From: a virus
Lineage: Duplodnaviria; Caudoviricetes
IMG/VR virus record: IMGVR_UViG_3300044723_010613
Coordinates: 1-59,227 of that record
Reading direction: 5' to 3' (one strand)
DNA: 59,227 nucleotides
A model generated the notes under the pieces. The model had not been told where the DNA came from. It searched no databases and saw nothing but the letters and a program-made list of their open reading frames with translations. The position numbers were made by a program, and so were the translations under genes. This document shows positions 1 through 59,227 of this stretch, one piece after another; within the stretch, counting starts at the first letter, position 1; each line of letters opens with the position of its first letter.

Positions 1-306
1 CCTGAAGATTGGCAATATTGTTTTGTTGGTAATTGCTGTTTAAATAAAGAAGATTCTCTTCAGATAGATGACGGTATTATCCAAACTGTCACGCCACCAT
101 TGTGTACTCACGCTTACATGATTAAAAAGAGCGCTTTAAAAACTTTAATAGATACTAATTCTATAGCTTGGTCTCATATAGACATACAAATTCAAAAAAG
201 ATCTTTATCTAATTTAAATTATTATGTTTTAGATCCCCCTTTAGCTGAACAATTATCTATAACTAACCCCGGAGAAATTTTCGAATCTTTAACTCATTCA
301 TATTAA
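1..306 (+). CDS. Glycosyltransferase family 25-like, 5'-truncated
   Basis: Frame open from base 1 (PEDWQYCFVG...CTHAYMIKKSALKTL...HIDIQI); resembles the GT25 C-terminal P.DWD..YLG / T.AY.I....A / .ID pattern. Confidence 0.65.
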   Translation, partial: PEDWQYCFVGNCCLNKEDSLQIDDGIIQTVTPPLCTHAYMIKKSALKTLIDTNSIAWSHIDIQIQKRSLSNLNYYVLDPPLAEQLSITNPGEIFESLTHSY

Positions 307-310
307 TAAA

Positions 311-1009
311 ATGACAGTAAATATCATAACAATATCAACAGGTCTAAAATACTCTGAATCGTGCTTGAAAATGATAGAGTCTTTTAAGGCTAGGTTAAAA
401 TCTCCTGATAAGATTAGATTTATAGTTTTTACTGATAACGAAAATTTATTTTTAGCGGATAATGTAATAACAGTTCCAGCTGAAAGCTTACCAAGACCCT
501 TAAATACATTGTTGAGGTTTAATTATTTTTTGAAAGTCAAAGGTTTGTTTGAGCCTGATGATTTAATTTATTACTCTGATGCAGATATGCTCATGAATAA
601 TGATGTGTATATTTCTGAAATAAAACCTGAAGCAAAAGACCAATATGTTACTGTAAAACATCCATGGGCAGGAGATGAATACGGCAATGATTTTTTACTT
701 TGTAAAAATGAACACTCTAATGCTTACCTAGAGCGTTTAAAACAGTATTCTCAAGGTTGTTTTTTTGGCGCTCATACAAAAAGCTTCTATGATTTAACTG
801 AAGCATGCAATAAAGGGGTTAACGATGATTTAGAGAATAGAATCATATCAGTATGGCATGATGAGAGTCATTTAAATAAGTACCTACATGATAAAAAGTG
901 TAAGGTATTAGGTAAGGAATATAATGTTCCTTACCTTAATGTTCCTAATGACTATAAAGATCATTGGGATGTAGCTAAAATTTTTCATTATAATCAGCAA
1001 ACTATATGA
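311..1009 (+). CDS. Family 6 glycosyltransferase (ABO/alpha-Gal transferase-like)
   Basis: FIVFTD, DAD metal motif, GCFFG and WHDESHLNKY signature of GT6. Confidence 0.85.
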   Translation: MTVNIITISTGLKYSESCLKMIESFKARLKSPDKIRFIVFTDNENLFLADNVITVPAESLPRPLNTLLRFNYFLKVKGLFEPDDLIYYSDADMLMNNDVYISEIKPEAKDQYVTVKHPWAGDEYGNDFLLCKNEHSNAYLERLKQYSQGCFFGAHTKSFYDLTEACNKGVNDDLENRIISVWHDESHLNKYLHDKKCKVLGKEYNVPYLNVPNDYKDHWDVAKIFHYNQQTI

Positions 1010-2286
1010 GTGTAGCAATTTTATTTCTTCATCACAGTGTGAACCACATAGTAAATAATCATTTAGCTAGATTAAAATCATTTAATCCTGATACACCTAT
1101 TTTTACCATAGGCTTTAACTCTGACAACTTATTAGAAGGTTCTCACGCCGTAGAAATTAATCAAAGTTGGATACCTGATTGCGAAATACTGCAATCAAAA
1201 ACTAAAAAACAATTAGGCTGCATAACTCCTCGCCCTGATATTTTAATTTTAGATTTTATAGATAAGCACCAGCACTTAGGTCATGAAAAATATTTGATTG
1301 TCGAATGGGATACTTATTCGAATTCTAGTATAAAAGATTTTTATGGGGAGAGCCTAAATAAAGATTTTTTTTGCAGCGGGTCTGTAGAAACAAAAGATAT
1401 CAAAAATTGGTATTGGTATGATTTTTTTGAAGAAAAAAGTCAAGCCATGGATAATTTGTCAGCTATACATCCTGTCTGCGGAGCATTCTTTTCCTCAAAG
1501 CTTCTTAACAATATGTTAAACTTGTTGAAAAATAATATTGGGCTGTATGACAATTTAACAGAGGAAGCTACTTTGGGAACATTAATAAAATCATGTGGTC
1601 AGAATTTTGACTTACCTTTCGGCTCAATTAGTTACTATATTCATCATAGACTTAACGCTTCTTATAATGGCAATATAGAAAAAAGCGGTATATATCATCC
1701 TGTAAAAGATACAGTTCTTTCGCTCTTGTATGAAGAAAAAAAAGTATTAGGAAAAGGGGCTGAGATTGGTGTTCATTTGGGGTATAACGCTTTTATGATT
1801 TTGAAAAACTATAGTGGTCATTTACATTTGGTTGACCCATGGGAAACCCTACCCGAAACCGAATACCATGACGGAACAAACAATCGCGATAGAACGAAAG
1901 ATTACAACGAATGCATTAGTCGTCTTTCTAGTTTTTCTGAAAGAATTTCTATCCACAAGAAAAAATCTCTTGAGGCGTGTAAAAAATTCGAAGATGAATC
2001 TTTAGATTTTGTTTATATAGACGCAAATCATAGTTATGATTATGTTAAAGCTGATTTAGAGGCTTGGTATCCAAAAGTCAGAAAAGGTGGAGTAGTTTCA
2101 GGCGATGATTTTGTACAGGAGGATTATTCAAACCAAAGTTTATTAAAGCCTAATGGTAAAGATATAGTTATAGGTGACTACGGTTCCTTCGGAGTAAATC
2201 CCGCTCTGCAGGATTTCTGTAGTAAAAAAGGTATAGATTTCAAGCACGGATATTCTTCATTTAGTCAGTGGTATTTTATCAAATGA
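1006..2286 (+). CDS. Fusion of putative GT-A domain and class I SAM methyltransferase (Methyltransf_24-like)
   Basis: N-term YLIVEWD..HPVK; C-term GAEIGVHLG, LVDPW, DFVYIDANHSY, GGVVSGDDF. Confidence 0.75.
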   Translation: MSVAILFLHHSVNHIVNNHLARLKSFNPDTPIFTIGFNSDNLLEGSHAVEINQSWIPDCEILQSKTKKQLGCITPRPDILILDFIDKHQHLGHEKYLIVEWDTYSNSSIKDFYGESLNKDFFCSGSVETKDIKNWYWYDFFEEKSQAMDNLSAIHPVCGAFFSSKLLNNMLNLLKNNIGLYDNLTEEATLGTLIKSCGQNFDLPFGSISYYIHHRLNASYNGNIEKSGIYHPVKDTVLSLLYEEKKVLGKGAEIGVHLGYNAFMILKNYSGHLHLVDPWETLPETEYHDGTNNRDRTKDYNECISRLSSFSERISIHKKKSLEACKKFEDESLDFVYIDANHSYDYVKADLEAWYPKVRKGGVVSGDDFVQEDYSNQSLLKPNGKDIVIGDYGSFGVNPALQDFCSKKGIDFKHGYSSFSQWYFIK

Positions 2287-3302
2287 CGGATTTAATTCTA
2301 TCCAGTAATTTTAATTTTAAATCTGGTTATAAAGTAATTTTAGACTGCTTACTTGAATACTGCTTTAAAGATTTTAATCTTAATAAAAAATGCTATTCGG
2401 AAATCACCCCCGAATACGAAAAATATTTCGAAGATTTACCCCCAGCAAAAGATTGTTTAGAGCTTATATTAGCGCCACCTTGCAACGGTTTAAATGAGTC
2501 TAATTTTTTCTATAGGCTAGCTCCTAATAAAAACCGCATCATTTTTACAATGTGGGAAAGTACTCGCATCTATGATATATTTATTGAAATAGCTAATCAA
2601 CAAAGAGCCATCATTGTGCCTAATCAATGGAATAAAGATAATTTTATACGTCAGGGGGTAACAGTTCCTATTCATGTCGTACCTTTGTTTGTGGATAATT
2701 ATTTTAATTACGCTACTCCTTTAGACAAAGATTCTTTTGTGTTTGGATCTGCAAATGGAGACCCAAGAAAAAGAATAAAAGATATTTACTCCTGTTTCGT
2801 GAAAGCGTTCCCTTTCGAAAAAGATGTAAAACTTAATTTAAAGTTATCAGAAAAAGATGGTAGTATACCAAGATTTACGGACACTAGAGTAAACATTTCT
2901 AAGAAGAATTTTAGTATAGATGAGTTAAAAGACTGGTATGCGGAAAATGATATTTTTATTTCTTGCTCGGCTGCTGAAGGATGGGGGTTAATGCAGCACG
3001 AAAGTATGGCTTGTGGTAGACCAGTAATTGCAGCTAGATATGCTGGCTTATCAGAATTTATGACAGAAGAAAATTCTTTTCCTGTCAATTATTCAGAAGT
3101 CCCAAGCGAAGGGTACTGGAAAAACCCCGGGGGAAAATGGTCAAAATATAATAAGGAACATATGATCGAAACGATGAGGTATTGCTACAACAACCCTGAC
3201 AGAGTAAAAGGTAAAGGTGTTTTAGCAAGTGAGGGTGCTGTTAAAATGTCTAAATTACAATTTAAAAAAAATTTAATTAACGTGTTGGATAAATATATTT
3301 GA
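2283..3302 (+). CDS. GT-B glycosyltransferase (GT4-like)
   Basis: FTMWEST, IIVPNQWN, EGWGLMQHESMACGRPVI (E-x7-E); start ATG 2283 overlaps the upstream TGA. Confidence 0.85.
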   Translation: MTDLILSSNFNFKSGYKVILDCLLEYCFKDFNLNKKCYSEITPEYEKYFEDLPPAKDCLELILAPPCNGLNESNFFYRLAPNKNRIIFTMWESTRIYDIFIEIANQQRAIIVPNQWNKDNFIRQGVTVPIHVVPLFVDNYFNYATPLDKDSFVFGSANGDPRKRIKDIYSCFVKAFPFEKDVKLNLKLSEKDGSIPRFTDTRVNISKKNFSIDELKDWYAENDIFISCSAAEGWGLMQHESMACGRPVIAARYAGLSEFMTEENSFPVNYSEVPSEGYWKNPGGKWSKYNKEHMIETMRYCYNNPDRVKGKGVLASEGAVKMSKLQFKKNLINVLDKYI

Positions 3303-3314
3303 ACTTATAGAGCA

Positions 3315-3968
3315 TTAAGTAAGTATTCTCATCTTCTCATGACCAACTATAATCTCTGGATCAATGTAAATTTTAAAACCAGCTTCTTTAGCTAGGTGAC
3401 AAAAAGCAACATCTTCAGAGCAGTAATCTTCTAGATCTCCGATTTGTTTTTTAAGCTGACAAAACCAAGGGTATTTTACTTTTTCAAATACTCCTTTTTT
3501 GATTAGCATGAAACCCATCCCGTTATAATCAACTTCCATCAAACCATGTCGGTTTAGTACATCCTTACGTTGCAGAAAATAAAACGAGCCATTCTTTTTA
3601 TAATAATTTTGATCCCAATCTTTTACGCAGGCAAAGCTTTCGCCGTTCTCTGTTTTATATATCCCCGATACAATATCTTTATCATATGAAATTAATTTTT
3701 GTATTTGTTCAAAACTAAAAACAATATCTGAATCAATCCACATAATATAATCGTAATCTATTTTACCATCATAAGGAGCTTGATTCACACCTCTTCTCAC
3801 ATCAGCACCGAGACATAGGCAACGAGCATAACTGACCATTGAAGAATACTTATTGGAAAGCATTGGGTTGATTCCGTTTTTAATACATTTAAGTAATGTA
3901 TCAGTCCAGCAATTTAAGAAATTACCTGAGAATTCTCTACCCGGAATTGCAAAAAGAATGTTTTTCAT
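3315..3968 (-). CDS. GT-A (GT2-like) phage glycosyltransferase
   Basis: YIMWIDSDIVF (DxD), GMGFMLIKKGVFE, SEDVAFC, VGHEK. Confidence 0.8.
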   Translation of the reverse strand: MKNILFAIPGREFSGNFLNCWTDTLLKCIKNGINPMLSNKYSSMVSYARCLCLGADVRRGVNQAPYDGKIDYDYIMWIDSDIVFSFEQIQKLISYDKDIVSGIYKTENGESFACVKDWDQNYYKKNGSFYFLQRKDVLNRHGLMEVDYNGMGFMLIKKGVFEKVKYPWFCQLKKQIGDLEDYCSEDVAFCHLAKEAGFKIYIDPEIIVGHEKMRILT

Positions 3969-3977
3969 TTCGTAAAT

Positions 3978-4006
3978 ATTCTATCGATATTTTAGACATA
4001 CGTCAA
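3978..4006 (-). promoter_or_regulatory. sigma70-type promoter, near-leaderless for 3315..3968
   Basis: TTGACG-N17-TAGAAT on the minus strand, 10 nt before the ATG. Confidence 0.7.
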
Positions 4007-4012
4007 ACAATA

Positions 4013-4018
4013 GTGTAT
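4013..4018 (+). promoter_or_regulatory. Putative phage late-promoter motif GTGTAT
   Basis: aatagtgtattttaata; matches the recurrent motif. Confidence 0.4.
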
Positions 4019-4118
4019 TTTAATATTAGTAGTTGCAACTTGAGTTGTTTTAATCCAAAGTCGGCACTACCCAATAAACACTAGACTCACTGCGAGAAAG
4101 TGTCTTCTCACCCAGCCG

Positions 4119-4676
4119 ATGGCGAAAAACAACAAAAAAAACGCAAAGGGTGAGATATATACTAATGACATGTTAACACAGGAAGATATAAAATTTCTCG
4201 CAAGAAAAATCAAACTGACCCCAGACAGAGCTAAAATTCTATTTGAAGAGAAAACTGACGCTGACCTTATGTTCGAGCAAATTAGTAACAGAAGAGTTAC
4301 TAAAAAAGAAATGTGGGAATTATCATTCCCGGTTTTCATTAAAATCTTGGTAAACAGGGAAGCTAAAGACCTCGATCAAAAATATAAAAATTATATTTCT
4401 GATTTCGTAGGCGTTTTTTATCCTCAAATAGTCATGGCGTCCAGAATAAAAACAAAAATCCCCAGAAAACCAGTTGAGGAAAATGCTCAATACTTTTTTA
4501 CATTGCTAAGTTTTTTTGAGGAGGATGTGGATACACAAATGAATATATCTCAAATTCGTCAAGTTTTAGAATATTCTATGGATACATTCACCCAAAAAAA
4601 GGGCAGGGATTATGCAGAAGCTATATCAGCTAGCTACGAATACTTTAGTAAAATAAGAAAAAAATGGATGCCTTGA
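4119..4676 (+). CDS. Hypothetical protein (185 aa)
   Basis: Clean ORF, no recognisable motif. Confidence 0.6.
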   Translation: MAKNNKKNAKGEIYTNDMLTQEDIKFLARKIKLTPDRAKILFEEKTDADLMFEQISNRRVTKKEMWELSFPVFIKILVNREAKDLDQKYKNYISDFVGVFYPQIVMASRIKTKIPRKPVEENAQYFFTLLSFFEEDVDTQMNISQIRQVLEYSMDTFTQKKGRDYAEAISASYEYFSKIRKKWMP

Positions 4677-4684
4677 CGTAAAAT

Positions 4685-4690
4685 GTGTAA
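4685..4690 (+). promoter_or_regulatory. Putative late-promoter motif GTGTAA
   Basis: aaaatgtgtaatatt; motif starts 16 nt before ATG 4701. Confidence 0.55.
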
Positions 4691-4700
4691 TATTATTTAT

Positions 4701-4892
4701 ATGCAATCACTTTCAGGCAAAAAAACATATTTCACTGCTGCAGCAGCAGTTATAACGGCTCTCGGCGGATACTTCGCTGGAGAAGTAGATCTTACAGTTA
4801 CAATTCAAAGCGTTTTTGGCGCTCTAATGGTAGTTTTCCTTAGAAAAGGGGTTAGTTCAGAAGCTGCCAAAAAATCTGGAGACAAAGAATAA
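4701..4892 (+). CDS. Small 2-TM holin-like membrane protein
   Basis: MQSLSGKKTY, two hydrophobic segments, charged C-terminus; start moved to ATG 4701, downstream of the promoter motif. Confidence 0.55.
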   Translation: MQSLSGKKTYFTAAAAVITALGGYFAGEVDLTVTIQSVFGALMVVFLRKGVSSEAAKKSGDKE

Positions 4893-4956
4893 CAGTAACT
4901 TTGATGTAAAAAGTTGTCTTAGGGGAGGCAACTCTGTGAGAAAAACAATTATGAGG

Positions 4957-4991
4957 AAGCTCTGGGTCTATTGACCTAGGGCTTTCTTTTT
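4957..4991 (+). terminator. Rho-independent terminator
   Basis: aagctctgggtc-tatt-gacctagggctt then a T-rich tail; a second hairpin lies at 4912-4933. Confidence 0.6.
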
Positions 4992-5009
4992 CCATTTTAG
5001 TAAAAAAAC

Positions 5010-5015
5010 GTGTAG
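5010..5015 (+). promoter_or_regulatory. Putative late-promoter motif GTGTAG
   Basis: aaaaaaacgtgtagaata, 20 nt before ATG 5030. Confidence 0.5.
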
Positions 5016-5029
5016 AATATATAGTAACA

Positions 5030-5512
5030 ATGGACAGAATAAACAAATTTGATTTTGACATATCGTGGAGTTCTAAACTCAACGAACCAGAATCTAAAAT
5101 TGTTGACTTCTTTGAAGCTAAATGTGATGGCGATAAATTAAAAAAAGAAGATGAGTTTATATCTTTTTCAGCCAATTTAGTAGAGTGTTTTAAAGAAAAA
5201 ATTAAAGCTAGCGGCAAAAGAATTAGAGTAGATTCTGTTATCAAAGCTTATAAAAATGCTCAAGAAAGTTTCAACCCTAGTGATGACATAACTCTTTCAG
5301 AATGGTGCATGGCTTGTGTTAATAATTTCCTTAGCCTATCTGAAAGAAAAAGTTTTAATCTAGAGCCCAATAAATTTCAAGTTGCTGATGCAAAAGAAGA
5401 TTTAAAAAAATATGGTTTAGATAAAAGTTTTGAAAACGTCAGTCAGCTTTATCTAGAAACACGTGAAGAGTCCATTCAGCATGCTATCAGTGCAAACTGT
5501 AGATATTTTTAA
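5030..5512 (+). CDS. Hypothetical protein, head module
   Basis: 160-aa ORF directly upstream of the protease gene. Confidence 0.6.
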   Translation: MDRINKFDFDISWSSKLNEPESKIVDFFEAKCDGDKLKKEDEFISFSANLVECFKEKIKASGKRIRVDSVIKAYKNAQESFNPSDDITLSEWCMACVNNFLSLSERKSFNLEPNKFQVADAKEDLKKYGLDKSFENVSQLYLETREESIQHAISANCRYF

Positions 5513-5516
5513 TAAA

Positions 5517-7007
5517 ATGAAAAAACATAAATATACAACCACATTTAGCTCAGTAGTAAAGCCTGTTGTATCTGAAGAAAAAGATAAATATTTAGCTCTT
5601 GCTTCTATGGTGGAATTAGAAAAATTCTTACCTCAAGTGGATGTAGAGAAAAATGTTGATTTGCTACCTGTAGCTTTTAATGCATTTGTTGCTAACCGAG
5701 TTAACAAAAATGGTGACGTAGTAGATACTGATACAGCTATCGCTATGTATGAAAACTTTATTAATAAGCCTATCAATATCGAACATAATAGAAAATCCGT
5801 AGTTGGAACTATTTTAACTGCGGGTTTTTCACGTTTTGGTAGCGATGAGCCAGTTACTAAAGAAGAGTTGGAAGGAACCAAGGAGCCTTTTAACGTAACT
5901 CTAGGCGGCGTTATATGGAAAATTGTTGACCAAGGGTTGGCAGATAAGATTGAAAGTTCAAGTGATCCTACCAGTAATGAATACATGGGTATTAGTGCAA
6001 GTTGGGAATTAGGATTCACTGATTATAATTTAGTTGTTCTCGAAGGGGAAGAAAAGAATATAGAAAACGGTCTAGAAATTTCTGACCCTAAAGAAGTCGA
6101 GGAATACGCTACCAAACTAAAAGGTTTTGGTGGTAAAGGTAAATTTGATGAAAACTCAAGCATTTACCGTAAAGTAATCAACGATGTAGTTCCTCTAGGT
6201 ATAGGTCTAACAGAAAACCCTGCTGCTGATGTGCAAGGGGTTTTGACCGACAAAGGAACTGAAGAACACAAAGCTTTGGCGAAAGAAGGTTCTGAAAAAG
6301 AAACAATTTCCCAAAATCCAAACAAAACTGTAATAACAAAGAAAGTAGAAGCTATGAAAATAGAAAATCTAAAAGATATATCGGATGAGTCTCTTCAGAC
6401 TCTAACTGCTTCTGCTATTCATGAGTTTATTCAGGAGAGCCTTAAGAAAGCGTCAGAAGAGTTTAGTGCTCAGAATGCTGAAAAAGAGGAGTCCTTGAAA
6501 GATACCCGTGAACAGCACGAGACCCTCTCCAAGGAACATGATTCCTTGAAGACACAGTTGGAAGACGTACAGGCTCAGTTGGTGAAGTTGGAGGCTGAAA
6601 AAGCTGAAGCTTCGAAGTTGGAAATGTTTAATCAGAGAATGGCATCTTATGATGAGAGGTTTGCTTTGACTGACGAAGACCGCAAGGTTATCGCAGTTCA
6701 AATCAAAGATCTTGATGAAGAAGCTTTCGCAGAATTTGATCAAACTATTTCTGTACTTCTTTCCTCTAAAACTCATTCTGCTGTTGAAGCCTCAGAGGTA
6801 GAAGCAACAGAAGTTGAAGAGCAGAAAGAAATTGAACAGGCGGAAGAAGTTACGGCTTCTGACGTGTCGGAAGTTATTGAACAGGCTGTAGATAATGCAA
6901 AGAGTGAAACGGTTAACATTCCTGCATCTGCTCCTGCTGAAGAACCCACAATCCTTGAGAAATATGGCAGAGCTTTTGCCATGGATCAATTTGATTTTAA
7001 ACCTTAA
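5517..7007 (+). CDS. Prohead maturation protease fused to scaffold
   Basis: N-term NKNGD..INIEHN..VVG..SASWE (assemblin/HK97-type protease pattern); C-term acidic coiled coil; upstream of decoration and MCP genes. Start moved to ATG 5517. Confidence 0.75.
   Translation: MKKHKYTTTFSSVVKPVVSEEKDKYLALASMVELEKFLPQVDVEKNVDLLPVAFNAFVANRVNKNGDVVDTDTAIAMYENFINKPINIEHNRKSVVGTILTAGFSRFGSDEPVTKEELEGTKEPFNVTLGGVIWKIVDQGLADKIESSSDPTSNEYMGISASWELGFTDYNLVVLEGEEKNIENGLEISDPKEVEEYATKLKGFGGKGKFDENSSIYRKVINDVVPLGIGLTENPAADVQGVLTDKGTEEHKALAKEGSEKETISQNPNKTVITKKVEAMKIENLKDISDESLQTLTASAIHEFIQESLKKASEEFSAQNAEKEESLKDTREQHETLSKEHDSLKTQLEDVQAQLVKLEAEKAEASKLEMFNQRMASYDERFALTDEDRKVIAVQIKDLDEEAFAEFDQTISVLLSSKTHSAVEASEVEATEVEEQKEIEQAEEVTASDVSEVIEQAVDNAKSETVNIPASAPAEEPTILEKYGRAFAMDQFDFKP
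6354..7007 (+). CDS. Nested in-frame scaffold protein (internal start)
   Basis: In-frame ATG (MKIENLK) at the domain boundary, preceded by an internal late-like motif aaaaCTGTAAtaac at 6328. Confidence 0.55.
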   Translation: MKIENLKDISDESLQTLTASAIHEFIQESLKKASEEFSAQNAEKEESLKDTREQHETLSKEHDSLKTQLEDVQAQLVKLEAEKAEASKLEMFNQRMASYDERFALTDEDRKVIAVQIKDLDEEAFAEFDQTISVLLSSKTHSAVEASEVEATEVEEQKEIEQAEEVTASDVSEVIEQAVDNAKSETVNIPASAPAEEPTILEKYGRAFAMDQFDFKP

Positions 7008-7043
7008 CTAAAAAAATAAAAAAATATAGAAAAATAAAACATT

Positions 7044-7631
7044 ATGGCAAACGAAAGATTAAAGCCCTTTAGGGATTATAGTGAGCACGATGTTATCAAT
7101 TTATTCGCCTTTGGTGATCATGCTGTAACACTCGGTACTACCGATGTTGTTTATGCTGGATCTGCTGTTAAAGTAAGATCTGGATGGCAGAACACTGATG
7201 AGCTATCATTTATTGGTAACGTTGGAGCTGGATACAACAATACCGTTTCTCAACGGTATGGAGTAAGCGCAGAAGTTGAATATACTGATGGTGGAGCTGA
7301 TGAAGCGGCACTTGGTATTACACTTTATGACGTCAGAGAATTCGACGAAAACGGTGAGAAGCTTGCATTCAACCCACGCAAACAGGACGAACTACAATGT
7401 AGTTTGACTGGTCAAGCAGTACCGATTGCTACTCGAGGAGTATTCCTTATGGCTACTGGTGCTTGGGACACTTCTCCCGGCGTTGTCTTCAATCAAGACG
7501 TTTTCGCTACTGGCGATGGTAAAATTACTACCCTCGGTAATAAAGCAACTAATAATCGTATCGGTAGAACTTTGGGTAACCCTGATGCAGATGGTTCTGT
7601 ATTGGTTAAGTTCGACTTCACACAAGGTTAA
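7044..7631 (+). CDS. Capsid decoration/cement protein
   Basis: Between scaffold and MCP; LGITL..GQAVPIATRG..IGRTLG beta-tulip-like pattern. Confidence 0.65.
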   Translation: MANERLKPFRDYSEHDVINLFAFGDHAVTLGTTDVVYAGSAVKVRSGWQNTDELSFIGNVGAGYNNTVSQRYGVSAEVEYTDGGADEAALGITLYDVREFDENGEKLAFNPRKQDELQCSLTGQAVPIATRGVFLMATGAWDTSPGVVFNQDVFATGDGKITTLGNKATNNRIGRTLGNPDADGSVLVKFDFTQG

Positions 7632-7652
7632 TAGAAAAGGAGATTATAGATA

Positions 7653-8729
7653 ATGAAATTAAAACTTAAGAATACTCCAGAGCAAGTTGAACTTATCAAG
7701 GCAATGGGTTCCAAGAACCCCGAAGTCTCTCGTCCCGCAACAGAAGCTTTTGCAGCTTTTATTGGGCCGGTTGTTCAACAGGTTTTGATGCAAGCTAATA
7801 CAGCTGCATATCTTTACACTGACGTAGAATATGATGAAGATGATAACCCTAGTTATCCTCTTGATTTGTTTTATGAGCAGAACGGCAAGGACAACTACAT
7901 TACCATCTGGTCACAACAGATGGCTGGTGGTCTTCCTTCTTCACAAATTAGCGGTAATGCTGAACTCAAGATCTCAACATACAAATTGGATAGCGCAGTT
8001 AGCTTCCTCAAAAAGTATGCTCGTAAGAGTCGCTTGGATGTTGTAAGTAAAGCTGTAGAGCGTATGTCTAACGAAATTGTTGTAAAACAAGATCGTAACG
8101 CTTGGGCAGTTGCTCTTAAAGGTTTGGCAGAAGCTAAAGGTAAATTTGGAACTGGTTCTGCTGGTGACAATGTTATTAATGCCACTGCTGGAGCTTTTGG
8201 TCTTGGTGACATCAATTCGATGATGACCAAGATGAAGAGAATTAACGCTTCTTACGCTGATGGTACTCCTACCACTGCATATTCTAAAGGTCTAACTGAT
8301 ATCTTCACTTCTGCTGAAGTGGTTGAAGATATTAGAGCGATTTCTTACAACCCATTCAACACTACTGCTGATCAGGTTGGCGATATCGTTAAAGACGAAA
8401 TGTATAAAGCTGCTGGTACTAGCTCGATCTTCGGTATTAATATTATCGACTTGTATGAGCTTGGTGATGGCCAAAAATACAATACTCTTTATACAGCCAT
8501 GGGTGGTACCTTGACTGCTAACCAAGAGATTATTGTCGGCGTAGACAGATCTGCAGAAGCTTTTGTCCGTCCTGTCGCTCGTAACTCTGAAACTGGAAGT
8601 ACTTTCACAGCTCTTCCAGACGATCAGTTTGTTACCCGTCAGGATAAGACTGGTTTTTACGGCGGTCTTGAAGAGGGACGTGTCCTCCTCGATGCTCGCG
8701 CGATTGTTGGTCTTCGTAAGGACGTATAA
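7653..8729 (+). CDS. Major capsid protein (HK97 fold)
   Basis: 358 aa, synteny, strongly biased codon usage, strong terminator downstream, C-term GFYGGLEEGRVLLDARA. Confidence 0.8.
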   Translation: MKLKLKNTPEQVELIKAMGSKNPEVSRPATEAFAAFIGPVVQQVLMQANTAAYLYTDVEYDEDDNPSYPLDLFYEQNGKDNYITIWSQQMAGGLPSSQISGNAELKISTYKLDSAVSFLKKYARKSRLDVVSKAVERMSNEIVVKQDRNAWAVALKGLAEAKGKFGTGSAGDNVINATAGAFGLGDINSMMTKMKRINASYADGTPTTAYSKGLTDIFTSAEVVEDIRAISYNPFNTTADQVGDIVKDEMYKAAGTSSIFGINIIDLYELGDGQKYNTLYTAMGGTLTANQEIIVGVDRSAEAFVRPVARNSETGSTFTALPDDQFVTRQDKTGFYGGLEEGRVLLDARAIVGLRKDV

Positions 8730-8754
8730 TAGGAATAGTCGCATTCACGATACT

Positions 8755-8784
8755 AACCCCGGTCCCGAAAGGGCCGGGGTTTTT
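8755..8784 (+). terminator. Rho-independent terminator
   Basis: aaccccggtccc-gaaa-gggccggggtt then T run. Confidence 0.9.
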
Positions 8785-8802
8785 CTATTTTTTGGAAAAA
8801 AA

Positions 8803-8808
8803 GTGTAT
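8803..8808 (+). promoter_or_regulatory. Putative late-promoter motif GTGTAT
   Basis: aaaaaaagtgtattt directly after the terminator. Confidence 0.55.
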
Positions 8809-8834
8809 TTCTTACTAATATAAGGGATAAGGTT

Positions 8835-9197
8835 ATGCCAGCAAAAAAAATTAGATCAAGAAAAAAATCTATTAAAGATATCTCACAAACTCATGCTAAA
8901 GAAGAGTTTCAACCTACGACTTTGGATCAGATCTGGGGAGATACGGGAAGTTCTACTTATGGGACTATGGATGAAAAAGTATATGTAGATAAAATAGATA
9001 ACATGAATCTCTCAGATTTGCAAGCTCACGCTTCTACAGTTGGAATTATTCCTATTGATAACAGGTCTATGTTACGTGAAAGACTTTTGAGAGAATTCCG
9101 TAAGCACGTTTCCTCTTATCGTAAACCTACTCAGGATGTAGGTGGGTCTAAAATGTTAGATGATCAAGCAATGAAAATTCTTTCAGAAGGAAGATAA
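8835..9197 (+). CDS. Hypothetical protein
   Basis: 120 aa, AAGG upstream; short helical module MNLSDLQAHA. Confidence 0.65.
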   Translation: MPAKKIRSRKKSIKDISQTHAKEEFQPTTLDQIWGDTGSSTYGTMDEKVYVDKIDNMNLSDLQAHASTVGIIPIDNRSMLRERLLREFRKHVSSYRKPTQDVGGSKMLDDQAMKILSEGR

Positions 9198-9221
9198 TAT
9201 TTTCAGAAAAACCTCCATATA

Positions 9222-9227
9222 GTGTAA
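9222..9227 (+). promoter_or_regulatory. Putative late-promoter motif GTGTAA
   Basis: atagtgtaataaa, 15 nt before ATG 9237. Confidence 0.55.
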
Positions 9228-9236
9228 TAAAATTAT

Positions 9237-9596
9237 ATGGCAACGGTTTATAATTTTAGCGCGACACAAGGCTCACAGTTAAGTGTACGTTTAAAGCTAC
9301 AAGATGCAGCTGGAGATCCTATTAATTTAAGTGGGTCTTCTGTAAGTGGGGTTGTAAAATACAGATACTCTAGTACTTCACCATTGGTAAACTTAGATCC
9401 AGTTATCGTTTCTGGAACTAACGGTTCTCTTTATTCTAGTGGGTATGTAGATGTATACCTTACTGCTTCTCAAACAGCAGCGTTGCCTGTCGGTGAGTTT
9501 GTATACGATATAGAAAAATATCCTACTACAAATTCAGAAGCTGTTGAAAAAATTCTAGCTGGAGATTTTTCAGTGTCACCTCAAGCCACTACTTAA
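9237..9596 (+). CDS. Fiber-anchoring beta-sandwich protein (BppU N-terminal-like)
   Basis: QG..PINLSG..LTASQTAALP.G..VYDIE..GDFSVSP pattern. Confidence 0.6.
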   Translation: MATVYNFSATQGSQLSVRLKLQDAAGDPINLSGSSVSGVVKYRYSSTSPLVNLDPVIVSGTNGSLYSSGYVDVYLTASQTAALPVGEFVYDIEKYPTTNSEAVEKILAGDFSVSPQATT

Positions 9597-9597
9597 T

Positions 9598-11238
9598 ATG
9601 AGTAATCAAACTATAGTCGACGTTGTTGTTAACGACTCTACCGCAACAGTGGTAGACAATAGAGATTTATCTAATTTAACTATTGATTTAAACGCTACTG
9701 GCCAACTTTTAACAAATAATTTAATATCATCAGGCAACTACCTTGATTCTGAAATAGCTATAGTTTCTGGTATAGCTCAGTCAGGTTCAAACGAGTCTTT
9801 AACTGGTCAAATTAATCAGCTTAGTGGAAATTTAATTACTACTGGTCAAACCTTACAAACTCAGATTATTTCCAATGACGGTGACATTTCTACTCTCACC
9901 TCGAACTTAGTAACGACTGGTCAAACATTAACAACTAATATAAATACAGTCTCGACTAACTTGGGGACTAGCGGTCAAACTTTACAAACTCAGATTACTA
10001 GTAATGATTCAGATATCAATACATTAACCACCAATTTAGCAACGACTGGAGATACGTTAACTTCAGAAATTAATTCCATAGCAGGAGTCGTACCTACTGG
10101 TGGCGCAACTAATCAAGTATTAGCTAAAATAGATAGCACTAATTATAACACTCAATGGGTAGATCAAAGTGGAGGAGGAGGCTCAGGTACCGTTACCTCT
10201 AGTACCGCTACAACAAATTACCTTACAAAATGGACAAATGGGGCAGGGGAAGTTATAGGTAATTCTGTAGCTTATGATAATGGCTCTAATATTGGTATAG
10301 GAACAACAGCTCCAAGCTCGAAACTCCATGTTAAAGGTATGATTAGTGCCGGTATTGCTGGTAATAATTCAGCGAATTATGCCGCTTTACTAGTGTCTTC
10401 GACAGGTACGGGAACACAACAGTCAGCAATAGCAATTCAACAAACCTACCCTAATGGAAATACTATTATTTGGGCTGATCTAGAGCCTTACGCTGAGTAT
10501 AATTTCTCTCATGATGGTATTGAAAATGCGTTTACTTTTAATTCTGGTTATTACGCTAACAGTTTAAGGACCATAACTATACGTAACAGATCAGGAGCCC
10601 AAAGGACCAGTCATGAAAAAGTTAAAATTTGGCAAAATACTGCTCAAGTGGATGTTGGAGGTGCTATAAGTATAGGACAATTAGGAACTGGAGGAGAAAC
10701 TCAACCTACCATCAGATTAACAATAAAAGATCTTCAAGACTCAAGTTTTAATAGTGGTATAGCCTTAGTCCGAAGCACAAATACTGATACCGCTTATATC
10801 AATATGGTAGGTGGAAACCTTAATTTTAATGCCCCGACAGGAGCATCAACTCAATTTAAGGTCGCTGGTACAAATACGTTTGCTATAGCTGCTAACGGAT
10901 CTATCAGTTCATCTACAGGAGCTAGTTTAAGCTCAGGAGGTACATGGACCGATGCTTCCACAAGAGAATTAAAACAGGATATAGAAGATTTAGATTATAA
11001 AGAGTCTATAAATATTATTAAACAACTAACCCCTGTTAAATTTGCTTATAAAAAAGATCCAAAAAATAAAAAAATAGGATTTATTGCTGAAGATGTCCCA
11101 GACTTAGTTGCTACAGAGGATAGAAAAGGTCTATCAGCTTTACAAATTGTCTCAGCTTTAACAAAGGTTGTGCAATCTCAGCAAAAAGAAATTCAGCAAC
11201 TTAAGAGAATGGTAAAACGCTTAAATAATATTAAGTAG
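9598..11238 (+). CDS. Trimeric fiber protein with C-terminal intramolecular chaperone (peptidase S74)
   Basis: Coiled-coil repeats, GGATNQVLAK..QW, NIGIGTTAP..KLHV, S-TRELKQDI..IGFIAEDV..C-terminal coiled coil. Confidence 0.8.
   Translation: MSNQTIVDVVVNDSTATVVDNRDLSNLTIDLNATGQLLTNNLISSGNYLDSEIAIVSGIAQSGSNESLTGQINQLSGNLITTGQTLQTQIISNDGDISTLTSNLVTTGQTLTTNINTVSTNLGTSGQTLQTQITSNDSDINTLTTNLATTGDTLTSEINSIAGVVPTGGATNQVLAKIDSTNYNTQWVDQSGGGGSGTVTSSTATTNYLTKWTNGAGEVIGNSVAYDNGSNIGIGTTAPSSKLHVKGMISAGIAGNNSANYAALLVSSTGTGTQQSAIAIQQTYPNGNTIIWADLEPYAEYNFSHDGIENAFTFNSGYYANSLRTITIRNRSGAQRTSHEKVKIWQNTAQVDVGGAISIGQLGTGGETQPTIRLTIKDLQDSSFNSGIALVRSTNTDTAYINMVGGNLNFNAPTGASTQFKVAGTNTFAIAANGSISSSTGASLSSGGTWTDASTRELKQDIEDLDYKESINIIKQLTPVKFAYKKDPKNKKIGFIAEDVPDLVATEDRKGLSALQIVSALTKVVQSQQKEIQQLKRMVKRLNNIK
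9820..10080 (+). repeat. ~18-aa coiled-coil repeats (NLxTTGQTLxTxI)
   Basis: Four copies: NLITTGQTLQTQI, NLVTTGQTLTTNI, NLGTSGQTLQTQI, NLATTGDTLTSEI. Confidence 0.75.
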
Positions 11239-11252
11239 AATTTTAAATAATT

Positions 11253-12602
11253 ATGGCTCAAAGATACGGCGGAAAAATAGTGACTAATGGATTAGTATTG
11301 TGTTTGGATGCACACGATGCTAAGTCGTATGCTGGTGAACCTGCGAACAACTTGAATTCAGATACAAACGATTATACTGGTACTTCTTATTCTAATCTGG
11401 GGGAATGGACATCAAACCCAACAAGATTATCTAAATCATATGATTCTACTATTAAAACTCCTATAGGCACAGGCGCTACCTTGATACAAGAATCAGGTAC
11501 TGCTGGTTATCATCATTTATCTCGAATGGGAGGTAGTGAAACTGGTAACCATACAATATCTTTTTATTTCAAACCAGTAACAAACGATATAAGTGATTTA
11601 CGTATTTGTATGTTAGGAGATAGTGGTACTTATATTAAATTCGATTTTACACAATCAACTCCCACTGTAACTCAAGGAGGAGCTGCTTTATCAGGTAAAT
11701 TAGCCATGCTAGAAGCTTTAAATGACGGGTGGTATTTTTGCGCTGGAGATTTTAATGGAAGATCTGGAGGTTGGGTGGGATGTGTTGGGTATAGCCCTCA
11801 GTCAAGTTATACAGGTACATCTGGAAATAAAAAAGCTTATATTTGTGGATTAAATTATAATAATTTAGCTTATGCGGTTCCGTCTTTTGATCGTTCAGCT
11901 ACTGACGGATGGGTGGATAGATCGGGTAATAGTAATAGTGGCACACTTGTTAATGGAACCAACACGGGAGTCAGTCATTATAGAGATGGTCAAGTAATAA
12001 TGCCAGTTACTAACAGTTATTTGGAGTTTGATGGAAGTGATGATCAAATAACTATAGCGAATTCGAGCTCGTATAATAATACATCGAGTAAAACTGTTGA
12101 GATGTGGGTTAGGGCTGGAACTGGTGTTACGGGAAAATTTAATGTTATTTGTACTAATCGATCGTCGTCTGATACCGATGTTAATTTTGCATTTTATTTA
12201 GATGATAGAAAGGTTGTTAGACCTTGGAATCCAAGTGGGAACGATGAGATGGTATTATTTTATGAAATTGGAAATGGATCATCAACATTTGACGCTTTTT
12301 CTAAAGAAAAACTAGGTACAACAACTGGAGATGATTTGTGGCATTGTGTGGTTGGCGTAACAGATACAGCTTCAAGTAAAATATTTTTGTATTACGACGG
12401 AGAGTATGTAGCTGAAAAATCCTTTTCAGGTACACCTAATGTTCCATCCGCAAATTTAAGGATAGGTTCAGGTTACGGAGCGACTGATACCACGTATCCT
12501 TTTTCAGGTAAATATGGATTATTCAGAATATATAATAAAGCATTAACAGCAGCAGAAGTATTAAGTAATTACAACACAGTAAAACCAAGATTCGGATTAT
12601 GA
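11253..12602 (+). CDS. LamG/concanavalin-A-like virion protein with inserted carbohydrate-binding-like domain
   Basis: IVTNGLVLCLDA..WVDRSGN..FDGSDD..RIYNKALTAAEV..RFGL. Confidence 0.8.
   Translation: MAQRYGGKIVTNGLVLCLDAHDAKSYAGEPANNLNSDTNDYTGTSYSNLGEWTSNPTRLSKSYDSTIKTPIGTGATLIQESGTAGYHHLSRMGGSETGNHTISFYFKPVTNDISDLRICMLGDSGTYIKFDFTQSTPTVTQGGAALSGKLAMLEALNDGWYFCAGDFNGRSGGWVGCVGYSPQSSYTGTSGNKKAYICGLNYNNLAYAVPSFDRSATDGWVDRSGNSNSGTLVNGTNTGVSHYRDGQVIMPVTNSYLEFDGSDDQITIANSSSYNNTSSKTVEMWVRAGTGVTGKFNVICTNRSSSDTDVNFAFYLDDRKVVRPWNPSGNDEMVLFYEIGNGSSTFDAFSKEKLGTTTGDDLWHCVVGVTDTASSKIFLYYDGEYVAEKSFSGTPNVPSANLRIGSGYGATDTTYPFSGKYGLFRIYNKALTAAEVLSNYNTVKPRFGL
11967..12004 (+). repeat. 38-bp exact repeat (copy at 13244-13281); further blocks 11301-11338/12644-12681 (37/38) and 12540-12575/13730-13765 (36/36)
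   Basis: Direct nucleotide comparison of the two LamG genes. Confidence 0.9.
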
Positions 12603-13789
12603 TAAAAGGTGGGCCAAAAATAATCGATGATAACTTAGTGGTATGTTTGGATGCACATGATGCTAAGTCGTATGCTGGTGAGTCTACTACTAACGTAGTA
12701 ACGTATACAAATTTAAATACTGGCTGGTCTAAGGTTTATCAATCTAATATTACTTACGATGAAATCGATCCACCAGATGGAATAACATCTCAAGTAGTAG
12801 GTCATACAAGAGGCAGTAACTCTGGCTACTGGTATTCATATGGTGATTATGCACCTCAAGTTCCTAATACTGTTTATACAGTTAGTATGTATGTAAAGAC
12901 TTTAGATAGCAATTTCAGCATTAGATTTTACACAGCTGATAATAGTGAAACAGGTAGAGTGTGGGGTTCTTCGATAACAGTGCCTAACGATGGCAAATGG
13001 CATAGAATTGTATGGAATAGTTTTACTAACCCGTCTAACAGTCAATCAGATAGTTTATCTTTTAATTTTTTTTATGCAGGAGCTATAGATGCAGCTAGCA
13101 CTAAAACTTGGTTTTGCGCTCCACAAATGGAAGCTAAATCATATCAAACTCCTTTTGTTGCTGGTTCTCGTTCAGCTACTAACGGTTGGGTAGATAGAAC
13201 TACAAATAATAATGATGGCACATTAGTAAACGGAGTCAACACAGGAGTCAGTCATTATAGAGATGGTCAAGTAATAATGCCTGTTGCTAACAGTTATTTA
13301 GATTTTGATGGCACTAATGATTATATCACTATTTCTTCTTTATTAAATCAAGAGGCTATAAATGGATCAACTACCAAAACTATCATTTTATGGTTAAAAG
13401 CTGATAGTTATGGGGCAATGATGCCATTTTCGACAGGGCAAAATGGTAATGATAGAATTTATTATTGGACACAAAACAGTTTAAATACTTGGCGAATTGG
13501 TGACTATACTAGTACATCAGGTCATTCGACTTTGCCATCAGCTGGAACATGGTTTTGTACTGCTATAGTCATAAATGGGCTTAGTGTTACAGGATACCTC
13601 AACGGTACTCAAGATTATACAGGAGCTTACTCTGCTTTTACAACTCATGAGTACGCTGTATTAGGTAGACATGGTACCGGCTCTTATTATTATGATGGGA
13701 AAATAGGTAAAGTATCAGTTTATAATAACGCATTAACAGCAGCAGAAGTATTAAGTAATTACAACGCAACAAAAAATAGATTTACATAA
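12599..13789 (+). CDS. LamG-like virion protein with inserted CBM-like domain
   Basis: LVVCLDA..YTVSMYVK..WHRI..PQMEA..FDGTND..VYNNALTAAEV. Confidence 0.8.
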   Translation: MIKGGPKIIDDNLVVCLDAHDAKSYAGESTTNVVTYTNLNTGWSKVYQSNITYDEIDPPDGITSQVVGHTRGSNSGYWYSYGDYAPQVPNTVYTVSMYVKTLDSNFSIRFYTADNSETGRVWGSSITVPNDGKWHRIVWNSFTNPSNSQSDSLSFNFFYAGAIDAASTKTWFCAPQMEAKSYQTPFVAGSRSATNGWVDRTTNNNDGTLVNGVNTGVSHYRDGQVIMPVANSYLDFDGTNDYITISSLLNQEAINGSTTKTIILWLKADSYGAMMPFSTGQNGNDRIYYWTQNSLNTWRIGDYTSTSGHSTLPSAGTWFCTAIVINGLSVTGYLNGTQDYTGAYSAFTTHEYAVLGRHGTGSYYYDGKIGKVSVYNNALTAAEVLSNYNATKNRFT

Positions 13790-13791
13790 TT

Positions 13792-14184
13792 ATGAGTTTT
13801 CACAACAGAAGATGGATATTTTTAGACTCTGAAAATATATCAGGAGTTAATTTCAACCAAGTGCAAGAAACAAGCGCCGAAACAGTTCGTTATTCGGTGG
13901 ATAGCGGAACATTTTTCGTTAAATATAATGTCATCGAATATCCCGTTGATCCAACTGGCGCTAATGTAGACGCCAGCGGCAACACTTGGCAATTTTATTA
14001 TAATACAGGAGTAGAGCCCCCTGTTATTACAGGGTCAGGAATGCTTTACCCTTCGGGTTATGAAGCTGGCAGACCGGACTGTTATGACTTAGCAGAAGAA
14101 ATTAGCGGTAAAATCGAATGGCACCATGAAGAAATACTGGAGTATTTATCAACACCAGAGTGGACACCAACAGGAATAATGTAA
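13792..14184 (+). CDS. Hypothetical LamG-cluster-associated virion protein
   Basis: VNFNQVQETSAETVRYS..FVKY..HEEILEYLSTPEWT; SG/TG-rich insert. Confidence 0.6.
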   Translation: MSFHNRRWIFLDSENISGVNFNQVQETSAETVRYSVDSGTFFVKYNVIEYPVDPTGANVDASGNTWQFYYNTGVEPPVITGSGMLYPSGYEAGRPDCYDLAEEISGKIEWHHEEILEYLSTPEWTPTGIM

Positions 14185-14185
14185 T

Positions 14186-14875
14186 ATGTCGTATCATAAT
14201 AATCCAAGAATAGTAACTGATGGCTTAACATTGTGTTTAGATGCTAATGCAGAAAGGTCGTATTCAGGCTCTGGTACTACTTGGTATGATTTAAGTGGTA
14301 ATGGCTATAACGGAACTTTAACAAATAGTCCTACATATAATAGCTCTGGTTATTTTGATTTTGATGGTAGTGATGATTATGTTAATCTGCCACATTCAGA
14401 GTTATGGCAAAATATAAGTCAGATTTCTTACGATTTATGGTTTAAGCCTGATGTAGTAAATGTTCGACAAGGATTAATCAGTTCTCACGCTCAAGTATCT
14501 GGAGCTAATAATGACGCTATTGAAATAGAAATACAGTCAAATGGCACTTCATTTGTGGGATTTAGATCTACTAACGGTACTTTTTATAGTGCAGCATACG
14601 GAACCTCTTTGTCGGCAAATACTTGGTATAATTTAACAGGAGCGTTAAGTAGCTCAGATATCAAGTATTATTTAAATGGTCAACTAGTAGCTACACAAAG
14701 TAATTGGCCCGGAGGTAACGTTGCTAATTCCGCTTCTCAAACTTTAATGTTAGCTAGATATGCTACTTATTATTTTAATGGTAAAATAGGATCATTTAGA
14801 GCATACAATAAAGCTTTATCAACAAGTGAAGTGTCTCAAAACTACAACTCAATGAAATCTAGATTCGGATTATAA
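14186..14875 (+). CDS. LamG-like virion protein (no insert)
   Basis: IVTDGLTLCLDA..WYDLSGN..FDGSDD..YNKALS..RFGL. Confidence 0.8.
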   Translation: MSYHNNPRIVTDGLTLCLDANAERSYSGSGTTWYDLSGNGYNGTLTNSPTYNSSGYFDFDGSDDYVNLPHSELWQNISQISYDLWFKPDVVNVRQGLISSHAQVSGANNDAIEIEIQSNGTSFVGFRSTNGTFYSAAYGTSLSANTWYNLTGALSSSDIKYYLNGQLVATQSNWPGGNVANSASQTLMLARYATYYFNGKIGSFRAYNKALSTSEVSQNYNSMKSRFGL

Positions 14876-14907
14876 TACATATAGATAGCTCTTTATAGGC
14901 AAAAAAT

Positions 14908-14913
14908 GTGTAA
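14908..14913 (+). promoter_or_regulatory. Putative late-promoter motif GTGTAA
   Basis: aaaaaatgtgtaattt, 18 nt before ATG 14926. Confidence 0.55.
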
Positions 14914-14925
14914 TTTTAGGAAACG

Positions 14926-15519
14926 ATGAAAATTGTAGACATAGCTGATGAAATTTATAGAGAACTGGGAGAGCCATCATCGCTCTCTATCCCAGCCATA
15001 TCCTTTTGGATTCGTAGTAATGTTGGAGAGCTAAACAATAGACTCAATACGGCTTTTAAGATTTACGATCACGGTACTGAAGCTTATGAATTTTCTGGAA
15101 GTTTTCAAGATTCTCAATATGTTCCTCAAGCTTTTAATGAAGCAACCGGCGCTGTTGGTTTAGGTGATCCAGCTTCTGTAACTATAGAACCCGAAGAAGC
15201 GGCTATCTTGAAAAAAATGTATTTCGTGCATTATTACGACAAACAAATAAGAAGTACAATTGGAGCGGCCTCAACCGATCCTGTCGTGGAAGTAGCTTCT
15301 GATGGATCAAGAGTTCGGAAAATAAATAAGAATGAATTAAGTAAAACCTATCTCGCTTTGAAAAAAGAAGAGTATATGGAACTTACCGATTTAATAAATG
15401 CTTATAAATTAAGAAAAACTTCACCTCTTCAGGTGGCTGGAGATGATACTGTAAGAGCAGAGTTTCCGAGTAATAACGAAGGTTACCCATATAATCGGGT
15501 ACCAAACTATATAGGATAA
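14926..15519 (+). CDS. Putative head-tail adaptor
   Basis: Synteny (first of four neck genes before the tube); helical with a beta hairpin. Confidence 0.5.
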   Translation: MKIVDIADEIYRELGEPSSLSIPAISFWIRSNVGELNNRLNTAFKIYDHGTEAYEFSGSFQDSQYVPQAFNEATGAVGLGDPASVTIEPEEAAILKKMYFVHYYDKQIRSTIGAASTDPVVEVASDGSRVRKINKNELSKTYLALKKEEYMELTDLINAYKLRKTSPLQVAGDDTVRAEFPSNNEGYPYNRVPNYIG

Positions 15520-15956
15520 TGGCGTCTTTAATTCCAAATTCTGCATTGCCGGGGCTAAGACAAGCCTTAGCCGATCATTTTGACACGTTTAAGGGAACTA
15601 TAACGGTTCACAAAGAACCCAAAAGAACAGTTACCTTAAGCTCTGATCAAAATATTTATGCTGGTTATGGAGCGCCCAAAGAACAGGTTACTTATACTCC
15701 TGTTAGTCAAGATTTTAGCGCAATTATTAATTACAAAGAAGATCAACCCTTAAACTACCAAGAAGAATTAAAAGTTGATATAGAAAAAGGTGAAGTAAGA
15801 ATAAAAGTCGAGCTTGATTGTAAAAACTATATAGAGAAGGGCAAAACTGAAACCGTAGAAATAAATGGCAAAATGTTTAACGTTATAAGCTCTGAAGGAA
15901 CAAGATTTTTTGTGGGTCAGACTTATTACGTTTTCTATCTGGAGGCAACCACTTAA
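15519..15956 (+). CDS. Putative head closure/stopper protein
   Basis: Synteny; beta-rich, VEINGKMFNV..YYVFYL ending. Confidence 0.5.
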   Translation: MASLIPNSALPGLRQALADHFDTFKGTITVHKEPKRTVTLSSDQNIYAGYGAPKEQVTYTPVSQDFSAIINYKEDQPLNYQEELKVDIEKGEVRIKVELDCKNYIEKGKTETVEINGKMFNVISSEGTRFFVGQTYYVFYLEATT

Positions 15957-16552
15957 TGGCTCTTAGAAAGAAATTAGATATTAAGCAGCTTTTGAAGAAA
16001 AACTATACTAATTCAAAAGCATTACAAAATTTAGCTTACGGAGCAGCAAAACAGAAATCTGAAAAGCTTAAGAAAGATTTTTTAAAAGAATTCGACGCTC
16101 ATCCAGTTACTAAAGAAATAAAACAGGGGCCAAGCGGAATGGCGAGCTCTTTATTGGGAGGTAGGGGTAACTTTTTTGGTTTTTTGGGGTTTAATTCGGG
16201 CCAGCAGCCAATAGAAATATTGAGAGATCAAATAGAAAATAATATTACGATTTTAAATAAAAAAGGTAAGATAAAGAAGATTTCTAGCACCTCATTTGTT
16301 TGGCAATTTGATATTTCTGTTCCGTCTAAAGCTGATATATATAACGTAACACCAATGACATGGAGCACCAAAAGCTGGGTGAAAGGTGTTGAAAGAGGTA
16401 TAACTAATTATAGCAATACAATTTTTAAAGAGTCTAAAAACAGTAGGTCTGGAGTAGCTATACAGGTAGAGAGTAAAGTAGGTTTTATTAAATTTAACGC
16501 CACTCCTTATGTTACTCAAATGTTAGATAGATTAAAAGCACAACTGAAATGA
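15956..16552 (+). CDS. Putative neck/tail completion protein
   Basis: Basic protein, VERG motif, synteny. Confidence 0.45.
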   Translation: MALRKKLDIKQLLKKNYTNSKALQNLAYGAAKQKSEKLKKDFLKEFDAHPVTKEIKQGPSGMASSLLGGRGNFFGFLGFNSGQQPIEILRDQIENNITILNKKGKIKKISSTSFVWQFDISVPSKADIYNVTPMTWSTKSWVKGVERGITNYSNTIFKESKNSRSGVAIQVESKVGFIKFNATPYVTQMLDRLKAQLK

Positions 16553-17415
16553 AGCCACAATTTGACAATCAAGTACTTTCTAGTTTTTTGCTATGGTTTG
16601 ACCATACTTTATTAAAAGATGGTGAAGCATACCAGAATACTACGGGTCAATTTTATAATGTTCTGCAAGAATTTGCAGGCTATCAGACTTTTGCCAGCTC
16701 ATATTCACAAATAGTATCTGACGCTTCAATTACTGGAGCTACAATTCCCACAGGTCTTTATGTTGGTAGTAATTTAGTAGATGTAGGTGAAGGTGGTTCA
16801 ACTGGTTTATATGCTATTGATTATAATAACGGCCGCTCTTATTGGTCTGGAGATCAAGGAAGTGATATAACTGGCAGTTTTGCCATAAAAGATTTTAATA
16901 CATTTCTTACAAACAGAACCGAAGATGAAATTCTATTTCAATCTCAGTATACCAATAGAAATAAGATATCAAATGTAGTCCCTACAGGTTTGGAAGCAAA
17001 TACAAGAACTTATCCAGTAGTTTACATTAAAAACGACGGTAGTTCTAATGACCCTTTTGCTTTTGGCGGTCAAGATAATACAAGAATAAACGTCAGAGCT
17101 GTAGTAATCGCCGATAGCCAATTTGAAATTGATGCGATTGGATCTTTATTTCGGGATAAAACTAGACAGTATTTTTCTTTATTCGAAGCTTCGGAGATGC
17201 CTTTTAACCAGTTCGGGTATTATAGAAATGATGTTCAATACAACTACGATACTGTGACTGCTGGAAAGAATGAAAGTCAAAAATGTTTCTTGGAAGAAGT
17301 CAATATTTCTAGGTTTGATCGGGCTCTGGAAAATGAAGTCAGAAAATTTAACCCAAACGTTTACTCTACATTAATTGATTTTGAAATTAGTAAGGTTAGA
17401 AACCCCGGATGTTAA
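16549..17415 (+). CDS. Putative tail terminator
   Basis: YPVVYI..FAFGG..INVRAVV; directly upstream of the tube gene. Confidence 0.5.
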   Translation: MKPQFDNQVLSSFLLWFDHTLLKDGEAYQNTTGQFYNVLQEFAGYQTFASSYSQIVSDASITGATIPTGLYVGSNLVDVGEGGSTGLYAIDYNNGRSYWSGDQGSDITGSFAIKDFNTFLTNRTEDEILFQSQYTNRNKISNVVPTGLEANTRTYPVVYIKNDGSSNDPFAFGGQDNTRINVRAVVIADSQFEIDAIGSLFRDKTRQYFSLFEASEMPFNQFGYYRNDVQYNYDTVTAGKNESQKCFLEEVNISRFDRALENEVRKFNPNVYSTLIDFEISKVRNPGC

Positions 17416-17444
17416 GGATTTTATTTCTCTTTTGGGCTTAGTAA

Positions 17445-17450
17445 ATGTAA
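17445..17450 (+). promoter_or_regulatory. Putative late-promoter motif variant ATGTAA
   Basis: gtaaatgtaatttaa in the intergenic gap before the tube gene. Confidence 0.4.
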
Positions 17451-17486
17451 TTTAAGATAAGAAAACTTTTATAGGAACTAAAAAAA

Positions 17487-18749
17487 ATGGCAAGAACAAG
17501 AGTAATTTATCAAAGTGAAGCAGTCTACTGTAGTCAAGATGTAGCTTTTGACGCAGACCAGACGGCAGTCGGGGCTATTAAACAATTGAGTAGAGTGCAA
17601 AGCGCAAACTATTCGTTTTCAGTAGCTCGTCAGGACGTTAACCAATTTGGAAATTTAGCTGCGATTGATCAGATCATTACGGAAAGTCCGACGGTCTCTT
17701 TCGATACTAGTTATTACCTAGCGAATTTTAGCAATGAAGATCGTTTAGGTTTTAATGTATTGCAAAGTGGGGTTGCAGCTACTGGTTTTACCTCATGTAT
17801 TGGTGATATAATTGACAGCTCAACTAACGCTTATCAAAAAGATTATTATTTGCTTACTACAAAAGAGGGTAAAGACGCTAATCAAAATACGACTTCTGGA
17901 GACTTTTCATATGGTGCTAGTATAATTGGTATAGGAAATGCGTTTCTTAGCTCTTACTCAACAGAAGGAGCTGTTGGGGGACTCCCTACAGTTTCGGTAA
18001 GTGTTGAGGGGCAGAATATGAATTTCGTTAATCTTCCTTACACTCAAGGTGTAGCGGGTATTGGGGCGGGTTTAAAAACTGGTGTAGCAGGTGCAGTCAC
18101 TTTTATATCAGGAGAAAACCCTGCAGTAAATAGTAGTAATGGTGAAAAAGTTAATCTTCCGGCAGTTTTACCAGTTCCTTTGGATAACGCTTCTACTAAC
18201 GTAGGTGATAAAATTTCAACTCTTCGTCCCGGTGATATTACTTTGACTTTAGCAAAACAAACTGAAGCTAGCAATACCGCTGCAACATTGTTTTCAACTA
18301 CTACTGGTAATGCTTTATATGCTCCAGATTACGCTGGTGCAAGTATTGATGATGCTCATATTCAAAGTTATACAATGAATTTTGACTTGAGTCGTTCACC
18401 AATTCAGAGTCTGGGTAATAGATTTGCTTTTGCAAGGACAATAGATTTCCCGATTAATGTTAGCTTGAGTGTTGACGCTGTTCTTTCTGATCTTACTTCA
18501 GGATCTTTAGCGGACATTGTTAACTGTGATCATAAGTTTGATGCTAGGATTACCCTCAAAGATCCAGCATGTAGTGGTCCTAAGCAGGCTATATGTAATT
18601 ATATAGTGAAGGGGTTAAAACTTGACAGTCAGTCATTTTCTTCAGATATTGGGTCCAACAAGACCGTTACTTTAGATTTTAGCTCACAAATTGGTGGGCC
18701 AGATCAGTTCGGTCATGGTGTATTCATGAGCGGTCATTTCGCTACTTAA
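17487..18749 (+). CDS. Major tail tube protein with two tandem tube-like domains
   Basis: Internal duplication VQSANYSFSVARQDVNQFG / IQSYTMNFDLSRSPIQSLG; synteny; terminator downstream. Confidence 0.75.
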   Translation: MARTRVIYQSEAVYCSQDVAFDADQTAVGAIKQLSRVQSANYSFSVARQDVNQFGNLAAIDQIITESPTVSFDTSYYLANFSNEDRLGFNVLQSGVAATGFTSCIGDIIDSSTNAYQKDYYLLTTKEGKDANQNTTSGDFSYGASIIGIGNAFLSSYSTEGAVGGLPTVSVSVEGQNMNFVNLPYTQGVAGIGAGLKTGVAGAVTFISGENPAVNSSNGEKVNLPAVLPVPLDNASTNVGDKISTLRPGDITLTLAKQTEASNTAATLFSTTTGNALYAPDYAGASIDDAHIQSYTMNFDLSRSPIQSLGNRFAFARTIDFPINVSLSVDAVLSDLTSGSLADIVNCDHKFDARITLKDPACSGPKQAICNYIVKGLKLDSQSFSSDIGSNKTVTLDFSSQIGGPDQFGHGVFMSGHFAT

Positions 18750-18767
18750 TATTTGAACAGTATTCTT

Positions 18768-18803
18768 AAAACGACCTCTGCGTAGCGGGGGTCGTTTTTT
18801 TTT
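18768..18803 (+). terminator. Rho-independent terminator
   Basis: aaaacgacctctgc-gta-gcgggggtcgtttt then T run. Confidence 0.85.
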
Positions 18804-18852
18804 ATACTTTTATAACTCTTTCCTATATGATATAAAGTACAAGGTATAAGGT

Positions 18853-19107
18853 ATGTCTAAGGAAGAAGGTCCGGAAAAGGATATTATTAATAATTTTTTT
18901 GCGTTTCAAACAAAACGTAAAATTACCAATCTTTACAAACAGTTTTTCTTCATCTTAGAAGACCTAGAAAGCGATGGAATAAAAATTCCAGAAGACCGTC
19001 ACCAAAAAATAAGAAAAAGAATTCTCGATTTAGGTAACGATACTATTCGTGAACTAGAGGATTATTTCGATAAATTTATAGAATATAACAATAATAATAA
19101 AAAATGA
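18853..19107 (+). CDS. Hypothetical protein
   Basis: 84-aa ORF with AAGG upstream. Confidence 0.65.
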   Translation: MSKEEGPEKDIINNFFAFQTKRKITNLYKQFFFILEDLESDGIKIPEDRHQKIRKRILDLGNDTIRELEDYFDKFIEYNNNNKK

Positions 19108-19895
19108 AACGTATATACGAATTTACTGTTGATAAGGAAGAAGTTGTAAAAGAAGAAACCGTAGAAAAAAAGAAAGACGGGACTGAGGTAAAAACTTCAA
19201 AAGATGTAAAGAAAAGTGTCCCACATAAATATTTCTTGCGACGACCTAGTCGCGCCATGACTGACGACGCCGAACTATATTATGGTGTCAGACTTGCCGA
19301 AGGAATAAAAGCAGGACTGTTGACGAAAGCCCTTCTCGAAAAAAGATTCGATAATGATGGGGGTATTCGTAATGACAAACAGGACGAACAGTATAAAGAA
19401 GCTCTAGCTACATTAGAAAAACTACATAAGGAGCAGACTAAAATTCTTGAGGTAGAGGAAAAGAAAAGATCCGCCGCTCAAAAGAAAAAACTTAAAGAAA
19501 TCGGCGAAGAGATGAAACCAGCTCGAAGAGCTCTCAGGGATCTACAGTTGAAAGAAGATGGTCTTTATGAAGAAACTGCGGAAAGCCGAGCTCGAAATAA
19601 AGTTATTCTTTGGTGGATGCTCCATTTGGCTTATTCGGAGAAAGATGGTACTGAAACCCCATTTTTTGGCGCAGGTTCATTTGATGAAAGACTAGACAGG
19701 TACGATGAAATTGATGAAGGAGAAGACCTTCATGAACTTGTTGTAGCTAGAAAAGTAGCTTATTATGTAAGTTTCTGGTTTGTGGGAAGACCGAATAGCC
19801 AACAGGAATTCCAAGAAATGATTGATATGGCTCTTAAGATTGATGAAGAAGAAAGTAAAGCTGCCGAAGAAGAAGCAAAAAAAGATGAGTCTTAA
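19104..19895 (+). CDS. Putative tail assembly chaperone
   Basis: Between tube and TMP; charged and helical. Confidence 0.55.
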   Translation: MKRIYEFTVDKEEVVKEETVEKKKDGTEVKTSKDVKKSVPHKYFLRRPSRAMTDDAELYYGVRLAEGIKAGLLTKALLEKRFDNDGGIRNDKQDEQYKEALATLEKLHKEQTKILEVEEKKRSAAQKKKLKEIGEEMKPARRALRDLQLKEDGLYEETAESRARNKVILWWMLHLAYSEKDGTETPFFGAGSFDERLDRYDEIDEGEDLHELVVARKVAYYVSFWFVGRPNSQQEFQEMIDMALKIDEEESKAAEEEAKKDES

Positions 19896-19898
19896 GAT

Positions 19899-20894
19899 GT
19901 GGAAGATGCAAGTTTAAAGGTTGTTTTCTCTGAGATATTAAGAGGTTTTACCTTAGTCGATTCTCATGATTATGGAAAGATTCGGGTAAAGCATTTTACT
20001 AATTTCGATTCTGCCGAGTTAGATATTAAAAACAAGCTGTTCCTTGATAAAGCTGTAAATCAAGGTCTGCCGACTCGAGATGATCGAATAAAATATCTAT
20101 TAGAAGAAAATATTTGGACTGAGAAAGAAAATAAAGAAATTTTACAGTCTAAAAGTATGCTGGCAGGGCTTAGAAACTCTAAAGGTAAAGTTTTCTTGCA
20201 GTCTCATATCAATCAACTTAATGAGCAAATAACAAACGAGCAGCTAAAGCTAGCTCAATTAGAAGCAAAAAAAGAAGAATTAATAGGATTTTCCGCCGAA
20301 AACTATGCTTCCCGTAGGATTAATGAACATTACATGTTTAATGCTATCCTGAACGAGGATGGCGAAAAGTTATTTAGTGAAGAGGATTTTGAAGATCTTG
20401 ATGAAAGCACACTGATCGATTTAATAGGTATTTATAATAGAAGTACTAAAAAATTCAACTCCGAAAGTCTTAAAAAAATATCCCTTTCCGGTTTTTTTAC
20501 CAATTTATTTTATCTCTGTGAGGACAATGCTCATGTTTTCTTTGGAAAACCTTTGGTTGAGCTAACTTTTTACCAAATAGAGCTTTTTGGCTACGCAAGG
20601 TACTACAAGAGCTTAATGGAGAATTCTGAGAGTAAAGTCCCAGATGATATAAGACAAGATCCTGAAAAAATTGTTGAGTGGTTTAGTTCAACAAAAAGCG
20701 CCAGAGAAACCCTTGAAAAGTCTAAAAACGCAGGTCAAGACGGTAGTGCTACATCTTTGGTTGGTGCTACAAAAGACGACTTAAAGCGTCTCGGACTAGA
20801 TAATCCTGACGAGACTATAAACCTAGCCAAAAAAGCTGCAGAAAAAGGCGGAAGACTTAATATGGAAGATATGATGAAACTTCACGGCATGTAG
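19899..20894 (+). CDS. Putative second tail assembly chaperone
   Basis: GTG start, in frame with the upstream ORF; directly before the TMP. Confidence 0.5.
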   Translation: MEDASLKVVFSEILRGFTLVDSHDYGKIRVKHFTNFDSAELDIKNKLFLDKAVNQGLPTRDDRIKYLLEENIWTEKENKEILQSKSMLAGLRNSKGKVFLQSHINQLNEQITNEQLKLAQLEAKKEELIGFSAENYASRRINEHYMFNAILNEDGEKLFSEEDFEDLDESTLIDLIGIYNRSTKKFNSESLKKISLSGFFTNLFYLCEDNAHVFFGKPLVELTFYQIELFGYARYYKSLMENSESKVPDDIRQDPEKIVEWFSSTKSARETLEKSKNAGQDGSATSLVGATKDDLKRLGLDNPDETINLAKKAAEKGGRLNMEDMMKLHGM

Positions 20895-20904
20895 TGAAAA
20901 AATA

Positions 20905-20910
20905 GTGTAA
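20905..20910 (+). promoter_or_regulatory. Putative late-promoter motif GTGTAA
   Basis: aaaaaatagtgtaatatt, 20 nt before the TMP ATG. Confidence 0.6.
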
Positions 20911-20924
20911 TATTCCTTAGGAAT

Positions 20925-23900
20925 ATGGCTAGGGATCAAATAGAAGTCGATTTATTATTAAACGCTAAGAAAGCGGAAGCCACGATTAAGCAGATGAATC
21001 GTGAGCTAAGTAAAATGGGTAAAACCATGGGACAAGCTTTCTCTGGCGCTGGTGGTGGTGCGGGTAACAAAGTTAGAGCCCTCGGCACCGGTCTGTCCAA
21101 AGCTACAGTTCGCGCAGACGAATTCAGCAAATCCCTAGAAGCTTCCAATGCTCGTGTTATAGCTTTCGGCGCTTCAGCAGGATTAATCATGAATGTCGAC
21201 AGAGCTATGCGAGCTATGGTTAAAACTACCATTCAGGTGGAAAAAGCCATGGCTGACGTAAATGTCGTCATGAATGTTTCCACTAAGCAGCTTGATCAGT
21301 TCGGTAAAGGAATGTTCAAAGTTGCTAAAGATACCGCTCAAGGATTTTCCACAGTTGCAGAAGCTTCTACTGAATTAGCTCGTCAAGGTTTGGGGATGGA
21401 AAAAACCCTAGCTAGAACCAAAGATGCTCTTATCCTGACTCGACTTACAGGAATGAACGCGGCAGATGCTGTGAAATCACTTACTGCTGCTGTAAACTCA
21501 TTTAGTAAAGAAGGAGCAACCTCTGCTCAAGTTGTTAACAGAATGGCAAAGGTTGATGCTCAGTTTGCTGTGAGTTCTGAAGACTTAGCTAATGCAATCT
21601 CTCGAGTTGGAGCTTCTGCTCAATCAGCAGGAGTAAGTATGAATGAGTTGATGGCTATAACCACAGCCGTTCAGCAAAGGACTGCTCGTGGTGGTGCAGT
21701 TATTGGTAACGCATTTAAAACTATATTTACCCGTATTCAGCGTTCTGAAGTCCAACAGAAATTAGAAAATATAGGTGTGGCTACCCGAAACATGAATGGA
21801 GAAATGTTGTCTGGTATTCAAGTCCTGCAAAACTTAGCTAATAATTTTAATAACCTAACTAAATCTCAACAAGCATCTACAGCAGAAAGTGTCGCAGGAG
21901 TATTTCAGGTTAATATTTTAAAATCTGCATTGGCTGATTTGTCCCAACAAAATTCTGCTTATGCTGGGGCTTTAAGAGCAGCAAATACTGCTACTGACGA
22001 AGCTTATCGTAAAAATGAAAAACTTAATCAAACATTAGACTCTTTAGTTAATAAAACCATGGCTAACCTAGTTCAAGCTGGGTCAGCTTTGGGAGGGAAT
22101 ATTTTTGGCCCTGCTATTAGTAATGTTTTAAACACTGTAAATTCTACTATAGAAGCCTTTAGTGAAGGCGGTAAGTTTGAGAGTTTTGGCGAAGGAATAG
22201 GTAAAAATTTAGTTAAAGGTATAGGTAAATTTATAGGTGGTCCCGGTTTAATTATAGCTACTGCAGTGTTTGGTAAATTAGCCTTAAGTTTGGGTAAATT
22301 TGCCACCACAGCTTTTAAAGATATAATGGGTATAAATAACGCTGTTAAACAGAGAGCGGCGTTAGAGGAAATTGTTGTAAACACTTTAGCCAGTGAACCT
22401 GCCCTATTACAAAAAGTTAAAATGGGAACATTAAGTGTTCTCGATGTCGAAAAACAAATACTTGCTACAATAAAGCAGCAGCAAGCTGAAAGAGCTGCGT
22501 TAAAGGGGTATGGAGGAGCTATCGCAGGTTCCTTGTACCAAAGGGGAACTCGCGTTGGCTCTAGCGGTAGAGCCTTTAGTAGAGGTATGGGTAGAATGGG
22601 TAGGGCCTCTGGGTTTGTACCGAATTTTGCTAACCCTAATGTAGAAAGAGCGGCGGCAGCGGCGGGAGGATATACTGCCGGAGCAATCAAAACGATGAAT
22701 CAGCCCGGTGCTGGTACCATGATGTACAACTCTGCGGAAACTGTTAAACAGTTCCCCGGTATGAGTCAAAAGGCTATAATGCCTCCAAAAAATAGTCCCG
22801 CTGGAGCAGGATATAAGTCAGCTTTCGGCGCTGCACATGGTTTTGATCCTTATGCTGCTGAAGGATTTATCCCCAATTTTGCTCCCCGTCTTAGTAAAGA
22901 TCTACTTAGAGCTGGGACTATTAGAAAATCTAGAGCAGGGAGTCGTTTAAATAAAAGATACGATATTCCCGCCAGTAATATTGGGGTTCTGTTAGGTTTT
23001 GGCGCATCTGGGATGGATCAGAAAAAAGATTTTTCCGCAAATGCAAGTTCATTATCAGGTCTATCTAAAACACCTTTAGGAAAAATTTTAACAAAAGAAA
23101 ACGCTAAGATTAATTTAAAAGGAGTAAGGGTAAGAAGTTTTCTTTCAGGTAGTAGCGAGGACAGAGCTGAAAAGCATTTTGAATCAACTCTAAACACTAA
23201 TCTGAAGTCAGGAATAGGTACTCTGTCAAAAAATATAATGTCCCAACTCGGTATAGAGGGCAATCCGGGAAGGATGGGGCGTCTTAGTAAATCCTTACAA
23301 GGAGAGGTGTTTGAAGAATCTATGAGGATGGCTATGAAAGCTGCAGTAGCAATTCCCGGTGCAGCTTTCGATTTCGAGGCAGGCGCTAAACCTTCTGTTG
23401 CGATGTCAAAAATATTTGGTCAGCCAATTCTTCGTATAGATGCGAAAAGAAGACTTTCGTCTGCTGGTGCTGGAGAAATGCCAAAAAAATATTTCAATGA
23501 TCCTGTAACACGAGATATGGGTATGGCAGCAATATCTAGTCAAATGGGAGGTAGAAAACTAAAAGCTCTTGGTTATGTTCCTAATTTTAGCCCTTTGAGC
23601 TCTTCCATTGCTAGAGAAAGACAAGCGGGAATCCCAGCTTCAAAAATTAGAGTAGGATCTAGTCCTGCTTTACGTTCTTCTGGAAATCCTTCTGGTTTAG
23701 GTGTTTATAACACGATAGACGAACCAAGAGGTTTAAATCAGGGCATTAGTAGATCTAGATCGATGGGGATTAATCCTAAGAGTCATGGAGCGGCAGAAGG
23801 ATTTGTACCTAATTTTATGATGGACGTCGGGATAAGAGGCGTAGCTAGCATGGCGCAAAAAAGTGGTATGTTTAGCGGAATGGGTAGCAAGGCAAAGGGG

Positions 23901-26900
23901 CTATACGGAAGCGTCAATAAAAAACTTCAAGGTGGCGGTATGGGACTTGGTTTTGCTGGTATGGGAGCAGGAACCACGCTAATGGGGGCATTCGATAACC
24001 CATTAGGTCGTATAGCAGGATCAGCATTAACAGGGATAGGAGGAGGTCTTCCGGGGGTGCTCGCCATGGGTGGAGTTGGTATCTTGTCTGAAGTATTTAC
24101 TGCTTTAAGTTCTACCAGTGAAGACGCTTCGGAAAAATTAAAAGAACAAATTGCAGCTCAGAAAGAAGCTAACAATACAGCTAAAGAATCTGCTGTGGCT
24201 TTTGGTGAAGTCGCTGAAAGTTTATCAGCGGCTGAGTTTGTAACCCGTAAAGAACAGGTAATTGGGGATTTGTCCAAGGCTTTTCCAAGCATGATAGGAT
24301 CTAAAGAGTATAAAGATTTACTAAAGGCTAATAAAGGTAATTTTGGTCAGGTTAGTTCCGCTTTTACAGAACAGGGAGAAAAAGTTCAAGCTTTTCAAAA
24401 TGTTGCAAACATTTCGAATTTCAAAGGTATGGTGCGTCCACAGTCAGTCGGAGGCGGTGGGATAGACGATGCACTTTACGGAGGTGAAGGGTATCTGAAA
24501 ACAGTTTTAGGTTTGGAATCTGGAGCTGGAAAAACTGCAGCTGATGAACTTACATCTAAATTAGAGGGCACCAAATATTCTCCAGAGGGAGTTATAAGAG
24601 ATGTAGTAAAAAGGGGGAATATTCCTTACGCTGCACAATCTGCTAATTTGGGAACTAGTACAGCTTCAGCAGCGGCTGCTATGGGTATGTCAGTAAAAGA
24701 TTATAAGAACTTTAGGAACCCTGTAGAAACGGGCTTGCAAGAACTAGTTAAAGAGGAAGGTGGACTTGAAAAAAGAAACGCAGCTTTAACTGAGTTTAAT
24801 AATAGAATTATAACTCTTTATACGAATGGAGAAATATTATCAAAAGTTCAAGAAGAAGAAGCGAAGCGTCAAAAACAAATAAATGACCAAAAAGGTAAAG
24901 AAAGCCTAGCTCAGTCCGAATACACAAATGTGATCTATGAAGCCATGAAAGCTCAAGCAGAGTACAGAGATAGTGTTTTCGAACTTCAAAGACAATTAGA
25001 TACATTTAAAAGATCTTCAGCTCAAGAGCTCGCAATACTTGGGATAGAGGGTAATTTAAGAACTGGAAGAGCTGGAGCTACGATGACGCAAGCCGGCGCA
25101 GTTGGAGTTAGTAGAGATATAACTATTGAAAGAGCAGAAAAAATTAGTAAAGATGCTGCGGATATAGCCGCGAAAACTTTAGAGATAGATATTAAATCCG
25201 GATTAAAAGATCTTGATGTAGTAAAATTTATTGAAGGCCAAACGTTGGGAGCTCCTGAAGCTAAACGAGCTTTGGATATTTTTACTCAAGCTAGGGAAAG
25301 TATAAAAACTGGAGTAGATGGAAAATCTGCGACAGATGATTTATTAGAGCAGTTAGCTTCCGTTAAAGGGTTGGATTTGTCCGATAGAGTCTTTCAATCT
25401 AGTACTGAAGAGGGTCTTAAAACTTTTTTAGCTTCAGAAAATTTACCGTCAATAATAAATACCCTAAGTACAGCTTACGAAAAACATCAGAGAACTACAG
25501 AGGCAGCTACAGAGACAGAAACCAATGCAATAGCTCTAGCGAAAAAACAATATGAAGTACAGCTAGAGCTACTAAAATTACAGCGCACAATCAATACAGC
25601 TCGGCGTCAAGAAATGCGCGAAATACAAGCTGATATTGCGTCAGCAGAATTTCAAGAAGCAAAAAGATTAGCCGCTACAGGTCAGTTAGGAGCACGAGGA
25701 GTCGGTAGTGCTTATGAAGCTAGTATAAATGCTCAAATAGCTGCGGGTGGAGTAAGATCAGTTAATTTTGGCGGTGTTATGGGTCAAACATTTAAAAATG
25801 AAATGTCTTATGGTGGCGTAGACGCTTTTGAGGACTTCAGAACTGGCGTTAAAGATGTAGCAGGCACAATGAAATCATCTTTTGCCGATGCTTTTCAATC
25901 CATATCAAGCGGCGCTACAACCGTACAAGGAGCTTTAGCTAACATGGCTCAAAGTATTCTGAGCTCGATAAACCAAATGTCCACCCAAATATTTACGAAC
26001 ATGATGTTTTCAAAAATGTTTGGAAATAATTCTCCGGGAAATTTTGCTAAAGGTGGATATGTTCCCGGTTATGCTACCGGAGGTTTAGTAACAGGTGGAT
26101 CTGGCTACAAAGATGACGTATTGACTAAAATGCAAGGCGGAGAATTTGTTATTAAAAAATCTGCTGTCAACAGAATCGGAATAGGCAAACTAAATGCAAT
26201 AAATGGCTATGCAAATGGCGGCTCTACAGGGCCTAGTATGGGTACCATGGGTCTTGTAGCAGGAGTAAGTGGCGCAGCAACTGGGATACTCGGCGCAGCG
26301 ATGCAGGATCGTCCTGATAAACCTTTACCTTCCAGAAACTATGGAATGGGAAGAGGTAGTTTAGGTTATTTAGGTGGAGCAGATCCTGATGGTGGTCAGA
26401 TTGATAGAGCTTCAGGCGGTGGAACTTCAGCTAACGTTTCATTGTCTAAAGGTTTTGTATATTATAGAAGAGACCCAGAGACTGGAAGATTAGTAAGTGA
26501 AAGAGCAAGACCTACTGAAGGAAGATTTGAAGTAAGCAGTGCTTTATCACTAATGGGAAGACTTGACGAAGGCGATCCTCAGACATCAAGGATGTTTGAT
26601 AAGGAGCAGAGAATTGCCAATTATCAAAACTATATAGCTGGAGAAAAAGCAAGTAGAAGAGCTCAAATACAAGCTGTTAAAGATCAGAAAAGATCTCGAT
26701 TAATTGGAGCTTACATGAATGCTGCCATGTTGATTGGTGGAGCTAAACTTTTTGGAGGTGGAGCTGGTACTGCTGGGGAAGATTATGGAGGAGTTGACCC
26801 CGGAGGTGAATTGACCGCTGGTGGTGGATCGTTTAACTCTCTTGATCCCGGTAATGAACTGGGTGGTAACGCTAATGGAGGTTTAGCTAAAGTTATGGGC

Positions 26901-27278
26901 GGCGAATATGTCATGAGCCCACAAGCTGTTCGTACTCACGGTGTAGATTTCATGACAGAACTTAATCGCGGAAATGTTCCTCGTTACGCTTCTGGCGGTT
27001 TAGTTGGTAACCAAACTGGCGGGGTAGCTACCGGCGGTTCAGGATCAGCCATGAGTGGGAACATGACTAATAATGTTAAGATTAATGTTAACATCGATAA
27101 AAGTGGAAAAGCAGAAGCTAGTGCCACTGCCGGTTCCCAGAGTGGTTTAGAGTCATCGAGAGAAGAAAGTGAAGACATTCAGAACAATGCAGATCTAGGA
27201 AAAGCTCTTCAAAGTGTTGTACTCGATGAACTTATAAAACAACAAAGACCGGGAGGCTTGTTACATTCCCAGAGTTAA
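20925..27278 (+). CDS. Tape measure protein (TP901-family core) with extra modules
   Basis: 2117 aa; ELARQG..GNAFKTIFTR..AG core; Ala/Gly-rich helices; C-term F/YAxGG and GGE[FY]V motifs. Confidence 0.9.
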   Translation: MARDQIEVDLLLNAKKAEATIKQMNRELSKMGKTMGQAFSGAGGGAGNKVRALGTGLSKATVRADEFSKSLEASNARVIAFGASAGLIMNVDRAMRAMVKTTIQVEKAMADVNVVMNVSTKQLDQFGKGMFKVAKDTAQGFSTVAEASTELARQGLGMEKTLARTKDALILTRLTGMNAADAVKSLTAAVNSFSKEGATSAQVVNRMAKVDAQFAVSSEDLANAISRVGASAQSAGVSMNELMAITTAVQQRTARGGAVIGNAFKTIFTRIQRSEVQQKLENIGVATRNMNGEMLSGIQVLQNLANNFNNLTKSQQASTAESVAGVFQVNILKSALADLSQQNSAYAGALRAANTATDEAYRKNEKLNQTLDSLVNKTMANLVQAGSALGGNIFGPAISNVLNTVNSTIEAFSEGGKFESFGEGIGKNLVKGIGKFIGGPGLIIATAVFGKLALSLGKFATTAFKDIMGINNAVKQRAALEEIVVNTLASEPALLQKVKMGTLSVLDVEKQILATIKQQQAERAALKGYGGAIAGSLYQRGTRVGSSGRAFSRGMGRMGRASGFVPNFANPNVERAAAAAGGYTAGAIKTMNQPGAGTMMYNSAETVKQFPGMSQKAIMPPKNSPAGAGYKSAFGAAHGFDPYAAEGFIPNFAPRLSKDLLRAGTIRKSRAGSRLNKRYDIPASNIGVLLGFGASGMDQKKDFSANASSLSGLSKTPLGKILTKENAKINLKGVRVRSFLSGSSEDRAEKHFESTLNTNLKSGIGTLSKNIMSQLGIEGNPGRMGRLSKSLQGEVFEESMRMAMKAAVAIPGAAFDFEAGAKPSVAMSKIFGQPILRIDAKRRLSSAGAGEMPKKYFNDPVTRDMGMAAISSQMGGRKLKALGYVPNFSPLSSSIARERQAGIPASKIRVGSSPALRSSGNPSGLGVYNTIDEPRGLNQGISRSRSMGINPKSHGAAEGFVPNFMMDVGIRGVASMAQKSGMFSGMGSKAKGLYGSVNKKLQGGGMGLGFAGMGAGTTLMGAFDNPLGRIAGSALTGIGGGLPGVLAMGGVGILSEVFTALSSTSEDASEKLKEQIAAQKEANNTAKESAVAFGEVAESLSAAEFVTRKEQVIGDLSKAFPSMIGSKEYKDLLKANKGNFGQVSSAFTEQGEKVQAFQNVANISNFKGMVRPQSVGGGGIDDALYGGEGYLKTVLGLESGAGKTAADELTSKLEGTKYSPEGVIRDVVKRGNIPYAAQSANLGTSTASAAAAMGMSVKDYKNFRNPVETGLQELVKEEGGLEKRNAALTEFNNRIITLYTNGEILSKVQEEEAKRQKQINDQKGKESLAQSEYTNVIYEAMKAQAEYRDSVFELQRQLDTFKRSSAQELAILGIEGNLRTGRAGATMTQAGAVGVSRDITIERAEKISKDAADIAAKTLEIDIKSGLKDLDVVKFIEGQTLGAPEAKRALDIFTQARESIKTGVDGKSATDDLLEQLASVKGLDLSDRVFQSSTEEGLKTFLASENLPSIINTLSTAYEKHQRTTEAATETETNAIALAKKQYEVQLELLKLQRTINTARRQEMREIQADIASAEFQEAKRLAATGQLGARGVGSAYEASINAQIAAGGVRSVNFGGVMGQTFKNEMSYGGVDAFEDFRTGVKDVAGTMKSSFADAFQSISSGATTVQGALANMAQSILSSINQMSTQIFTNMMFSKMFGNNSPGNFAKGGYVPGYATGGLVTGGSGYKDDVLTKMQGGEFVIKKSAVNRIGIGKLNAINGYANGGSTGPSMGTMGLVAGVSGAATGILGAAMQDRPDKPLPSRNYGMGRGSLGYLGGADPDGGQIDRASGGGTSANVSLSKGFVYYRRDPETGRLVSERARPTEGRFEVSSALSLMGRLDEGDPQTSRMFDKEQRIANYQNYIAGEKASRRAQIQAVKDQKRSRLIGAYMNAAMLIGGAKLFGGGAGTAGEDYGGVDPGGELTAGGGSFNSLDPGNELGGNANGGLAKVMGGEYVMSPQAVRTHGVDFMTELNRGNVPRYASGGLVGNQTGGVATGGSGSAMSGNMTNNVKINVNIDKSGKAEASATAGSQSGLESSREESEDIQNNADLGKALQSVVLDELIKQQRPGGLLHSQS
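22611..23816 (+). repeat. Four G[FY][VI]PNF peptide repeats in the TMP
   Basis: GFVPNF 22611-22628, GFIPNF 22863-22880, GYVPNF 23571-23588, GFVPNF 23799-23816. Confidence 0.9.
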
Positions 27279-28147
27279 TAATTTCTATTCTCTAAATTGG
27301 ATATTCTTTTTTCGAGCTCGATAAATTTAAGCTCTATCATTTTAATACCCTCGTTGTACATCGCATGAGGGTTGATGGAATCATGAGGTAATATAGGTAT
27401 TTTAGCGATAGGAGAAAAATCAAAAGTCATTTCACACATCACGTTTTCTATAGAGGAGTGATTATAGTCTTTATTTAAAATGATTACCTGTTTTGATAAA
27501 TAGATATTTCCATTTCTGACTCTATTAGGCAGCGAATAAAGTAATTCTATCTCAGTATATCCATCTACAATCTGGACACTCATTATATTTCTTTCAAGGA
27601 CAGATTGAGTTTCTGATTGATCAAATTCAATATCTGCAGTTATGAAGTGCCCTTCTTCATTCATGATCTGAACTGGATTGGAGGGCGGCTCAATATATTT
27701 ACCGGGAGCAGAAATGGACATTTCTAAAATCCTACCTTTAGGGTCTACTTTTTTTACAGTAAATTCAGTATATTCGCCGGTTAAGTTTTTGCTACTGCTT
27801 GAAGCCGTTCCTCCCTGAGCATATATTTTATCTCCGTAGCTGTATTTAAATTTATTCTCTTGCTTTATGTTTGAAACTTCAATAGCTTCATATTCTTCAA
27901 AATCAATATCTAATTTATCCCCAGCAGTAAGACGAAAACTAAAATCTCCTTTTACTCTTAATGATTTTCCTGAACCTTCAAATTTTCTTTTGATATTGAT
28001 AGATTCAAAATTTTCCGCTTGGTAATATATTTCATTATCGCCGATACTTAAAAAAGCTCCGTTTTTACAAACGACTTTTCTTTCGCTGCTAAGATATAGT
28101 CTATTTGTGTCTTTTTTTATTGACGCTTCGAAAATTTCGGGCTTCAT
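27275..28147 (-). CDS. Hypothetical tail-tip operon protein
   Basis: 290 aa, last gene of the minus-strand tail-tip operon; stop overlaps the TMP stop (TTAA). Confidence 0.6.
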   Translation of the reverse strand: MKPEIFEASIKKDTNRLYLSSERKVVCKNGAFLSIGDNEIYYQAENFESINIKRKFEGSGKSLRVKGDFSFRLTAGDKLDIDFEEYEAIEVSNIKQENKFKYSYGDKIYAQGGTASSSSKNLTGEYTEFTVKKVDPKGRILEMSISAPGKYIEPPSNPVQIMNEEGHFITADIEFDQSETQSVLERNIMSVQIVDGYTEIELLYSLPNRVRNGNIYLSKQVIILNKDYNHSSIENVMCEMTFDFSPIAKIPILPHDSINPHAMYNEGIKMIELKFIELEKRISNLENRNY

Positions 28148-28156
28148 ATATTAATT

Positions 28157-31100
28157 TTACTCTAAATCAACAAGAATACCAAATTTAAATTTTATACCTC
28201 CGGCAGCTACTATAGGTTGCCAAGTGCTGTATAAGTTATATATGGGTTGTTGTTCAAATCTAAGGAAAACTTTGTCATTATGTTTGACAATATGGTAAGG
28301 ATTTATAGTCGCTGTTCCATAAACCGAATTTGACGGAATCCCGGGGTAACCTGTGTCTACAAAAACTGTATACTTATTTTTGTCCAAACTTCTATTAAAC
28401 GTAATTTCAATAAAAAAGTTTGTATCATGAGATATATGACTAGTCCATACCTGAATATTATTTACACCTACCAAATCACCTTTAACTATAGATTTGCAAA
28501 GATTTTTATCATCAGTGTCTTGAGTGTTGATTTCCAATTCTCTATAGTTTACGGATGCTCTATAGTCTGCGGATGAATTGGGAAAGAATACGCTCTTACC
28601 TCTCTCGTTTGGCTGGTCACCCGAAACTCTATTTTTACGGTCCACAATTTTTGTAGCCTCGGTTTCATTATGACAGACTACTAATTCCGCCCAGCAAGCA
28701 AATGTCATTGATTTAAAGGCCGCTGAGACAGCACTAAACTCTCTCAACCTAAAAGAGGTTCCTAAAGGCTCTAAAAACGCTATACCATCTCTAGTACTAA
28801 ATGGGTTTGAGAAATTATACTCTACGTTTCTATTAGGTAAAGTGGAGAAGTTTAACGTATGATCGCTGAATATTCTTGGAGACTCTTGATTTGTTGTAGA
28901 GACATCATACTTAGGGCTATCATTTTCATCTGTAATAAAAGCCCTACGTAAAGATAAGCTGTCAAAAAGTGCAATGGCTATATTTATATTAGTAACTTTA
29001 GGATTATTAATCATCGAAAATGGAATTTTAAATCCATCTATGCCTTCATTAGCGCTGAATACATGATAACCTCTGTGAACCCTAGGCCCTACATAATTCG
29101 GTTTAGGGGTAGTACCGTCTGGCATAAATTTTTGATGATTTGCATATCCTGCATCTAAAAGAACGACTTTGTCAAAAGCAAAACCCTTACCATCTACCGC
29201 GTCAACACTACTACTTCTATTGTTGTTTATATTTTCATTTGATTTAATGTTATACGCTCCATGCTTGTCCTGAGTGTTAATACTTAGCTTAAAATTTGGA
29301 GCAAGATTTGAATACTGATCGTTATCATTTCTACTGTTATCTCCAGTGGTATAATAATATACAACACCCTCTACATCGTTAAAAAATCGATCCAACTCTT
29401 GATCTGTTAAAGTTCGCTGACCATCTAGTGCTTCGACAGCTTCCAGAGTAACATCTATAGTCCCTTCAGTAAGTAACTTCATTGAAGCCTTGTAAGGGTA
29501 ATTGTGTTCAGCTACCTCATTCATCGTAAAGTATTCATTATCTTTTCCTTCCTCACTACTAGACTGAGAGAAAAATATACCACTAGGAGAATCTATTTTT
29601 ACACCTAGAATATCATAAGTTGAATTGAAGCCATCTGGATTCCAAGATTCTTTTGATGGAGGGCTTTTTATAGTTCCATCAGTATTTAGGATTGGTACAG
29701 TGTTGTCATAAACTTGATTTCCAGCACTCGTTTCCCCTTGCTCGTCTTGTGTTTCTATAACTATGTCAAACTGTCTTAAAGGTAATTCTTCAGACTCCCT
29801 TATCACCATTCCACTAGGCGTGGCTTTATAAAAGGTAGATGATTGGCTAGTACCTTCATATTTGCTGAATCCTCTAGCGTTTAGATTAGTGCTCGTATAA
29901 CTCGCGCTCTTTAAATCATCAATTAAATCCGGATTGTTAATCTCTTCGCCGAAAAGAAAAGTAGGTTTAGTTGAAGGCGACGTATATCCTGTGAACTCAA
30001 AATATATATGACTATCAGGAACATTCGCCGAAGTACTTGTCACACCAAGATCTACAACATTAGAAGGTCTTCTAATCGTGACTCGATAATCTATATTTTG
30101 AACGGTATCAAAATTTAGCTCGTATCTTCCGAAGCCTAAGTTGCCATCATTTCCTATATTTCCGGCCTGCTCTTCTTCGCTCATGTTAAAAATACCTTTT
30201 TGAGAGCTTACTTGCCACTCAAACGTAGGATTGGTATTATCTAACGAGTAACCTCTTACATCACTTGCAGTAGACTGAATAGGGAAACCATCAGAGCCTC
30301 GAGTAGTTAAATTACTAATTGAAAAAGTCTGAACCGGGGCTGTAAATTTATCAGTATCAACTGCTATCTTTCTAAAAAGACCATGACCTATCACTCCAAC
30401 ATTCGAAATTGGGTATACTATAACATAATAGTCATCATTTTCACTTATTAAATTCTCAATTTGAATTTTTGATTTTTGCTGACCTTCTATATTATTGAAA
30501 AATTTAGTATCCTCAGGGGTTATTAATTTAACCTCATTTTGTTTTACAGCGTCATAGGATCCTTTATCGACTATATATGTAACACCTTCAACTGCGGTTA
30601 TTGGAGAACCTTTAGTTGAATCAATCCATTCAGTAGTTATTTTAGGGTCTGTTGTAGGTATAATTATAAAAGAATAACTAATATTATTTATATTATTACT
30701 CTCTCCATAATTTATATCAACACTCTTACCGTCATTAGCTATATTTAGATTATTTTTAAATCCAGCTACAGAAAATTCAGATTTTAAAGTGACTAAATTT
30801 TGCCCTTTGTCTGGGTATGTACCCGGAATACTTGGGGTATCTAATATGACATCTAGTATATCTGAATTTCTTTTACCTGCACTGTCAGCGGGTACTGGGT
30901 CTTGATCAGGATAACTATTAATCCATTCGTCTCTATTGGAAGATTTTGCAGCGTTATTTTTCACCGGGAAGAATAGATCAAGTACGTTATTTTTTGTATA
31001 TGAAGATCCTACCGAATCTACTGATTCATATTTTCCGGTAGAGTAAGCTAAAGCTGAGATAGAGTAAGTAGAGTCTTCATCTTCGGCAATATTTATAATT

Positions 31101-33697
31101 CTATATGCAGATTCATTATTATTTATAAATTCAGGGTCATTGTCGAATAAAGGCTCAACGCTCCAAATAAGATTTTGACCAGAATGGTAGTTACCAGAAT
31201 ATGGAACTGCTTCTGATGACCTTGCTACATTATTATTTGAGTATCCAGTAATAACATAGTCTGCGAAATTTAGTTGATTACCTGTATAAGGTTCTCCTAC
31301 AACAGACCCCTTTGAAACGCCATCAAGATCTTCAATTCTTATACCGCTGTTAAAGTAAATTTTAGTACAAACAGCCGATCCTACGTTTCTCAAATCAGAT
31401 CTAAAAGCACCCGGAGCTCCTGTTATATTTATGACATCAGACCCATTAAAGACGAGATTTTGAATTTGAGTTCTTCTAACTCCTTCGTCTACGTCAACGC
31501 TACTACTAACAGTTTGCTCGTTGTAATCATAGGTCGGGGTCAATAATGAGAATTTGTACTTTTTATCTTTTTTAAAATTTAGAGCCTGATCTATAATTAT
31601 GCTATTTACATTTTCTCTTTGGGTAGTTGTTAATGCAGTTTCAGTTAGCCTGTTAGCATATGTAATATCTGTGCCGCCTTTTATTACAGCATTAGTCCTG
31701 CCGCTATATTTTAATGGATTTCTATAGTTATCATAAATACTAATTACATCACCGGGTCTCAAATAAGCCCCATCCATACCAACACTAAAACTAGCTGTTT
31801 CTGTTTCTTCAGATTCACTGGCTAAAATCCATTTCGCAAATCTCCTTGCTTGTCCTCTACTGGTACACCCAAGAGCTGTCGTTTCTAATTCTCTAATCCC
31901 ATACCTTTTTACATACTCTTCATCCTCCATGTATTCCACCGCAGGTTGGTAGCTATTTCTTTTATCGTTATATCTTACAATAGCTACAGTGTGACGGGCT
32001 TTCTTCGCCGAGCTTGAATAAGTAAAATTACCATCGAGAACATTTGAATTATTAAAACTGTAAATAGCAGATTTGAGTTTGTCTTGAGATGAAAAAATAC
32101 TACCATTACTGTAGTACGCTATACCTCTAAAAATAGAAGATAAATCATTAAGGACTTTAAAAGCTTCTTCTCGGGATGTAATTATATAGTTAATTGTAAA
32201 GCGCGGTTCAAACCCGCCATAAGTGTCATCTACAAGTTCATCACAGTACTTTGCTACATCATAGAGTGCCCATTTATCTATTTGAGACGCATCTATAAAT
32301 TCTCCTAATCCATACCTAGGGTTAGTAATCAAATCATAGAAACACCAAGCGGGATTATCTGTCCAAATCAAATCTTCAGCAAAATTACCGTCCCATTCTA
32401 CAGTAGGGTCTTCATTATTGCGCTGAAAAGTAAAACCATCAGCAGTTCGGTTTAAGTCAGTCTTTGTGTTTGTTTTATCACCTAAGGCTACCCCTTTATA
32501 ATAACTACTAGCGGAAGCGGAGCTATTTCCATAACTTTTTATGAACGGGTTGTAGTTGTTGGGAACTTTTACTTTTAGTAATCTCGCGTCATATGCTCTG
32601 GAAGGTATTCTTTGAAAAGATCTTGCGTCAAATAAAGAATAGACCATGGATGAGTAAGGGTATCTTAATTTTGTTCCATAAACTTCAACAATAGAATCTA
32701 CAAAAGATTGGTTTCTTAAAAAGGAAGTAATAGATTCCGGGGTCGTTCTTACGATCCTAATCCTCCATCCTTCGAAGTTATCTTTATCTTGAAATCCTTT
32801 GTCTGAAAGATCAATGGTAGTGGATCTAATATATCCTTCTTCTATCTTACCTTCTATTATTTCATTTTTAGCAAGCTCCCAAGATTCAGTGGAGAATTGG
32901 GACAATGTATCACTTGTCGTTTTATTTGAGCTGAACCTATCATTGAACATAGGTTGATAAAAAATACTATATTCTATAATGCGAGCTTTTTGGTCTCCAT
33001 AACCTGTCGCTGCTTGTCGTTTTTTGTAAGTTTTTTCGCCGAATTGTAAATTTTCTTGCAATGACGGTACTTTTATTCGAACTATAATTTCATTACATTC
33101 TTTATTAAGTATACTATAAGTCTTTGCGTATTTATCTATTGGAGATTTTGATATTGCATGTTTGGTGTTAGTGGGTGAATCGTCTCCTCCTTTAATTTCA
33201 GGTCCATAAAGTCTCTCTCCTATCGTTCTGTTGATGGAGAGGTCCATTATCCTGCTGGAAGGTACAGCGCCGAAAGTCGGAAGGTTTTCATTTACTTTAG
33301 GTACATCTCCAGAAGGGTTACCTTTTACATAATTTAAGTTAACTGAGGAGAAATTGTAAAATCCGCTGTCATCTACAACAGGCACTTCATTCCAATAAAC
33401 TGACCTTAAAAAACCAAGATCTTTTGCTTGCTGGTCGTCACTGTCTAAGTTTACTCCTGTAGCTGTATAATGAGTGAATTGTACTTTTTGATAACCTGTT
33501 ATATTGTCGTTTCTAGTATAACTATAGTTACCGCTAGTTATTCCTTCGATAGGCCCTTCTGAAATTAAATCTACAACTTCAGCATAAGAGCGAGATGTTA
33601 CGTACTCTGGTACTCCGTCTGAATCTGAGTCTACTCTTACTGCAGCAACATCTATTACTGGATTACGTGCTTTTTTAGGTTTTTTCTTAGATCCCAT
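28157..33697 (-). CDS. Central tail tip / host-specificity protein (lambda gpJ-like)
   Basis: DLISEGPIEG, WTDNPAWCFYDL..RYGLG, IDKWALY..YCDELV..EPRF, GCTSRGQARR, LRPGDVI. Confidence 0.9.
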   Translation of the reverse strand: MGSKKKPKKARNPVIDVAAVRVDSDSDGVPEYVTSRSYAEVVDLISEGPIEGITSGNYSYTRNDNITGYQKVQFTHYTATGVNLDSDDQQAKDLGFLRSVYWNEVPVVDDSGFYNFSSVNLNYVKGNPSGDVPKVNENLPTFGAVPSSRIMDLSINRTIGERLYGPEIKGGDDSPTNTKHAISKSPIDKYAKTYSILNKECNEIIVRIKVPSLQENLQFGEKTYKKRQAATGYGDQKARIIEYSIFYQPMFNDRFSSNKTTSDTLSQFSTESWELAKNEIIEGKIEEGYIRSTTIDLSDKGFQDKDNFEGWRIRIVRTTPESITSFLRNQSFVDSIVEVYGTKLRYPYSSMVYSLFDARSFQRIPSRAYDARLLKVKVPNNYNPFIKSYGNSSASASSYYKGVALGDKTNTKTDLNRTADGFTFQRNNEDPTVEWDGNFAEDLIWTDNPAWCFYDLITNPRYGLGEFIDASQIDKWALYDVAKYCDELVDDTYGGFEPRFTINYIITSREEAFKVLNDLSSIFRGIAYYSNGSIFSSQDKLKSAIYSFNNSNVLDGNFTYSSSAKKARHTVAIVRYNDKRNSYQPAVEYMEDEEYVKRYGIRELETTALGCTSRGQARRFAKWILASESEETETASFSVGMDGAYLRPGDVISIYDNYRNPLKYSGRTNAVIKGGTDITYANRLTETALTTTQRENVNSIIIDQALNFKKDKKYKFSLLTPTYDYNEQTVSSSVDVDEGVRRTQIQNLVFNGSDVINITGAPGAFRSDLRNVGSAVCTKIYFNSGIRIEDLDGVSKGSVVGEPYTGNQLNFADYVITGYSNNNVARSSEAVPYSGNYHSGQNLIWSVEPLFDNDPEFINNNESAYRIINIAEDEDSTYSISALAYSTGKYESVDSVGSSYTKNNVLDLFFPVKNNAAKSSNRDEWINSYPDQDPVPADSAGKRNSDILDVILDTPSIPGTYPDKGQNLVTLKSEFSVAGFKNNLNIANDGKSVDINYGESNNINNISYSFIIIPTTDPKITTEWIDSTKGSPITAVEGVTYIVDKGSYDAVKQNEVKLITPEDTKFFNNIEGQQKSKIQIENLISENDDYYVIVYPISNVGVIGHGLFRKIAVDTDKFTAPVQTFSISNLTTRGSDGFPIQSTASDVRGYSLDNTNPTFEWQVSSQKGIFNMSEEEQAGNIGNDGNLGFGRYELNFDTVQNIDYRVTIRRPSNVVDLGVTSTSANVPDSHIYFEFTGYTSPSTKPTFLFGEEINNPDLIDDLKSASYTSTNLNARGFSKYEGTSQSSTFYKATPSGMVIRESEELPLRQFDIVIETQDEQGETSAGNQVYDNTVPILNTDGTIKSPPSKESWNPDGFNSTYDILGVKIDSPSGIFFSQSSSEEGKDNEYFTMNEVAEHNYPYKASMKLLTEGTIDVTLEAVEALDGQRTLTDQELDRFFNDVEGVVYYYTTGDNSRNDNDQYSNLAPNFKLSINTQDKHGAYNIKSNENINNNRSSSVDAVDGKGFAFDKVVLLDAGYANHQKFMPDGTTPKPNYVGPRVHRGYHVFSANEGIDGFKIPFSMINNPKVTNINIAIALFDSLSLRRAFITDENDSPKYDVSTTNQESPRIFSDHTLNFSTLPNRNVEYNFSNPFSTRDGIAFLEPLGTSFRLREFSAVSAAFKSMTFACWAELVVCHNETEATKIVDRKNRVSGDQPNERGKSVFFPNSSADYRASVNYRELEINTQDTDDKNLCKSIVKGDLVGVNNIQVWTSHISHDTNFFIEITFNRSLDKNKYTVFVDTGYPGIPSNSVYGTATINPYHIVKHNDKVFLRFEQQPIYNLYSTWQPIVAAGGIKFKFGILVDLE

Positions 33698-33703
33698 TTT
33701 TTA

Positions 33704-34459
33704 TTACTCTCCTCTATTCCAATTTGTTGTGTTTATAGGTATACTTGGGTTAAAAGAATATTTTAGCCCGTCAGTAGGGTTGCCCCATTCGTCTTTAGGT
33801 TGTACTTCTGCATCTATATCTAGAGTATCTACAGCACTTTGTATAACATGACTACCAACAAGTAATCTTCCATAAGCTACAAATACTGGCCCTCCTTCTC
33901 GAATTGTATTTTCGGGACCGTTAAAAAGATAAGATTTGGATCCCCCTTGTTCTATTTCTCTAAAATCTCCGAATTTAGGCATAGGTGTTAGGAGGTTTGT
34001 GACACCGGCAGCTACCAAACCTACGCCACCAAGTATTAAGGCAGTTGACATGGCTTTACTCATCATCGTAGGAAATAATACCCCAGCTCCTATAGCTATC
34101 ATAGCTACACCTACTATAATTGTTACAATCGCCATTGCGTTGTCTCCAGCTCCTTCAACAACTGGCACGATGTCGATTGTTTTTATATTAGGGTTATTTA
34201 ACGTTAACTCAGACGAGTAAAGACCTTCTAAAGTGTTAGGGTCTTTACCTTCTTCAATTGCAAAATCTTTTTTATTTATCAGGACTCTATATTTTATATT
34301 TTTTCTATCATTCTCCCAAAGGGTTTTGTAAAACTTCTTACAGTTGGCTTCTACGCCTCTGATAGCATCAGAAACACTGTTTACTGAAAGTTTCCATTCT
34401 TTTCTTCCTAGTTGTTCAGCTAAAATGCCATGAACTTTAATGTTAGTTAAATTGCTCAT
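33704..34459 (-). CDS. Tail assembly protein (lambda gpI-like)
   Basis: IKVHGILAEQLG..IDIVPVVEGAG, hydrophobic stretch, SYLFNGPENT..GGPVFVAYGRLLVGSHVI. Confidence 0.85.
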   Translation of the reverse strand: MSNLTNIKVHGILAEQLGRKEWKLSVNSVSDAIRGVEANCKKFYKTLWENDRKNIKYRVLINKKDFAIEEGKDPNTLEGLYSSELTLNNPNIKTIDIVPVVEGAGDNAMAIVTIIVGVAMIAIGAGVLFPTMMSKAMSTALILGGVGLVAAGVTNLLTPMPKFGDFREIEQGGSKSYLFNGPENTIREGGPVFVAYGRLLVGSHVIQSAVDTLDIDAEVQPKDEWGNPTDGLKYSFNPSIPINTTNWNRGE

Positions 34460-35171
34460 TACGATAAATTTTATAGATTTTTTTTATGATTTTTTCAGAC
34501 ATGTTCTCTATTGTCGTATACATATTTCTAGGGCGATGAATTATCTTTTTATCCCCTAGGTATACACCGGCATGATTAGCTTTTTTTCCGGGAACCATTT
34601 TAAAAAGTAATATGTCATGTTTTTTGGCTAATGAAAAATTATCAATCTCTCTTAGAGAGGGATTCATTGACGCTATTTCCTCGGGCAAGTTGGGTATTTT
34701 ACTTTGCCATTCTTCATCTCGCGTTTTTGGAGAATCTGATAGGTTTATATTTAAACTCTTATAATATTCTGTTACAAAATTATAGCAATCAGTTTTACCC
34801 ATTACAAAAGGCTTATCATGAATAAATGTTTTTTCTTTTTTAGGGTCGAATGTAGAGAAAATATCTTTCTCAATATTATATAGGATATAAAAAAGATCAT
34901 GACCCTTGCTATTCAACATGTCGTAGGATGAAAATTTTTCACTGGTGGACGGATGAGAGTGGTATACAGCTTTTATATCCCCAGAGTCACTTGCCCTAAC
35001 ATAATCCAGAGTACAGATTGAAAAATGTTTGGTAGGTTCATCTGAGACATTTCGACAGTTAAAAACTTGATTGGAATCATCACGAGATACGATTAAACCA
35101 CAGCATTCTTTTGGAGCTTCTTTAAGAGAATGCATTTTTATTGATTTTTTTATATCTTCAGTGAGTTTCAT
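34443..35171 (-). CDS. Tail assembly protein (lambda gpK-like; JAB/MPN plus NlpC/P60)
   Basis: PKECCG, YHSHP..S..D, DCY, HAGVY..IIH. Confidence 0.85.
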   Translation of the reverse strand: MKLTEDIKKSIKMHSLKEAPKECCGLIVSRDDSNQVFNCRNVSDEPTKHFSICTLDYVRASDSGDIKAVYHSHPSTSEKFSSYDMLNSKGHDLFYILYNIEKDIFSTFDPKKEKTFIHDKPFVMGKTDCYNFVTEYYKSLNINLSDSPKTRDEEWQSKIPNLPEEIASMNPSLREIDNFSLAKKHDILLFKMVPGKKANHAGVYLGDKKIIHRPRNMYTTIENMSEKIIKKIYKIYRNEQFN

Positions 35172-35175
35172 TTTT

Positions 35176-36495
35176 TTATCCTCCTCTTGCTATTTTTTTA
35201 GCGGCAGGAAATCCTCCGTATGGCAATTCTCCGATTTGAATTTGACAACCGCCTTTATTAGCAGTTTTTCTATTTCTCGCTCCCCATCTTAACCTACATC
35301 CTGTTAAACTCTTTGAGCACTGATCAGCAACCCAGTAGTCAGTATTAGGTGGTGCTACAATTTGTCCGGCGCTCATAGTTTTTTTACAAACATAATAATA
35401 TTTGACTGAGTCTTTCACTACGTATACATAATTACCAATTTGATAACCATCCGAGGACTCTTTATTAAAAAGTCCTAGATTTTCGAAAGAAAAATTGTCT
35501 ACTGATTGGTTTTGCAATGCTTCAGTAATTATATCATCATCAGAATCAGTAGCTACAGGGGGAGAATTAAGCAGCATTCCACAACCTTGAAGTTTTATTT
35601 TGTCTGATGAGTTCTCTGTGACAGCGTTATAATTCTCGTCTTGTATTATACCGTCATTTCTTAAAGTTTTTAGTCTAGCTTTTCTTAAAATAGGTATCTC
35701 TACATTTTCAGGAGTAGTGTCGGCTGTAGCATAATTTTGTAATTCTCCTCCTCCAGATTCACTCCCCTGTTCCGGGTGCTGGTACCAACACCCGATACCT
35801 CTATACTGCCAAACACATTTATCTGCCAACAATACTCTCTTGGGAAGTTTTGTCCCCTCTAAATCCAACACTGAGGAGAGCTGATAGACTAAATTAACTT
35901 TGTTTTCTGTTTGTTTTCTTTCGATATAGTAAATATCATCTGGCAAATAAGCATAAGGATCAGGTTCATAGCCATCAGGCAGCATATTACTTTGATTTGA
36001 TACTCTGGCTAATTTATTGGAGCCAAAATTAACTAAATCTAAATATTTGGCGAAAGTTCTCTTTCTAGTGACTTTAGCCCCAACTATATCTCCTATTTTT
36101 CGTATTTCGTATTTTAGAAGTGCTATCTGATCAATACCGTTTTCAGAATTAGCTGTAATGGAAAGAGACGGTTGAGGTAGAGAACCTTTTGTAGTGGTTT
36201 CAAAACCTGAAGCCTTTATCGGGGCAGGGTAGTAAGTCTTACCTTGCCATACAATATAAGAATTAAAAACTTTTATGTTATTATGGAACCTCAATATCCC
36301 ATCTTCTACTTGTCCTTGTTGAATTCCTTGAGATTCAGCGTCTTGTGAAAGATTTATATTGGAATCTAGCGCAAGTTGAGAAATATCAATCTCAAACATG
36401 GTAACCATTGCTGAAGGTGCGAGGTTAGCAATTTCCGCGTTTAAAGACTTGACTGAACTTCTGGCTTTTTCTGGTGTTTGTGAGTAATCTGGCAT
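35176..36495 (-). CDS. Minor tail protein (lambda gpL-like, Fe-S cysteines)
   Basis: IVWQG..Y..PI..SGFE, GAKVTRKRTFAKYLD, CVWQYRGIGC, CSKSLTGC..LPYGGFP. Confidence 0.9.
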   Translation of the reverse strand: MPDYSQTPEKARSSVKSLNAEIANLAPSAMVTMFEIDISQLALDSNINLSQDAESQGIQQGQVEDGILRFHNNIKVFNSYIVWQGKTYYPAPIKASGFETTTKGSLPQPSLSITANSENGIDQIALLKYEIRKIGDIVGAKVTRKRTFAKYLDLVNFGSNKLARVSNQSNMLPDGYEPDPYAYLPDDIYYIERKQTENKVNLVYQLSSVLDLEGTKLPKRVLLADKCVWQYRGIGCWYQHPEQGSESGGGELQNYATADTTPENVEIPILRKARLKTLRNDGIIQDENYNAVTENSSDKIKLQGCGMLLNSPPVATDSDDDIITEALQNQSVDNFSFENLGLFNKESSDGYQIGNYVYVVKDSVKYYYVCKKTMSAGQIVAPPNTDYWVADQCSKSLTGCRLRWGARNRKTANKGGCQIQIGELPYGGFPAAKKIARGG

Positions 36496-36497
36496 GA

Positions 36498-37094
36498 TTA
36501 GGTATTAGTTTCTATAAATGTAGCTTTAATAGAGTGGTTATCATGAAAAACAAAACTTGAAGTAAAATTAGCACAATAAAATCTCTTTTTATAACCTCCA
36601 TCAGCATAAATAGATGGTAAATGTCTCATTACAAAACTTTCTGTGCCTTTTCTAGCTTTAAGAAAATGTAAGATAGCTCTAGCTTCTATATCGGTTCGCA
36701 TATCAAATGATAAATCAATTTTTATTAGTGTATTGTAGATACCATTTTGTATTCTTTGTTCATAACCATTCCCAAAAACTATGGGATTCACACTAGGTTG
36801 ATTGTTAACACTTACATTATACGAGGGAATCCATAAAAATTCTGGTAAAAGTTGGCTCCCATTACTAGTGGTACCTATACCAACAGCTCCTAATGTTCTA
36901 GTAAAACCGCCCCAATAATTTACATTAGTAACAGCTGTGCTAGATGGTACATCTTGTAACGCATAGTAGTATTTAATGCTTTTTGGGACTCCGTTAGTCC
37001 CTTCAATGATTTCTTGAACGAAAACTATAGCGTTTTTTACATAGCTCCGAGCAGAGTTATGTTCTGGAATATTGTATATACTATCATTAGCCAT
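36498..37094 (-). CDS. Distal tail protein (lambda gpM-like)
   Basis: FGNGYEQRIQNGI..ILHFLKARKGTESF..IKATFIE. Confidence 0.85.
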   Translation of the reverse strand: MANDSIYNIPEHNSARSYVKNAIVFVQEIIEGTNGVPKSIKYYYALQDVPSSTAVTNVNYWGGFTRTLGAVGIGTTSNGSQLLPEFLWIPSYNVSVNNQPSVNPIVFGNGYEQRIQNGIYNTLIKIDLSFDMRTDIEARAILHFLKARKGTESFVMRHLPSIYADGGYKKRFYCANFTSSFVFHDNHSIKATFIETNT

Positions 37095-37119
37095 TTTGCC
37101 TTAATCCTTTATTATTATA

Positions 37120-37141
37120 ATACACTGAAAAAAGAGTGTAA
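37120..37141. promoter_or_regulatory. Back-to-back divergent late-promoter motifs
   Basis: ATACAC 37120-37125 (GTGTAT on minus) and GTGTAA 37136-37141 sharing an A-tract. Confidence 0.6.
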
Positions 37142-37156
37142 AATAAAGATAAAGTA

Positions 37157-38002
37157 ATGTTAGGTAGAATAACAAGGGAAGCTGAAAGGCTCACAATCAA
37201 CGGTAGCGGAATACAAGGGGTACAGTCTTTGACTGCGTCTTATAACTCCGTGGCGAGACCTGTGTCGAATTTAGGTATAAATTCTATACAGTATTATCCA
37301 GAAGGTCCACAACAGGCTACTCTGGAGGTAAATACTCTATTAACTAATTTTTTACCAATTCCTGACGAGTTTAGTGAATACACGTCCCGTGATCCTATGC
37401 AAAACTATACAGGAACCTTGCCTTTTAGTGGTATAGTAGATCATGGAAGTAAAAAGTTTTACTTTACTGAAGGTTATTTAGAAACGTATTCGGCTACTTG
37501 TGCAGTCGGTCAAATACCTCAATCTTCTACAAGTTCAGTCATTTACGGTAATTTTGGAACTGATGCCCAATTTAACTCATGGGAACAAACCTCTGAAACC
37601 CCCACCAGCCTTAACGTAACGAGTTATGGGTCAATGGAGATAAATTTAGACACTTTTGCTACTAATAGGGTTAATTCTTTTAATGTAAATATAGCTACGC
37701 CAAGACTTCCGATTTATGCAATCGGTAATGATGAACCTACTGGGGTAATTGCTGGAACCCCTATCGAAGTAAATGTAAATTTTGAAATAGAGCCAGATGA
37801 CTATGAAATAAAGAATATGCGTCTTATACCTGACGAAACTGTTTTCAAGAATACTGTAATAACTTTGAAAAAAAATAACAGTCACGATATATTATTAAGG
37901 TACTCTTTTGATGATATGTTATTAACGTCTGAATCCTTTAGCGCTAACAATGATTCTAATGCAAGGATCAATTTTAACTTAAGATCTTTCATTTTACGTT
38001 AA
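37157..38002 (+). CDS. Tail-tube paralogue 1
   Basis: GYLETYSATCAVGQIP vs tube AFLSSYSTEGAVGGLP; LTSESFSANNDSN vs LDSQSFSSDIGSN. Confidence 0.7.
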   Translation: MLGRITREAERLTINGSGIQGVQSLTASYNSVARPVSNLGINSIQYYPEGPQQATLEVNTLLTNFLPIPDEFSEYTSRDPMQNYTGTLPFSGIVDHGSKKFYFTEGYLETYSATCAVGQIPQSSTSSVIYGNFGTDAQFNSWEQTSETPTSLNVTSYGSMEINLDTFATNRVNSFNVNIATPRLPIYAIGNDEPTGVIAGTPIEVNVNFEIEPDDYEIKNMRLIPDETVFKNTVITLKKNNSHDILLRYSFDDMLLTSESFSANNDSNARINFNLRSFILR

Positions 38003-38007
38003 AAATA

Positions 38008-38013
38008 GTGTAA
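38008..38013 (+). promoter_or_regulatory. Putative late-promoter motif GTGTAA
   Basis: aaaaatagtgtaatatc, 20 nt before ATG 38028. Confidence 0.6.
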
Positions 38014-38027
38014 TATCAAAAAAGGTT

Positions 38028-38939
38028 ATGGCAAGAATATTTTACGATAAGGCTCCGGTTGAAATTCAGGCTCTAGGTACCAACTTTAGAGAAACCCTGA
38101 TAGCGACGGACTGTAGTATAAATTTTAATAATTCACAGTCTCCCATCTATTCTGTAGGTAAAAAGGGCCCAATCGGTCAGTTTCCTTCTGCCGCGAGGGT
38201 AGGAGATATTTCTTTTAACTTTTTAACTACTATAACTGGGCAATTTGAAAATATTGTAGGTATTGGGGTGACTTCCAGAAATGGTAATATTATTAATTAC
38301 TTATCAGACGCAATCAAAAACTCTACTGATTCAGAAGCTAGTGGAGTACTAATTAAATGCGCAAATGTTAGCGGGGTAGGTTTTTTAAATTCTTATAGTT
38401 TTAATACGTCTGCAAATAGTATTTCTTCTTCAAGTGCCGCCTTCACTCTTTTCGGGTCTGGTAGTGATCTTCCTGTTAGCGGTAGGTTAAGTGGGGTAAG
38501 TGCAGGTGTAGGTGTAGGAACTTCAGTAACCACTGGTATTGCACATGGTAGGTACACGACCATGCCATCTAGTTTAAACACTACTTTATACCAATCTGAT
38601 GCTGCCTTGGGAGATAGATATGCTACAGGTACCATTTACAGCGCCGATTACTCAATAAGTTTTAACCATAACCCTATTTACAAAATTGGTCAAGAGTTTC
38701 CAGTAACTACATTCTATACAAACGCTTCCGAAAGTTTAAACGTTTCTGAGGATATATTTAACTCAGGTTTGAAATATGATGAAACGGCTGCTACTTATGA
38801 TTTACAGCTAAAAGGGTTATCTACAAACGGCGATCCTCTTTTTGTAAGAGTCAAAGATGCAAAACAAATCAGTACCTCTGCATCTGTCGGGTTAGATGAT
38901 ATTATTAGAACTCAAAAAACCTTAACAGCCGCTTATTAA
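38028..38939 (+). CDS. Tail-tube paralogue 2
   Basis: SINFNNSQSPIYSVG, GFLNSYSF, SISFNHNPIYKIG. Confidence 0.6.
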   Translation: MARIFYDKAPVEIQALGTNFRETLIATDCSINFNNSQSPIYSVGKKGPIGQFPSAARVGDISFNFLTTITGQFENIVGIGVTSRNGNIINYLSDAIKNSTDSEASGVLIKCANVSGVGFLNSYSFNTSANSISSSSAAFTLFGSGSDLPVSGRLSGVSAGVGVGTSVTTGIAHGRYTTMPSSLNTTLYQSDAALGDRYATGTIYSADYSISFNHNPIYKIGQEFPVTTFYTNASESLNVSEDIFNSGLKYDETAATYDLQLKGLSTNGDPLFVRVKDAKQISTSASVGLDDIIRTQKTLTAAY

Positions 38940-38940
38940 T

Positions 38941-39825
38941 GTGTTTTATACCGCGAACAATTCTAAACTACAGATTAATGGAAATGAAATTTTAGCTTCT
39001 AATGCTGAAATCTCTCTTCAGGCAAATCTGCAGCCTAATTACAATATAAAGCAGCGTCACACGGAAAGTTTTACAGCTACTAATGGTATAGGTGGTACTT
39101 TATCTTTTAATTATTATTTAACAGGCACAGATTATTTTAAATCTTTTATAACTGGTCAAGCCGAAGCTCCTTTTAAATCTAGTCAGGTTATTTCTGGTAA
39201 TTTTGGTGGATTAAATTTTGATAGTGGTTATTTAACATCATATTCTGTTAATTTCAGCCCTAACGCCCCTGCTGTAGCCAGTGCTTCATTATCTTTTTTC
39301 GATCAGCTAAATGGGAAATTTAACCCTACGACGGAGCAAGCACCTACCGATAAAGAGGTGCTTAATTTCAGAAACGCTATTGTCGCTCATTACATACCTA
39401 TAGAAAATACTACATTATCAGGATCAGTAGAGGATTTTGTTGCTGGAACTTATAATTATCAATCTGAAGTCCAACCAGTTTACTTAATGGGAGAGACAAA
39501 ACCAAGCTCCGTTAGCTTTGGCCCAAAAAATGTAAACATGAATTTTAAAACAGATAATCCTACTGGTTATTTACCAGTTTCAGGAAATTCTGCTAGGATT
39601 TCTGTAGATTTAAAAAATAATGCTGGAGACATAGTGGAAAACTTTACCTGCTCAGGTGTTATAAGGGGTAGAAATTTAGCTTCAGCAATTGGAGATTATA
39701 TAAAACAAACTATTAACGTTACTCAAGCTTCTGTTCAGGATACAAACGTGTTTGTGTCTGCAATTATTGACAGTTTTGGTGGGGAAGCTAATGTAGGTAT
39801 AGGAACCGAGGGAGGAAATATATAA
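38941..39825 (+). CDS. Tail-tube paralogue 3
   Basis: GYLTSYSVNF, YNYQSEVQPVYLMG; GTG start. Confidence 0.6.
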   Translation: MFYTANNSKLQINGNEILASNAEISLQANLQPNYNIKQRHTESFTATNGIGGTLSFNYYLTGTDYFKSFITGQAEAPFKSSQVISGNFGGLNFDSGYLTSYSVNFSPNAPAVASASLSFFDQLNGKFNPTTEQAPTDKEVLNFRNAIVAHYIPIENTTLSGSVEDFVAGTYNYQSEVQPVYLMGETKPSSVSFGPKNVNMNFKTDNPTGYLPVSGNSARISVDLKNNAGDIVENFTCSGVIRGRNLASAIGDYIKQTINVTQASVQDTNVFVSAIIDSFGGEANVGIGTEGGNI

Positions 39826-42800
39826 ATGCCAATATTTAACCCAAAAAAAAGTTTTGTCTTAAGTGGTCAGAATATCAACTTTACCCAAAGGGTATTTTTC
39901 GGAGAAGAAGAGGTAGAAGAGTTGTTTTATCTTGGAAATACTGGACTATCCGGTGAGGTTCCTGCTGCCGCCATAACTGATGACATTAATATTCAAATAA
40001 ATGAAGGGTTGTTGAGTTTAGGAGAACAAAACATTGTCTTAGACTCCTCTAGTCAAGTCTTAGTAAGCGGACTTACATCGGATTTTGTTAGCGGAGCTGC
40101 TGGAACTATACTACAACTGTCTGGGGAAAATTTTTACAGAATTACAGATGTTAATTTTGGAACAGGTATAGGTAAATCTTCTCAATTTAGCGTATTATCT
40201 GACAATATAATAGAAGTCGTTGTGCCTACTGGCGCTACTTATGATGACATAACGGTGTTTTCGTCTTTAAGGACTGGGGTAAATGGAAACATTTCATTAG
40301 CTAGCGGTAAAACTTATAATAAATTTGTCCCTATTCCCGTGGTCACAGGTATAAATTCAGGTCAATTAAAAGCTGGGGAAGATTTTATTGTTGGTGGTCA
40401 AGCTCTTTCGGGGGTTACTGGGGTAAGTGTAAATAATGTTATATTTAACAATTTTGAATCATTAGGAGCGACTGGGGTTAAAGCTGAAGTTCCCACTGGA
40501 GTTCAAGTAGGTGGACATGTTTTTACAATACCTAAAGGGCCTATCGATCTTTTGCTTGCCAGCGGAGTATCTCATCAACCCCCTAGTGGATTCTTTTTCA
40601 GACCTTTAGCAGAGGTAGTTAGTATATCGGCAGGTAACACTACCGGAACTACCATGACCATAAGTGGCAACAATTTTAACTCAGGTATGTTTTATACTGG
40701 GGAAGGTAATGGTGATTCTTGTTTAGTTGCGATTGGAGATCAGACTGGTAATTTTAAAATTACTACTGACGCAGGAGGTTATAATAGATTAAGTGGAATA
40801 GTTCCTACTGGTATCAAAATGGGTATTTCTGGTGGTAATGTCGCGGTAGGTGACGCAGAGATAACTAGACATTCAGTTTCATTATTTACCGATAATTACC
40901 CTGAGCAATACCCTTCCGAAGTTTTATTTAGGCCGGGCATAGGTAGTCCTACTGTTTCCAGTTTAAGTCCAAATTCAGGAGTAGGAGCAACATCTGTTAT
41001 AATAGAAGGTGATAACCTTTTTGGTATAACTGGGGTAAATTTCAGGGGCGGTAATGTGGGAGTCGGAACAGAATTCGCAGAAAATAGTATAGTGGGTGTA
41101 GTGCCGGGTAAAAGTATTATGGCTACTATTCCTGATACTAATAGTTTTGCTACAGGAGGAGGGTATTTGGATTTAGATGTATCCGGTTTCTTTGGTGGCG
41201 TTAGTATAGAATCTGGATTTTTTGTACATAGTATACCTAGAATACACACTATAATCCCCGGCGGAAGCGGTATAACCCCGGGTAGCACTGGAACCATATA
41301 TGGTGAAGGTTTTTATTCTGGAACGACTGTTAATTTGTACGGTGGAAATGGGGCTTTATCTAATCAAAATTTTCAAAGACAGTTAGCTATAAGTGGGTAT
41401 TCTGATAATTATGATGAAATAGTTTTTTATTATCCGAATATTTTTGAGACTGGTAATTTGTATGGAATACGTGTCGAGAATGATAGAGCAGGGACTTCTC
41501 TTTATCGTGTTACTGGGTTTAAATCTCCCACTCTAAGCGGGATAAGTCTTACTACAGGAGTGCAGGGAGAATCCGTTACCGTTTCAGGTTTTTTTGATGA
41601 GGTAGATCCTAGTGGCGTCAAAATAGGTGATAAAATTGTAGAAGATTTTGTTAGAACTGATACTACTGGCATAACATTTACGATCCCAAAGAAAACTAGC
41701 ACCAATTTAATTTCTATAAATACTAGCGGAGGATTTGTTTCAAGTACCGATCTTCTTAATATAATACCGGCTAAACCAGATTTAAGCGGATATTATCCAC
41801 AACAAACAGGTCAAAGACCAGACACTTTTGATTCATCTGCTCAGGTTTTTGCTATAAATAACACAATTACCCTAACTGGGGAATCTTTAAATTTAGTTAC
41901 AGGTATAAGTTTTACCGGTCTTGGAATGAACTCTCAAATAGGTATAAATAATTTTGTATCTAAATCACCTCAGGAACTTTCTTTTGTTTTGCCAACCGGA
42001 GTAAATGCTCAAAGCGGTAATTTTATTATAAAAGACTTTTTAAATAGAGAAACTGTAAGTCCATTTTCAATGAATCTAATACAATCTTCCGGTTTTAATA
42101 GTAATTTATTACCGGGTGAATTATTAGATCTTAGTGGTGAAAATGTTACAGGTATGAATTTAAGGTTCCCAGATTTAACTGGTGGTTTTAGGGAGCCTGA
42201 AGTAACTACAAATGCTGTTTCTGGTGGGTTAGGGGTACTGTCTGTAAGAATTCCTAGTGGGATAGTCAATGGAAGCGTTTTAATATCAGGTAATAGTAAC
42301 ACTAGTGCTGGCGAGCTTTTTGATTTTAATCCATTACCAGTTGTCACTGGGGTAACTGGATTTAACTCATCTTACCAATCTACAACGGGTAATTTGGTTT
42401 CAGTAACCGGTATTAACTTTAATTCTAATATTTATGGAAGTGGAGATAACTTTATATCAATTAGCGGGACAGGAAACAATTTGTCCCAACCGCAAGTCGA
42501 AGAATATGAGATAATTAATATATCGACTGGGTCAGGTATAGGAGTAGGTCCAGAACCCCTTTACTCTAAAATTGATTTTAGGTTAGACAATTCTTTTATC
42601 GGCACTGGGCAGTTTTTTATTGGTAATAATGACAATGCAGATTTTAGCGCAAAACAAATTTCATTTTTCCCGCAGCCTTATATTATTAATGGAACGAGAG
42701 TAAATGTGACTGGTTATGGTCCTTCTCGTGGCGTTACTGGGTCAAATGTAGAATTAACAGGAGAAGGTTTAAGAGCTGTAACGGGAGTTTTCTTTCAAAT

Positions 42801-43131
42801 ACCTAGTGGATCAAATCTAGAATCCGAATTTACTATAAACTCTCCTACTAAAATTACAGCTATTGTTCCCAAAGAAGGTATAGAATCAAGAGGTATGGCA
42901 AACATACTCTTGTCTGGGGGAACGAACCAAAATGTAGGTCAGTTTGAAATGATTCTAGATGCTAGCGTAGTAGAATTTAATATCGTAGAAGAAGATGACG
43001 TACCTACAAGCTCTACTAGAGTAGGGAACTTTACTCAAAAGGAAACTATTAATGGTACAGTATTTTTAGTTACTAGAACTAGATTTCCAGATGGAACAAC
43101 AGCTATTATTAGTAGTACTCCTCAAGCTTAA
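39826..43131 (+). CDS. IPT/TIG (Ig-like) repeat virion protein
   Basis: Repeated P.V....P..G..G..V.I.G.N....T.V.F..I...VP units; GGAGG SD. Confidence 0.75.
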   Translation: MPIFNPKKSFVLSGQNINFTQRVFFGEEEVEELFYLGNTGLSGEVPAAAITDDINIQINEGLLSLGEQNIVLDSSSQVLVSGLTSDFVSGAAGTILQLSGENFYRITDVNFGTGIGKSSQFSVLSDNIIEVVVPTGATYDDITVFSSLRTGVNGNISLASGKTYNKFVPIPVVTGINSGQLKAGEDFIVGGQALSGVTGVSVNNVIFNNFESLGATGVKAEVPTGVQVGGHVFTIPKGPIDLLLASGVSHQPPSGFFFRPLAEVVSISAGNTTGTTMTISGNNFNSGMFYTGEGNGDSCLVAIGDQTGNFKITTDAGGYNRLSGIVPTGIKMGISGGNVAVGDAEITRHSVSLFTDNYPEQYPSEVLFRPGIGSPTVSSLSPNSGVGATSVIIEGDNLFGITGVNFRGGNVGVGTEFAENSIVGVVPGKSIMATIPDTNSFATGGGYLDLDVSGFFGGVSIESGFFVHSIPRIHTIIPGGSGITPGSTGTIYGEGFYSGTTVNLYGGNGALSNQNFQRQLAISGYSDNYDEIVFYYPNIFETGNLYGIRVENDRAGTSLYRVTGFKSPTLSGISLTTGVQGESVTVSGFFDEVDPSGVKIGDKIVEDFVRTDTTGITFTIPKKTSTNLISINTSGGFVSSTDLLNIIPAKPDLSGYYPQQTGQRPDTFDSSAQVFAINNTITLTGESLNLVTGISFTGLGMNSQIGINNFVSKSPQELSFVLPTGVNAQSGNFIIKDFLNRETVSPFSMNLIQSSGFNSNLLPGELLDLSGENVTGMNLRFPDLTGGFREPEVTTNAVSGGLGVLSVRIPSGIVNGSVLISGNSNTSAGELFDFNPLPVVTGVTGFNSSYQSTTGNLVSVTGINFNSNIYGSGDNFISISGTGNNLSQPQVEEYEIINISTGSGIGVGPEPLYSKIDFRLDNSFIGTGQFFIGNNDNADFSAKQISFFPQPYIINGTRVNVTGYGPSRGVTGSNVELTGEGLRAVTGVFFQIPSGSNLESEFTINSPTKITAIVPKEGIESRGMANILLSGGTNQNVGQFEMILDASVVEFNIVEEDDVPTSSTRVGNFTQKETINGTVFLVTRTRFPDGTTAIISSTPQA

Positions 43132-43826
43132 ACATCTTTATCAAGTACCCCATATTTTAAAAGTAAAAAAATAATAAAAATTAAAACGGGCGCTATAACG
43201 AATACGTTTAATGGGTTAACGCTTATAAGTAGTGTCAATTTAAGAAGAGTGAAAATAACAACTATTGGTAATAAGATTTTAATTATTACAAATCGAAAGG
43301 GGCTTATTTTTTTCAGCCGTACCTTTTCATTTTTTTCATCTATAGACGTATAGTACTGAGCCCAACTACATAGCATCAGAAATAAATTTTCCAAATTTTT
43401 AAAAATTTTAAATTTAAAAGAGCTCTCGAATGCTTTTACTTTCTTAAGTCTTTTTTGGAATTTCTCTTTAGCTTCTTGTCTTTCCTTAAGTGTTGACTCT
43501 AAAGTAAATTTAACCAACTCTTTAGTATCAAGAACACCATTAATAAAAAAGAATTTAAACTCTACCCAATAAGAGTTTCCGTCTTTATCTTCAAAAGAAT
43601 TATAAAAAATAATATCTCCAGTATGTTCGTGCCTAACCCATTTAGTTTTACCTTTAAGTAGACCGCTTTTTAAAAAAAGTTTTTGTTTGTAGATCTTGTA
43701 TTGAAAAAGTGTGTTATCAAGACATTTAGTTTGATAACTATTTCCTTCAATTACCTTTTCTTGTTTTTTTGTCAATAAGCTCCTCAAATAAGACTTAGGG
43801 ACATGTATATCGTCAAACATTCCCAT
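43128..43826 (-). CDS. Hypothetical protein with C-terminal TM helices
   Basis: MGMFD..YQTKCLD N-terminus; two hydrophobic C-terminal segments. Confidence 0.6.
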   Translation of the reverse strand: MGMFDDIHVPKSYLRSLLTKKQEKVIEGNSYQTKCLDNTLFQYKIYKQKLFLKSGLLKGKTKWVRHEHTGDIIFYNSFEDKDGNSYWVEFKFFFINGVLDTKELVKFTLESTLKERQEAKEKFQKRLKKVKAFESSFKFKIFKNLENLFLMLCSWAQYYTSIDEKNEKVRLKKISPFRFVIIKILLPIVVIFTLLKLTLLISVNPLNVFVIAPVLIFIIFLLLKYGVLDKDV

Positions 43827-43828
43827 AA

Positions 43829-44059
43829 CTAGTCTAATGATGCTCCTGCTGTAGCTACAGCCATTTTAGATTCTAGAACCCGAACTCTTTCGTTAGCTTC
43901 TACGGCTCTGTTTGCAGCTTGTTGGGCCATTTGATCAATTTCTTGAGCTTCCTGCCTTACTTCTTCAGAAGCTCTTCTTGCGTCTTCTGCGGCGTCTTGT
44001 GTTGCTGCTGCACATCTGCGAGCAGAATCTAACATTAGTTTTAAGTAACTGCTTGACAT
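43829..44059 (-). CDS. Small alanine-zipper coiled-coil protein
   Basis: AAEDARRA..AQQAANRAVEANERV heptads. Confidence 0.6.
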   Translation of the reverse strand: MSSSYLKLMLDSARRCAAATQDAAEDARRASEEVRQEAQEIDQMAQQAANRAVEANERVRVLESKMAVATAGASLD

Positions 44060-44071
44060 ATTAATATTATA

Positions 44072-44548
44072 TTAATTTGGAATCATTTTTACAATTTTAT
44101 CATTAATTCTAGCTATCCCTTCAGGGGTGTCACCGTTTTTTATAGTAAGTTTTACTTTGGCTAGAGTTTTCTTAGGGTCTTTTCTTCCTATCATAGCAAT
44201 CATTCTTCTTTTCTGATGATTGTCAGAATTTTCGAATTGACCTAAGTCAACATCAAATTCCATTTCAAGGTTTTCTATTTTAAGATGATTATGTCCCGCA
44301 AGAGACATGAGAGGGACTTCTACTTCTTGATCTCCTTCTGTCGTAGGGAGAAGTATTTTTTTAGTAATAGGTCTACCATCACTATCAAAATATGTCCCTA
44401 TAACCCGTTTTAAATGTTCAGTTTCTACATATCTCTGAGCATAAACAACGGAATTATAGAGACATTGTATAAGATGATCAAACGTTTTTAACGCTGGAGC
44501 ACCTCTAAATGATCCGGATCTAGAATAAGGTAATTTATCGTCAGGCAT
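44072..44548 (-). CDS. DUF2589-family protein (short paralogue)
   Basis: LI......V..AQ, VEVPLMSL....L.IE....EFDV, PEGIARI. Confidence 0.7.
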   Translation of the reverse strand: MPDDKLPYSRSGSFRGAPALKTFDHLIQCLYNSVVYAQRYVETEHLKRVIGTYFDSDGRPITKKILLPTTEGDQEVEVPLMSLAGHNHLKIENLEMEFDVDLGQFENSDNHQKRRMIAMIGRKDPKKTLAKVKLTIKNGDTPEGIARINDKIVKMIPN

Positions 44549-45171
44549 TACGTATTAGAAGTGCCACCAGAAGAGGATCCTCCTCCACCTCCAGCACTTA
44601 CTGGTACAGGTTGTATCGCTGCACCTAATATGTCAAGTACTTTCATTAAACCTTCGGGGGCTCCGTCATCACGAGCTTCTACATGAACTGTGTACTTTGC
44701 TGAGTTATCAGTCTTACGAATATTTTCGCTTTTAGTAGAAACCGAAGCGTTTAGATTTACTTTTACTGGAGACCACCAGTTATCGTACTTAACACCAAGG
44801 TCAGTTTTTGTATTAACAGAACTGGTATCCTGAGTACTAGATTTAACTTCCATGTCAAAATCAACGGTAGCTTTTTTTACCCCTAGATTAGGTGTCTGAA
44901 TAACTGAAAGAAGCGGGACCCTAAGTTTACGATGTTCAATACTTGTAGTTATAGATCCGTTAGCATCTTTTGATTGAACTGGTGCGTCATAATCAAATTC
45001 TACTGTTCTTGCTTTAAGTTTTCCATTACCATCATCTTCGAGTCCGATGTCTTTAATGAATTGTTCAGTTGTATGAGCCAATTGTCCTTGAGCTTTTGCA
45101 GCTCCAAGAAGTGGTTCGGCGATTAATGTCCCGATTGGGAGACCTTTAAATTGATCTGCTGTGCTAGCCAT
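44548..45171 (-). CDS. DUF2589-family protein
   Basis: QFKGLPIGTLIAEPL..AAKAQ, VPLLSV..PNL.V....VDFDMEV, TDNSAKY.VHVEA....PEGL.KVLD. Confidence 0.8.
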   Translation of the reverse strand: MASTADQFKGLPIGTLIAEPLLGAAKAQGQLAHTTEQFIKDIGLEDDGNGKLKARTVEFDYDAPVQSKDANGSITTSIEHRKLRVPLLSVIQTPNLGVKKATVDFDMEVKSSTQDTSSVNTKTDLGVKYDNWWSPVKVNLNASVSTKSENIRKTDNSAKYTVHVEARDDGAPEGLMKVLDILGAAIQPVPVSAGGGGGSSSGGTSNT

Positions 45172-45181
45172 ATATTAAGTG

Positions 45182-45187
45182 TTACAC
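45182..45187 (-). promoter_or_regulatory. Putative late-promoter motif GTGTAA
   Basis: Minus strand aatagagtgtaacactt, 16 nt before the DUF2589 ATG. Confidence 0.55.
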
Positions 45188-45191
45188 TCTA

Positions 45192-45386
45192 TTAATGACC
45201 AGAAATAAATTTTTGAAAAATTTCTTCTAAATCTTCCAAAAACTCTTCAACCATCATTACTTTAGTTGCGTCAATCTCGTCCATTACAATCTTATTTTTA
45301 AGTATATTTTCGTACTTTTTTCTTATCTCGGAAATAATCTTATGAGTTTGAGTTGGTTTTCCGCGTTCAAATTCAGATATATTCAT
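45192..45386 (-). CDS. Hypothetical protein
   Basis: 64-aa ORF in operon context. Confidence 0.55.
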   Translation of the reverse strand: MNISEFERGKPTQTHKIISEIRKKYENILKNKIVMDEIDATKVMMVEEFLEDLEEIFQKFISGH

Positions 45387-45397
45387 AATACTCGATG

Positions 45398-46159
45398 TTA
45401 TTTAACATAATAATATGATTGAGCTTTTAAGTTTCCTAGGTAAGTGTTAAAACCTCGATGGCCTAAGTTTATATCAGATACAACTTTAATACTTCCTCCA
45501 AGAGATTTCCAAAGTCTACAAAATCCATAGTCTTCACTTTCGTATTTTTTGGTCTCTTCGTTTACTTTACACTGAAAGATATCATAAAAGTTATCTCCTG
45601 CATCCATATAACCATCAATATCGTTTTTATAACATAGCTCTGGTTTTTCTTTTATGATTTTTTCTATACACTCTCGTTTTATCAACATGAATCCAGTAGC
45701 GGCATAATTTGCTTCTACTGCATCTTGATGTTTTGCCTTTTCGAGTTCTTCATAATTGATTTCAGTAGAAAAATCTGTGGCTAAATGCATCCACCCCTGA
45801 GGAAACTTACCAGTACTAGCCATAGCTTCCATTTTTTTTACATTAAAATATTTTTTAGGGTAAACCCCTACAGCTACATCGGTATCTTGATCTATCAACT
45901 TAACGACATCCTGTGCTAAAAACTGTATATCGGTATCTATAAACAGTAAATGAGTATAATCTTTATTTAACATGAATGCTACTGCAGCGTTTCTTCCTCG
46001 GCTAATTAGACTTTCGAACCATATTGATCTTAAACCTACTTTTATATTTTCTTTTCTAAACTCCGAAAGTAAATCAATCATACTCATCATATAATCAGAG
46101 TGCACCATTCCTGTATAACCTATAACAGGGCAAAATATTTTTATGTCTTTTCTATCCAT
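45398..46159 (-). CDS. GT-A (GT2-like) phage glycosyltransferase
   Basis: ESLISRGRN, LLFIDTDI, ATGFMLIKR, SEDYGFC, LGHRG; paralogue of 3315..3968. Confidence 0.8.
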   Translation of the reverse strand: MDRKDIKIFCPVIGYTGMVHSDYMMSMIDLLSEFRKENIKVGLRSIWFESLISRGRNAAVAFMLNKDYTHLLFIDTDIQFLAQDVVKLIDQDTDVAVGVYPKKYFNVKKMEAMASTGKFPQGWMHLATDFSTEINYEELEKAKHQDAVEANYAATGFMLIKRECIEKIIKEKPELCYKNDIDGYMDAGDNFYDIFQCKVNEETKKYESEDYGFCRLWKSLGGSIKVVSDINLGHRGFNTYLGNLKAQSYYYVK

Positions 46160-46162
46160 AAT

Positions 46163-48097
46163 TTACCTTATAGGACAAGCTCCACCTTCACACTCGAGAT
46201 CTTGCAAAACATTACCTTTACTAATTTGCAAAGAGTTTATTCCTTTTACTTTAGATGAAATTTTATTATAGGTGTTCTCATCTATTTCTTCATAAGGAGC
46301 TTGATCGAAACCATGGTCATTGTGAAGCAAAAATGAGACACTTTTAATATTATTTTTATAATGTTTTCCAAGCCAGTCTTTTATTTCTCCGAGTTCTTCT
46401 TTTTTGTAGTATACAGTGCAAGACACGGCATTGTCGGACCAATCTGATTGGATTTTTTTGATCAAATCTAGCTGATCTACAGCTTTCATGTCTTTTGCTA
46501 ACTTAGCATTTTTTCCCGATTCGCAAGGGAACTCTACAATAACAGTATCTCTATTAAGGGTTCCGTCAAAGTTTTTAACAAATTCTACATGGTAACCCAT
46601 ACTTTTACATGTTTCTACTAGAGCGTCTTGGCTAGACATTCTAACTCGACGGATATAGTACTGAGAGTAAGCTGGGTGAATCCCCGGTGTAGATCCTGCA
46701 AGCAAGCTTAAAGTGCCACTAGGTTTTACAGTGGTGAGTTTAATACTTTCAGGCCATCCTCGTTTTTTACTCCACTCTTTATCGTATTTTTTTAGAGCTT
46801 CGTAACAGTCACTAAGCCATTCTATTTTATTGTCATCAAGTCCTTGGCAAATACCTGTGACCCCTTGTCCAATACGGAAATTTTTATGAACAATTTTATT
46901 AGTGTCTTCATGGATAAAAGGAAGAGCACAAATAGCTTTTTGAGTCTTGTAAAGTAACGTAGAGCATTCAATCAACTCTTCTTTTGAGGAGATATTATTT
47001 AAATAGAGTTCTGATAAATTACAGCACTCTTTATCAGCTAGGGAAATTTCTCCGCAAGGATTAGTTCCTTCGCAATTCTCTTTAGCTTTTTCTCCGGTTC
47101 TACCAAATTTAGAGCTTAAACGCAGATTAAAAAATCCATATGGTTCTCCATTCCCAGCATATCCATCCCATACTCCTTCTGCTATGTGGTCATAACTGTC
47201 GCAGTAGATAGTGTTATTGCTCATAGCTCTCCAATTAGGAATATTTCCTAAATCCCAGCGTTTAGCTTTAATATAAAGGTAATCATCGGGGTCGCCCAAA
47301 GCAATTTCTGCGGAACGTCGAACATTTCCTGCTACGACAACTGAACCAATAATGTTTGCAATATCTAGGACATCAAGACTTCGGAGCTTCTTACCTTCTC
47401 TTTTCTTTATTACTCCCGTGATTTTTTCAAGACCTTCTACTAAGATCTCAGGACCACTTGCTGTGCCTCCAAATCCTCCTATTGGTTTTCCTGCGCTGCG
47501 AACAAGTACTGTAGAATAGCTAAATGATTTACCCGTTACGAAATAAGCTTCGAGGACTTTACTTAAAAGTCTAACCCATCCCTCGCGGCTATCGGGAACA
47601 ATAAAATCTGCATCATTTGTATTTTTTACAGTAATACTGACATCTTTTTTAATTCTGGGGATTTCATGCACATCTTCCCTTCTGATAGAATATCCCACGC
47701 CTCCTCCGAGCATTAAATTTTCAAAAATGAAACAAAAATCTTCTGGCTTCCTTATCGCAGTAAACCAACAATTAAGTAAACTGTTTCCTCCGAATCTGTC
47801 TACAGTTGAAGTACCTAACTGCCACAAACCTCTTCCTGCAAAATTACATTTTAAGTTAAATACTAAATCAAATAACTTTTCTGCTTCTTTTTTTGTATAT
47901 CCTGCTCCTATTTTTTGAGCCCCGTTAATACATCGAGCTATTGTTTCTGGCCATTCTTCAAGTTGTCCGTTTTCTTTGATTCTGGCATATGTTCTCTTGT
48001 AGACTATATAACCAAGACCGTTAAAGCCCCAGTTGGGCTGTTTGTTCAAATATTTGTTTAAAAAATCGTCAGATATTATGTTTTTAATTTCGCTCAT
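46163..48097 (-). CDS. nrdJ: Class II adenosylcobalamin-dependent ribonucleotide reductase (monomeric RTPR-like)
   Basis: AGRGLW..LLNCWF, GNVRRSA, GTNPCGEI..CNL, TTVKPSGT, C-term CEGGACP; no beta subunit nearby. Confidence 0.9.
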   Translation of the reverse strand: MSEIKNIISDDFLNKYLNKQPNWGFNGLGYIVYKRTYARIKENGQLEEWPETIARCINGAQKIGAGYTKKEAEKLFDLVFNLKCNFAGRGLWQLGTSTVDRFGGNSLLNCWFTAIRKPEDFCFIFENLMLGGGVGYSIRREDVHEIPRIKKDVSITVKNTNDADFIVPDSREGWVRLLSKVLEAYFVTGKSFSYSTVLVRSAGKPIGGFGGTASGPEILVEGLEKITGVIKKREGKKLRSLDVLDIANIIGSVVVAGNVRRSAEIALGDPDDYLYIKAKRWDLGNIPNWRAMSNNTIYCDSYDHIAEGVWDGYAGNGEPYGFFNLRLSSKFGRTGEKAKENCEGTNPCGEISLADKECCNLSELYLNNISSKEELIECSTLLYKTQKAICALPFIHEDTNKIVHKNFRIGQGVTGICQGLDDNKIEWLSDCYEALKKYDKEWSKKRGWPESIKLTTVKPSGTLSLLAGSTPGIHPAYSQYYIRRVRMSSQDALVETCKSMGYHVEFVKNFDGTLNRDTVIVEFPCESGKNAKLAKDMKAVDQLDLIKKIQSDWSDNAVSCTVYYKKEELGEIKDWLGKHYKNNIKSVSFLLHNDHGFDQAPYEEIDENTYNKISSKVKGINSLQISKGNVLQDLECEGGACPIR

Positions 48098-48152
48098 TGT
48101 TTTAAAAAGTGGGTTTACAAACCTTAAGTAGGTTATTATAATACGTGCTTAA

Positions 48153-48181
48153 ATATTGATAATGCGGGGGTGCAAAGTCAA
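48153..48181 (-). promoter_or_regulatory. sigma70-type promoter for nrdJ
   Basis: TTGACT-N17-CAATAT with upstream A-tract. Confidence 0.55.
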
Positions 48182-48182
48182 A

Positions 48183-48350
48183 TTATTTTTCGACTATTTT
48201 AAGTTTTTCTTTAACTTTTTCTTCCATTTTAGTTAAATAAACTTCGGCTTTTTTTAAACCTTCTTCAGTGTGGGGGAAAGCTCCATAAGACCAGTTCCTT
48301 TGAGTAGATTCGACCAAGTAATACTTTTTATTTCTTTTGTTTTTTGGCAT
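48183..48350 (-). CDS. Small hypothetical protein (55 aa, absent from the ORF track)
   Basis: MPKNKRNKKYYLVESTQRNWSYGAFPHTEEGLKKAEVYL...; fills the operon gap. Confidence 0.6.
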   Translation of the reverse strand: MPKNKRNKKYYLVESTQRNWSYGAFPHTEEGLKKAEVYLTKMEEKVKEKLKIVEK

Positions 48351-48657
48351 GATTTTTGACGAAATTTACAATTTTTAATTCGAGCCTGATAAGATTCTTT
48401 TCAAGGATGTCTAACTGGTTTTTCTCGAGAGAGAGTCTATAGATTAAAATTTTTAAAGATTTAGAGTATTCTTCTTGTTTGTTTTCTAATTCTGTTTCTG
48501 AAAAAGAATTATAATTTTCTTCTAGCTCATCTATCTCATTAAAAAGTAGGTGAGCTTTCTCTTCCCAAAAGTTAACACTATCGAAACATAACTCTACTGA
48601 GTTCAAAAGTTTTTTTCTCTTTTCTGCAAGTACCTTGACAGTATCTTCAAACTTCAT
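48328..48657 (-). CDS. Hypothetical coiled-coil protein
   Basis: 109-aa ORF overlapping both neighbours. Confidence 0.55.
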   Translation of the reverse strand: MKFEDTVKVLAEKRKKLLNSVELCFDSVNFWEEKAHLLFNEIDELEENYNSFSETELENKQEEYSKSLKILIYRLSLEKNQLDILEKNLIRLELKIVNFVKNHAKKQKK

Positions 48658-48835
48658 TTACTAACGCCTTTCTAATTAAAGAAAGTTTTGAAGTTAGGAA
48701 ACCTTGACCACAATTTTCAACAGGATCTTTTTGCCTGTTAAGTGAGTCTTGGTGAGCTGTAAACTCTATTAATTGGTCTATCAATTGTACAACTTGATCA
48801 TGGGTATCTCTATTTATAGTGATGTTGTTATCCAT
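48647..48835 (-). CDS. Hypothetical protein
   Basis: 62-aa ORF with its own promoter. Confidence 0.55.
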   Translation of the reverse strand: MDNNITINRDTHDQVVQLIDQLIEFTAHQDSLNRQKDPVENCGQGFLTSKLSLIRKALVNEV

Positions 48836-48843
48836 TTAAAAAA

Positions 48844-48872
48844 AGGTTATTAAAGGTTTTACTCGAAGTCAA
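48844..48872 (-). promoter_or_regulatory. sigma70-type promoter, near-leaderless
   Basis: TTGACT-N17-TAACCT, 9 nt before ATG 48835. Confidence 0.6.
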
Positions 48873-48884
48873 TTATTTTTACAC

Positions 48885-48909
48885 AAAAAAACCGGGCCGA
48901 AGCCCGGTT
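48885..48909 (-). terminator. Rho-independent terminator after hsp20
   Basis: Minus strand aaccgggc-ttcg-gcccggtt then T run. Confidence 0.9.
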
Positions 48910-48918
48910 ACTATCACC

Positions 48919-49284
48919 TTAATCGATTTTTATTTCTTTAGGTTTATATTTTTCCTTTTTTTGCAGGTTAAGAGTCAGTATACCTTTCTCTAAATGAGCT
49001 TTAATAGTGTTAGGGTTAGCTGATTTAGGAATAGGGTACGACCTACCGAATTTGACGCTTTCACCTTTTCTTTTCGTTTCCCCTCGTAAGATAATATACC
49101 CTTCTTTGTTTAAGTTAATTTTGACATCTTCCTTATCATAACCCGGCATCTCTACTTCGAGGGAGTAAGTGTCTTCCTCTTCTGAGAAATAGGAGTCTTG
49201 GTATAGAGATTCTTCTAGGTCGGCTAGTAACGGCGCTGTAAGGTTAAACAGGCCCCGGTTTGATAATGTGTTAGATATATACAT
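48919..49284 (-). CDS. Small heat shock protein (Hsp20/alpha-crystallin)
   Basis: LEVEMPGYDKEDV..FGRSYPIP..IKAHLEKGILTL..KEIKI; start moved to ATG 49284. Confidence 0.9.
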   Translation of the reverse strand: MYISNTLSNRGLFNLTAPLLADLEESLYQDSYFSEEEDTYSLEVEMPGYDKEDVKINLNKEGYIILRGETKRKGESVKFGRSYPIPKSANPNTIKAHLEKGILTLNLQKKEKYKPKEIKID

Positions 49285-49297
49285 ATACTTAACGTAT

Positions 49298-49313
49298 AGC
49301 AATAGGTGTGCCA
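49298..49313 (-). promoter_or_regulatory. sigma54 (-24/-12) promoter
   Basis: TGGCAC-ACCTA-TTGCT with exact consensus spacing. Confidence 0.75.
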
Positions 49314-49409
49314 ATATGTCAACCTTTACTTTTCCCGAAGAAAAATAGGTATTTTATTTTAAACCTTTTAAATTGAGTCAGCAAGTCTCAAAATATGAGA
49401 CATTTAGGG

Positions 49410-49631
49410 TCACTTAGACTCGTACGTTAAGGATCTTATATCGTACATAGAAATAATTTCAGTTTCTAGAGGGTTCTCGCGCTTAGATATCTCAAAATAT
49501 TCTTCGTCGATTACCTTTTCAACTCTACCTTTCCAATTCGAAAGGTTTTTTCCACGTACAACCAGAACTTCGTTTCCAACCATTTTTGAATTGTACGACA
49601 TTAAGTCATCCTTTAGATCGTCTTTTTTCAT
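49410..49631 (-). CDS. Hypothetical small beta-barrel (SH3/KOW-like) protein
   Basis: VG.EVLV......WKGRVEKV pattern. Confidence 0.5.
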   Translation of the reverse strand: MKKDDLKDDLMSYNSKMVGNEVLVVRGKNLSNWKGRVEKVIDEEYFEISKRENPLETEIISMYDIRSLTYESK

Positions 49632-49632
49632 A

Positions 49633-50106
49633 TTACTCTCCCGAGCTACCGAATCCTCCGGTACCTCTTTGTGTGTCGTTTAGTGTTTCCATTTCTGTCC
49701 ATTCTCCTGAATAGCATCGTTCAATAATAAGTTGAGCTATTCTATCCCCCGGTTTAATATCAATTTTGTTTCCTGACCCAAACATTGATTCATAAACCGA
49801 AGGTGTAAGATTATAACCTTCAAAGTTCAGGTTTATCAATAATATTTTTACTTCACCTCTGTAAGTTGAATCAATAACTCCGGCCATCACATCGATACCT
49901 TTTTTGACAGCAAGACCACTACGTGGAGCTATTCTACCATAATAACCTTCAGGAATATCAAGACTGATTCCAGTTGAAATTAATTTTCTTTGACCGGGTT
50001 CTAATGTCACGTACTCTGTAGAAAATAAATCGAAACCAGCATCAGCAGGATTTGCCTGCTCTGGCTTAACGGCTTCTTTCGTGAGTTTTTTATAGCTTAT
50101 CTTCAT
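49633..50106 (-). CDS. dut: Trimeric dUTPase
   Basis: AGFDL, PRSG, GVIDSTYRGEV, GDRIAQL, RGTGGFGSSG. Confidence 0.95.
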   Translation of the reverse strand: MKISYKKLTKEAVKPEQANPADAGFDLFSTEYVTLEPGQRKLISTGISLDIPEGYYGRIAPRSGLAVKKGIDVMAGVIDSTYRGEVKILLINLNFEGYNLTPSVYESMFGSGNKIDIKPGDRIAQLIIERCYSGEWTEMETLNDTQRGTGGFGSSGE

Positions 50107-50126
50107 GTTTTTAATTTCCGTAAGAG

Positions 50127-50154
50127 AGGATACTCATTGAAAATCAAAAGTCAA
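50127..50154 (-). promoter_or_regulatory. sigma70-type promoter for dut
   Basis: TTGACT-N16-TATCCT. Confidence 0.55.
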
Positions 50155-50188
50155 TCTTTTCTTTTTCAAGGAAATAGTAAAAATATGG

Positions 50189-50217
50189 TTGACAAATATA
50201 GACATGTCTCATAAAAG
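50189..50217 (+). promoter_or_regulatory. sigma70-type promoter facing the noncoding island
   Basis: Perfect TTGACA; weak -10 (TAAAAG at 17 nt). Confidence 0.45.
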
Positions 50218-50223
50218 AGCAAA

Positions 50224-50504
50224 CACGTAGCATTTCTGCCTTGTTACGTTAAAAAGGTAGGCAGGTCCGCAATCTTATGTGTCCGGCTCTACTGTGGAGA
50301 CTTGTAACCGGAGGAACCAGCGGTGTTGAACTTAGCTGGGCGAGTAGTATAGGTGATGTCATATGGGTGTAAACTACCACACACCCAAAAAAGGCTAACC
50401 GGGGAGTATTCTCAGGAAAAAGTAAAAGATTGCCGATGTTTTGGAATAAACCGCCAAAAACGGGAAAAGTCTCCGTTTCACTTCGACTTTCTAGGAAAAA
50501 GTTT
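50224..50504 (+). ncRNA. Candidate structured ncRNA of unknown family
   Basis: GC-richer island lacking an ORF of 60 aa or more, with several stems and an 8-bp long-range helix 50269-50276/50426-50433. Confidence 0.5.
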
Positions 50505-50554
50505 ATTATTATTAAAATAAATATAAGTAAGTTTAATAAAGTTTAACTAACAGT

Positions 50555-51148
50555 ATGGAATTTAAGTTTAAAAATATAGGAATATCAGGAGTGGCAGGTG
50601 CAGGTAAGAATACTTTAGCCGAACTTATTGGGCTTTTTTTAACTAGAATGGGTTTACCCGTGGAAGAAAGGGCTTTAGCACATAATTTAAAATCAGAAGT
50701 AAGGTCTACATGTAAAGAACTGTATTCTATTGATCCTTTGACTTGCTCGAGAGATGATAAAGATTTAATAAGGCCAATATTGGTTGCTCACGGAGAAATA
50801 AAAAGAAAATCTTCATTAGGAAGACATTGGACAGGTTTATTAGAAAAAGATTTAGATCGTAATAAAGTAAATATTATTACAGATATTAGGTACAATGAAT
50901 ATCCACAAGACGAGTGTTATTGGTTAAAAAACCAAATAAATGGTATTTTGATCCACGTATCTCGATATCAAGAGGTGGGTGAAGAAAGAGTCTTTGTAAA
51001 ACCTGCAAACATTCATGAGTTACAAAATGACTCCAAGGTAAGAAAAGATTCTGACTATATACTCAATTGGAAAACAGAAAAAGACCAAAATAGACTGGTG
51101 ATTAATTCAAAAAGTTTGTTTAAATGGCTTAAAAAAGTTTATAAATAA
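50555..51148 (+). CDS. Deoxynucleoside monophosphate kinase-like P-loop protein
   Basis: IGISGVAGAGKNT, A..LK, R..L...G, IITDIRY. Confidence 0.75.
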   Translation: MEFKFKNIGISGVAGAGKNTLAELIGLFLTRMGLPVEERALAHNLKSEVRSTCKELYSIDPLTCSRDDKDLIRPILVAHGEIKRKSSLGRHWTGLLEKDLDRNKVNIITDIRYNEYPQDECYWLKNQINGILIHVSRYQEVGEERVFVKPANIHELQNDSKVRKDSDYILNWKTEKDQNRLVINSKSLFKWLKKVYK

Positions 51149-51248
51149 ATTTTTTAAAAATAAAATAGAAGATTTTAGTAAAGTTTCATATAATATTCAT
51201 GCAGACACTTATAGTGTATTACTTTAAGTGTTTAAGGAGTGTGGATTT

Positions 51249-51848
51249 ATGGAAAAAGGAACAAGGGAAAATTTAACGGATAACTGTCTAGTTGAAAGGA
51301 TAAAGAATCAATCTTGTGAGGATAGTTTAATAGAACTGTCTGAGAGACATGCAGGATTATGCTTTAAGATAATGAAACGGTACTCTAAGAGTTTTTCGGT
51401 TAATAACATTAACATTAACGAAAAGCATGCTGAAAAAAATTTAATTATTTGGCATTCAGCAAAGAGTTTTAACACTGAAAAAAATGTTAAATTTTCTACT
51501 TGGTTAGCTAATCAAATTAAATATAACTGTCTTAACGAGTTAAATAAAAAATCAAAAGATCGGTTAGTCACTCTTGAAGAATATATGCTAGACGTCTTAG
51601 ACGAACGTCAAGAGGATAAGGACACAAGAATATTTGAGTATACTGAGAATATCCTTTCTCAGCTAAAAGATCCTAGAGTTCAAAAGATTTTTTCACTTCG
51701 CTACTCCAAAGAAGAAAAAAAACCATCGTGGTCTTCTATTGCTTCCAAAATGAATATGAGTACTCAAACTGCAATAAATCTACATAACAAAGGCTTGTCC
51801 ATGCTTAGAAAAAAAATGGATAGCAAAAAACTTCTGGATAATATTTAA
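51249..51848 (+). CDS. Phage RNA polymerase sigma factor (sigma70 regions 2 and 4)
   Basis: TD..LV..I, SFN..KNVKFSTWL..QIKY..LNE, IF.LRY..SW..IA..M.MS.Q...N HTH; AAGGAG SD before ATG 51249. Confidence 0.85.
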   Translation: MEKGTRENLTDNCLVERIKNQSCEDSLIELSERHAGLCFKIMKRYSKSFSVNNININEKHAEKNLIIWHSAKSFNTEKNVKFSTWLANQIKYNCLNELNKKSKDRLVTLEEYMLDVLDERQEDKDTRIFEYTENILSQLKDPRVQKIFSLRYSKEEKKPSWSSIASKMNMSTQTAINLHNKGLSMLRKKMDSKKLLDNI

Positions 51849-51857
51849 AAAAAACTG

Positions 51858-51886
51858 TTGACTTCGGTCTTGAATACCTACAATAT
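51858..51886 (+). promoter_or_regulatory. sigma70-type promoter
   Basis: TTGACT-N17-CAATAT, 11 nt before ATG 51897. Confidence 0.55.
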
Positions 51887-51896
51887 TAAATCTCTT

Positions 51897-52214
51897 ATGT
51901 CTAACGAAGAAAAGAAAAACGACTGGCAAGAACGCGAACTAGGCGCTCTATGGGCAAAAAAAAGTAACAATGGTTCTCAGTACATGACTGGGCACATTCA
52001 AATGAAAGGTGGTATGACTGAAAAAGTACAACTTGTTGTGTTTAGAAATAAATCTAAATATAATGAGGATGGATCTGTCAAAAGTCAAAACGCTCCAGAC
52101 CTTCGCATTTACATGAGCGAAAGTTTGGAAGAACGTTCCAAAAAAACCGAAGCTACACCCGCACCTATTACTGCACCAGCTAGCAGTAAAACAAGTGAAG
52201 AACCACTATTCTAA
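51897..52214 (+). CDS. DUF736-like protein (possible ssDNA-binding)
   Basis: ELGALWAK..G..YMTG..VVF.N....APD.RIY; acidic tail ending EEPLF. Confidence 0.6.
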   Translation: MSNEEKKNDWQERELGALWAKKSNNGSQYMTGHIQMKGGMTEKVQLVVFRNKSKYNEDGSVKSQNAPDLRIYMSESLEERSKKTEATPAPITAPASSKTSEEPLF

Positions 52215-53305
52215 TGTCAGATATAGCCTTACATCTTCCGATTAACGGTGTAAGCTTCGGTCAGGTTAGCACTGCCCTTCTGCGTGAATATTACCAGAAG
52301 GGCGTGCAGCCTTTTATTTTTACAATTGGCCAAATTGACTTAAGCTCACAAGAACAAGACGCAGACTTTACGAAATGGATAGAGTCTTGTATTAAGAAGT
52401 CTTTTGAAGAATATAATCGGGATGTCCCCGTCTTTAAATTATGGCACTTAAATCATGAGAGTCTGTCTTCCTATGGTCGAGATCAATCTCTTTTTAGTTT
52501 TTACGAACTTGATCATCCGACCTCTTATGAAGTTAACATCGCCAAGAATCAAAAAAACTTAATTTTCAGTAGCAACCACGCCAAAAACATATTTGAATCA
52601 GTGGGCGTTCAAAACTGTCACTATGTACCTCTAGGGTTTGATAAGAATAACTTTGAAGTAAAAGATCAACAATATCTAGAAGGTAAAATTGTATTTAACC
52701 TAACTGGAAAACTAGAGAAAAGAAAACATCATAAAGAAGTTATTAAATCATGGCTCAAAAAGTATGGTAATAATAAAGATTATGTTTTGCAATGCGCTAT
52801 AACAAATCCATTTCTTAAAGAGCAAGATTTTAAAAATCAGATATCTCAAATATTAGGAGGAAAAAGTTATTATAACCTGAACTTTCTTGGGCAAATGCAA
52901 AAGAATGTCCTCTATAATGATTTTCTAAACTCGTCTAATATTGTTATAGGTATGTCGGGTGGAGAAGGTTGGGGACTACCTGAATTTCAATCAGTAGCCT
53001 TAGGTAAACATGGAGTTATTTTAAACAGTTCTGGTTATCAAGACTGGGCTAATGAAAAAAACTCCGTTATGGTGCAACCCAATGGTAAAGAAGACTCTAG
53101 TGATGGAGTGTTTTTCCGTAAAGGCGGTGCATTTAATCAGGGTAATATTTTTACTTTTAATGAAGATGAGTTCATTGCTGGTTGCGAAGAGGCGATAGAA
53201 AGATACAAATCCTCACCAATCAATGAAGAGGGTTTAAAACTTCAAGATGAATATACTTATAAGAAAATGGTAGATTCAATTGATCAGATAGTAACAGAAG
53301 GATAA
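52214..53305 (+). CDS. GT-B glycosyltransferase (GT4-like)
   Basis: SFGQVS, FYELD, VPLGFD, GKLEKRK, GEGWGLPEFQ. Confidence 0.85.
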   Translation: MSDIALHLPINGVSFGQVSTALLREYYQKGVQPFIFTIGQIDLSSQEQDADFTKWIESCIKKSFEEYNRDVPVFKLWHLNHESLSSYGRDQSLFSFYELDHPTSYEVNIAKNQKNLIFSSNHAKNIFESVGVQNCHYVPLGFDKNNFEVKDQQYLEGKIVFNLTGKLEKRKHHKEVIKSWLKKYGNNKDYVLQCAITNPFLKEQDFKNQISQILGGKSYYNLNFLGQMQKNVLYNDFLNSSNIVIGMSGGEGWGLPEFQSVALGKHGVILNSSGYQDWANEKNSVMVQPNGKEDSSDGVFFRKGGAFNQGNIFTFNEDEFIAGCEEAIERYKSSPINEEGLKLQDEYTYKKMVDSIDQIVTEG

Positions 53306-53309
53306 ATCA

Positions 53310-53675
53310 ATGCCTGAGTATATTTACGAACACCCCGAGACGAAAGAGCAAATAACAGTTTTTCAAACTATTCATGAGTCACATGAGTATTCAGTAGATG
53401 GAGTTCAATATGACAGAGTATATACTGTTCCAAACGCTTCAATTGACACTAGAATAGACCCTTTTTCTCAAAAAGAGTTTAGGGAGAAAGCAAAAGCTTC
53501 AACAGTTGGTGATTTATGGGACCAGTCTGGAGAAGCATCTGAAAAAAGAAAAGAAAAAGCTGGGCATGATCCAGTAAAAGAAAAGTTATTTAGTGATTAT
53601 CGTAAAAAAAATAAAGGTGCTAAACATCCTCAGGATCGGCCTAAAGTCAGTAACCCAAACTTCACTATTGAATGA
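53310..53675 (+). CDS. FmdB-like protein (zinc ligands degenerate)
   Basis: MPEYIYEHP..H..RVYTVPN; cysteines absent. Confidence 0.5.
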   Translation: MPEYIYEHPETKEQITVFQTIHESHEYSVDGVQYDRVYTVPNASIDTRIDPFSQKEFREKAKASTVGDLWDQSGEASEKRKEKAGHDPVKEKLFSDYRKKNKGAKHPQDRPKVSNPNFTIE

Positions 53676-54553
53676 TAAAATACACCGTTATAGACGATTC
53701 AGCTATTAGTTTAGGTGGTACTTCACTTACCTTAGACGCTATTACTGAACCTTTTAAGCATGAGTGCGAATTCATAAAAACATCAGATCTAACAAAAACT
53801 CATTTAGATTTTAAACGGCCAAAAGTTTGGGTTATCGGAAATACTATGGGCCTCACTAAAGAGTCTTACGAGACTCTCATGCAAATAATTCAGACCCAAA
53901 CTACTGTTAAGATAGATTTTGATTATGGGTTTTGCAGGTTCAGAGGTCCGACACCACATAGGACTTTAGGTAATAAAGAATGTGATTGCTTGATTAATCC
54001 TGAGACAGCTACCCTTAGAAATATTTATAGTCATATTAAAAACTACACCTCTAAAATTTTCTACATGTCTGAAGGTCAAAGAAAAATACATGAGGTATCT
54101 TTGGATATACCTGTTGAAAAAACTAAAGTGCTGTCTTCCTGTTTTACCAAAGATTCTTTTGTGAAAATGAAAGAGTATCGGAGTAATGAAAAATCATATA
54201 AGTATGCTATTATTGACGGGCACCCGGGGTGGCATCAACAGGCAAAAGGGGTAAGTAAATCAGTAAATTATGCTATTACCAAAAATTTACCTTATGAGGT
54301 ATTTTCAACTGAGACTCATGATGAGATGCTTCAAAAACTAAGTAGTTATAAAGGTTTGATTTTTCTACCAATTATAGAAGATACATGTCCTAGGGTTACA
54401 ATCGAAGCAAAACTGATGGGTCTTGAAGTCATAACCAATGAAAATTCTCAGAACACATTGGAGGACTGGTGGAATAAACCATTAGATGAAATCGAAAACT
54501 ATTTAAAAGAAAGGCCCGAGATATTACATCAGGAACTTATAAATTTGAGTTAA
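53672..54553 (+). CDS. GT-B glycosyltransferase
   Basis: GG..LT, KG, DTCPRVTIEAKLMG. Confidence 0.75.
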   Translation: MIKYTVIDDSAISLGGTSLTLDAITEPFKHECEFIKTSDLTKTHLDFKRPKVWVIGNTMGLTKESYETLMQIIQTQTTVKIDFDYGFCRFRGPTPHRTLGNKECDCLINPETATLRNIYSHIKNYTSKIFYMSEGQRKIHEVSLDIPVEKTKVLSSCFTKDSFVKMKEYRSNEKSYKYAIIDGHPGWHQQAKGVSKSVNYAITKNLPYEVFSTETHDEMLQKLSSYKGLIFLPIIEDTCPRVTIEAKLMGLEVITNENSQNTLEDWWNKPLDEIENYLKERPEILHQELINLS

Positions 54554-54576
54554 TTGCCAGAATTCATGGAGATTGC

Positions 54577-55290
54577 TTGTATAATCTAAAACGATTAGTC
54601 TCCAGTGTCTTAGTCCAGAGCCACCAAAACTTCAGGCTCCATCTAGCTATTGATAAAACCTCACCTGAGGTTATTTCTTTATGCAAACAGATAGAGTCTG
54701 ACCCCCAATGTGTTATACCTTTTCAGGTATCATGTCCTGACGGAACCATAAAAGTTTGGGAGAATGAAGGTGATAGATTGTATTCAGTTGCCAACACCAT
54801 GCGTGTTCTAGACTCTCTAGATTTTGATGAACGTATTATCGGTGTAATAGATGCAGATGATCAGCTATGTGAAAGAAAAGCTCTACAATGGATAAATAGA
54901 GCGTATTGTAGCGGAAATGTAGGAGCAGTTTGGACAGGTAATATCTGGGAACCTTATGGAATGAATTTATGTTCAGAATATCTAGATGATTCTCAAGATG
55001 TCTACAAACACCCTTGGGTCAGTAGTCATTTTAGGACTTTTCTTCTTTCTAATTATAAACAAGTAAACCCTGAAAATTTTAAAGATGAAAACGGAGACTG
55101 GATGAAACGGTGCGAAGATCAAACCTTTATGCTCCCCATCATTAATGTAGCTCATAAAAATAAACAAATAACTCATTTTTTAGAGAACCCCTGTTATCTT
55201 TATAGAGGTTACCAAGAAATAGGAGGCGAAGCTCATCAATACCAATTAAATTTAGCAAAGTTTATACGTAAGAGAGGGTTTGTAGAATGA
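54577..55290 (+). CDS. GT-A (GT2-like) glycosyltransferase; true start uncertain (frame open from 54490)
   Basis: SVLVQ..NF, IDADDQL, SHFRTF, EDQ..MLP, YLYR. Confidence 0.75.
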   Translation: MYNLKRLVSSVLVQSHQNFRLHLAIDKTSPEVISLCKQIESDPQCVIPFQVSCPDGTIKVWENEGDRLYSVANTMRVLDSLDFDERIIGVIDADDQLCERKALQWINRAYCSGNVGAVWTGNIWEPYGMNLCSEYLDDSQDVYKHPWVSSHFRTFLLSNYKQVNPENFKDENGDWMKRCEDQTFMLPIINVAHKNKQITHFLENPCYLYRGYQEIGGEAHQYQLNLAKFIRKRGFVE

Positions 55291-56237
55291 GATTTTTTAT
55301 TAATAACTGCAACCCTACTGGAGGTCCCGGTATATTTGGCGGTAGATTAAAAAAGCAACTTGAAAAAAATGGCCATAAATTTGTAGACCCTTATGTATCT
55401 GGTGAAATACCTGATAAAAATATATCAATTATCCAAGGGGATAGAATAGAAGGATGCCCTTTAAATATACTCAGGTTGGATGGTCTTTACTTTGATTCTG
55501 AAAGCTCAAATAATGATCAGATGAATTCTGGCATATTTAAAAGTTTCGATCAAGCTGATCATATTGTTTACCAATCCCAATTTTCCAAAGACATGTATCA
55601 CTCTTTTTACGGAAGGAAAGATCCTAGTCAAGAAAGCATTATCCACAACGGATTGGATCAAGAAGAATTTTTATCTAATGTAAAACCTGTAAAACTATCT
55701 GACCCTGTATTTTCTAAGTATGGTAAGATATGTGTTGCGTCAGCCTCTTGGAGAAGGCACAAAAGGCTTGAAGAAACAATTGAAGCCTTCAAAGACTCTA
55801 AGTTAAAAAATGTTTTACTTATAGCATTAGGAGGTATGTCTTACATCAAGGATAAAAGCTCTATTCCAGATAACGTATTACTTACGCCCTTGCTTAAACC
55901 TGAACAAACGGCTTCAATTTATTGTATGGCGGATGCTATGATTCATTTAGCGTGGCTTGATTGGTGTCCTAATACTGTTGTTGAGGGTCTTTCTTGTGGT
56001 GCTCCGGTTTTATGTTCTCATAATGGAGGAACCAAAGAGCTTGTAAAAGATAACGGGGTTGTCGTGCAATTGGAAGAAGATTACGAAATAGGCGCAAGGG
56101 TTCCTTTGTATAACCCGCCAAAAGTAGATACCAGTATAATTGTTGACGGTATTCTGGAGGTATTAGAAAAACCTACTATCTTTGATAGACCAGATTTAGA
56201 TATAAAAACTGTTGCTAAAAATTATGAAAAAATTTAA
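55287..56237 (+). CDS. GT-B glycosyltransferase (GT4-like)
   Basis: GGP..F, RLDG, YQSQFS, IHNG, DWCPNTVVEGL..G.PV...GGTKE. Confidence 0.85.
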   Translation: MRFFINNCNPTGGPGIFGGRLKKQLEKNGHKFVDPYVSGEIPDKNISIIQGDRIEGCPLNILRLDGLYFDSESSNNDQMNSGIFKSFDQADHIVYQSQFSKDMYHSFYGRKDPSQESIIHNGLDQEEFLSNVKPVKLSDPVFSKYGKICVASASWRRHKRLEETIEAFKDSKLKNVLLIALGGMSYIKDKSSIPDNVLLTPLLKPEQTASIYCMADAMIHLAWLDWCPNTVVEGLSCGAPVLCSHNGGTKELVKDNGVVVQLEEDYEIGARVPLYNPPKVDTSIIVDGILEVLEKPTIFDRPDLDIKTVAKNYEKI

Positions 56238-57123
56238 GGCTTGTATATCATATATTTCTTCTCGCGCTCAATGCATTGGTTATTCGTTAAAGTCTTTGGA
56301 GGACAATTTTAATCATAAGTATAATTATCCTGTATACGTTCATTACTTTGACGATATATACTCTAATCCAGAGTTACTTAAAAATACGAGAAAGGAAATA
56401 AGTTCTTCCGTTGAGTTTGTGCCTATAGAATACAAAACTCCTGACCATGTAAGAAAAGAAGATTTGTATTTTAATCGTGACTTATGGTATGCTAAAACTC
56501 ACTTCCCTATTCAAAGAATTGGTTATTTACATATGTGCAATTTTGTTAGTAATATGTATAAATATCCTAACACTAAAATTCATGAGCACGATTATGTAAT
56601 GGTTCATGACGATGAGGCTGGATATAACTTAGAGCTTCCTTATAATCCTTTTGAAATACTCTCTGAAAGGGAAGAGTATTTAGGAGCATTTAAATCTGGT
56701 CAAAGACTTAAAAACGGCATGCCTCATCAAGGACATATAGATACTAGAATTGGTCTACTTGATTTAACAATTGAGTTTGTCGAAAAATATAATATAAAAC
56801 CAAAAAATAAAAGACTTCTAGAGCTTTTGGGTAGAGATACTCCATCAGAATATGATTTTCATTTTCTTGATTGGTGTGATACTTATGTACTGAAGACTGA
56901 AATGTTTAAAACTAATCTTTGGAAGCTTTGGATAAAAGAAGTTAATGAGAATGGCGGTATTTACAAATATCGCTGGGGAGATAATGAAATAATTAGCCTA
57001 TTTGCTCATTTTGTTCAGGAAGAGATTTTTGATTTCAGAGCTGTAGAAGAAGGTTATCATGATTTAGGTAAATTTAGAAGTTTACAAGACACGGCCCCTA
57101 GCGTAAAAGATCTACACAAATAA
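56224..57123 (+). CDS. GT15-like (KRE2/Mnt1 alpha-1,2-mannosyltransferase-like) protein
   Basis: SL..NFN....YP, GYLHMCNF, GGIYKYRWGD. Confidence 0.7.
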   Translation: MKKFKACISYISSRAQCIGYSLKSLEDNFNHKYNYPVYVHYFDDIYSNPELLKNTRKEISSSVEFVPIEYKTPDHVRKEDLYFNRDLWYAKTHFPIQRIGYLHMCNFVSNMYKYPNTKIHEHDYVMVHDDEAGYNLELPYNPFEILSEREEYLGAFKSGQRLKNGMPHQGHIDTRIGLLDLTIEFVEKYNIKPKNKRLLELLGRDTPSEYDFHFLDWCDTYVLKTEMFKTNLWKLWIKEVNENGGIYKYRWGDNEIISLFAHFVQEEIFDFRAVEEGYHDLGKFRSLQDTAPSVKDLHK

Positions 57124-57138
57124 AACAGTACAGTTTTT

Positions 57139-58080
57139 ATGAAATATTTTATAATAGAGCCTCACATAAATTATACTAGCTTTTCATATTATTCTACCTT
57201 TGTTAATGAGTTATGTAAAAATGAAAATACAGTTGTTTCTACTGATACAAAATCTTTAAATGAGTTTTGTCTAAAATCAGATAAATCAGATTGTATATTT
57301 TTAGGTTTAGGGTTCTTTGACAACCCTAAGTCTTTTTGTAATAATTATTTTACTTCTTTTGCCGAAAGCGACGCCTTAAAAGTGGCATACATACATAAGG
57401 TAAAAAACGAATACCAAGAAAAAATAAATTTCTGCAAGGCTCATAAAGTAGATTTAATTTTAACATCAACGCCCTTAGCCGAAGAAATACAGCAGGACTC
57501 TGGAATTCCTACTTTTACATTACCTTATGGAGCTAACCCTGAAGCGTTCTACACTAATTCTAATATAGAAAAAAAATATGATATCAGTTTTAGTGGAGCT
57601 ATGCATGAAAATAAACATGGGGTACCAGATGAATTAAAAAATATAAGATTTAAAGCTAGAGACATAATAAAAGAAAGAAAAGATTTATCTGTTTTCTGGA
57701 ATGGGTCTGATAACCCTAGCCAATCTTATAGGATGTCTCAAATAGAGTATGTTGAAAAATTAAACCAGAGTAAAATTTGGTATGCTGCTACAGGGCCTGC
57801 TTGGGATATGAATCCTCGTCATTCTGAGATTTTATTTTGTGGAGCTGTTTTACTTACTAATGAAACCCCTAGTGGCTATTATGATCAATGGGAGGATGGA
57901 TTTAACTGTGTTCGATATAAGACAGACTTGTCAAACCTGAACGAAAAAATAAATGAAGCATTGGAAAAACAAGAAATTATAATTAAAAATGCATATAATT
58001 TTGCATCAGAGAATTTAACCCCCAATAAAATTTACGAAAGATTTAAATGGATAACAAAGCAAATTTCAGAGAAGCTCTAA
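57139..58080 (+). CDS. GT-B glycosyltransferase (CgeB/Glyco_trans_1_2-like)
   Basis: LPYGANP..F, KKYDISFSG, Y...LNQSKI, R..EI..CGA.LLT. Confidence 0.75.
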   Translation: MKYFIIEPHINYTSFSYYSTFVNELCKNENTVVSTDTKSLNEFCLKSDKSDCIFLGLGFFDNPKSFCNNYFTSFAESDALKVAYIHKVKNEYQEKINFCKAHKVDLILTSTPLAEEIQQDSGIPTFTLPYGANPEAFYTNSNIEKKYDISFSGAMHENKHGVPDELKNIRFKARDIIKERKDLSVFWNGSDNPSQSYRMSQIEYVEKLNQSKIWYAATGPAWDMNPRHSEILFCGAVLLTNETPSGYYDQWEDGFNCVRYKTDLSNLNEKINEALEKQEIIIKNAYNFASENLTPNKIYERFKWITKQISEKL

Positions 58081-58901
58081 AACTTATAGAAATAGAGATT
58101 TTTTCTTTTTGTAACAGAAAGTGTTGGTTTTGCCCTAATTCTTATGTAGATCGCATTTCCGAAACGACTTTTATGGATGAAGATGTATATCTAGGTTTAA
58201 TTAAACAGCTTCAAGAAATAGATTACTCAGGAGAGCTAACGTATAGTAGATATAACGAACCTCTTGCCTACCGAGAGGTTATTACAAAAAGAATTAAGCA
58301 GGCTCGGGAGATGCTGCCTAACGCAACTTTAAGAACAAATACTAACGGTGATTACATAACTCGAGACTATATAGAAGAGCTCTGTGATATTGGTTTAGAC
58401 CAATTATGGATTCAACAATATTTAGCAAACGAAGAAAGGTATGAGCATTCTAAAGTTAAAGATAAAATGCTAACCAAACTTGAGAAAATTGGTTTACCTT
58501 ATAAAAATCTTGTTGATATAGACGGCTGTAAAATAGAGTACGACCTTTCACATAAAAACACTACTATCCATTTAAGAGCTAGAAACTTTTCACTAGATGG
58601 GTCTAGTCGAGGCGGCGTTGTCCCAATCGCAGAAGACTACACCAGAACACAGCGATGTCTCCAGCCATTTCACAACATGTATATTGATTACAATGGTCAT
58701 GTTATGGTTTGCTGTGCTTTAAGGTCAGATGTAGAGCCTTATGATGAGGGCAGAATGGGTCATATAAATCAAGGTAAACTATGGGATATATATGCAAGTG
58801 ATATGTATAAACCTTGGAGAGATCACCATAAAGAAGACGGCCCCAAAGAAGGAGTTTGCAAAACGTGCCGAGATAATGTTAAGCCATCTTATTTACAATG
58901 A
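58047..58901 (+). CDS. Radical SAM protein with SPASM/twitch domain
   Basis: CNRKCWFC (CX3CX2C), NEPL, TNG, C..PF....IDYNG.V..CC, CKTC. Confidence 0.9.
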   Translation: MDNKANFREALKLIEIEIFSFCNRKCWFCPNSYVDRISETTFMDEDVYLGLIKQLQEIDYSGELTYSRYNEPLAYREVITKRIKQAREMLPNATLRTNTNGDYITRDYIEELCDIGLDQLWIQQYLANEERYEHSKVKDKMLTKLEKIGLPYKNLVDIDGCKIEYDLSHKNTTIHLRARNFSLDGSSRGGVVPIAEDYTRTQRCLQPFHNMYIDYNGHVMVCCALRSDVEPYDEGRMGHINQGKLWDIYASDMYKPWRDHHKEDGPKEGVCKTCRDNVKPSYLQ

Positions 58902-59227
58902 AAACAGCAGTATTAATAACAGGCCAGCTTAGAGATTATAAAGTTAATTATCTTAATCATGTTAAACACTTGATAGAACCTAATAACGCAGATGTTTTTG
59001 TTTACGCCTGTACCCAAAATACTATTCATAGCTGCGGTAAGAGTTTAGACCAAAAATATTATAGAACTGCTCATTATAGCAAAGATGAGATAACTGATAA
59101 TGTAAGTGAAATATATGGCAATCATTTAAAAGTAATTCAGGTAGATGACAACGAGAAGTTAACAGAGGATGATTTTGGAACTCTTGGGTACTTTAGAACA
59201 AGAATGCAGAATCAGATAGATAATATA
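58898..59227 (+). CDS. Putative glycosyltransferase-like protein, 3'-truncated
   Basis: MKTAVLITGQLR..ADVFVYA; open to the window end. Confidence 0.6.
   Translation, partial: MKTAVLITGQLRDYKVNYLNHVKHLIEPNNADVFVYACTQNTIHSCGKSLDQKYYRTAHYSKDEITDNVSEIYGNHLKVIQVDDNEKLTEDDFGTLGYFRTRMQNQIDNI

What the first reader, a model, noticed from the sequence alone, without database searches (positions are those of the whole stretch)
50224..50504. Promoter-driven ~280-nt multi-stem noncoding island
Seen: the longest intergenic gap in the window, GC-richer than its flanks, downstream of TTGACA (50189). Stems: ctgcct/aggcag (50236/50259), tccgg/ccgga (50282/50308), ccagc/gctgg (50317/50335), tgggtgt/acaccca (50364/50381), ttttgg/ccaaaa (50439/50454), aaacgg/ccgttt (50458/50473). 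A perfect long-range gcaatctt/aagattgc helix (50269/50426) closes a multiloop. The loop actac (50373) could pair with gtagt (50344) as a pseudoknot. It matches no tRNA, tmRNA, RNase P or SRP hallmark I recognise. Inference: a novel phage ncRNA or long leader; an origin is the alternative.
Basis: partly seen in the sequence, partly recalled or inferred. Interest (0 to 1): 0.7.

Follow-up and report, generated by a model that had tools for sequence, protein, structure and literature searches.

The report
New pseudoknotted RNA in marine phages
The gap holds a real, strongly conserved, about 285-base folded RNA with several pseudoknots that matches no known RNA family, heads an early operon in many uncultured marine phages, and also turns up in bacterial DNA, once inside a thymidylate synthase gene.

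Summary
Window 50224-50507 (+) is one member of an RNA family found in 13 IMG/VR contigs, 57 marine metagenome contigs and 2 MAG contigs. That gives 46 distinct main-family sequences, one more full copy (L038) and 2 divergent homologues (L021, L022). On the 46-sequence alignment, 98.3% of cells pair and 29 of 49 pairs change on both sides (0 of 500 shuffles reach this; slid controls 0-7). There is no Rfam match, no tRNA or tmRNA, and no conserved ORF. A TTGAC-N17-TAnnnn promoter sits just upstream in all 44 phage-context sequences. A dNMP-kinase-like gene follows 12-76 nt downstream in 79 of 86 loci. Metatranscriptome contigs from two studies cover the element. Function is not shown. My best guess (about 0.45) is a cis-acting leader switch for the early rightward operon. 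The main rival is an autonomous stable or catalytic RNA. That rival is favoured by copies in bacterial chromosomal islands and by one copy interrupting a Flavobacteriaceae-type thyA exactly before its catalytic motif.

The parts
50190..50218 (+). Sigma-70-type promoter: TTGACA (50190-50195), 17-nt spacer, TAAAAG (50213-50218). The inferred start is about 50224-50226.
   Evidence: A strict TTGAC[N]-N16-19-T[AT]N[AT][AT]N match is present in 38 of 49 sequences. Six further phage-context sequences have TTGAC plus a weaker -10. The 5 non-phage-context copies lack it. The spacer sequence varies while its position is fixed. The start site is inferred, not mapped.
50224..50507 (+). The conserved RNA (about 284 nt), from the inferred start to the end of the invariant tail.
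   Evidence: blastn conservation begins at query 118 = 50224. nhmmer places the window copy at 50224-50506. Alignment A2 covers 46 distinct sequences. No conserved ORF.
50226..50248 (+). P1: CGTAGCA (50226-50232) pairs with TGTTACG (50242-50248).
   Evidence: 5 of 7 pairs change on both sides; 95.5% of cells pair (helix 1).
50235..50265 (+). PK1: TCTGCCT (50235-50241, inside the P1 loop) pairs with AGGCAGG (50259-50265). With P1 this forms an H-type pseudoknot, joined by the A-rich loop TTAAAAAGGT.
   Evidence: 6 of 7 pairs change on both sides; 99.7% paired (helix 2). L021 and L022 carry GGCGAAC/GTTCGCC and GGCGAGC/GCTCGC instead.
50266..50275 (+). 5' strand of the long-range closing helix (TCCGCAATCT).
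   Evidence: Pairs with 50427-50436. 4 of 9 pairs change on both sides and 5 are invariant; 100% paired (helix 3). L021 and L022 carry GTTCTCT/AGAGAAC.
50427..50436 (+). 3' strand of the long-range closing helix (AGATTGCCGA).
   Evidence: As above (I6).
50282..50312 (+). Hairpin D: TCCGG/CCGGA with inner TAC/GTA. Its loop is GGAGACTT (50296-50303).
   Evidence: Outer stem: 3 of 5 pairs change on both sides. Inner stem: 2 of 3 (helices 5 and 6).
50467..50474 (+). AAGTCTCC, the 3' partner of the D-loop (pseudoknot PK2).
   Evidence: Complementary in 49 of 49 sequences: 36 GGAGAC/GTCTCC, 12 GAAGAC/GTCTTC, 1 AGAGAC/GTCTCT. The GAAGAC form occurs in two separate clades (L012 group and L081; tree).
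50317..50339 (+). Hairpin E (CCAGC/GCTGG), with a distal part of variable length.
   Evidence: 4 of 5 pairs change on both sides (helix 7).
50344..50347 (+).
   Evidence: Invariant in 46 of 46 (helix 8). GAGG/CCTC in L021 and L022.
50365..50386 (+). Hairpin F (GGGTGT/ACACCC). Its loop carries CTAC (PK3) and CAC (50378-50380), which pairs with GTG at 50279-50281.
   Evidence: Stem: 3 of 6 pairs change on both sides. The 3-bp loop-junction pairing has 2 of 3 pairs changing on both sides and is 100% paired (helices 9 and 4).
50400..50422 (+). Conserved purine-rich junction CCGGGGAGTATTCTCAGGAAAAAG, which includes purine motif 1.
   Evidence: Nearly invariant in A2. The small GGAG/CTC hairpin predicted is not kept in L021 or L022.
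50440..50458 (+). Hairpin H (TTTGG/CCAAA). In some lineages it carries an extra inserted hairpin.
   Evidence: Alternative stems TCGGA/TCCGA, TTGGA/TCCAA, TTTGAT/ATCAAA, TTTGGT/ACCAAA, TTTGA/TCAAA, GTGAA/TTCAC and GTTTTAG/CTAAAAC. GTTCCG/CGGAAC in L021. Read by eye, not counted by a tool.
50460..50507 (+). Near-invariant 3' block ACGGGAAAAGTCTCCGTTTCACTTCGACTTTCTAGGAAAAAGTTTATT. It holds (A)AAAGTC (50465-50471) and GACTTTC (50485-50491), which can pair with each other, and purine motif 3 (50491-50506).
   Evidence: Invariant columns in A2. GAAAGUC:GACUUUC is the isolated minimum-energy fold in L012, L021 and L022. In L021 and L022 its end pair G-C becomes A-U and a hairpin is inserted in its loop.
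50555..51148 (+). Downstream 197-aa P-loop gene, dNMP-kinase-like. It is followed by an ECF-type sigma factor gene (51228-51848).
   Evidence: phrog_139, E 1.1e-6. A homologue starts 12-76 nt (median 42) after the RNA in 79 of 86 loci that have at least 150 nt downstream. Sigma factor.
49633..50106 (-). Divergent dUTPase gene.
   Evidence: PF00692, E 4e-37. Found divergently upstream in 67 of 82 loci that hold the RNA's 5' end, at a distance of 95-1099 nt. The larger gaps hold a 136-aa deaminase-like ORF (motif read by eye).

Best explanation
Shown: window 50224-50507 encodes a conserved, non-coding RNA of about 285 nt with a multiply pseudoknotted fold, and it matches no described RNA family.

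Inferred:
- It is transcribed by host RNA polymerase from the conserved TTGACA-N17-TAAAAG promoter as the 5' leader of the early rightward operon (dNMP-kinase-like gene, then an ECF-type sigma factor and others).
- It acts in cis as a conformational switch. The folded core is the 5' H-type pseudoknot, the closing helix and hairpins D, E and F, tied together by loop-junction pairings. It either holds the 3' strand AAGUCUCC through the D-loop (PK2) or releases it.
- When released, GAAAGUC pairs with the downstream GACUUUC instead, which changes the state of the invariant tail and the AU-rich leader in front of the kinase start codon.
- The signal that would bias the switch (a nucleotide-pool metabolite, an ion or a phage or host protein) is unknown.

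Confidence that this is a real structured RNA is about 0.97. The 0.45 given here is for the cis-regulatory switch mechanism.
For: - **Family size.** The exact 22-mer occurs in 12 IMG/VR contigs, 57 marine metagenome contigs and 2 MAG contigs. 80 full-length copies collapse to 46 distinct sequences. nhmmer adds L038 and the divergent L021 (E 1e-14) and L022 (E 5e-11).
- **Structure.** 98.3% of 2219 cells pair. 29 of 49 pairs change on both sides, in 307 cells against a shuffled mean of 92. 0 of 500 shuffles reach the observed values. Slid controls give 0-7 such pairs and 33-42% paired. PK2 is complementary in 49 of 49 sequences in three forms.
- **Conservation.** The RNA is more conserved than its neighbours. 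In L024 it is 87.8% identical in nucleotides where dut is 71% identical in amino acids. In L004 it is 83% against 62% for the kinase.
- **Not coding.** The window's two plus-strand ORFs stay open in only 6 and 10 of 46 sequences. Lengths differ by non-multiples of 3 in 31 and 33 of 46.
- **Leader position.** The promoter is kept in all 44 phage-context sequences, 38 of them by the strict pattern. The kinase homologue lies 12-76 nt downstream in 79 of 86 loci, including L021 and L022. No terminator-like site lies between the RNA and the kinase gene on the plus strand.
- **Transcription.** One metatranscriptome contig (X3, 488 nt, 50265-50752) bridges the RNA and the kinase gene. X2 holds a 265-nt contig (50197-50461) with no differences.
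- **Switch.** Both competing pairings have comparative support. PK2. GAAAGUC:GACUUUC: its end pair changes G-C to A-U and a hairpin is inserted in its loop in L021 and L022. A 48-nt block that is invariant while the stems around it vary is what overlapping constraints would give.
- **Sister phages.** L014, L017 and L018 carry a different structured RNA in the same slot, ending in a GC-rich terminator-like hairpin before the kinase gene.
Against: - No expression platform could be defined. The spacer from the tail to the start codon is 28-75 nt, AT-rich and shows no conserved pairing. There is no Shine-Dalgarno sequence to hide and no intrinsic terminator in the main family.
- PK2 and GAAAGUC:GACUUUC need not exclude each other. 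The two covarying PK2 pairs lie outside the overlap, so a static stacked arrangement also fits.
- About 285 nt with four tertiary pairings is larger than most riboswitches.
- Seven loci (4 distinct RNA sequences, in about 49% GC bacterial chromosomal contigs that carry ThiC, LpxI and Pst genes) hold the RNA with no kinase gene. In one, a convergent gene lies downstream. A further copy sits inside thyA. The module therefore persists where it cannot regulate that gene.
- Single-sequence folding energy is ordinary.
- In one search the count of further pair types (49) is below every shuffle (mean 56.8).
- The RNA evidence is contigs only. Two of them start upstream of the inferred start site (50180, 50197), and one 1542-nt contig spans dut to the kinase gene, so DNA carry-over is not excluded.
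Confidence: 0.45

Rival explanations
1. An autonomous, stable RNA that works in trans, as a protein-binding scaffold or decoy or as a ribozyme. It would be made from the early transcript and then processed, and its place in front of the kinase gene would be only synteny.
For: - Its size and fold complexity (H-type pseudoknot plus three further tertiary pairings) resemble large ornate RNAs rather than small aptamers.
- It occurs without the kinase gene in chromosomal islands next to a resolvase (PF00239) and a conserved 80-aa ORF. The island copies still differ from each other by compensated changes.
- The RNA in the same slot in L014, L017 and L018 ends in a terminator-like hairpin, as a separate RNA gene would.
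- Purine motifs 1 and 3 change together in every lineage: GGGAAAAG, GGAAAAAG, AAAGGGAAG, AGGAAAG. Two sites read by one partner would behave this way.
Against: - No terminator or mapped 3' end in the main family.
- Fixed short spacing to the kinase gene in 79 of 86 loci.
- One RNA contig bridges into the kinase gene.
- No partner protein was identified. The island's 80-aa ORF has no homologue in the phage loci.
- The bacterial copies form one clade with a phage copy (L083, 96.3% identical to L049) and may be recent transfers.
Confidence: 0.33
2. A mobile, ORF-less intron-like or self-processing element. The phage copies would be a domesticated form and the bacterial copies the footprints of its movement.
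For: - In L059 a Flavobacteriaceae-type thyA (94% identical over 99% of 145 aa to 274-aa ThyA proteins) is open up to ...SENVANGK. It is then interrupted by the RNA at a codon boundary directly before AALPPCH.
- Island copies L049, L058 and L063 keep the last 21-24 nt of that same exon, ending at the same junction. L054 keeps a more diverged version.
- The junction is therefore seen in two kinds of context.
- Conserved catalytic sites of nucleotide-metabolism genes are classic intron targets (recalled, for example T4 td).
Against: - The helix order does not fit group I, whose P7 strands should flank P3' and P8. The 5' junction has no U before it and no GUGYG after it (read against recalled rules).
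- No Intron_gpI or group II hit at E<=1.
- No exon-2 relic downstream in any island copy.
- L059 is a single 1078-nt contig at about 2x coverage that ends 33 nt after the RNA, and its thyA 5' end looks frameshifted.
- No protein with the read-through peptide was found.
- The phage copies start at a promoter and have no exons.
Confidence: 0.1
3. A replication origin that uses a structured primer transcript: promoter, folded RNA, purine-rich runs that form a stable RNA-DNA hybrid, then an AT-rich unwinding region.
For: The layout is promoter, structured RNA, G/A-rich runs (GGGGAAAG, AGGGAAAAG) and then 30-75 nt of AT-rich DNA. It lies at a divergent transcription point among nucleotide-metabolism genes. 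A copy on a resolvase-bearing island would fit an element that borrows phage replication.
Against: GC skew changes sign at every change of gene direction in the window, not specially here. There are no iterons beyond the two purine motifs. No initiator gene lies adjacent. The transcript must also express the kinase gene. The detailed tertiary covariation exceeds what a primer is known to need.
Confidence: 0.07
4. Chance stems in a GC-rich spacer, or a small unannotated protein gene.
For: Folding z-scores of -0.77 and -0.35. ORFs of 31-55 aa exist in the window copy.
Against: Covariation far beyond the controls. The ORFs are not conserved.
Confidence: 0.01

Closest known systems
Pseudoknotted 5' leaders and riboswitches of bacterial and phage mRNAs (for example the T4 gene 32 leader pseudoknot followed by an AU-rich leader, or T-box leaders)
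   Same: It lies directly downstream of a promoter and directly upstream of a gene. It has a structured domain followed by an AU-rich unstructured stretch. It has competing pairings at its 3' end. It sits in a nucleotide-metabolism setting.
   Different: It has no sequence or model match to any Rfam riboswitch or leader. It is much larger and more knotted. No terminator or ribosome-binding-site sequestering hairpin could be defined. It also occurs away from any regulated gene.
Large ornate RNAs of unknown function found by comparative genomics, often in phages (GOLLD, ROOL, raiA, HEARO/omega RNA)
   Same: It is long and highly conserved, has many covarying helices and pseudoknots, occurs in phage or mobile DNA, and has an unknown role.
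   Different: No Rfam hit to any of them. At about 285 nt it is shorter than GOLLD or ROOL. It has a fixed gene partner in phages. No IscB, IsrB or TnpB-type nuclease gene lies beside it, and the phage copies have no 5' guide segment.
Group I introns in phage and bacterial thymidylate synthase genes (T4 td; recalled)
   Same: One copy interrupts thyA at a codon boundary next to the catalytic motif. It has no ORF and is a pseudoknotted RNA of a few hundred bases.
   Different: The helix order, the splice-site rules and the Rfam models do not fit. The phage copies are promoter-driven and have no exons.
ColE1 RNA II-type primer transcripts at origins (recalled)
   Same: A promoter-driven structured transcript ends in purine-rich runs before AT-rich DNA.
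   Different: There is no origin signal in skew or repeats, and the transcript continues into a gene.
Candidate structured RNAs predicted from IMG/VR (PMC10690425; passages read, supplements closed)
   Same: It comes from the same data source (IMG/VR intergenic regions with covariation).
   Different: Those candidates are 29-151 nt (mean 67), and the main text mentions neither dUTPase nor kinase. Fragments of this RNA could be listed in the supplementary tables, which I could not see.

Membership tests
Any Rfam 15 family | Covariance-model match at or near the family's gathering score. | tested here: not met
   0 matches at the gathering threshold in the whole window. In 50050-50620 at E<=10 there were only 7 weak snoRNA, miRNA or lncRNA chance hits, none over the conserved core except a 24-nt RMST_1 hit at E 7.3. 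0 hits at E<=1 in 5 island or thyA loci. Nothing on the element in L021 or L022.
tRNA / tmRNA | Cloverleaf, or a tRNA-like domain with a tag reading frame. | tested here: not met
   ARAGORN found 0 genes in the window.
Group I intron | Helix order P3-[P4-P6]-P7-P3'-P8-P7'. | tested here: not met
   The strand that pairs after hairpin H (50467-50474) pairs with the loop of hairpin D, not with a strand next to the 3' side of the closing helix. The expected order is recalled from the literature.
Group I intron | The 5' exon ends in U (U.G pair in P1), and exons flank both sides. | tested here: not met
   In L059 the exon ends ...GGCAAA. The phage copies begin at a promoter. No exon 2 was found.
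Group II intron | 5' GUGYG, domain V, and a size of several hundred to thousands of nt. | tested here: not met
   The sequence after the junction is GAGGUAGCA. No Rfam group II hit.
Riboswitch (generic) | A conserved aptamer upstream of the regulated gene. | tested here: met
   A conserved fold lies 12-76 nt upstream of the kinase homologue in 79 of 86 loci.
Riboswitch (generic) | An expression platform: a terminator, or a ribosome-binding-site hairpin that competes with the aptamer. | tested here: inconclusive
   Competing pairings exist. However, no terminator and no conserved pairing to the start region were found.
Riboswitch (generic) | Ligand binding that changes the fold. | not testable with these tools
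   Needs in-line probing or a similar assay.
Omega RNA / HEARO-type guide RNA | An adjacent IscB, IsrB or TnpB nuclease gene and a guide segment taken from flanking DNA. | tested here: not met
   The neighbours are dut, a kinase-like gene and a sigma factor in phages, and a resolvase, an 80-aa ORF and an LRR protein in the islands. The phage copies have only 3-5 nt before the first stem. The island copies do carry a 21-24-nt thyA-derived 5' flank, which is why this family was considered.
Replication origin with primer RNA | A skew switch not explained by transcription, with iterons or initiator sites. | tested here: not met

The most novel reading that the evidence does not exclude
The RNA is a new class of mobile, ORF-less ribozyme: self-splicing or self-processing, and neither group I nor group II. 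It can sit inside an essential gene (thyA, between K150 and A151, just before the catalytic Cys motif) and carries bits of its old exon when it moves. A lineage of marine phages has co-opted it as the leader of its early operon. The concerted shortening of its four G-runs (4,3,4,3 / 4,2,3,2 / 3,3,3,3 / 3,2,3,2) would then reflect a stacked G-rich core.
Probability: 0.1. Interest if true: 0.95.

Novelty: new variant of a known kind. Interest (0 to 1): 0.8.

Why it matters
Large RNAs with this much conserved tertiary pairing are rare. The known ones have turned out to be ribozymes, riboswitches or RNA-protein machines, so each new class is a candidate for new RNA biochemistry.

This one is common in marine viral and metagenome data (70 contigs from a single exact 22-mer scan). 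It heads an early operon that includes a sigma factor, so it may control the start of infection in an uncultured phage group.

Its presence in bacterial islands, and inside a thyA gene at the catalytic site, makes a question about RNA mobility directly testable with existing metagenome and metatranscriptome reads. A second, unrelated large RNA occupies the same slot in sister phages, so the locus is a natural comparison of two solutions to one task.

Tried and rejected
- **Known families.** Rfam at the gathering and permissive thresholds and ARAGORN: nothing.
- **GenBank phages.** The 448-nt gap gave only a 38-nt AT-rich hit in a Listeria phage. A 3.5-kb query gave nothing.
- **Window genome.** No whole genome is held for the window.
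- **Folding energy.** Single-sequence folding is not above chance.
- **Coding.** Rejected.
- **Tail as a general phage promoter.** ACTTTCTAGRGAAA with up to 2 mismatches gave 3 matches against 2.66 expected. AGGRAAAAG gave 3 against 2.84.
- **Origin.** No support from skew or repeats.
- **Tail pairing with the translation start region.** Suggested by the window's inverted repeat I7 but not conserved.
- **Small GGAG/CUC hairpin from RNAalifold.** Not kept in L021 or L022.
- **Covariance model.** I used nhmmer and hand-set structures instead, so hairpin H, PK2 and the L021/L022 pairings were read by script or by eye, not from a model alignment.
- **More divergent copies.** AAGAGAACCGGTCGTT gave 12 stretches, of which only the two known contigs were real.
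- **More thyA junctions.** The flank pattern gave 0 hits in viral contigs. The read-through peptide gave 0 candidates. tblastn for thyA in all loci found only L059. No exon-2 relic was found.
- **Records behind the metagenome loci.** Not held.
- **Relatives of the MAG host.** The element was found in 1 of 301 genomes of its order, the MAG itself.
- **Island proteins.** No defence or NCBIfam names for the 80-aa ORF.
- **Read depth.** Depth and uncovered parts come from contigs and were not used to rank expression.
- **Literature.** Three full-text searches found no description of this RNA. One paper (PMC10690425) was read in passages only. Its supplements may list fragments.
Full report
**What is in the window.** The finding lies in the 448-nt gap (50107-50554) between a leftward dUTPase gene (49633-50106; PF00692, E 4e-37) and a rightward 197-aa P-loop gene (50555-51148). 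That gene has no Pfam family and a weak dNMP-kinase match (phrog_139, E 1e-6). An ECF-type sigma factor gene follows. This is the longest gap between ORFs of at least 90 aa. Its GC is 0.43-0.48 against about 0.30 on either side. On its own the sequence does not fold better than shuffles (z -0.77 on plus, -0.35 on minus). So the window alone cannot show that the stems exceed chance.

**Relatives.**
- GenBank phages hold nothing similar.
- Searching IMG/VR with the kinase-like protein and with dut gave 24 loci.
- The RNA is more conserved than the flanking proteins. Its nucleotide identity is 87.8% where dut is 71% identical in amino acids (L024), and 83% where the kinase is 62% (L004).
- An invariant 22-mer from the 3' part occurs in 12 IMG/VR contigs, 57 marine metagenome contigs and 2 MAG contigs.
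- 80 full-length copies collapse to 46 distinct sequences (alignment A2).
- An nhmmer profile adds one more full copy (L038) and two divergent homologues, L021 (E 1e-14) and L022 (E 5e-11).
- Two stretches that matched only a shorter pattern (L037, L039) were not confirmed.

**Structure.** RNAalifold on A2 predicts 51 pairs, 22 of them with changes on both sides. I set a structure by hand, including pseudoknots, and counted it.
- It has 49 pairs in 9 helices, and 98.3% of 2219 cells pair.
- 29 pairs and 307 cells change on both sides. The shuffled means are 22.3 pairs and 92 cells, and 0 of 500 shuffles reach the observed values.
- With partners slid by 1-3 columns, only 0-7 such pairs remain and 33-42% of cells pair.
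- One measure goes the other way: further pair types number 49, below every shuffle (mean 56.8).

The fold, in window coordinates:
- P1 is 50226-32 with 50242-48.
- PK1 is 50235-41 with 50259-65. Together P1 and PK1 form an H-type pseudoknot with an A-rich third loop.
- A closing helix joins 50266-75 to 50427-36.
- Hairpin D is 50282-50312, hairpin E is 50317-39 and hairpin F is 50365-86.
The latter covaries as GU/AC, AC/GU and GC/GC.
- Hairpin H is 50440-58, with many alternative stems.
- The D loop GGAGACUU pairs with AAGUCUCC at 50467-74. This is complementary in 49 of 49 sequences: 36 GGAGAC/GUCUCC, 12 GAAGAC/GUCUUC and 1 AGAGAC/GUCUCU.
- L021 and L022 keep the whole architecture with different letters: GGCGAAC/GUUCGCC, GUUCUCU/AGAGAAC, CGCGG/CCGCG, GAGG/CCUC and GUUCCG/CGGAAC.

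**Not coding, not a known RNA.**
- The window's plus-strand ORFs stay open in 6 and 10 of 46 sequences, and indels are mostly not multiples of three.
- Rfam 15 gives nothing real in the window, in the island copies or in the divergent copies.
- ARAGORN finds nothing.
- Three literature searches found no description. A 2023 survey of IMG/VR candidates reports motifs of 29-151 nt and does not mention these genes in its text (passages only). Its supplements, which I could not open, may list fragments.

**Setting in phages.**
- TTGAC[A/T], a 16-17-nt variable spacer and a TAnnnn box lie at a fixed distance in all 44 phage-context sequences. 38 meet the strict pattern and 6 have a weaker -10. This puts the inferred start 3-5 nt before P1.
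- The kinase homologue starts 12-76 nt (median 42) after the RNA in 79 of 86 loci that have room for it.
- dut lies divergently upstream in 67 of 82 loci. In some, a deaminase-like ORF lies between.
- No terminator-like site separates the RNA from the kinase gene.
- Marine metatranscriptome runs from two studies hold the element. When laid, a 265-nt contig covers 50197-50461 without differences, a 488-nt contig runs from 50265 into the kinase gene, and a 1542-nt contig spans dut to the kinase gene. These are contigs. They show presence in RNA libraries and one bridge, not ends, strand or level.

**A possible switch.**
- The last 48 nt (50460-50507) are almost invariant in 46 sequences.
- Within them, GAAAGUC (50465-71 in the window, where the first G is A) can pair with GACUUUC (50485-91).
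- This is the isolated minimum-energy fold in L012, L021 and L022. In L021 and L022 its end pair changes from G-C to A-U, and an extra hairpin sits in its loop.
- It shares AAGUC with the D-loop pairing, so the two cannot both form in full. This is the basis for proposing a switch.
- The caveat is that the two covarying D-loop pairs lie outside the overlap, so a static stacked form is also possible.
- I could not define what the switch would control. The spacer to the start codon is AT-rich, 28-75 nt long and has no conserved pairing.

**Other settings.**
- Seven loci (four distinct RNAs: L049, L054, L058, L063) lie in about 49% GC DNA without dut or the kinase gene.
- The two MAG contigs are ordinary chromosome, with ThiC and LpxI in one and PhoU and Pst genes in the other.
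- The element sits in a small island with a resolvase (PF00239), a zinc-ribbon ORF and a conserved 80-aa ORF that has no homologue in the phage loci.
- Only 1 of 301 genomes of that MAG's order holds it.
- These copies form one clade with the phage copy L083 (96.3% identical to L049), nested inside the phage diversity. They carry a 3' extension of about 130 nt that is also seen in the phage-context contig L088.

**The thyA copy.**
- In L059 (1078 nt, low coverage) a thyA reading frame is 94% identical over 99% of 145 residues to 274-aa Flavobacteriaceae ThyA proteins. It runs to ...SENVANGK and is then replaced by the RNA, where ThyA continues AALPPCH.
- The island copies keep the last 21-24 nt of that exon (the NVANGK codons in L049) directly before the RNA. 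So the same junction is seen in two kinds of context.
- This suggests an intron-like or otherwise mobile cassette.
- Against that reading: the helix order and the junction letters fit neither group I nor group II, no exon-2 relic follows, no further junctions were found, and L059 ends 33 nt after the RNA.

**What I conclude.**
- Most likely (0.45) it is the cis-acting leader of the early rightward operon, working through alternative 3' pairings.
- Next (0.33) is an autonomous stable RNA that is merely syntenic with the kinase gene.
- An intron-like mobile ribozyme (0.10) and a primer or origin RNA (0.07) remain possible.
- Chance or coding is excluded.
- The first two readings are separated by end mapping and compensatory-mutation reporters. 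The third is tested by finding ligated thyA exons in RNA reads.

Noticed in passing
L014:2040-2470(-), L017:2040-2470(-), L018:2365-2915(-): Sister phages (dut 71-73% identical) carry a different structured RNA of 430-540 nt in the same slot, between the same kind of promoter and the kinase gene. It has 112 predicted pairs, 21 of them compensated among only 3 sequences, and ends in a GC-rich terminator-like hairpin. It has no Rfam hit.
   Followed up: partly
L059:328-762 and L059:763-1056: A Flavobacteriaceae-type thyA (94% amino-acid identity) is interrupted by the RNA exactly after K150, before AALPPCH. The contig ends 33 nt after the RNA. The 5' end of thyA looks frameshifted.
   Followed up: partly
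L058:352-375, L063, L049, L054 (5' flank of the RNA): The bacterial island copies keep 21-24 nt of the thyA exon (AAAAYGTTGCTAACGNCAAAG) directly before the RNA, ending at the same junction as in L059.
   Followed up: yes
L059:1-310: A GC-rich stretch of about 300 nt lies upstream of the AT-rich thyA. It has no Rfam hit and no similarity to other loci. It ends ACTTTCTAGAGAAATATTTG, which resembles the RNA's 3' tail.
   Followed up: partly
window 50403-50406, 50415-50416, 50462-50464, 50494-50495 and the same sites in A2, L021, L022: The four G-runs change length together: 4,3,4,3 in the main family, 4,2,3,2 in the window clade, 3,3,3,3 in L021 and 3,2,3,2 in L022. Runs 2 and 4 are equal in all 49 sequences, and the motifs around them (CAGGGAAAAG and TAGGGAAAAG) stay alike in every lineage. 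No base-pairing explains this.
   Followed up: partly
G001:C414 about 19700-23096 (L101, L102); L095: A small chromosomal island holds a 213-aa resolvase, a 149-aa zinc-ribbon ORF, a conserved 80-aa ORF of no known family, the RNA, and then a BspA-type LRR protein. More conserved non-coding sequence follows the RNA in L095 and L054.
   Followed up: partly
window 50134-50182 and the same place in relatives: A conserved TTTTCAAAAATCT block lies about 45-60 nt upstream of the -35 box. On the minus strand it reads TTGAAA and is probably the -35 of the divergent dut promoter.
   Followed up: no
window 51228-51848: The operon behind the RNA encodes an ECF-type sigma factor, with weak matches to Verrucomicrobium/Rhodopirellula-type and Bacteroides-type subfamilies. 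These are possible host hints.
   Followed up: no
window 20925-27278 and 28157-33697: Two very large ORFs (2117 and 1846 aa) lie in the structural region. Most of the large proteins tested have no PHROG family, so this phage group is poorly characterised.
   Followed up: no
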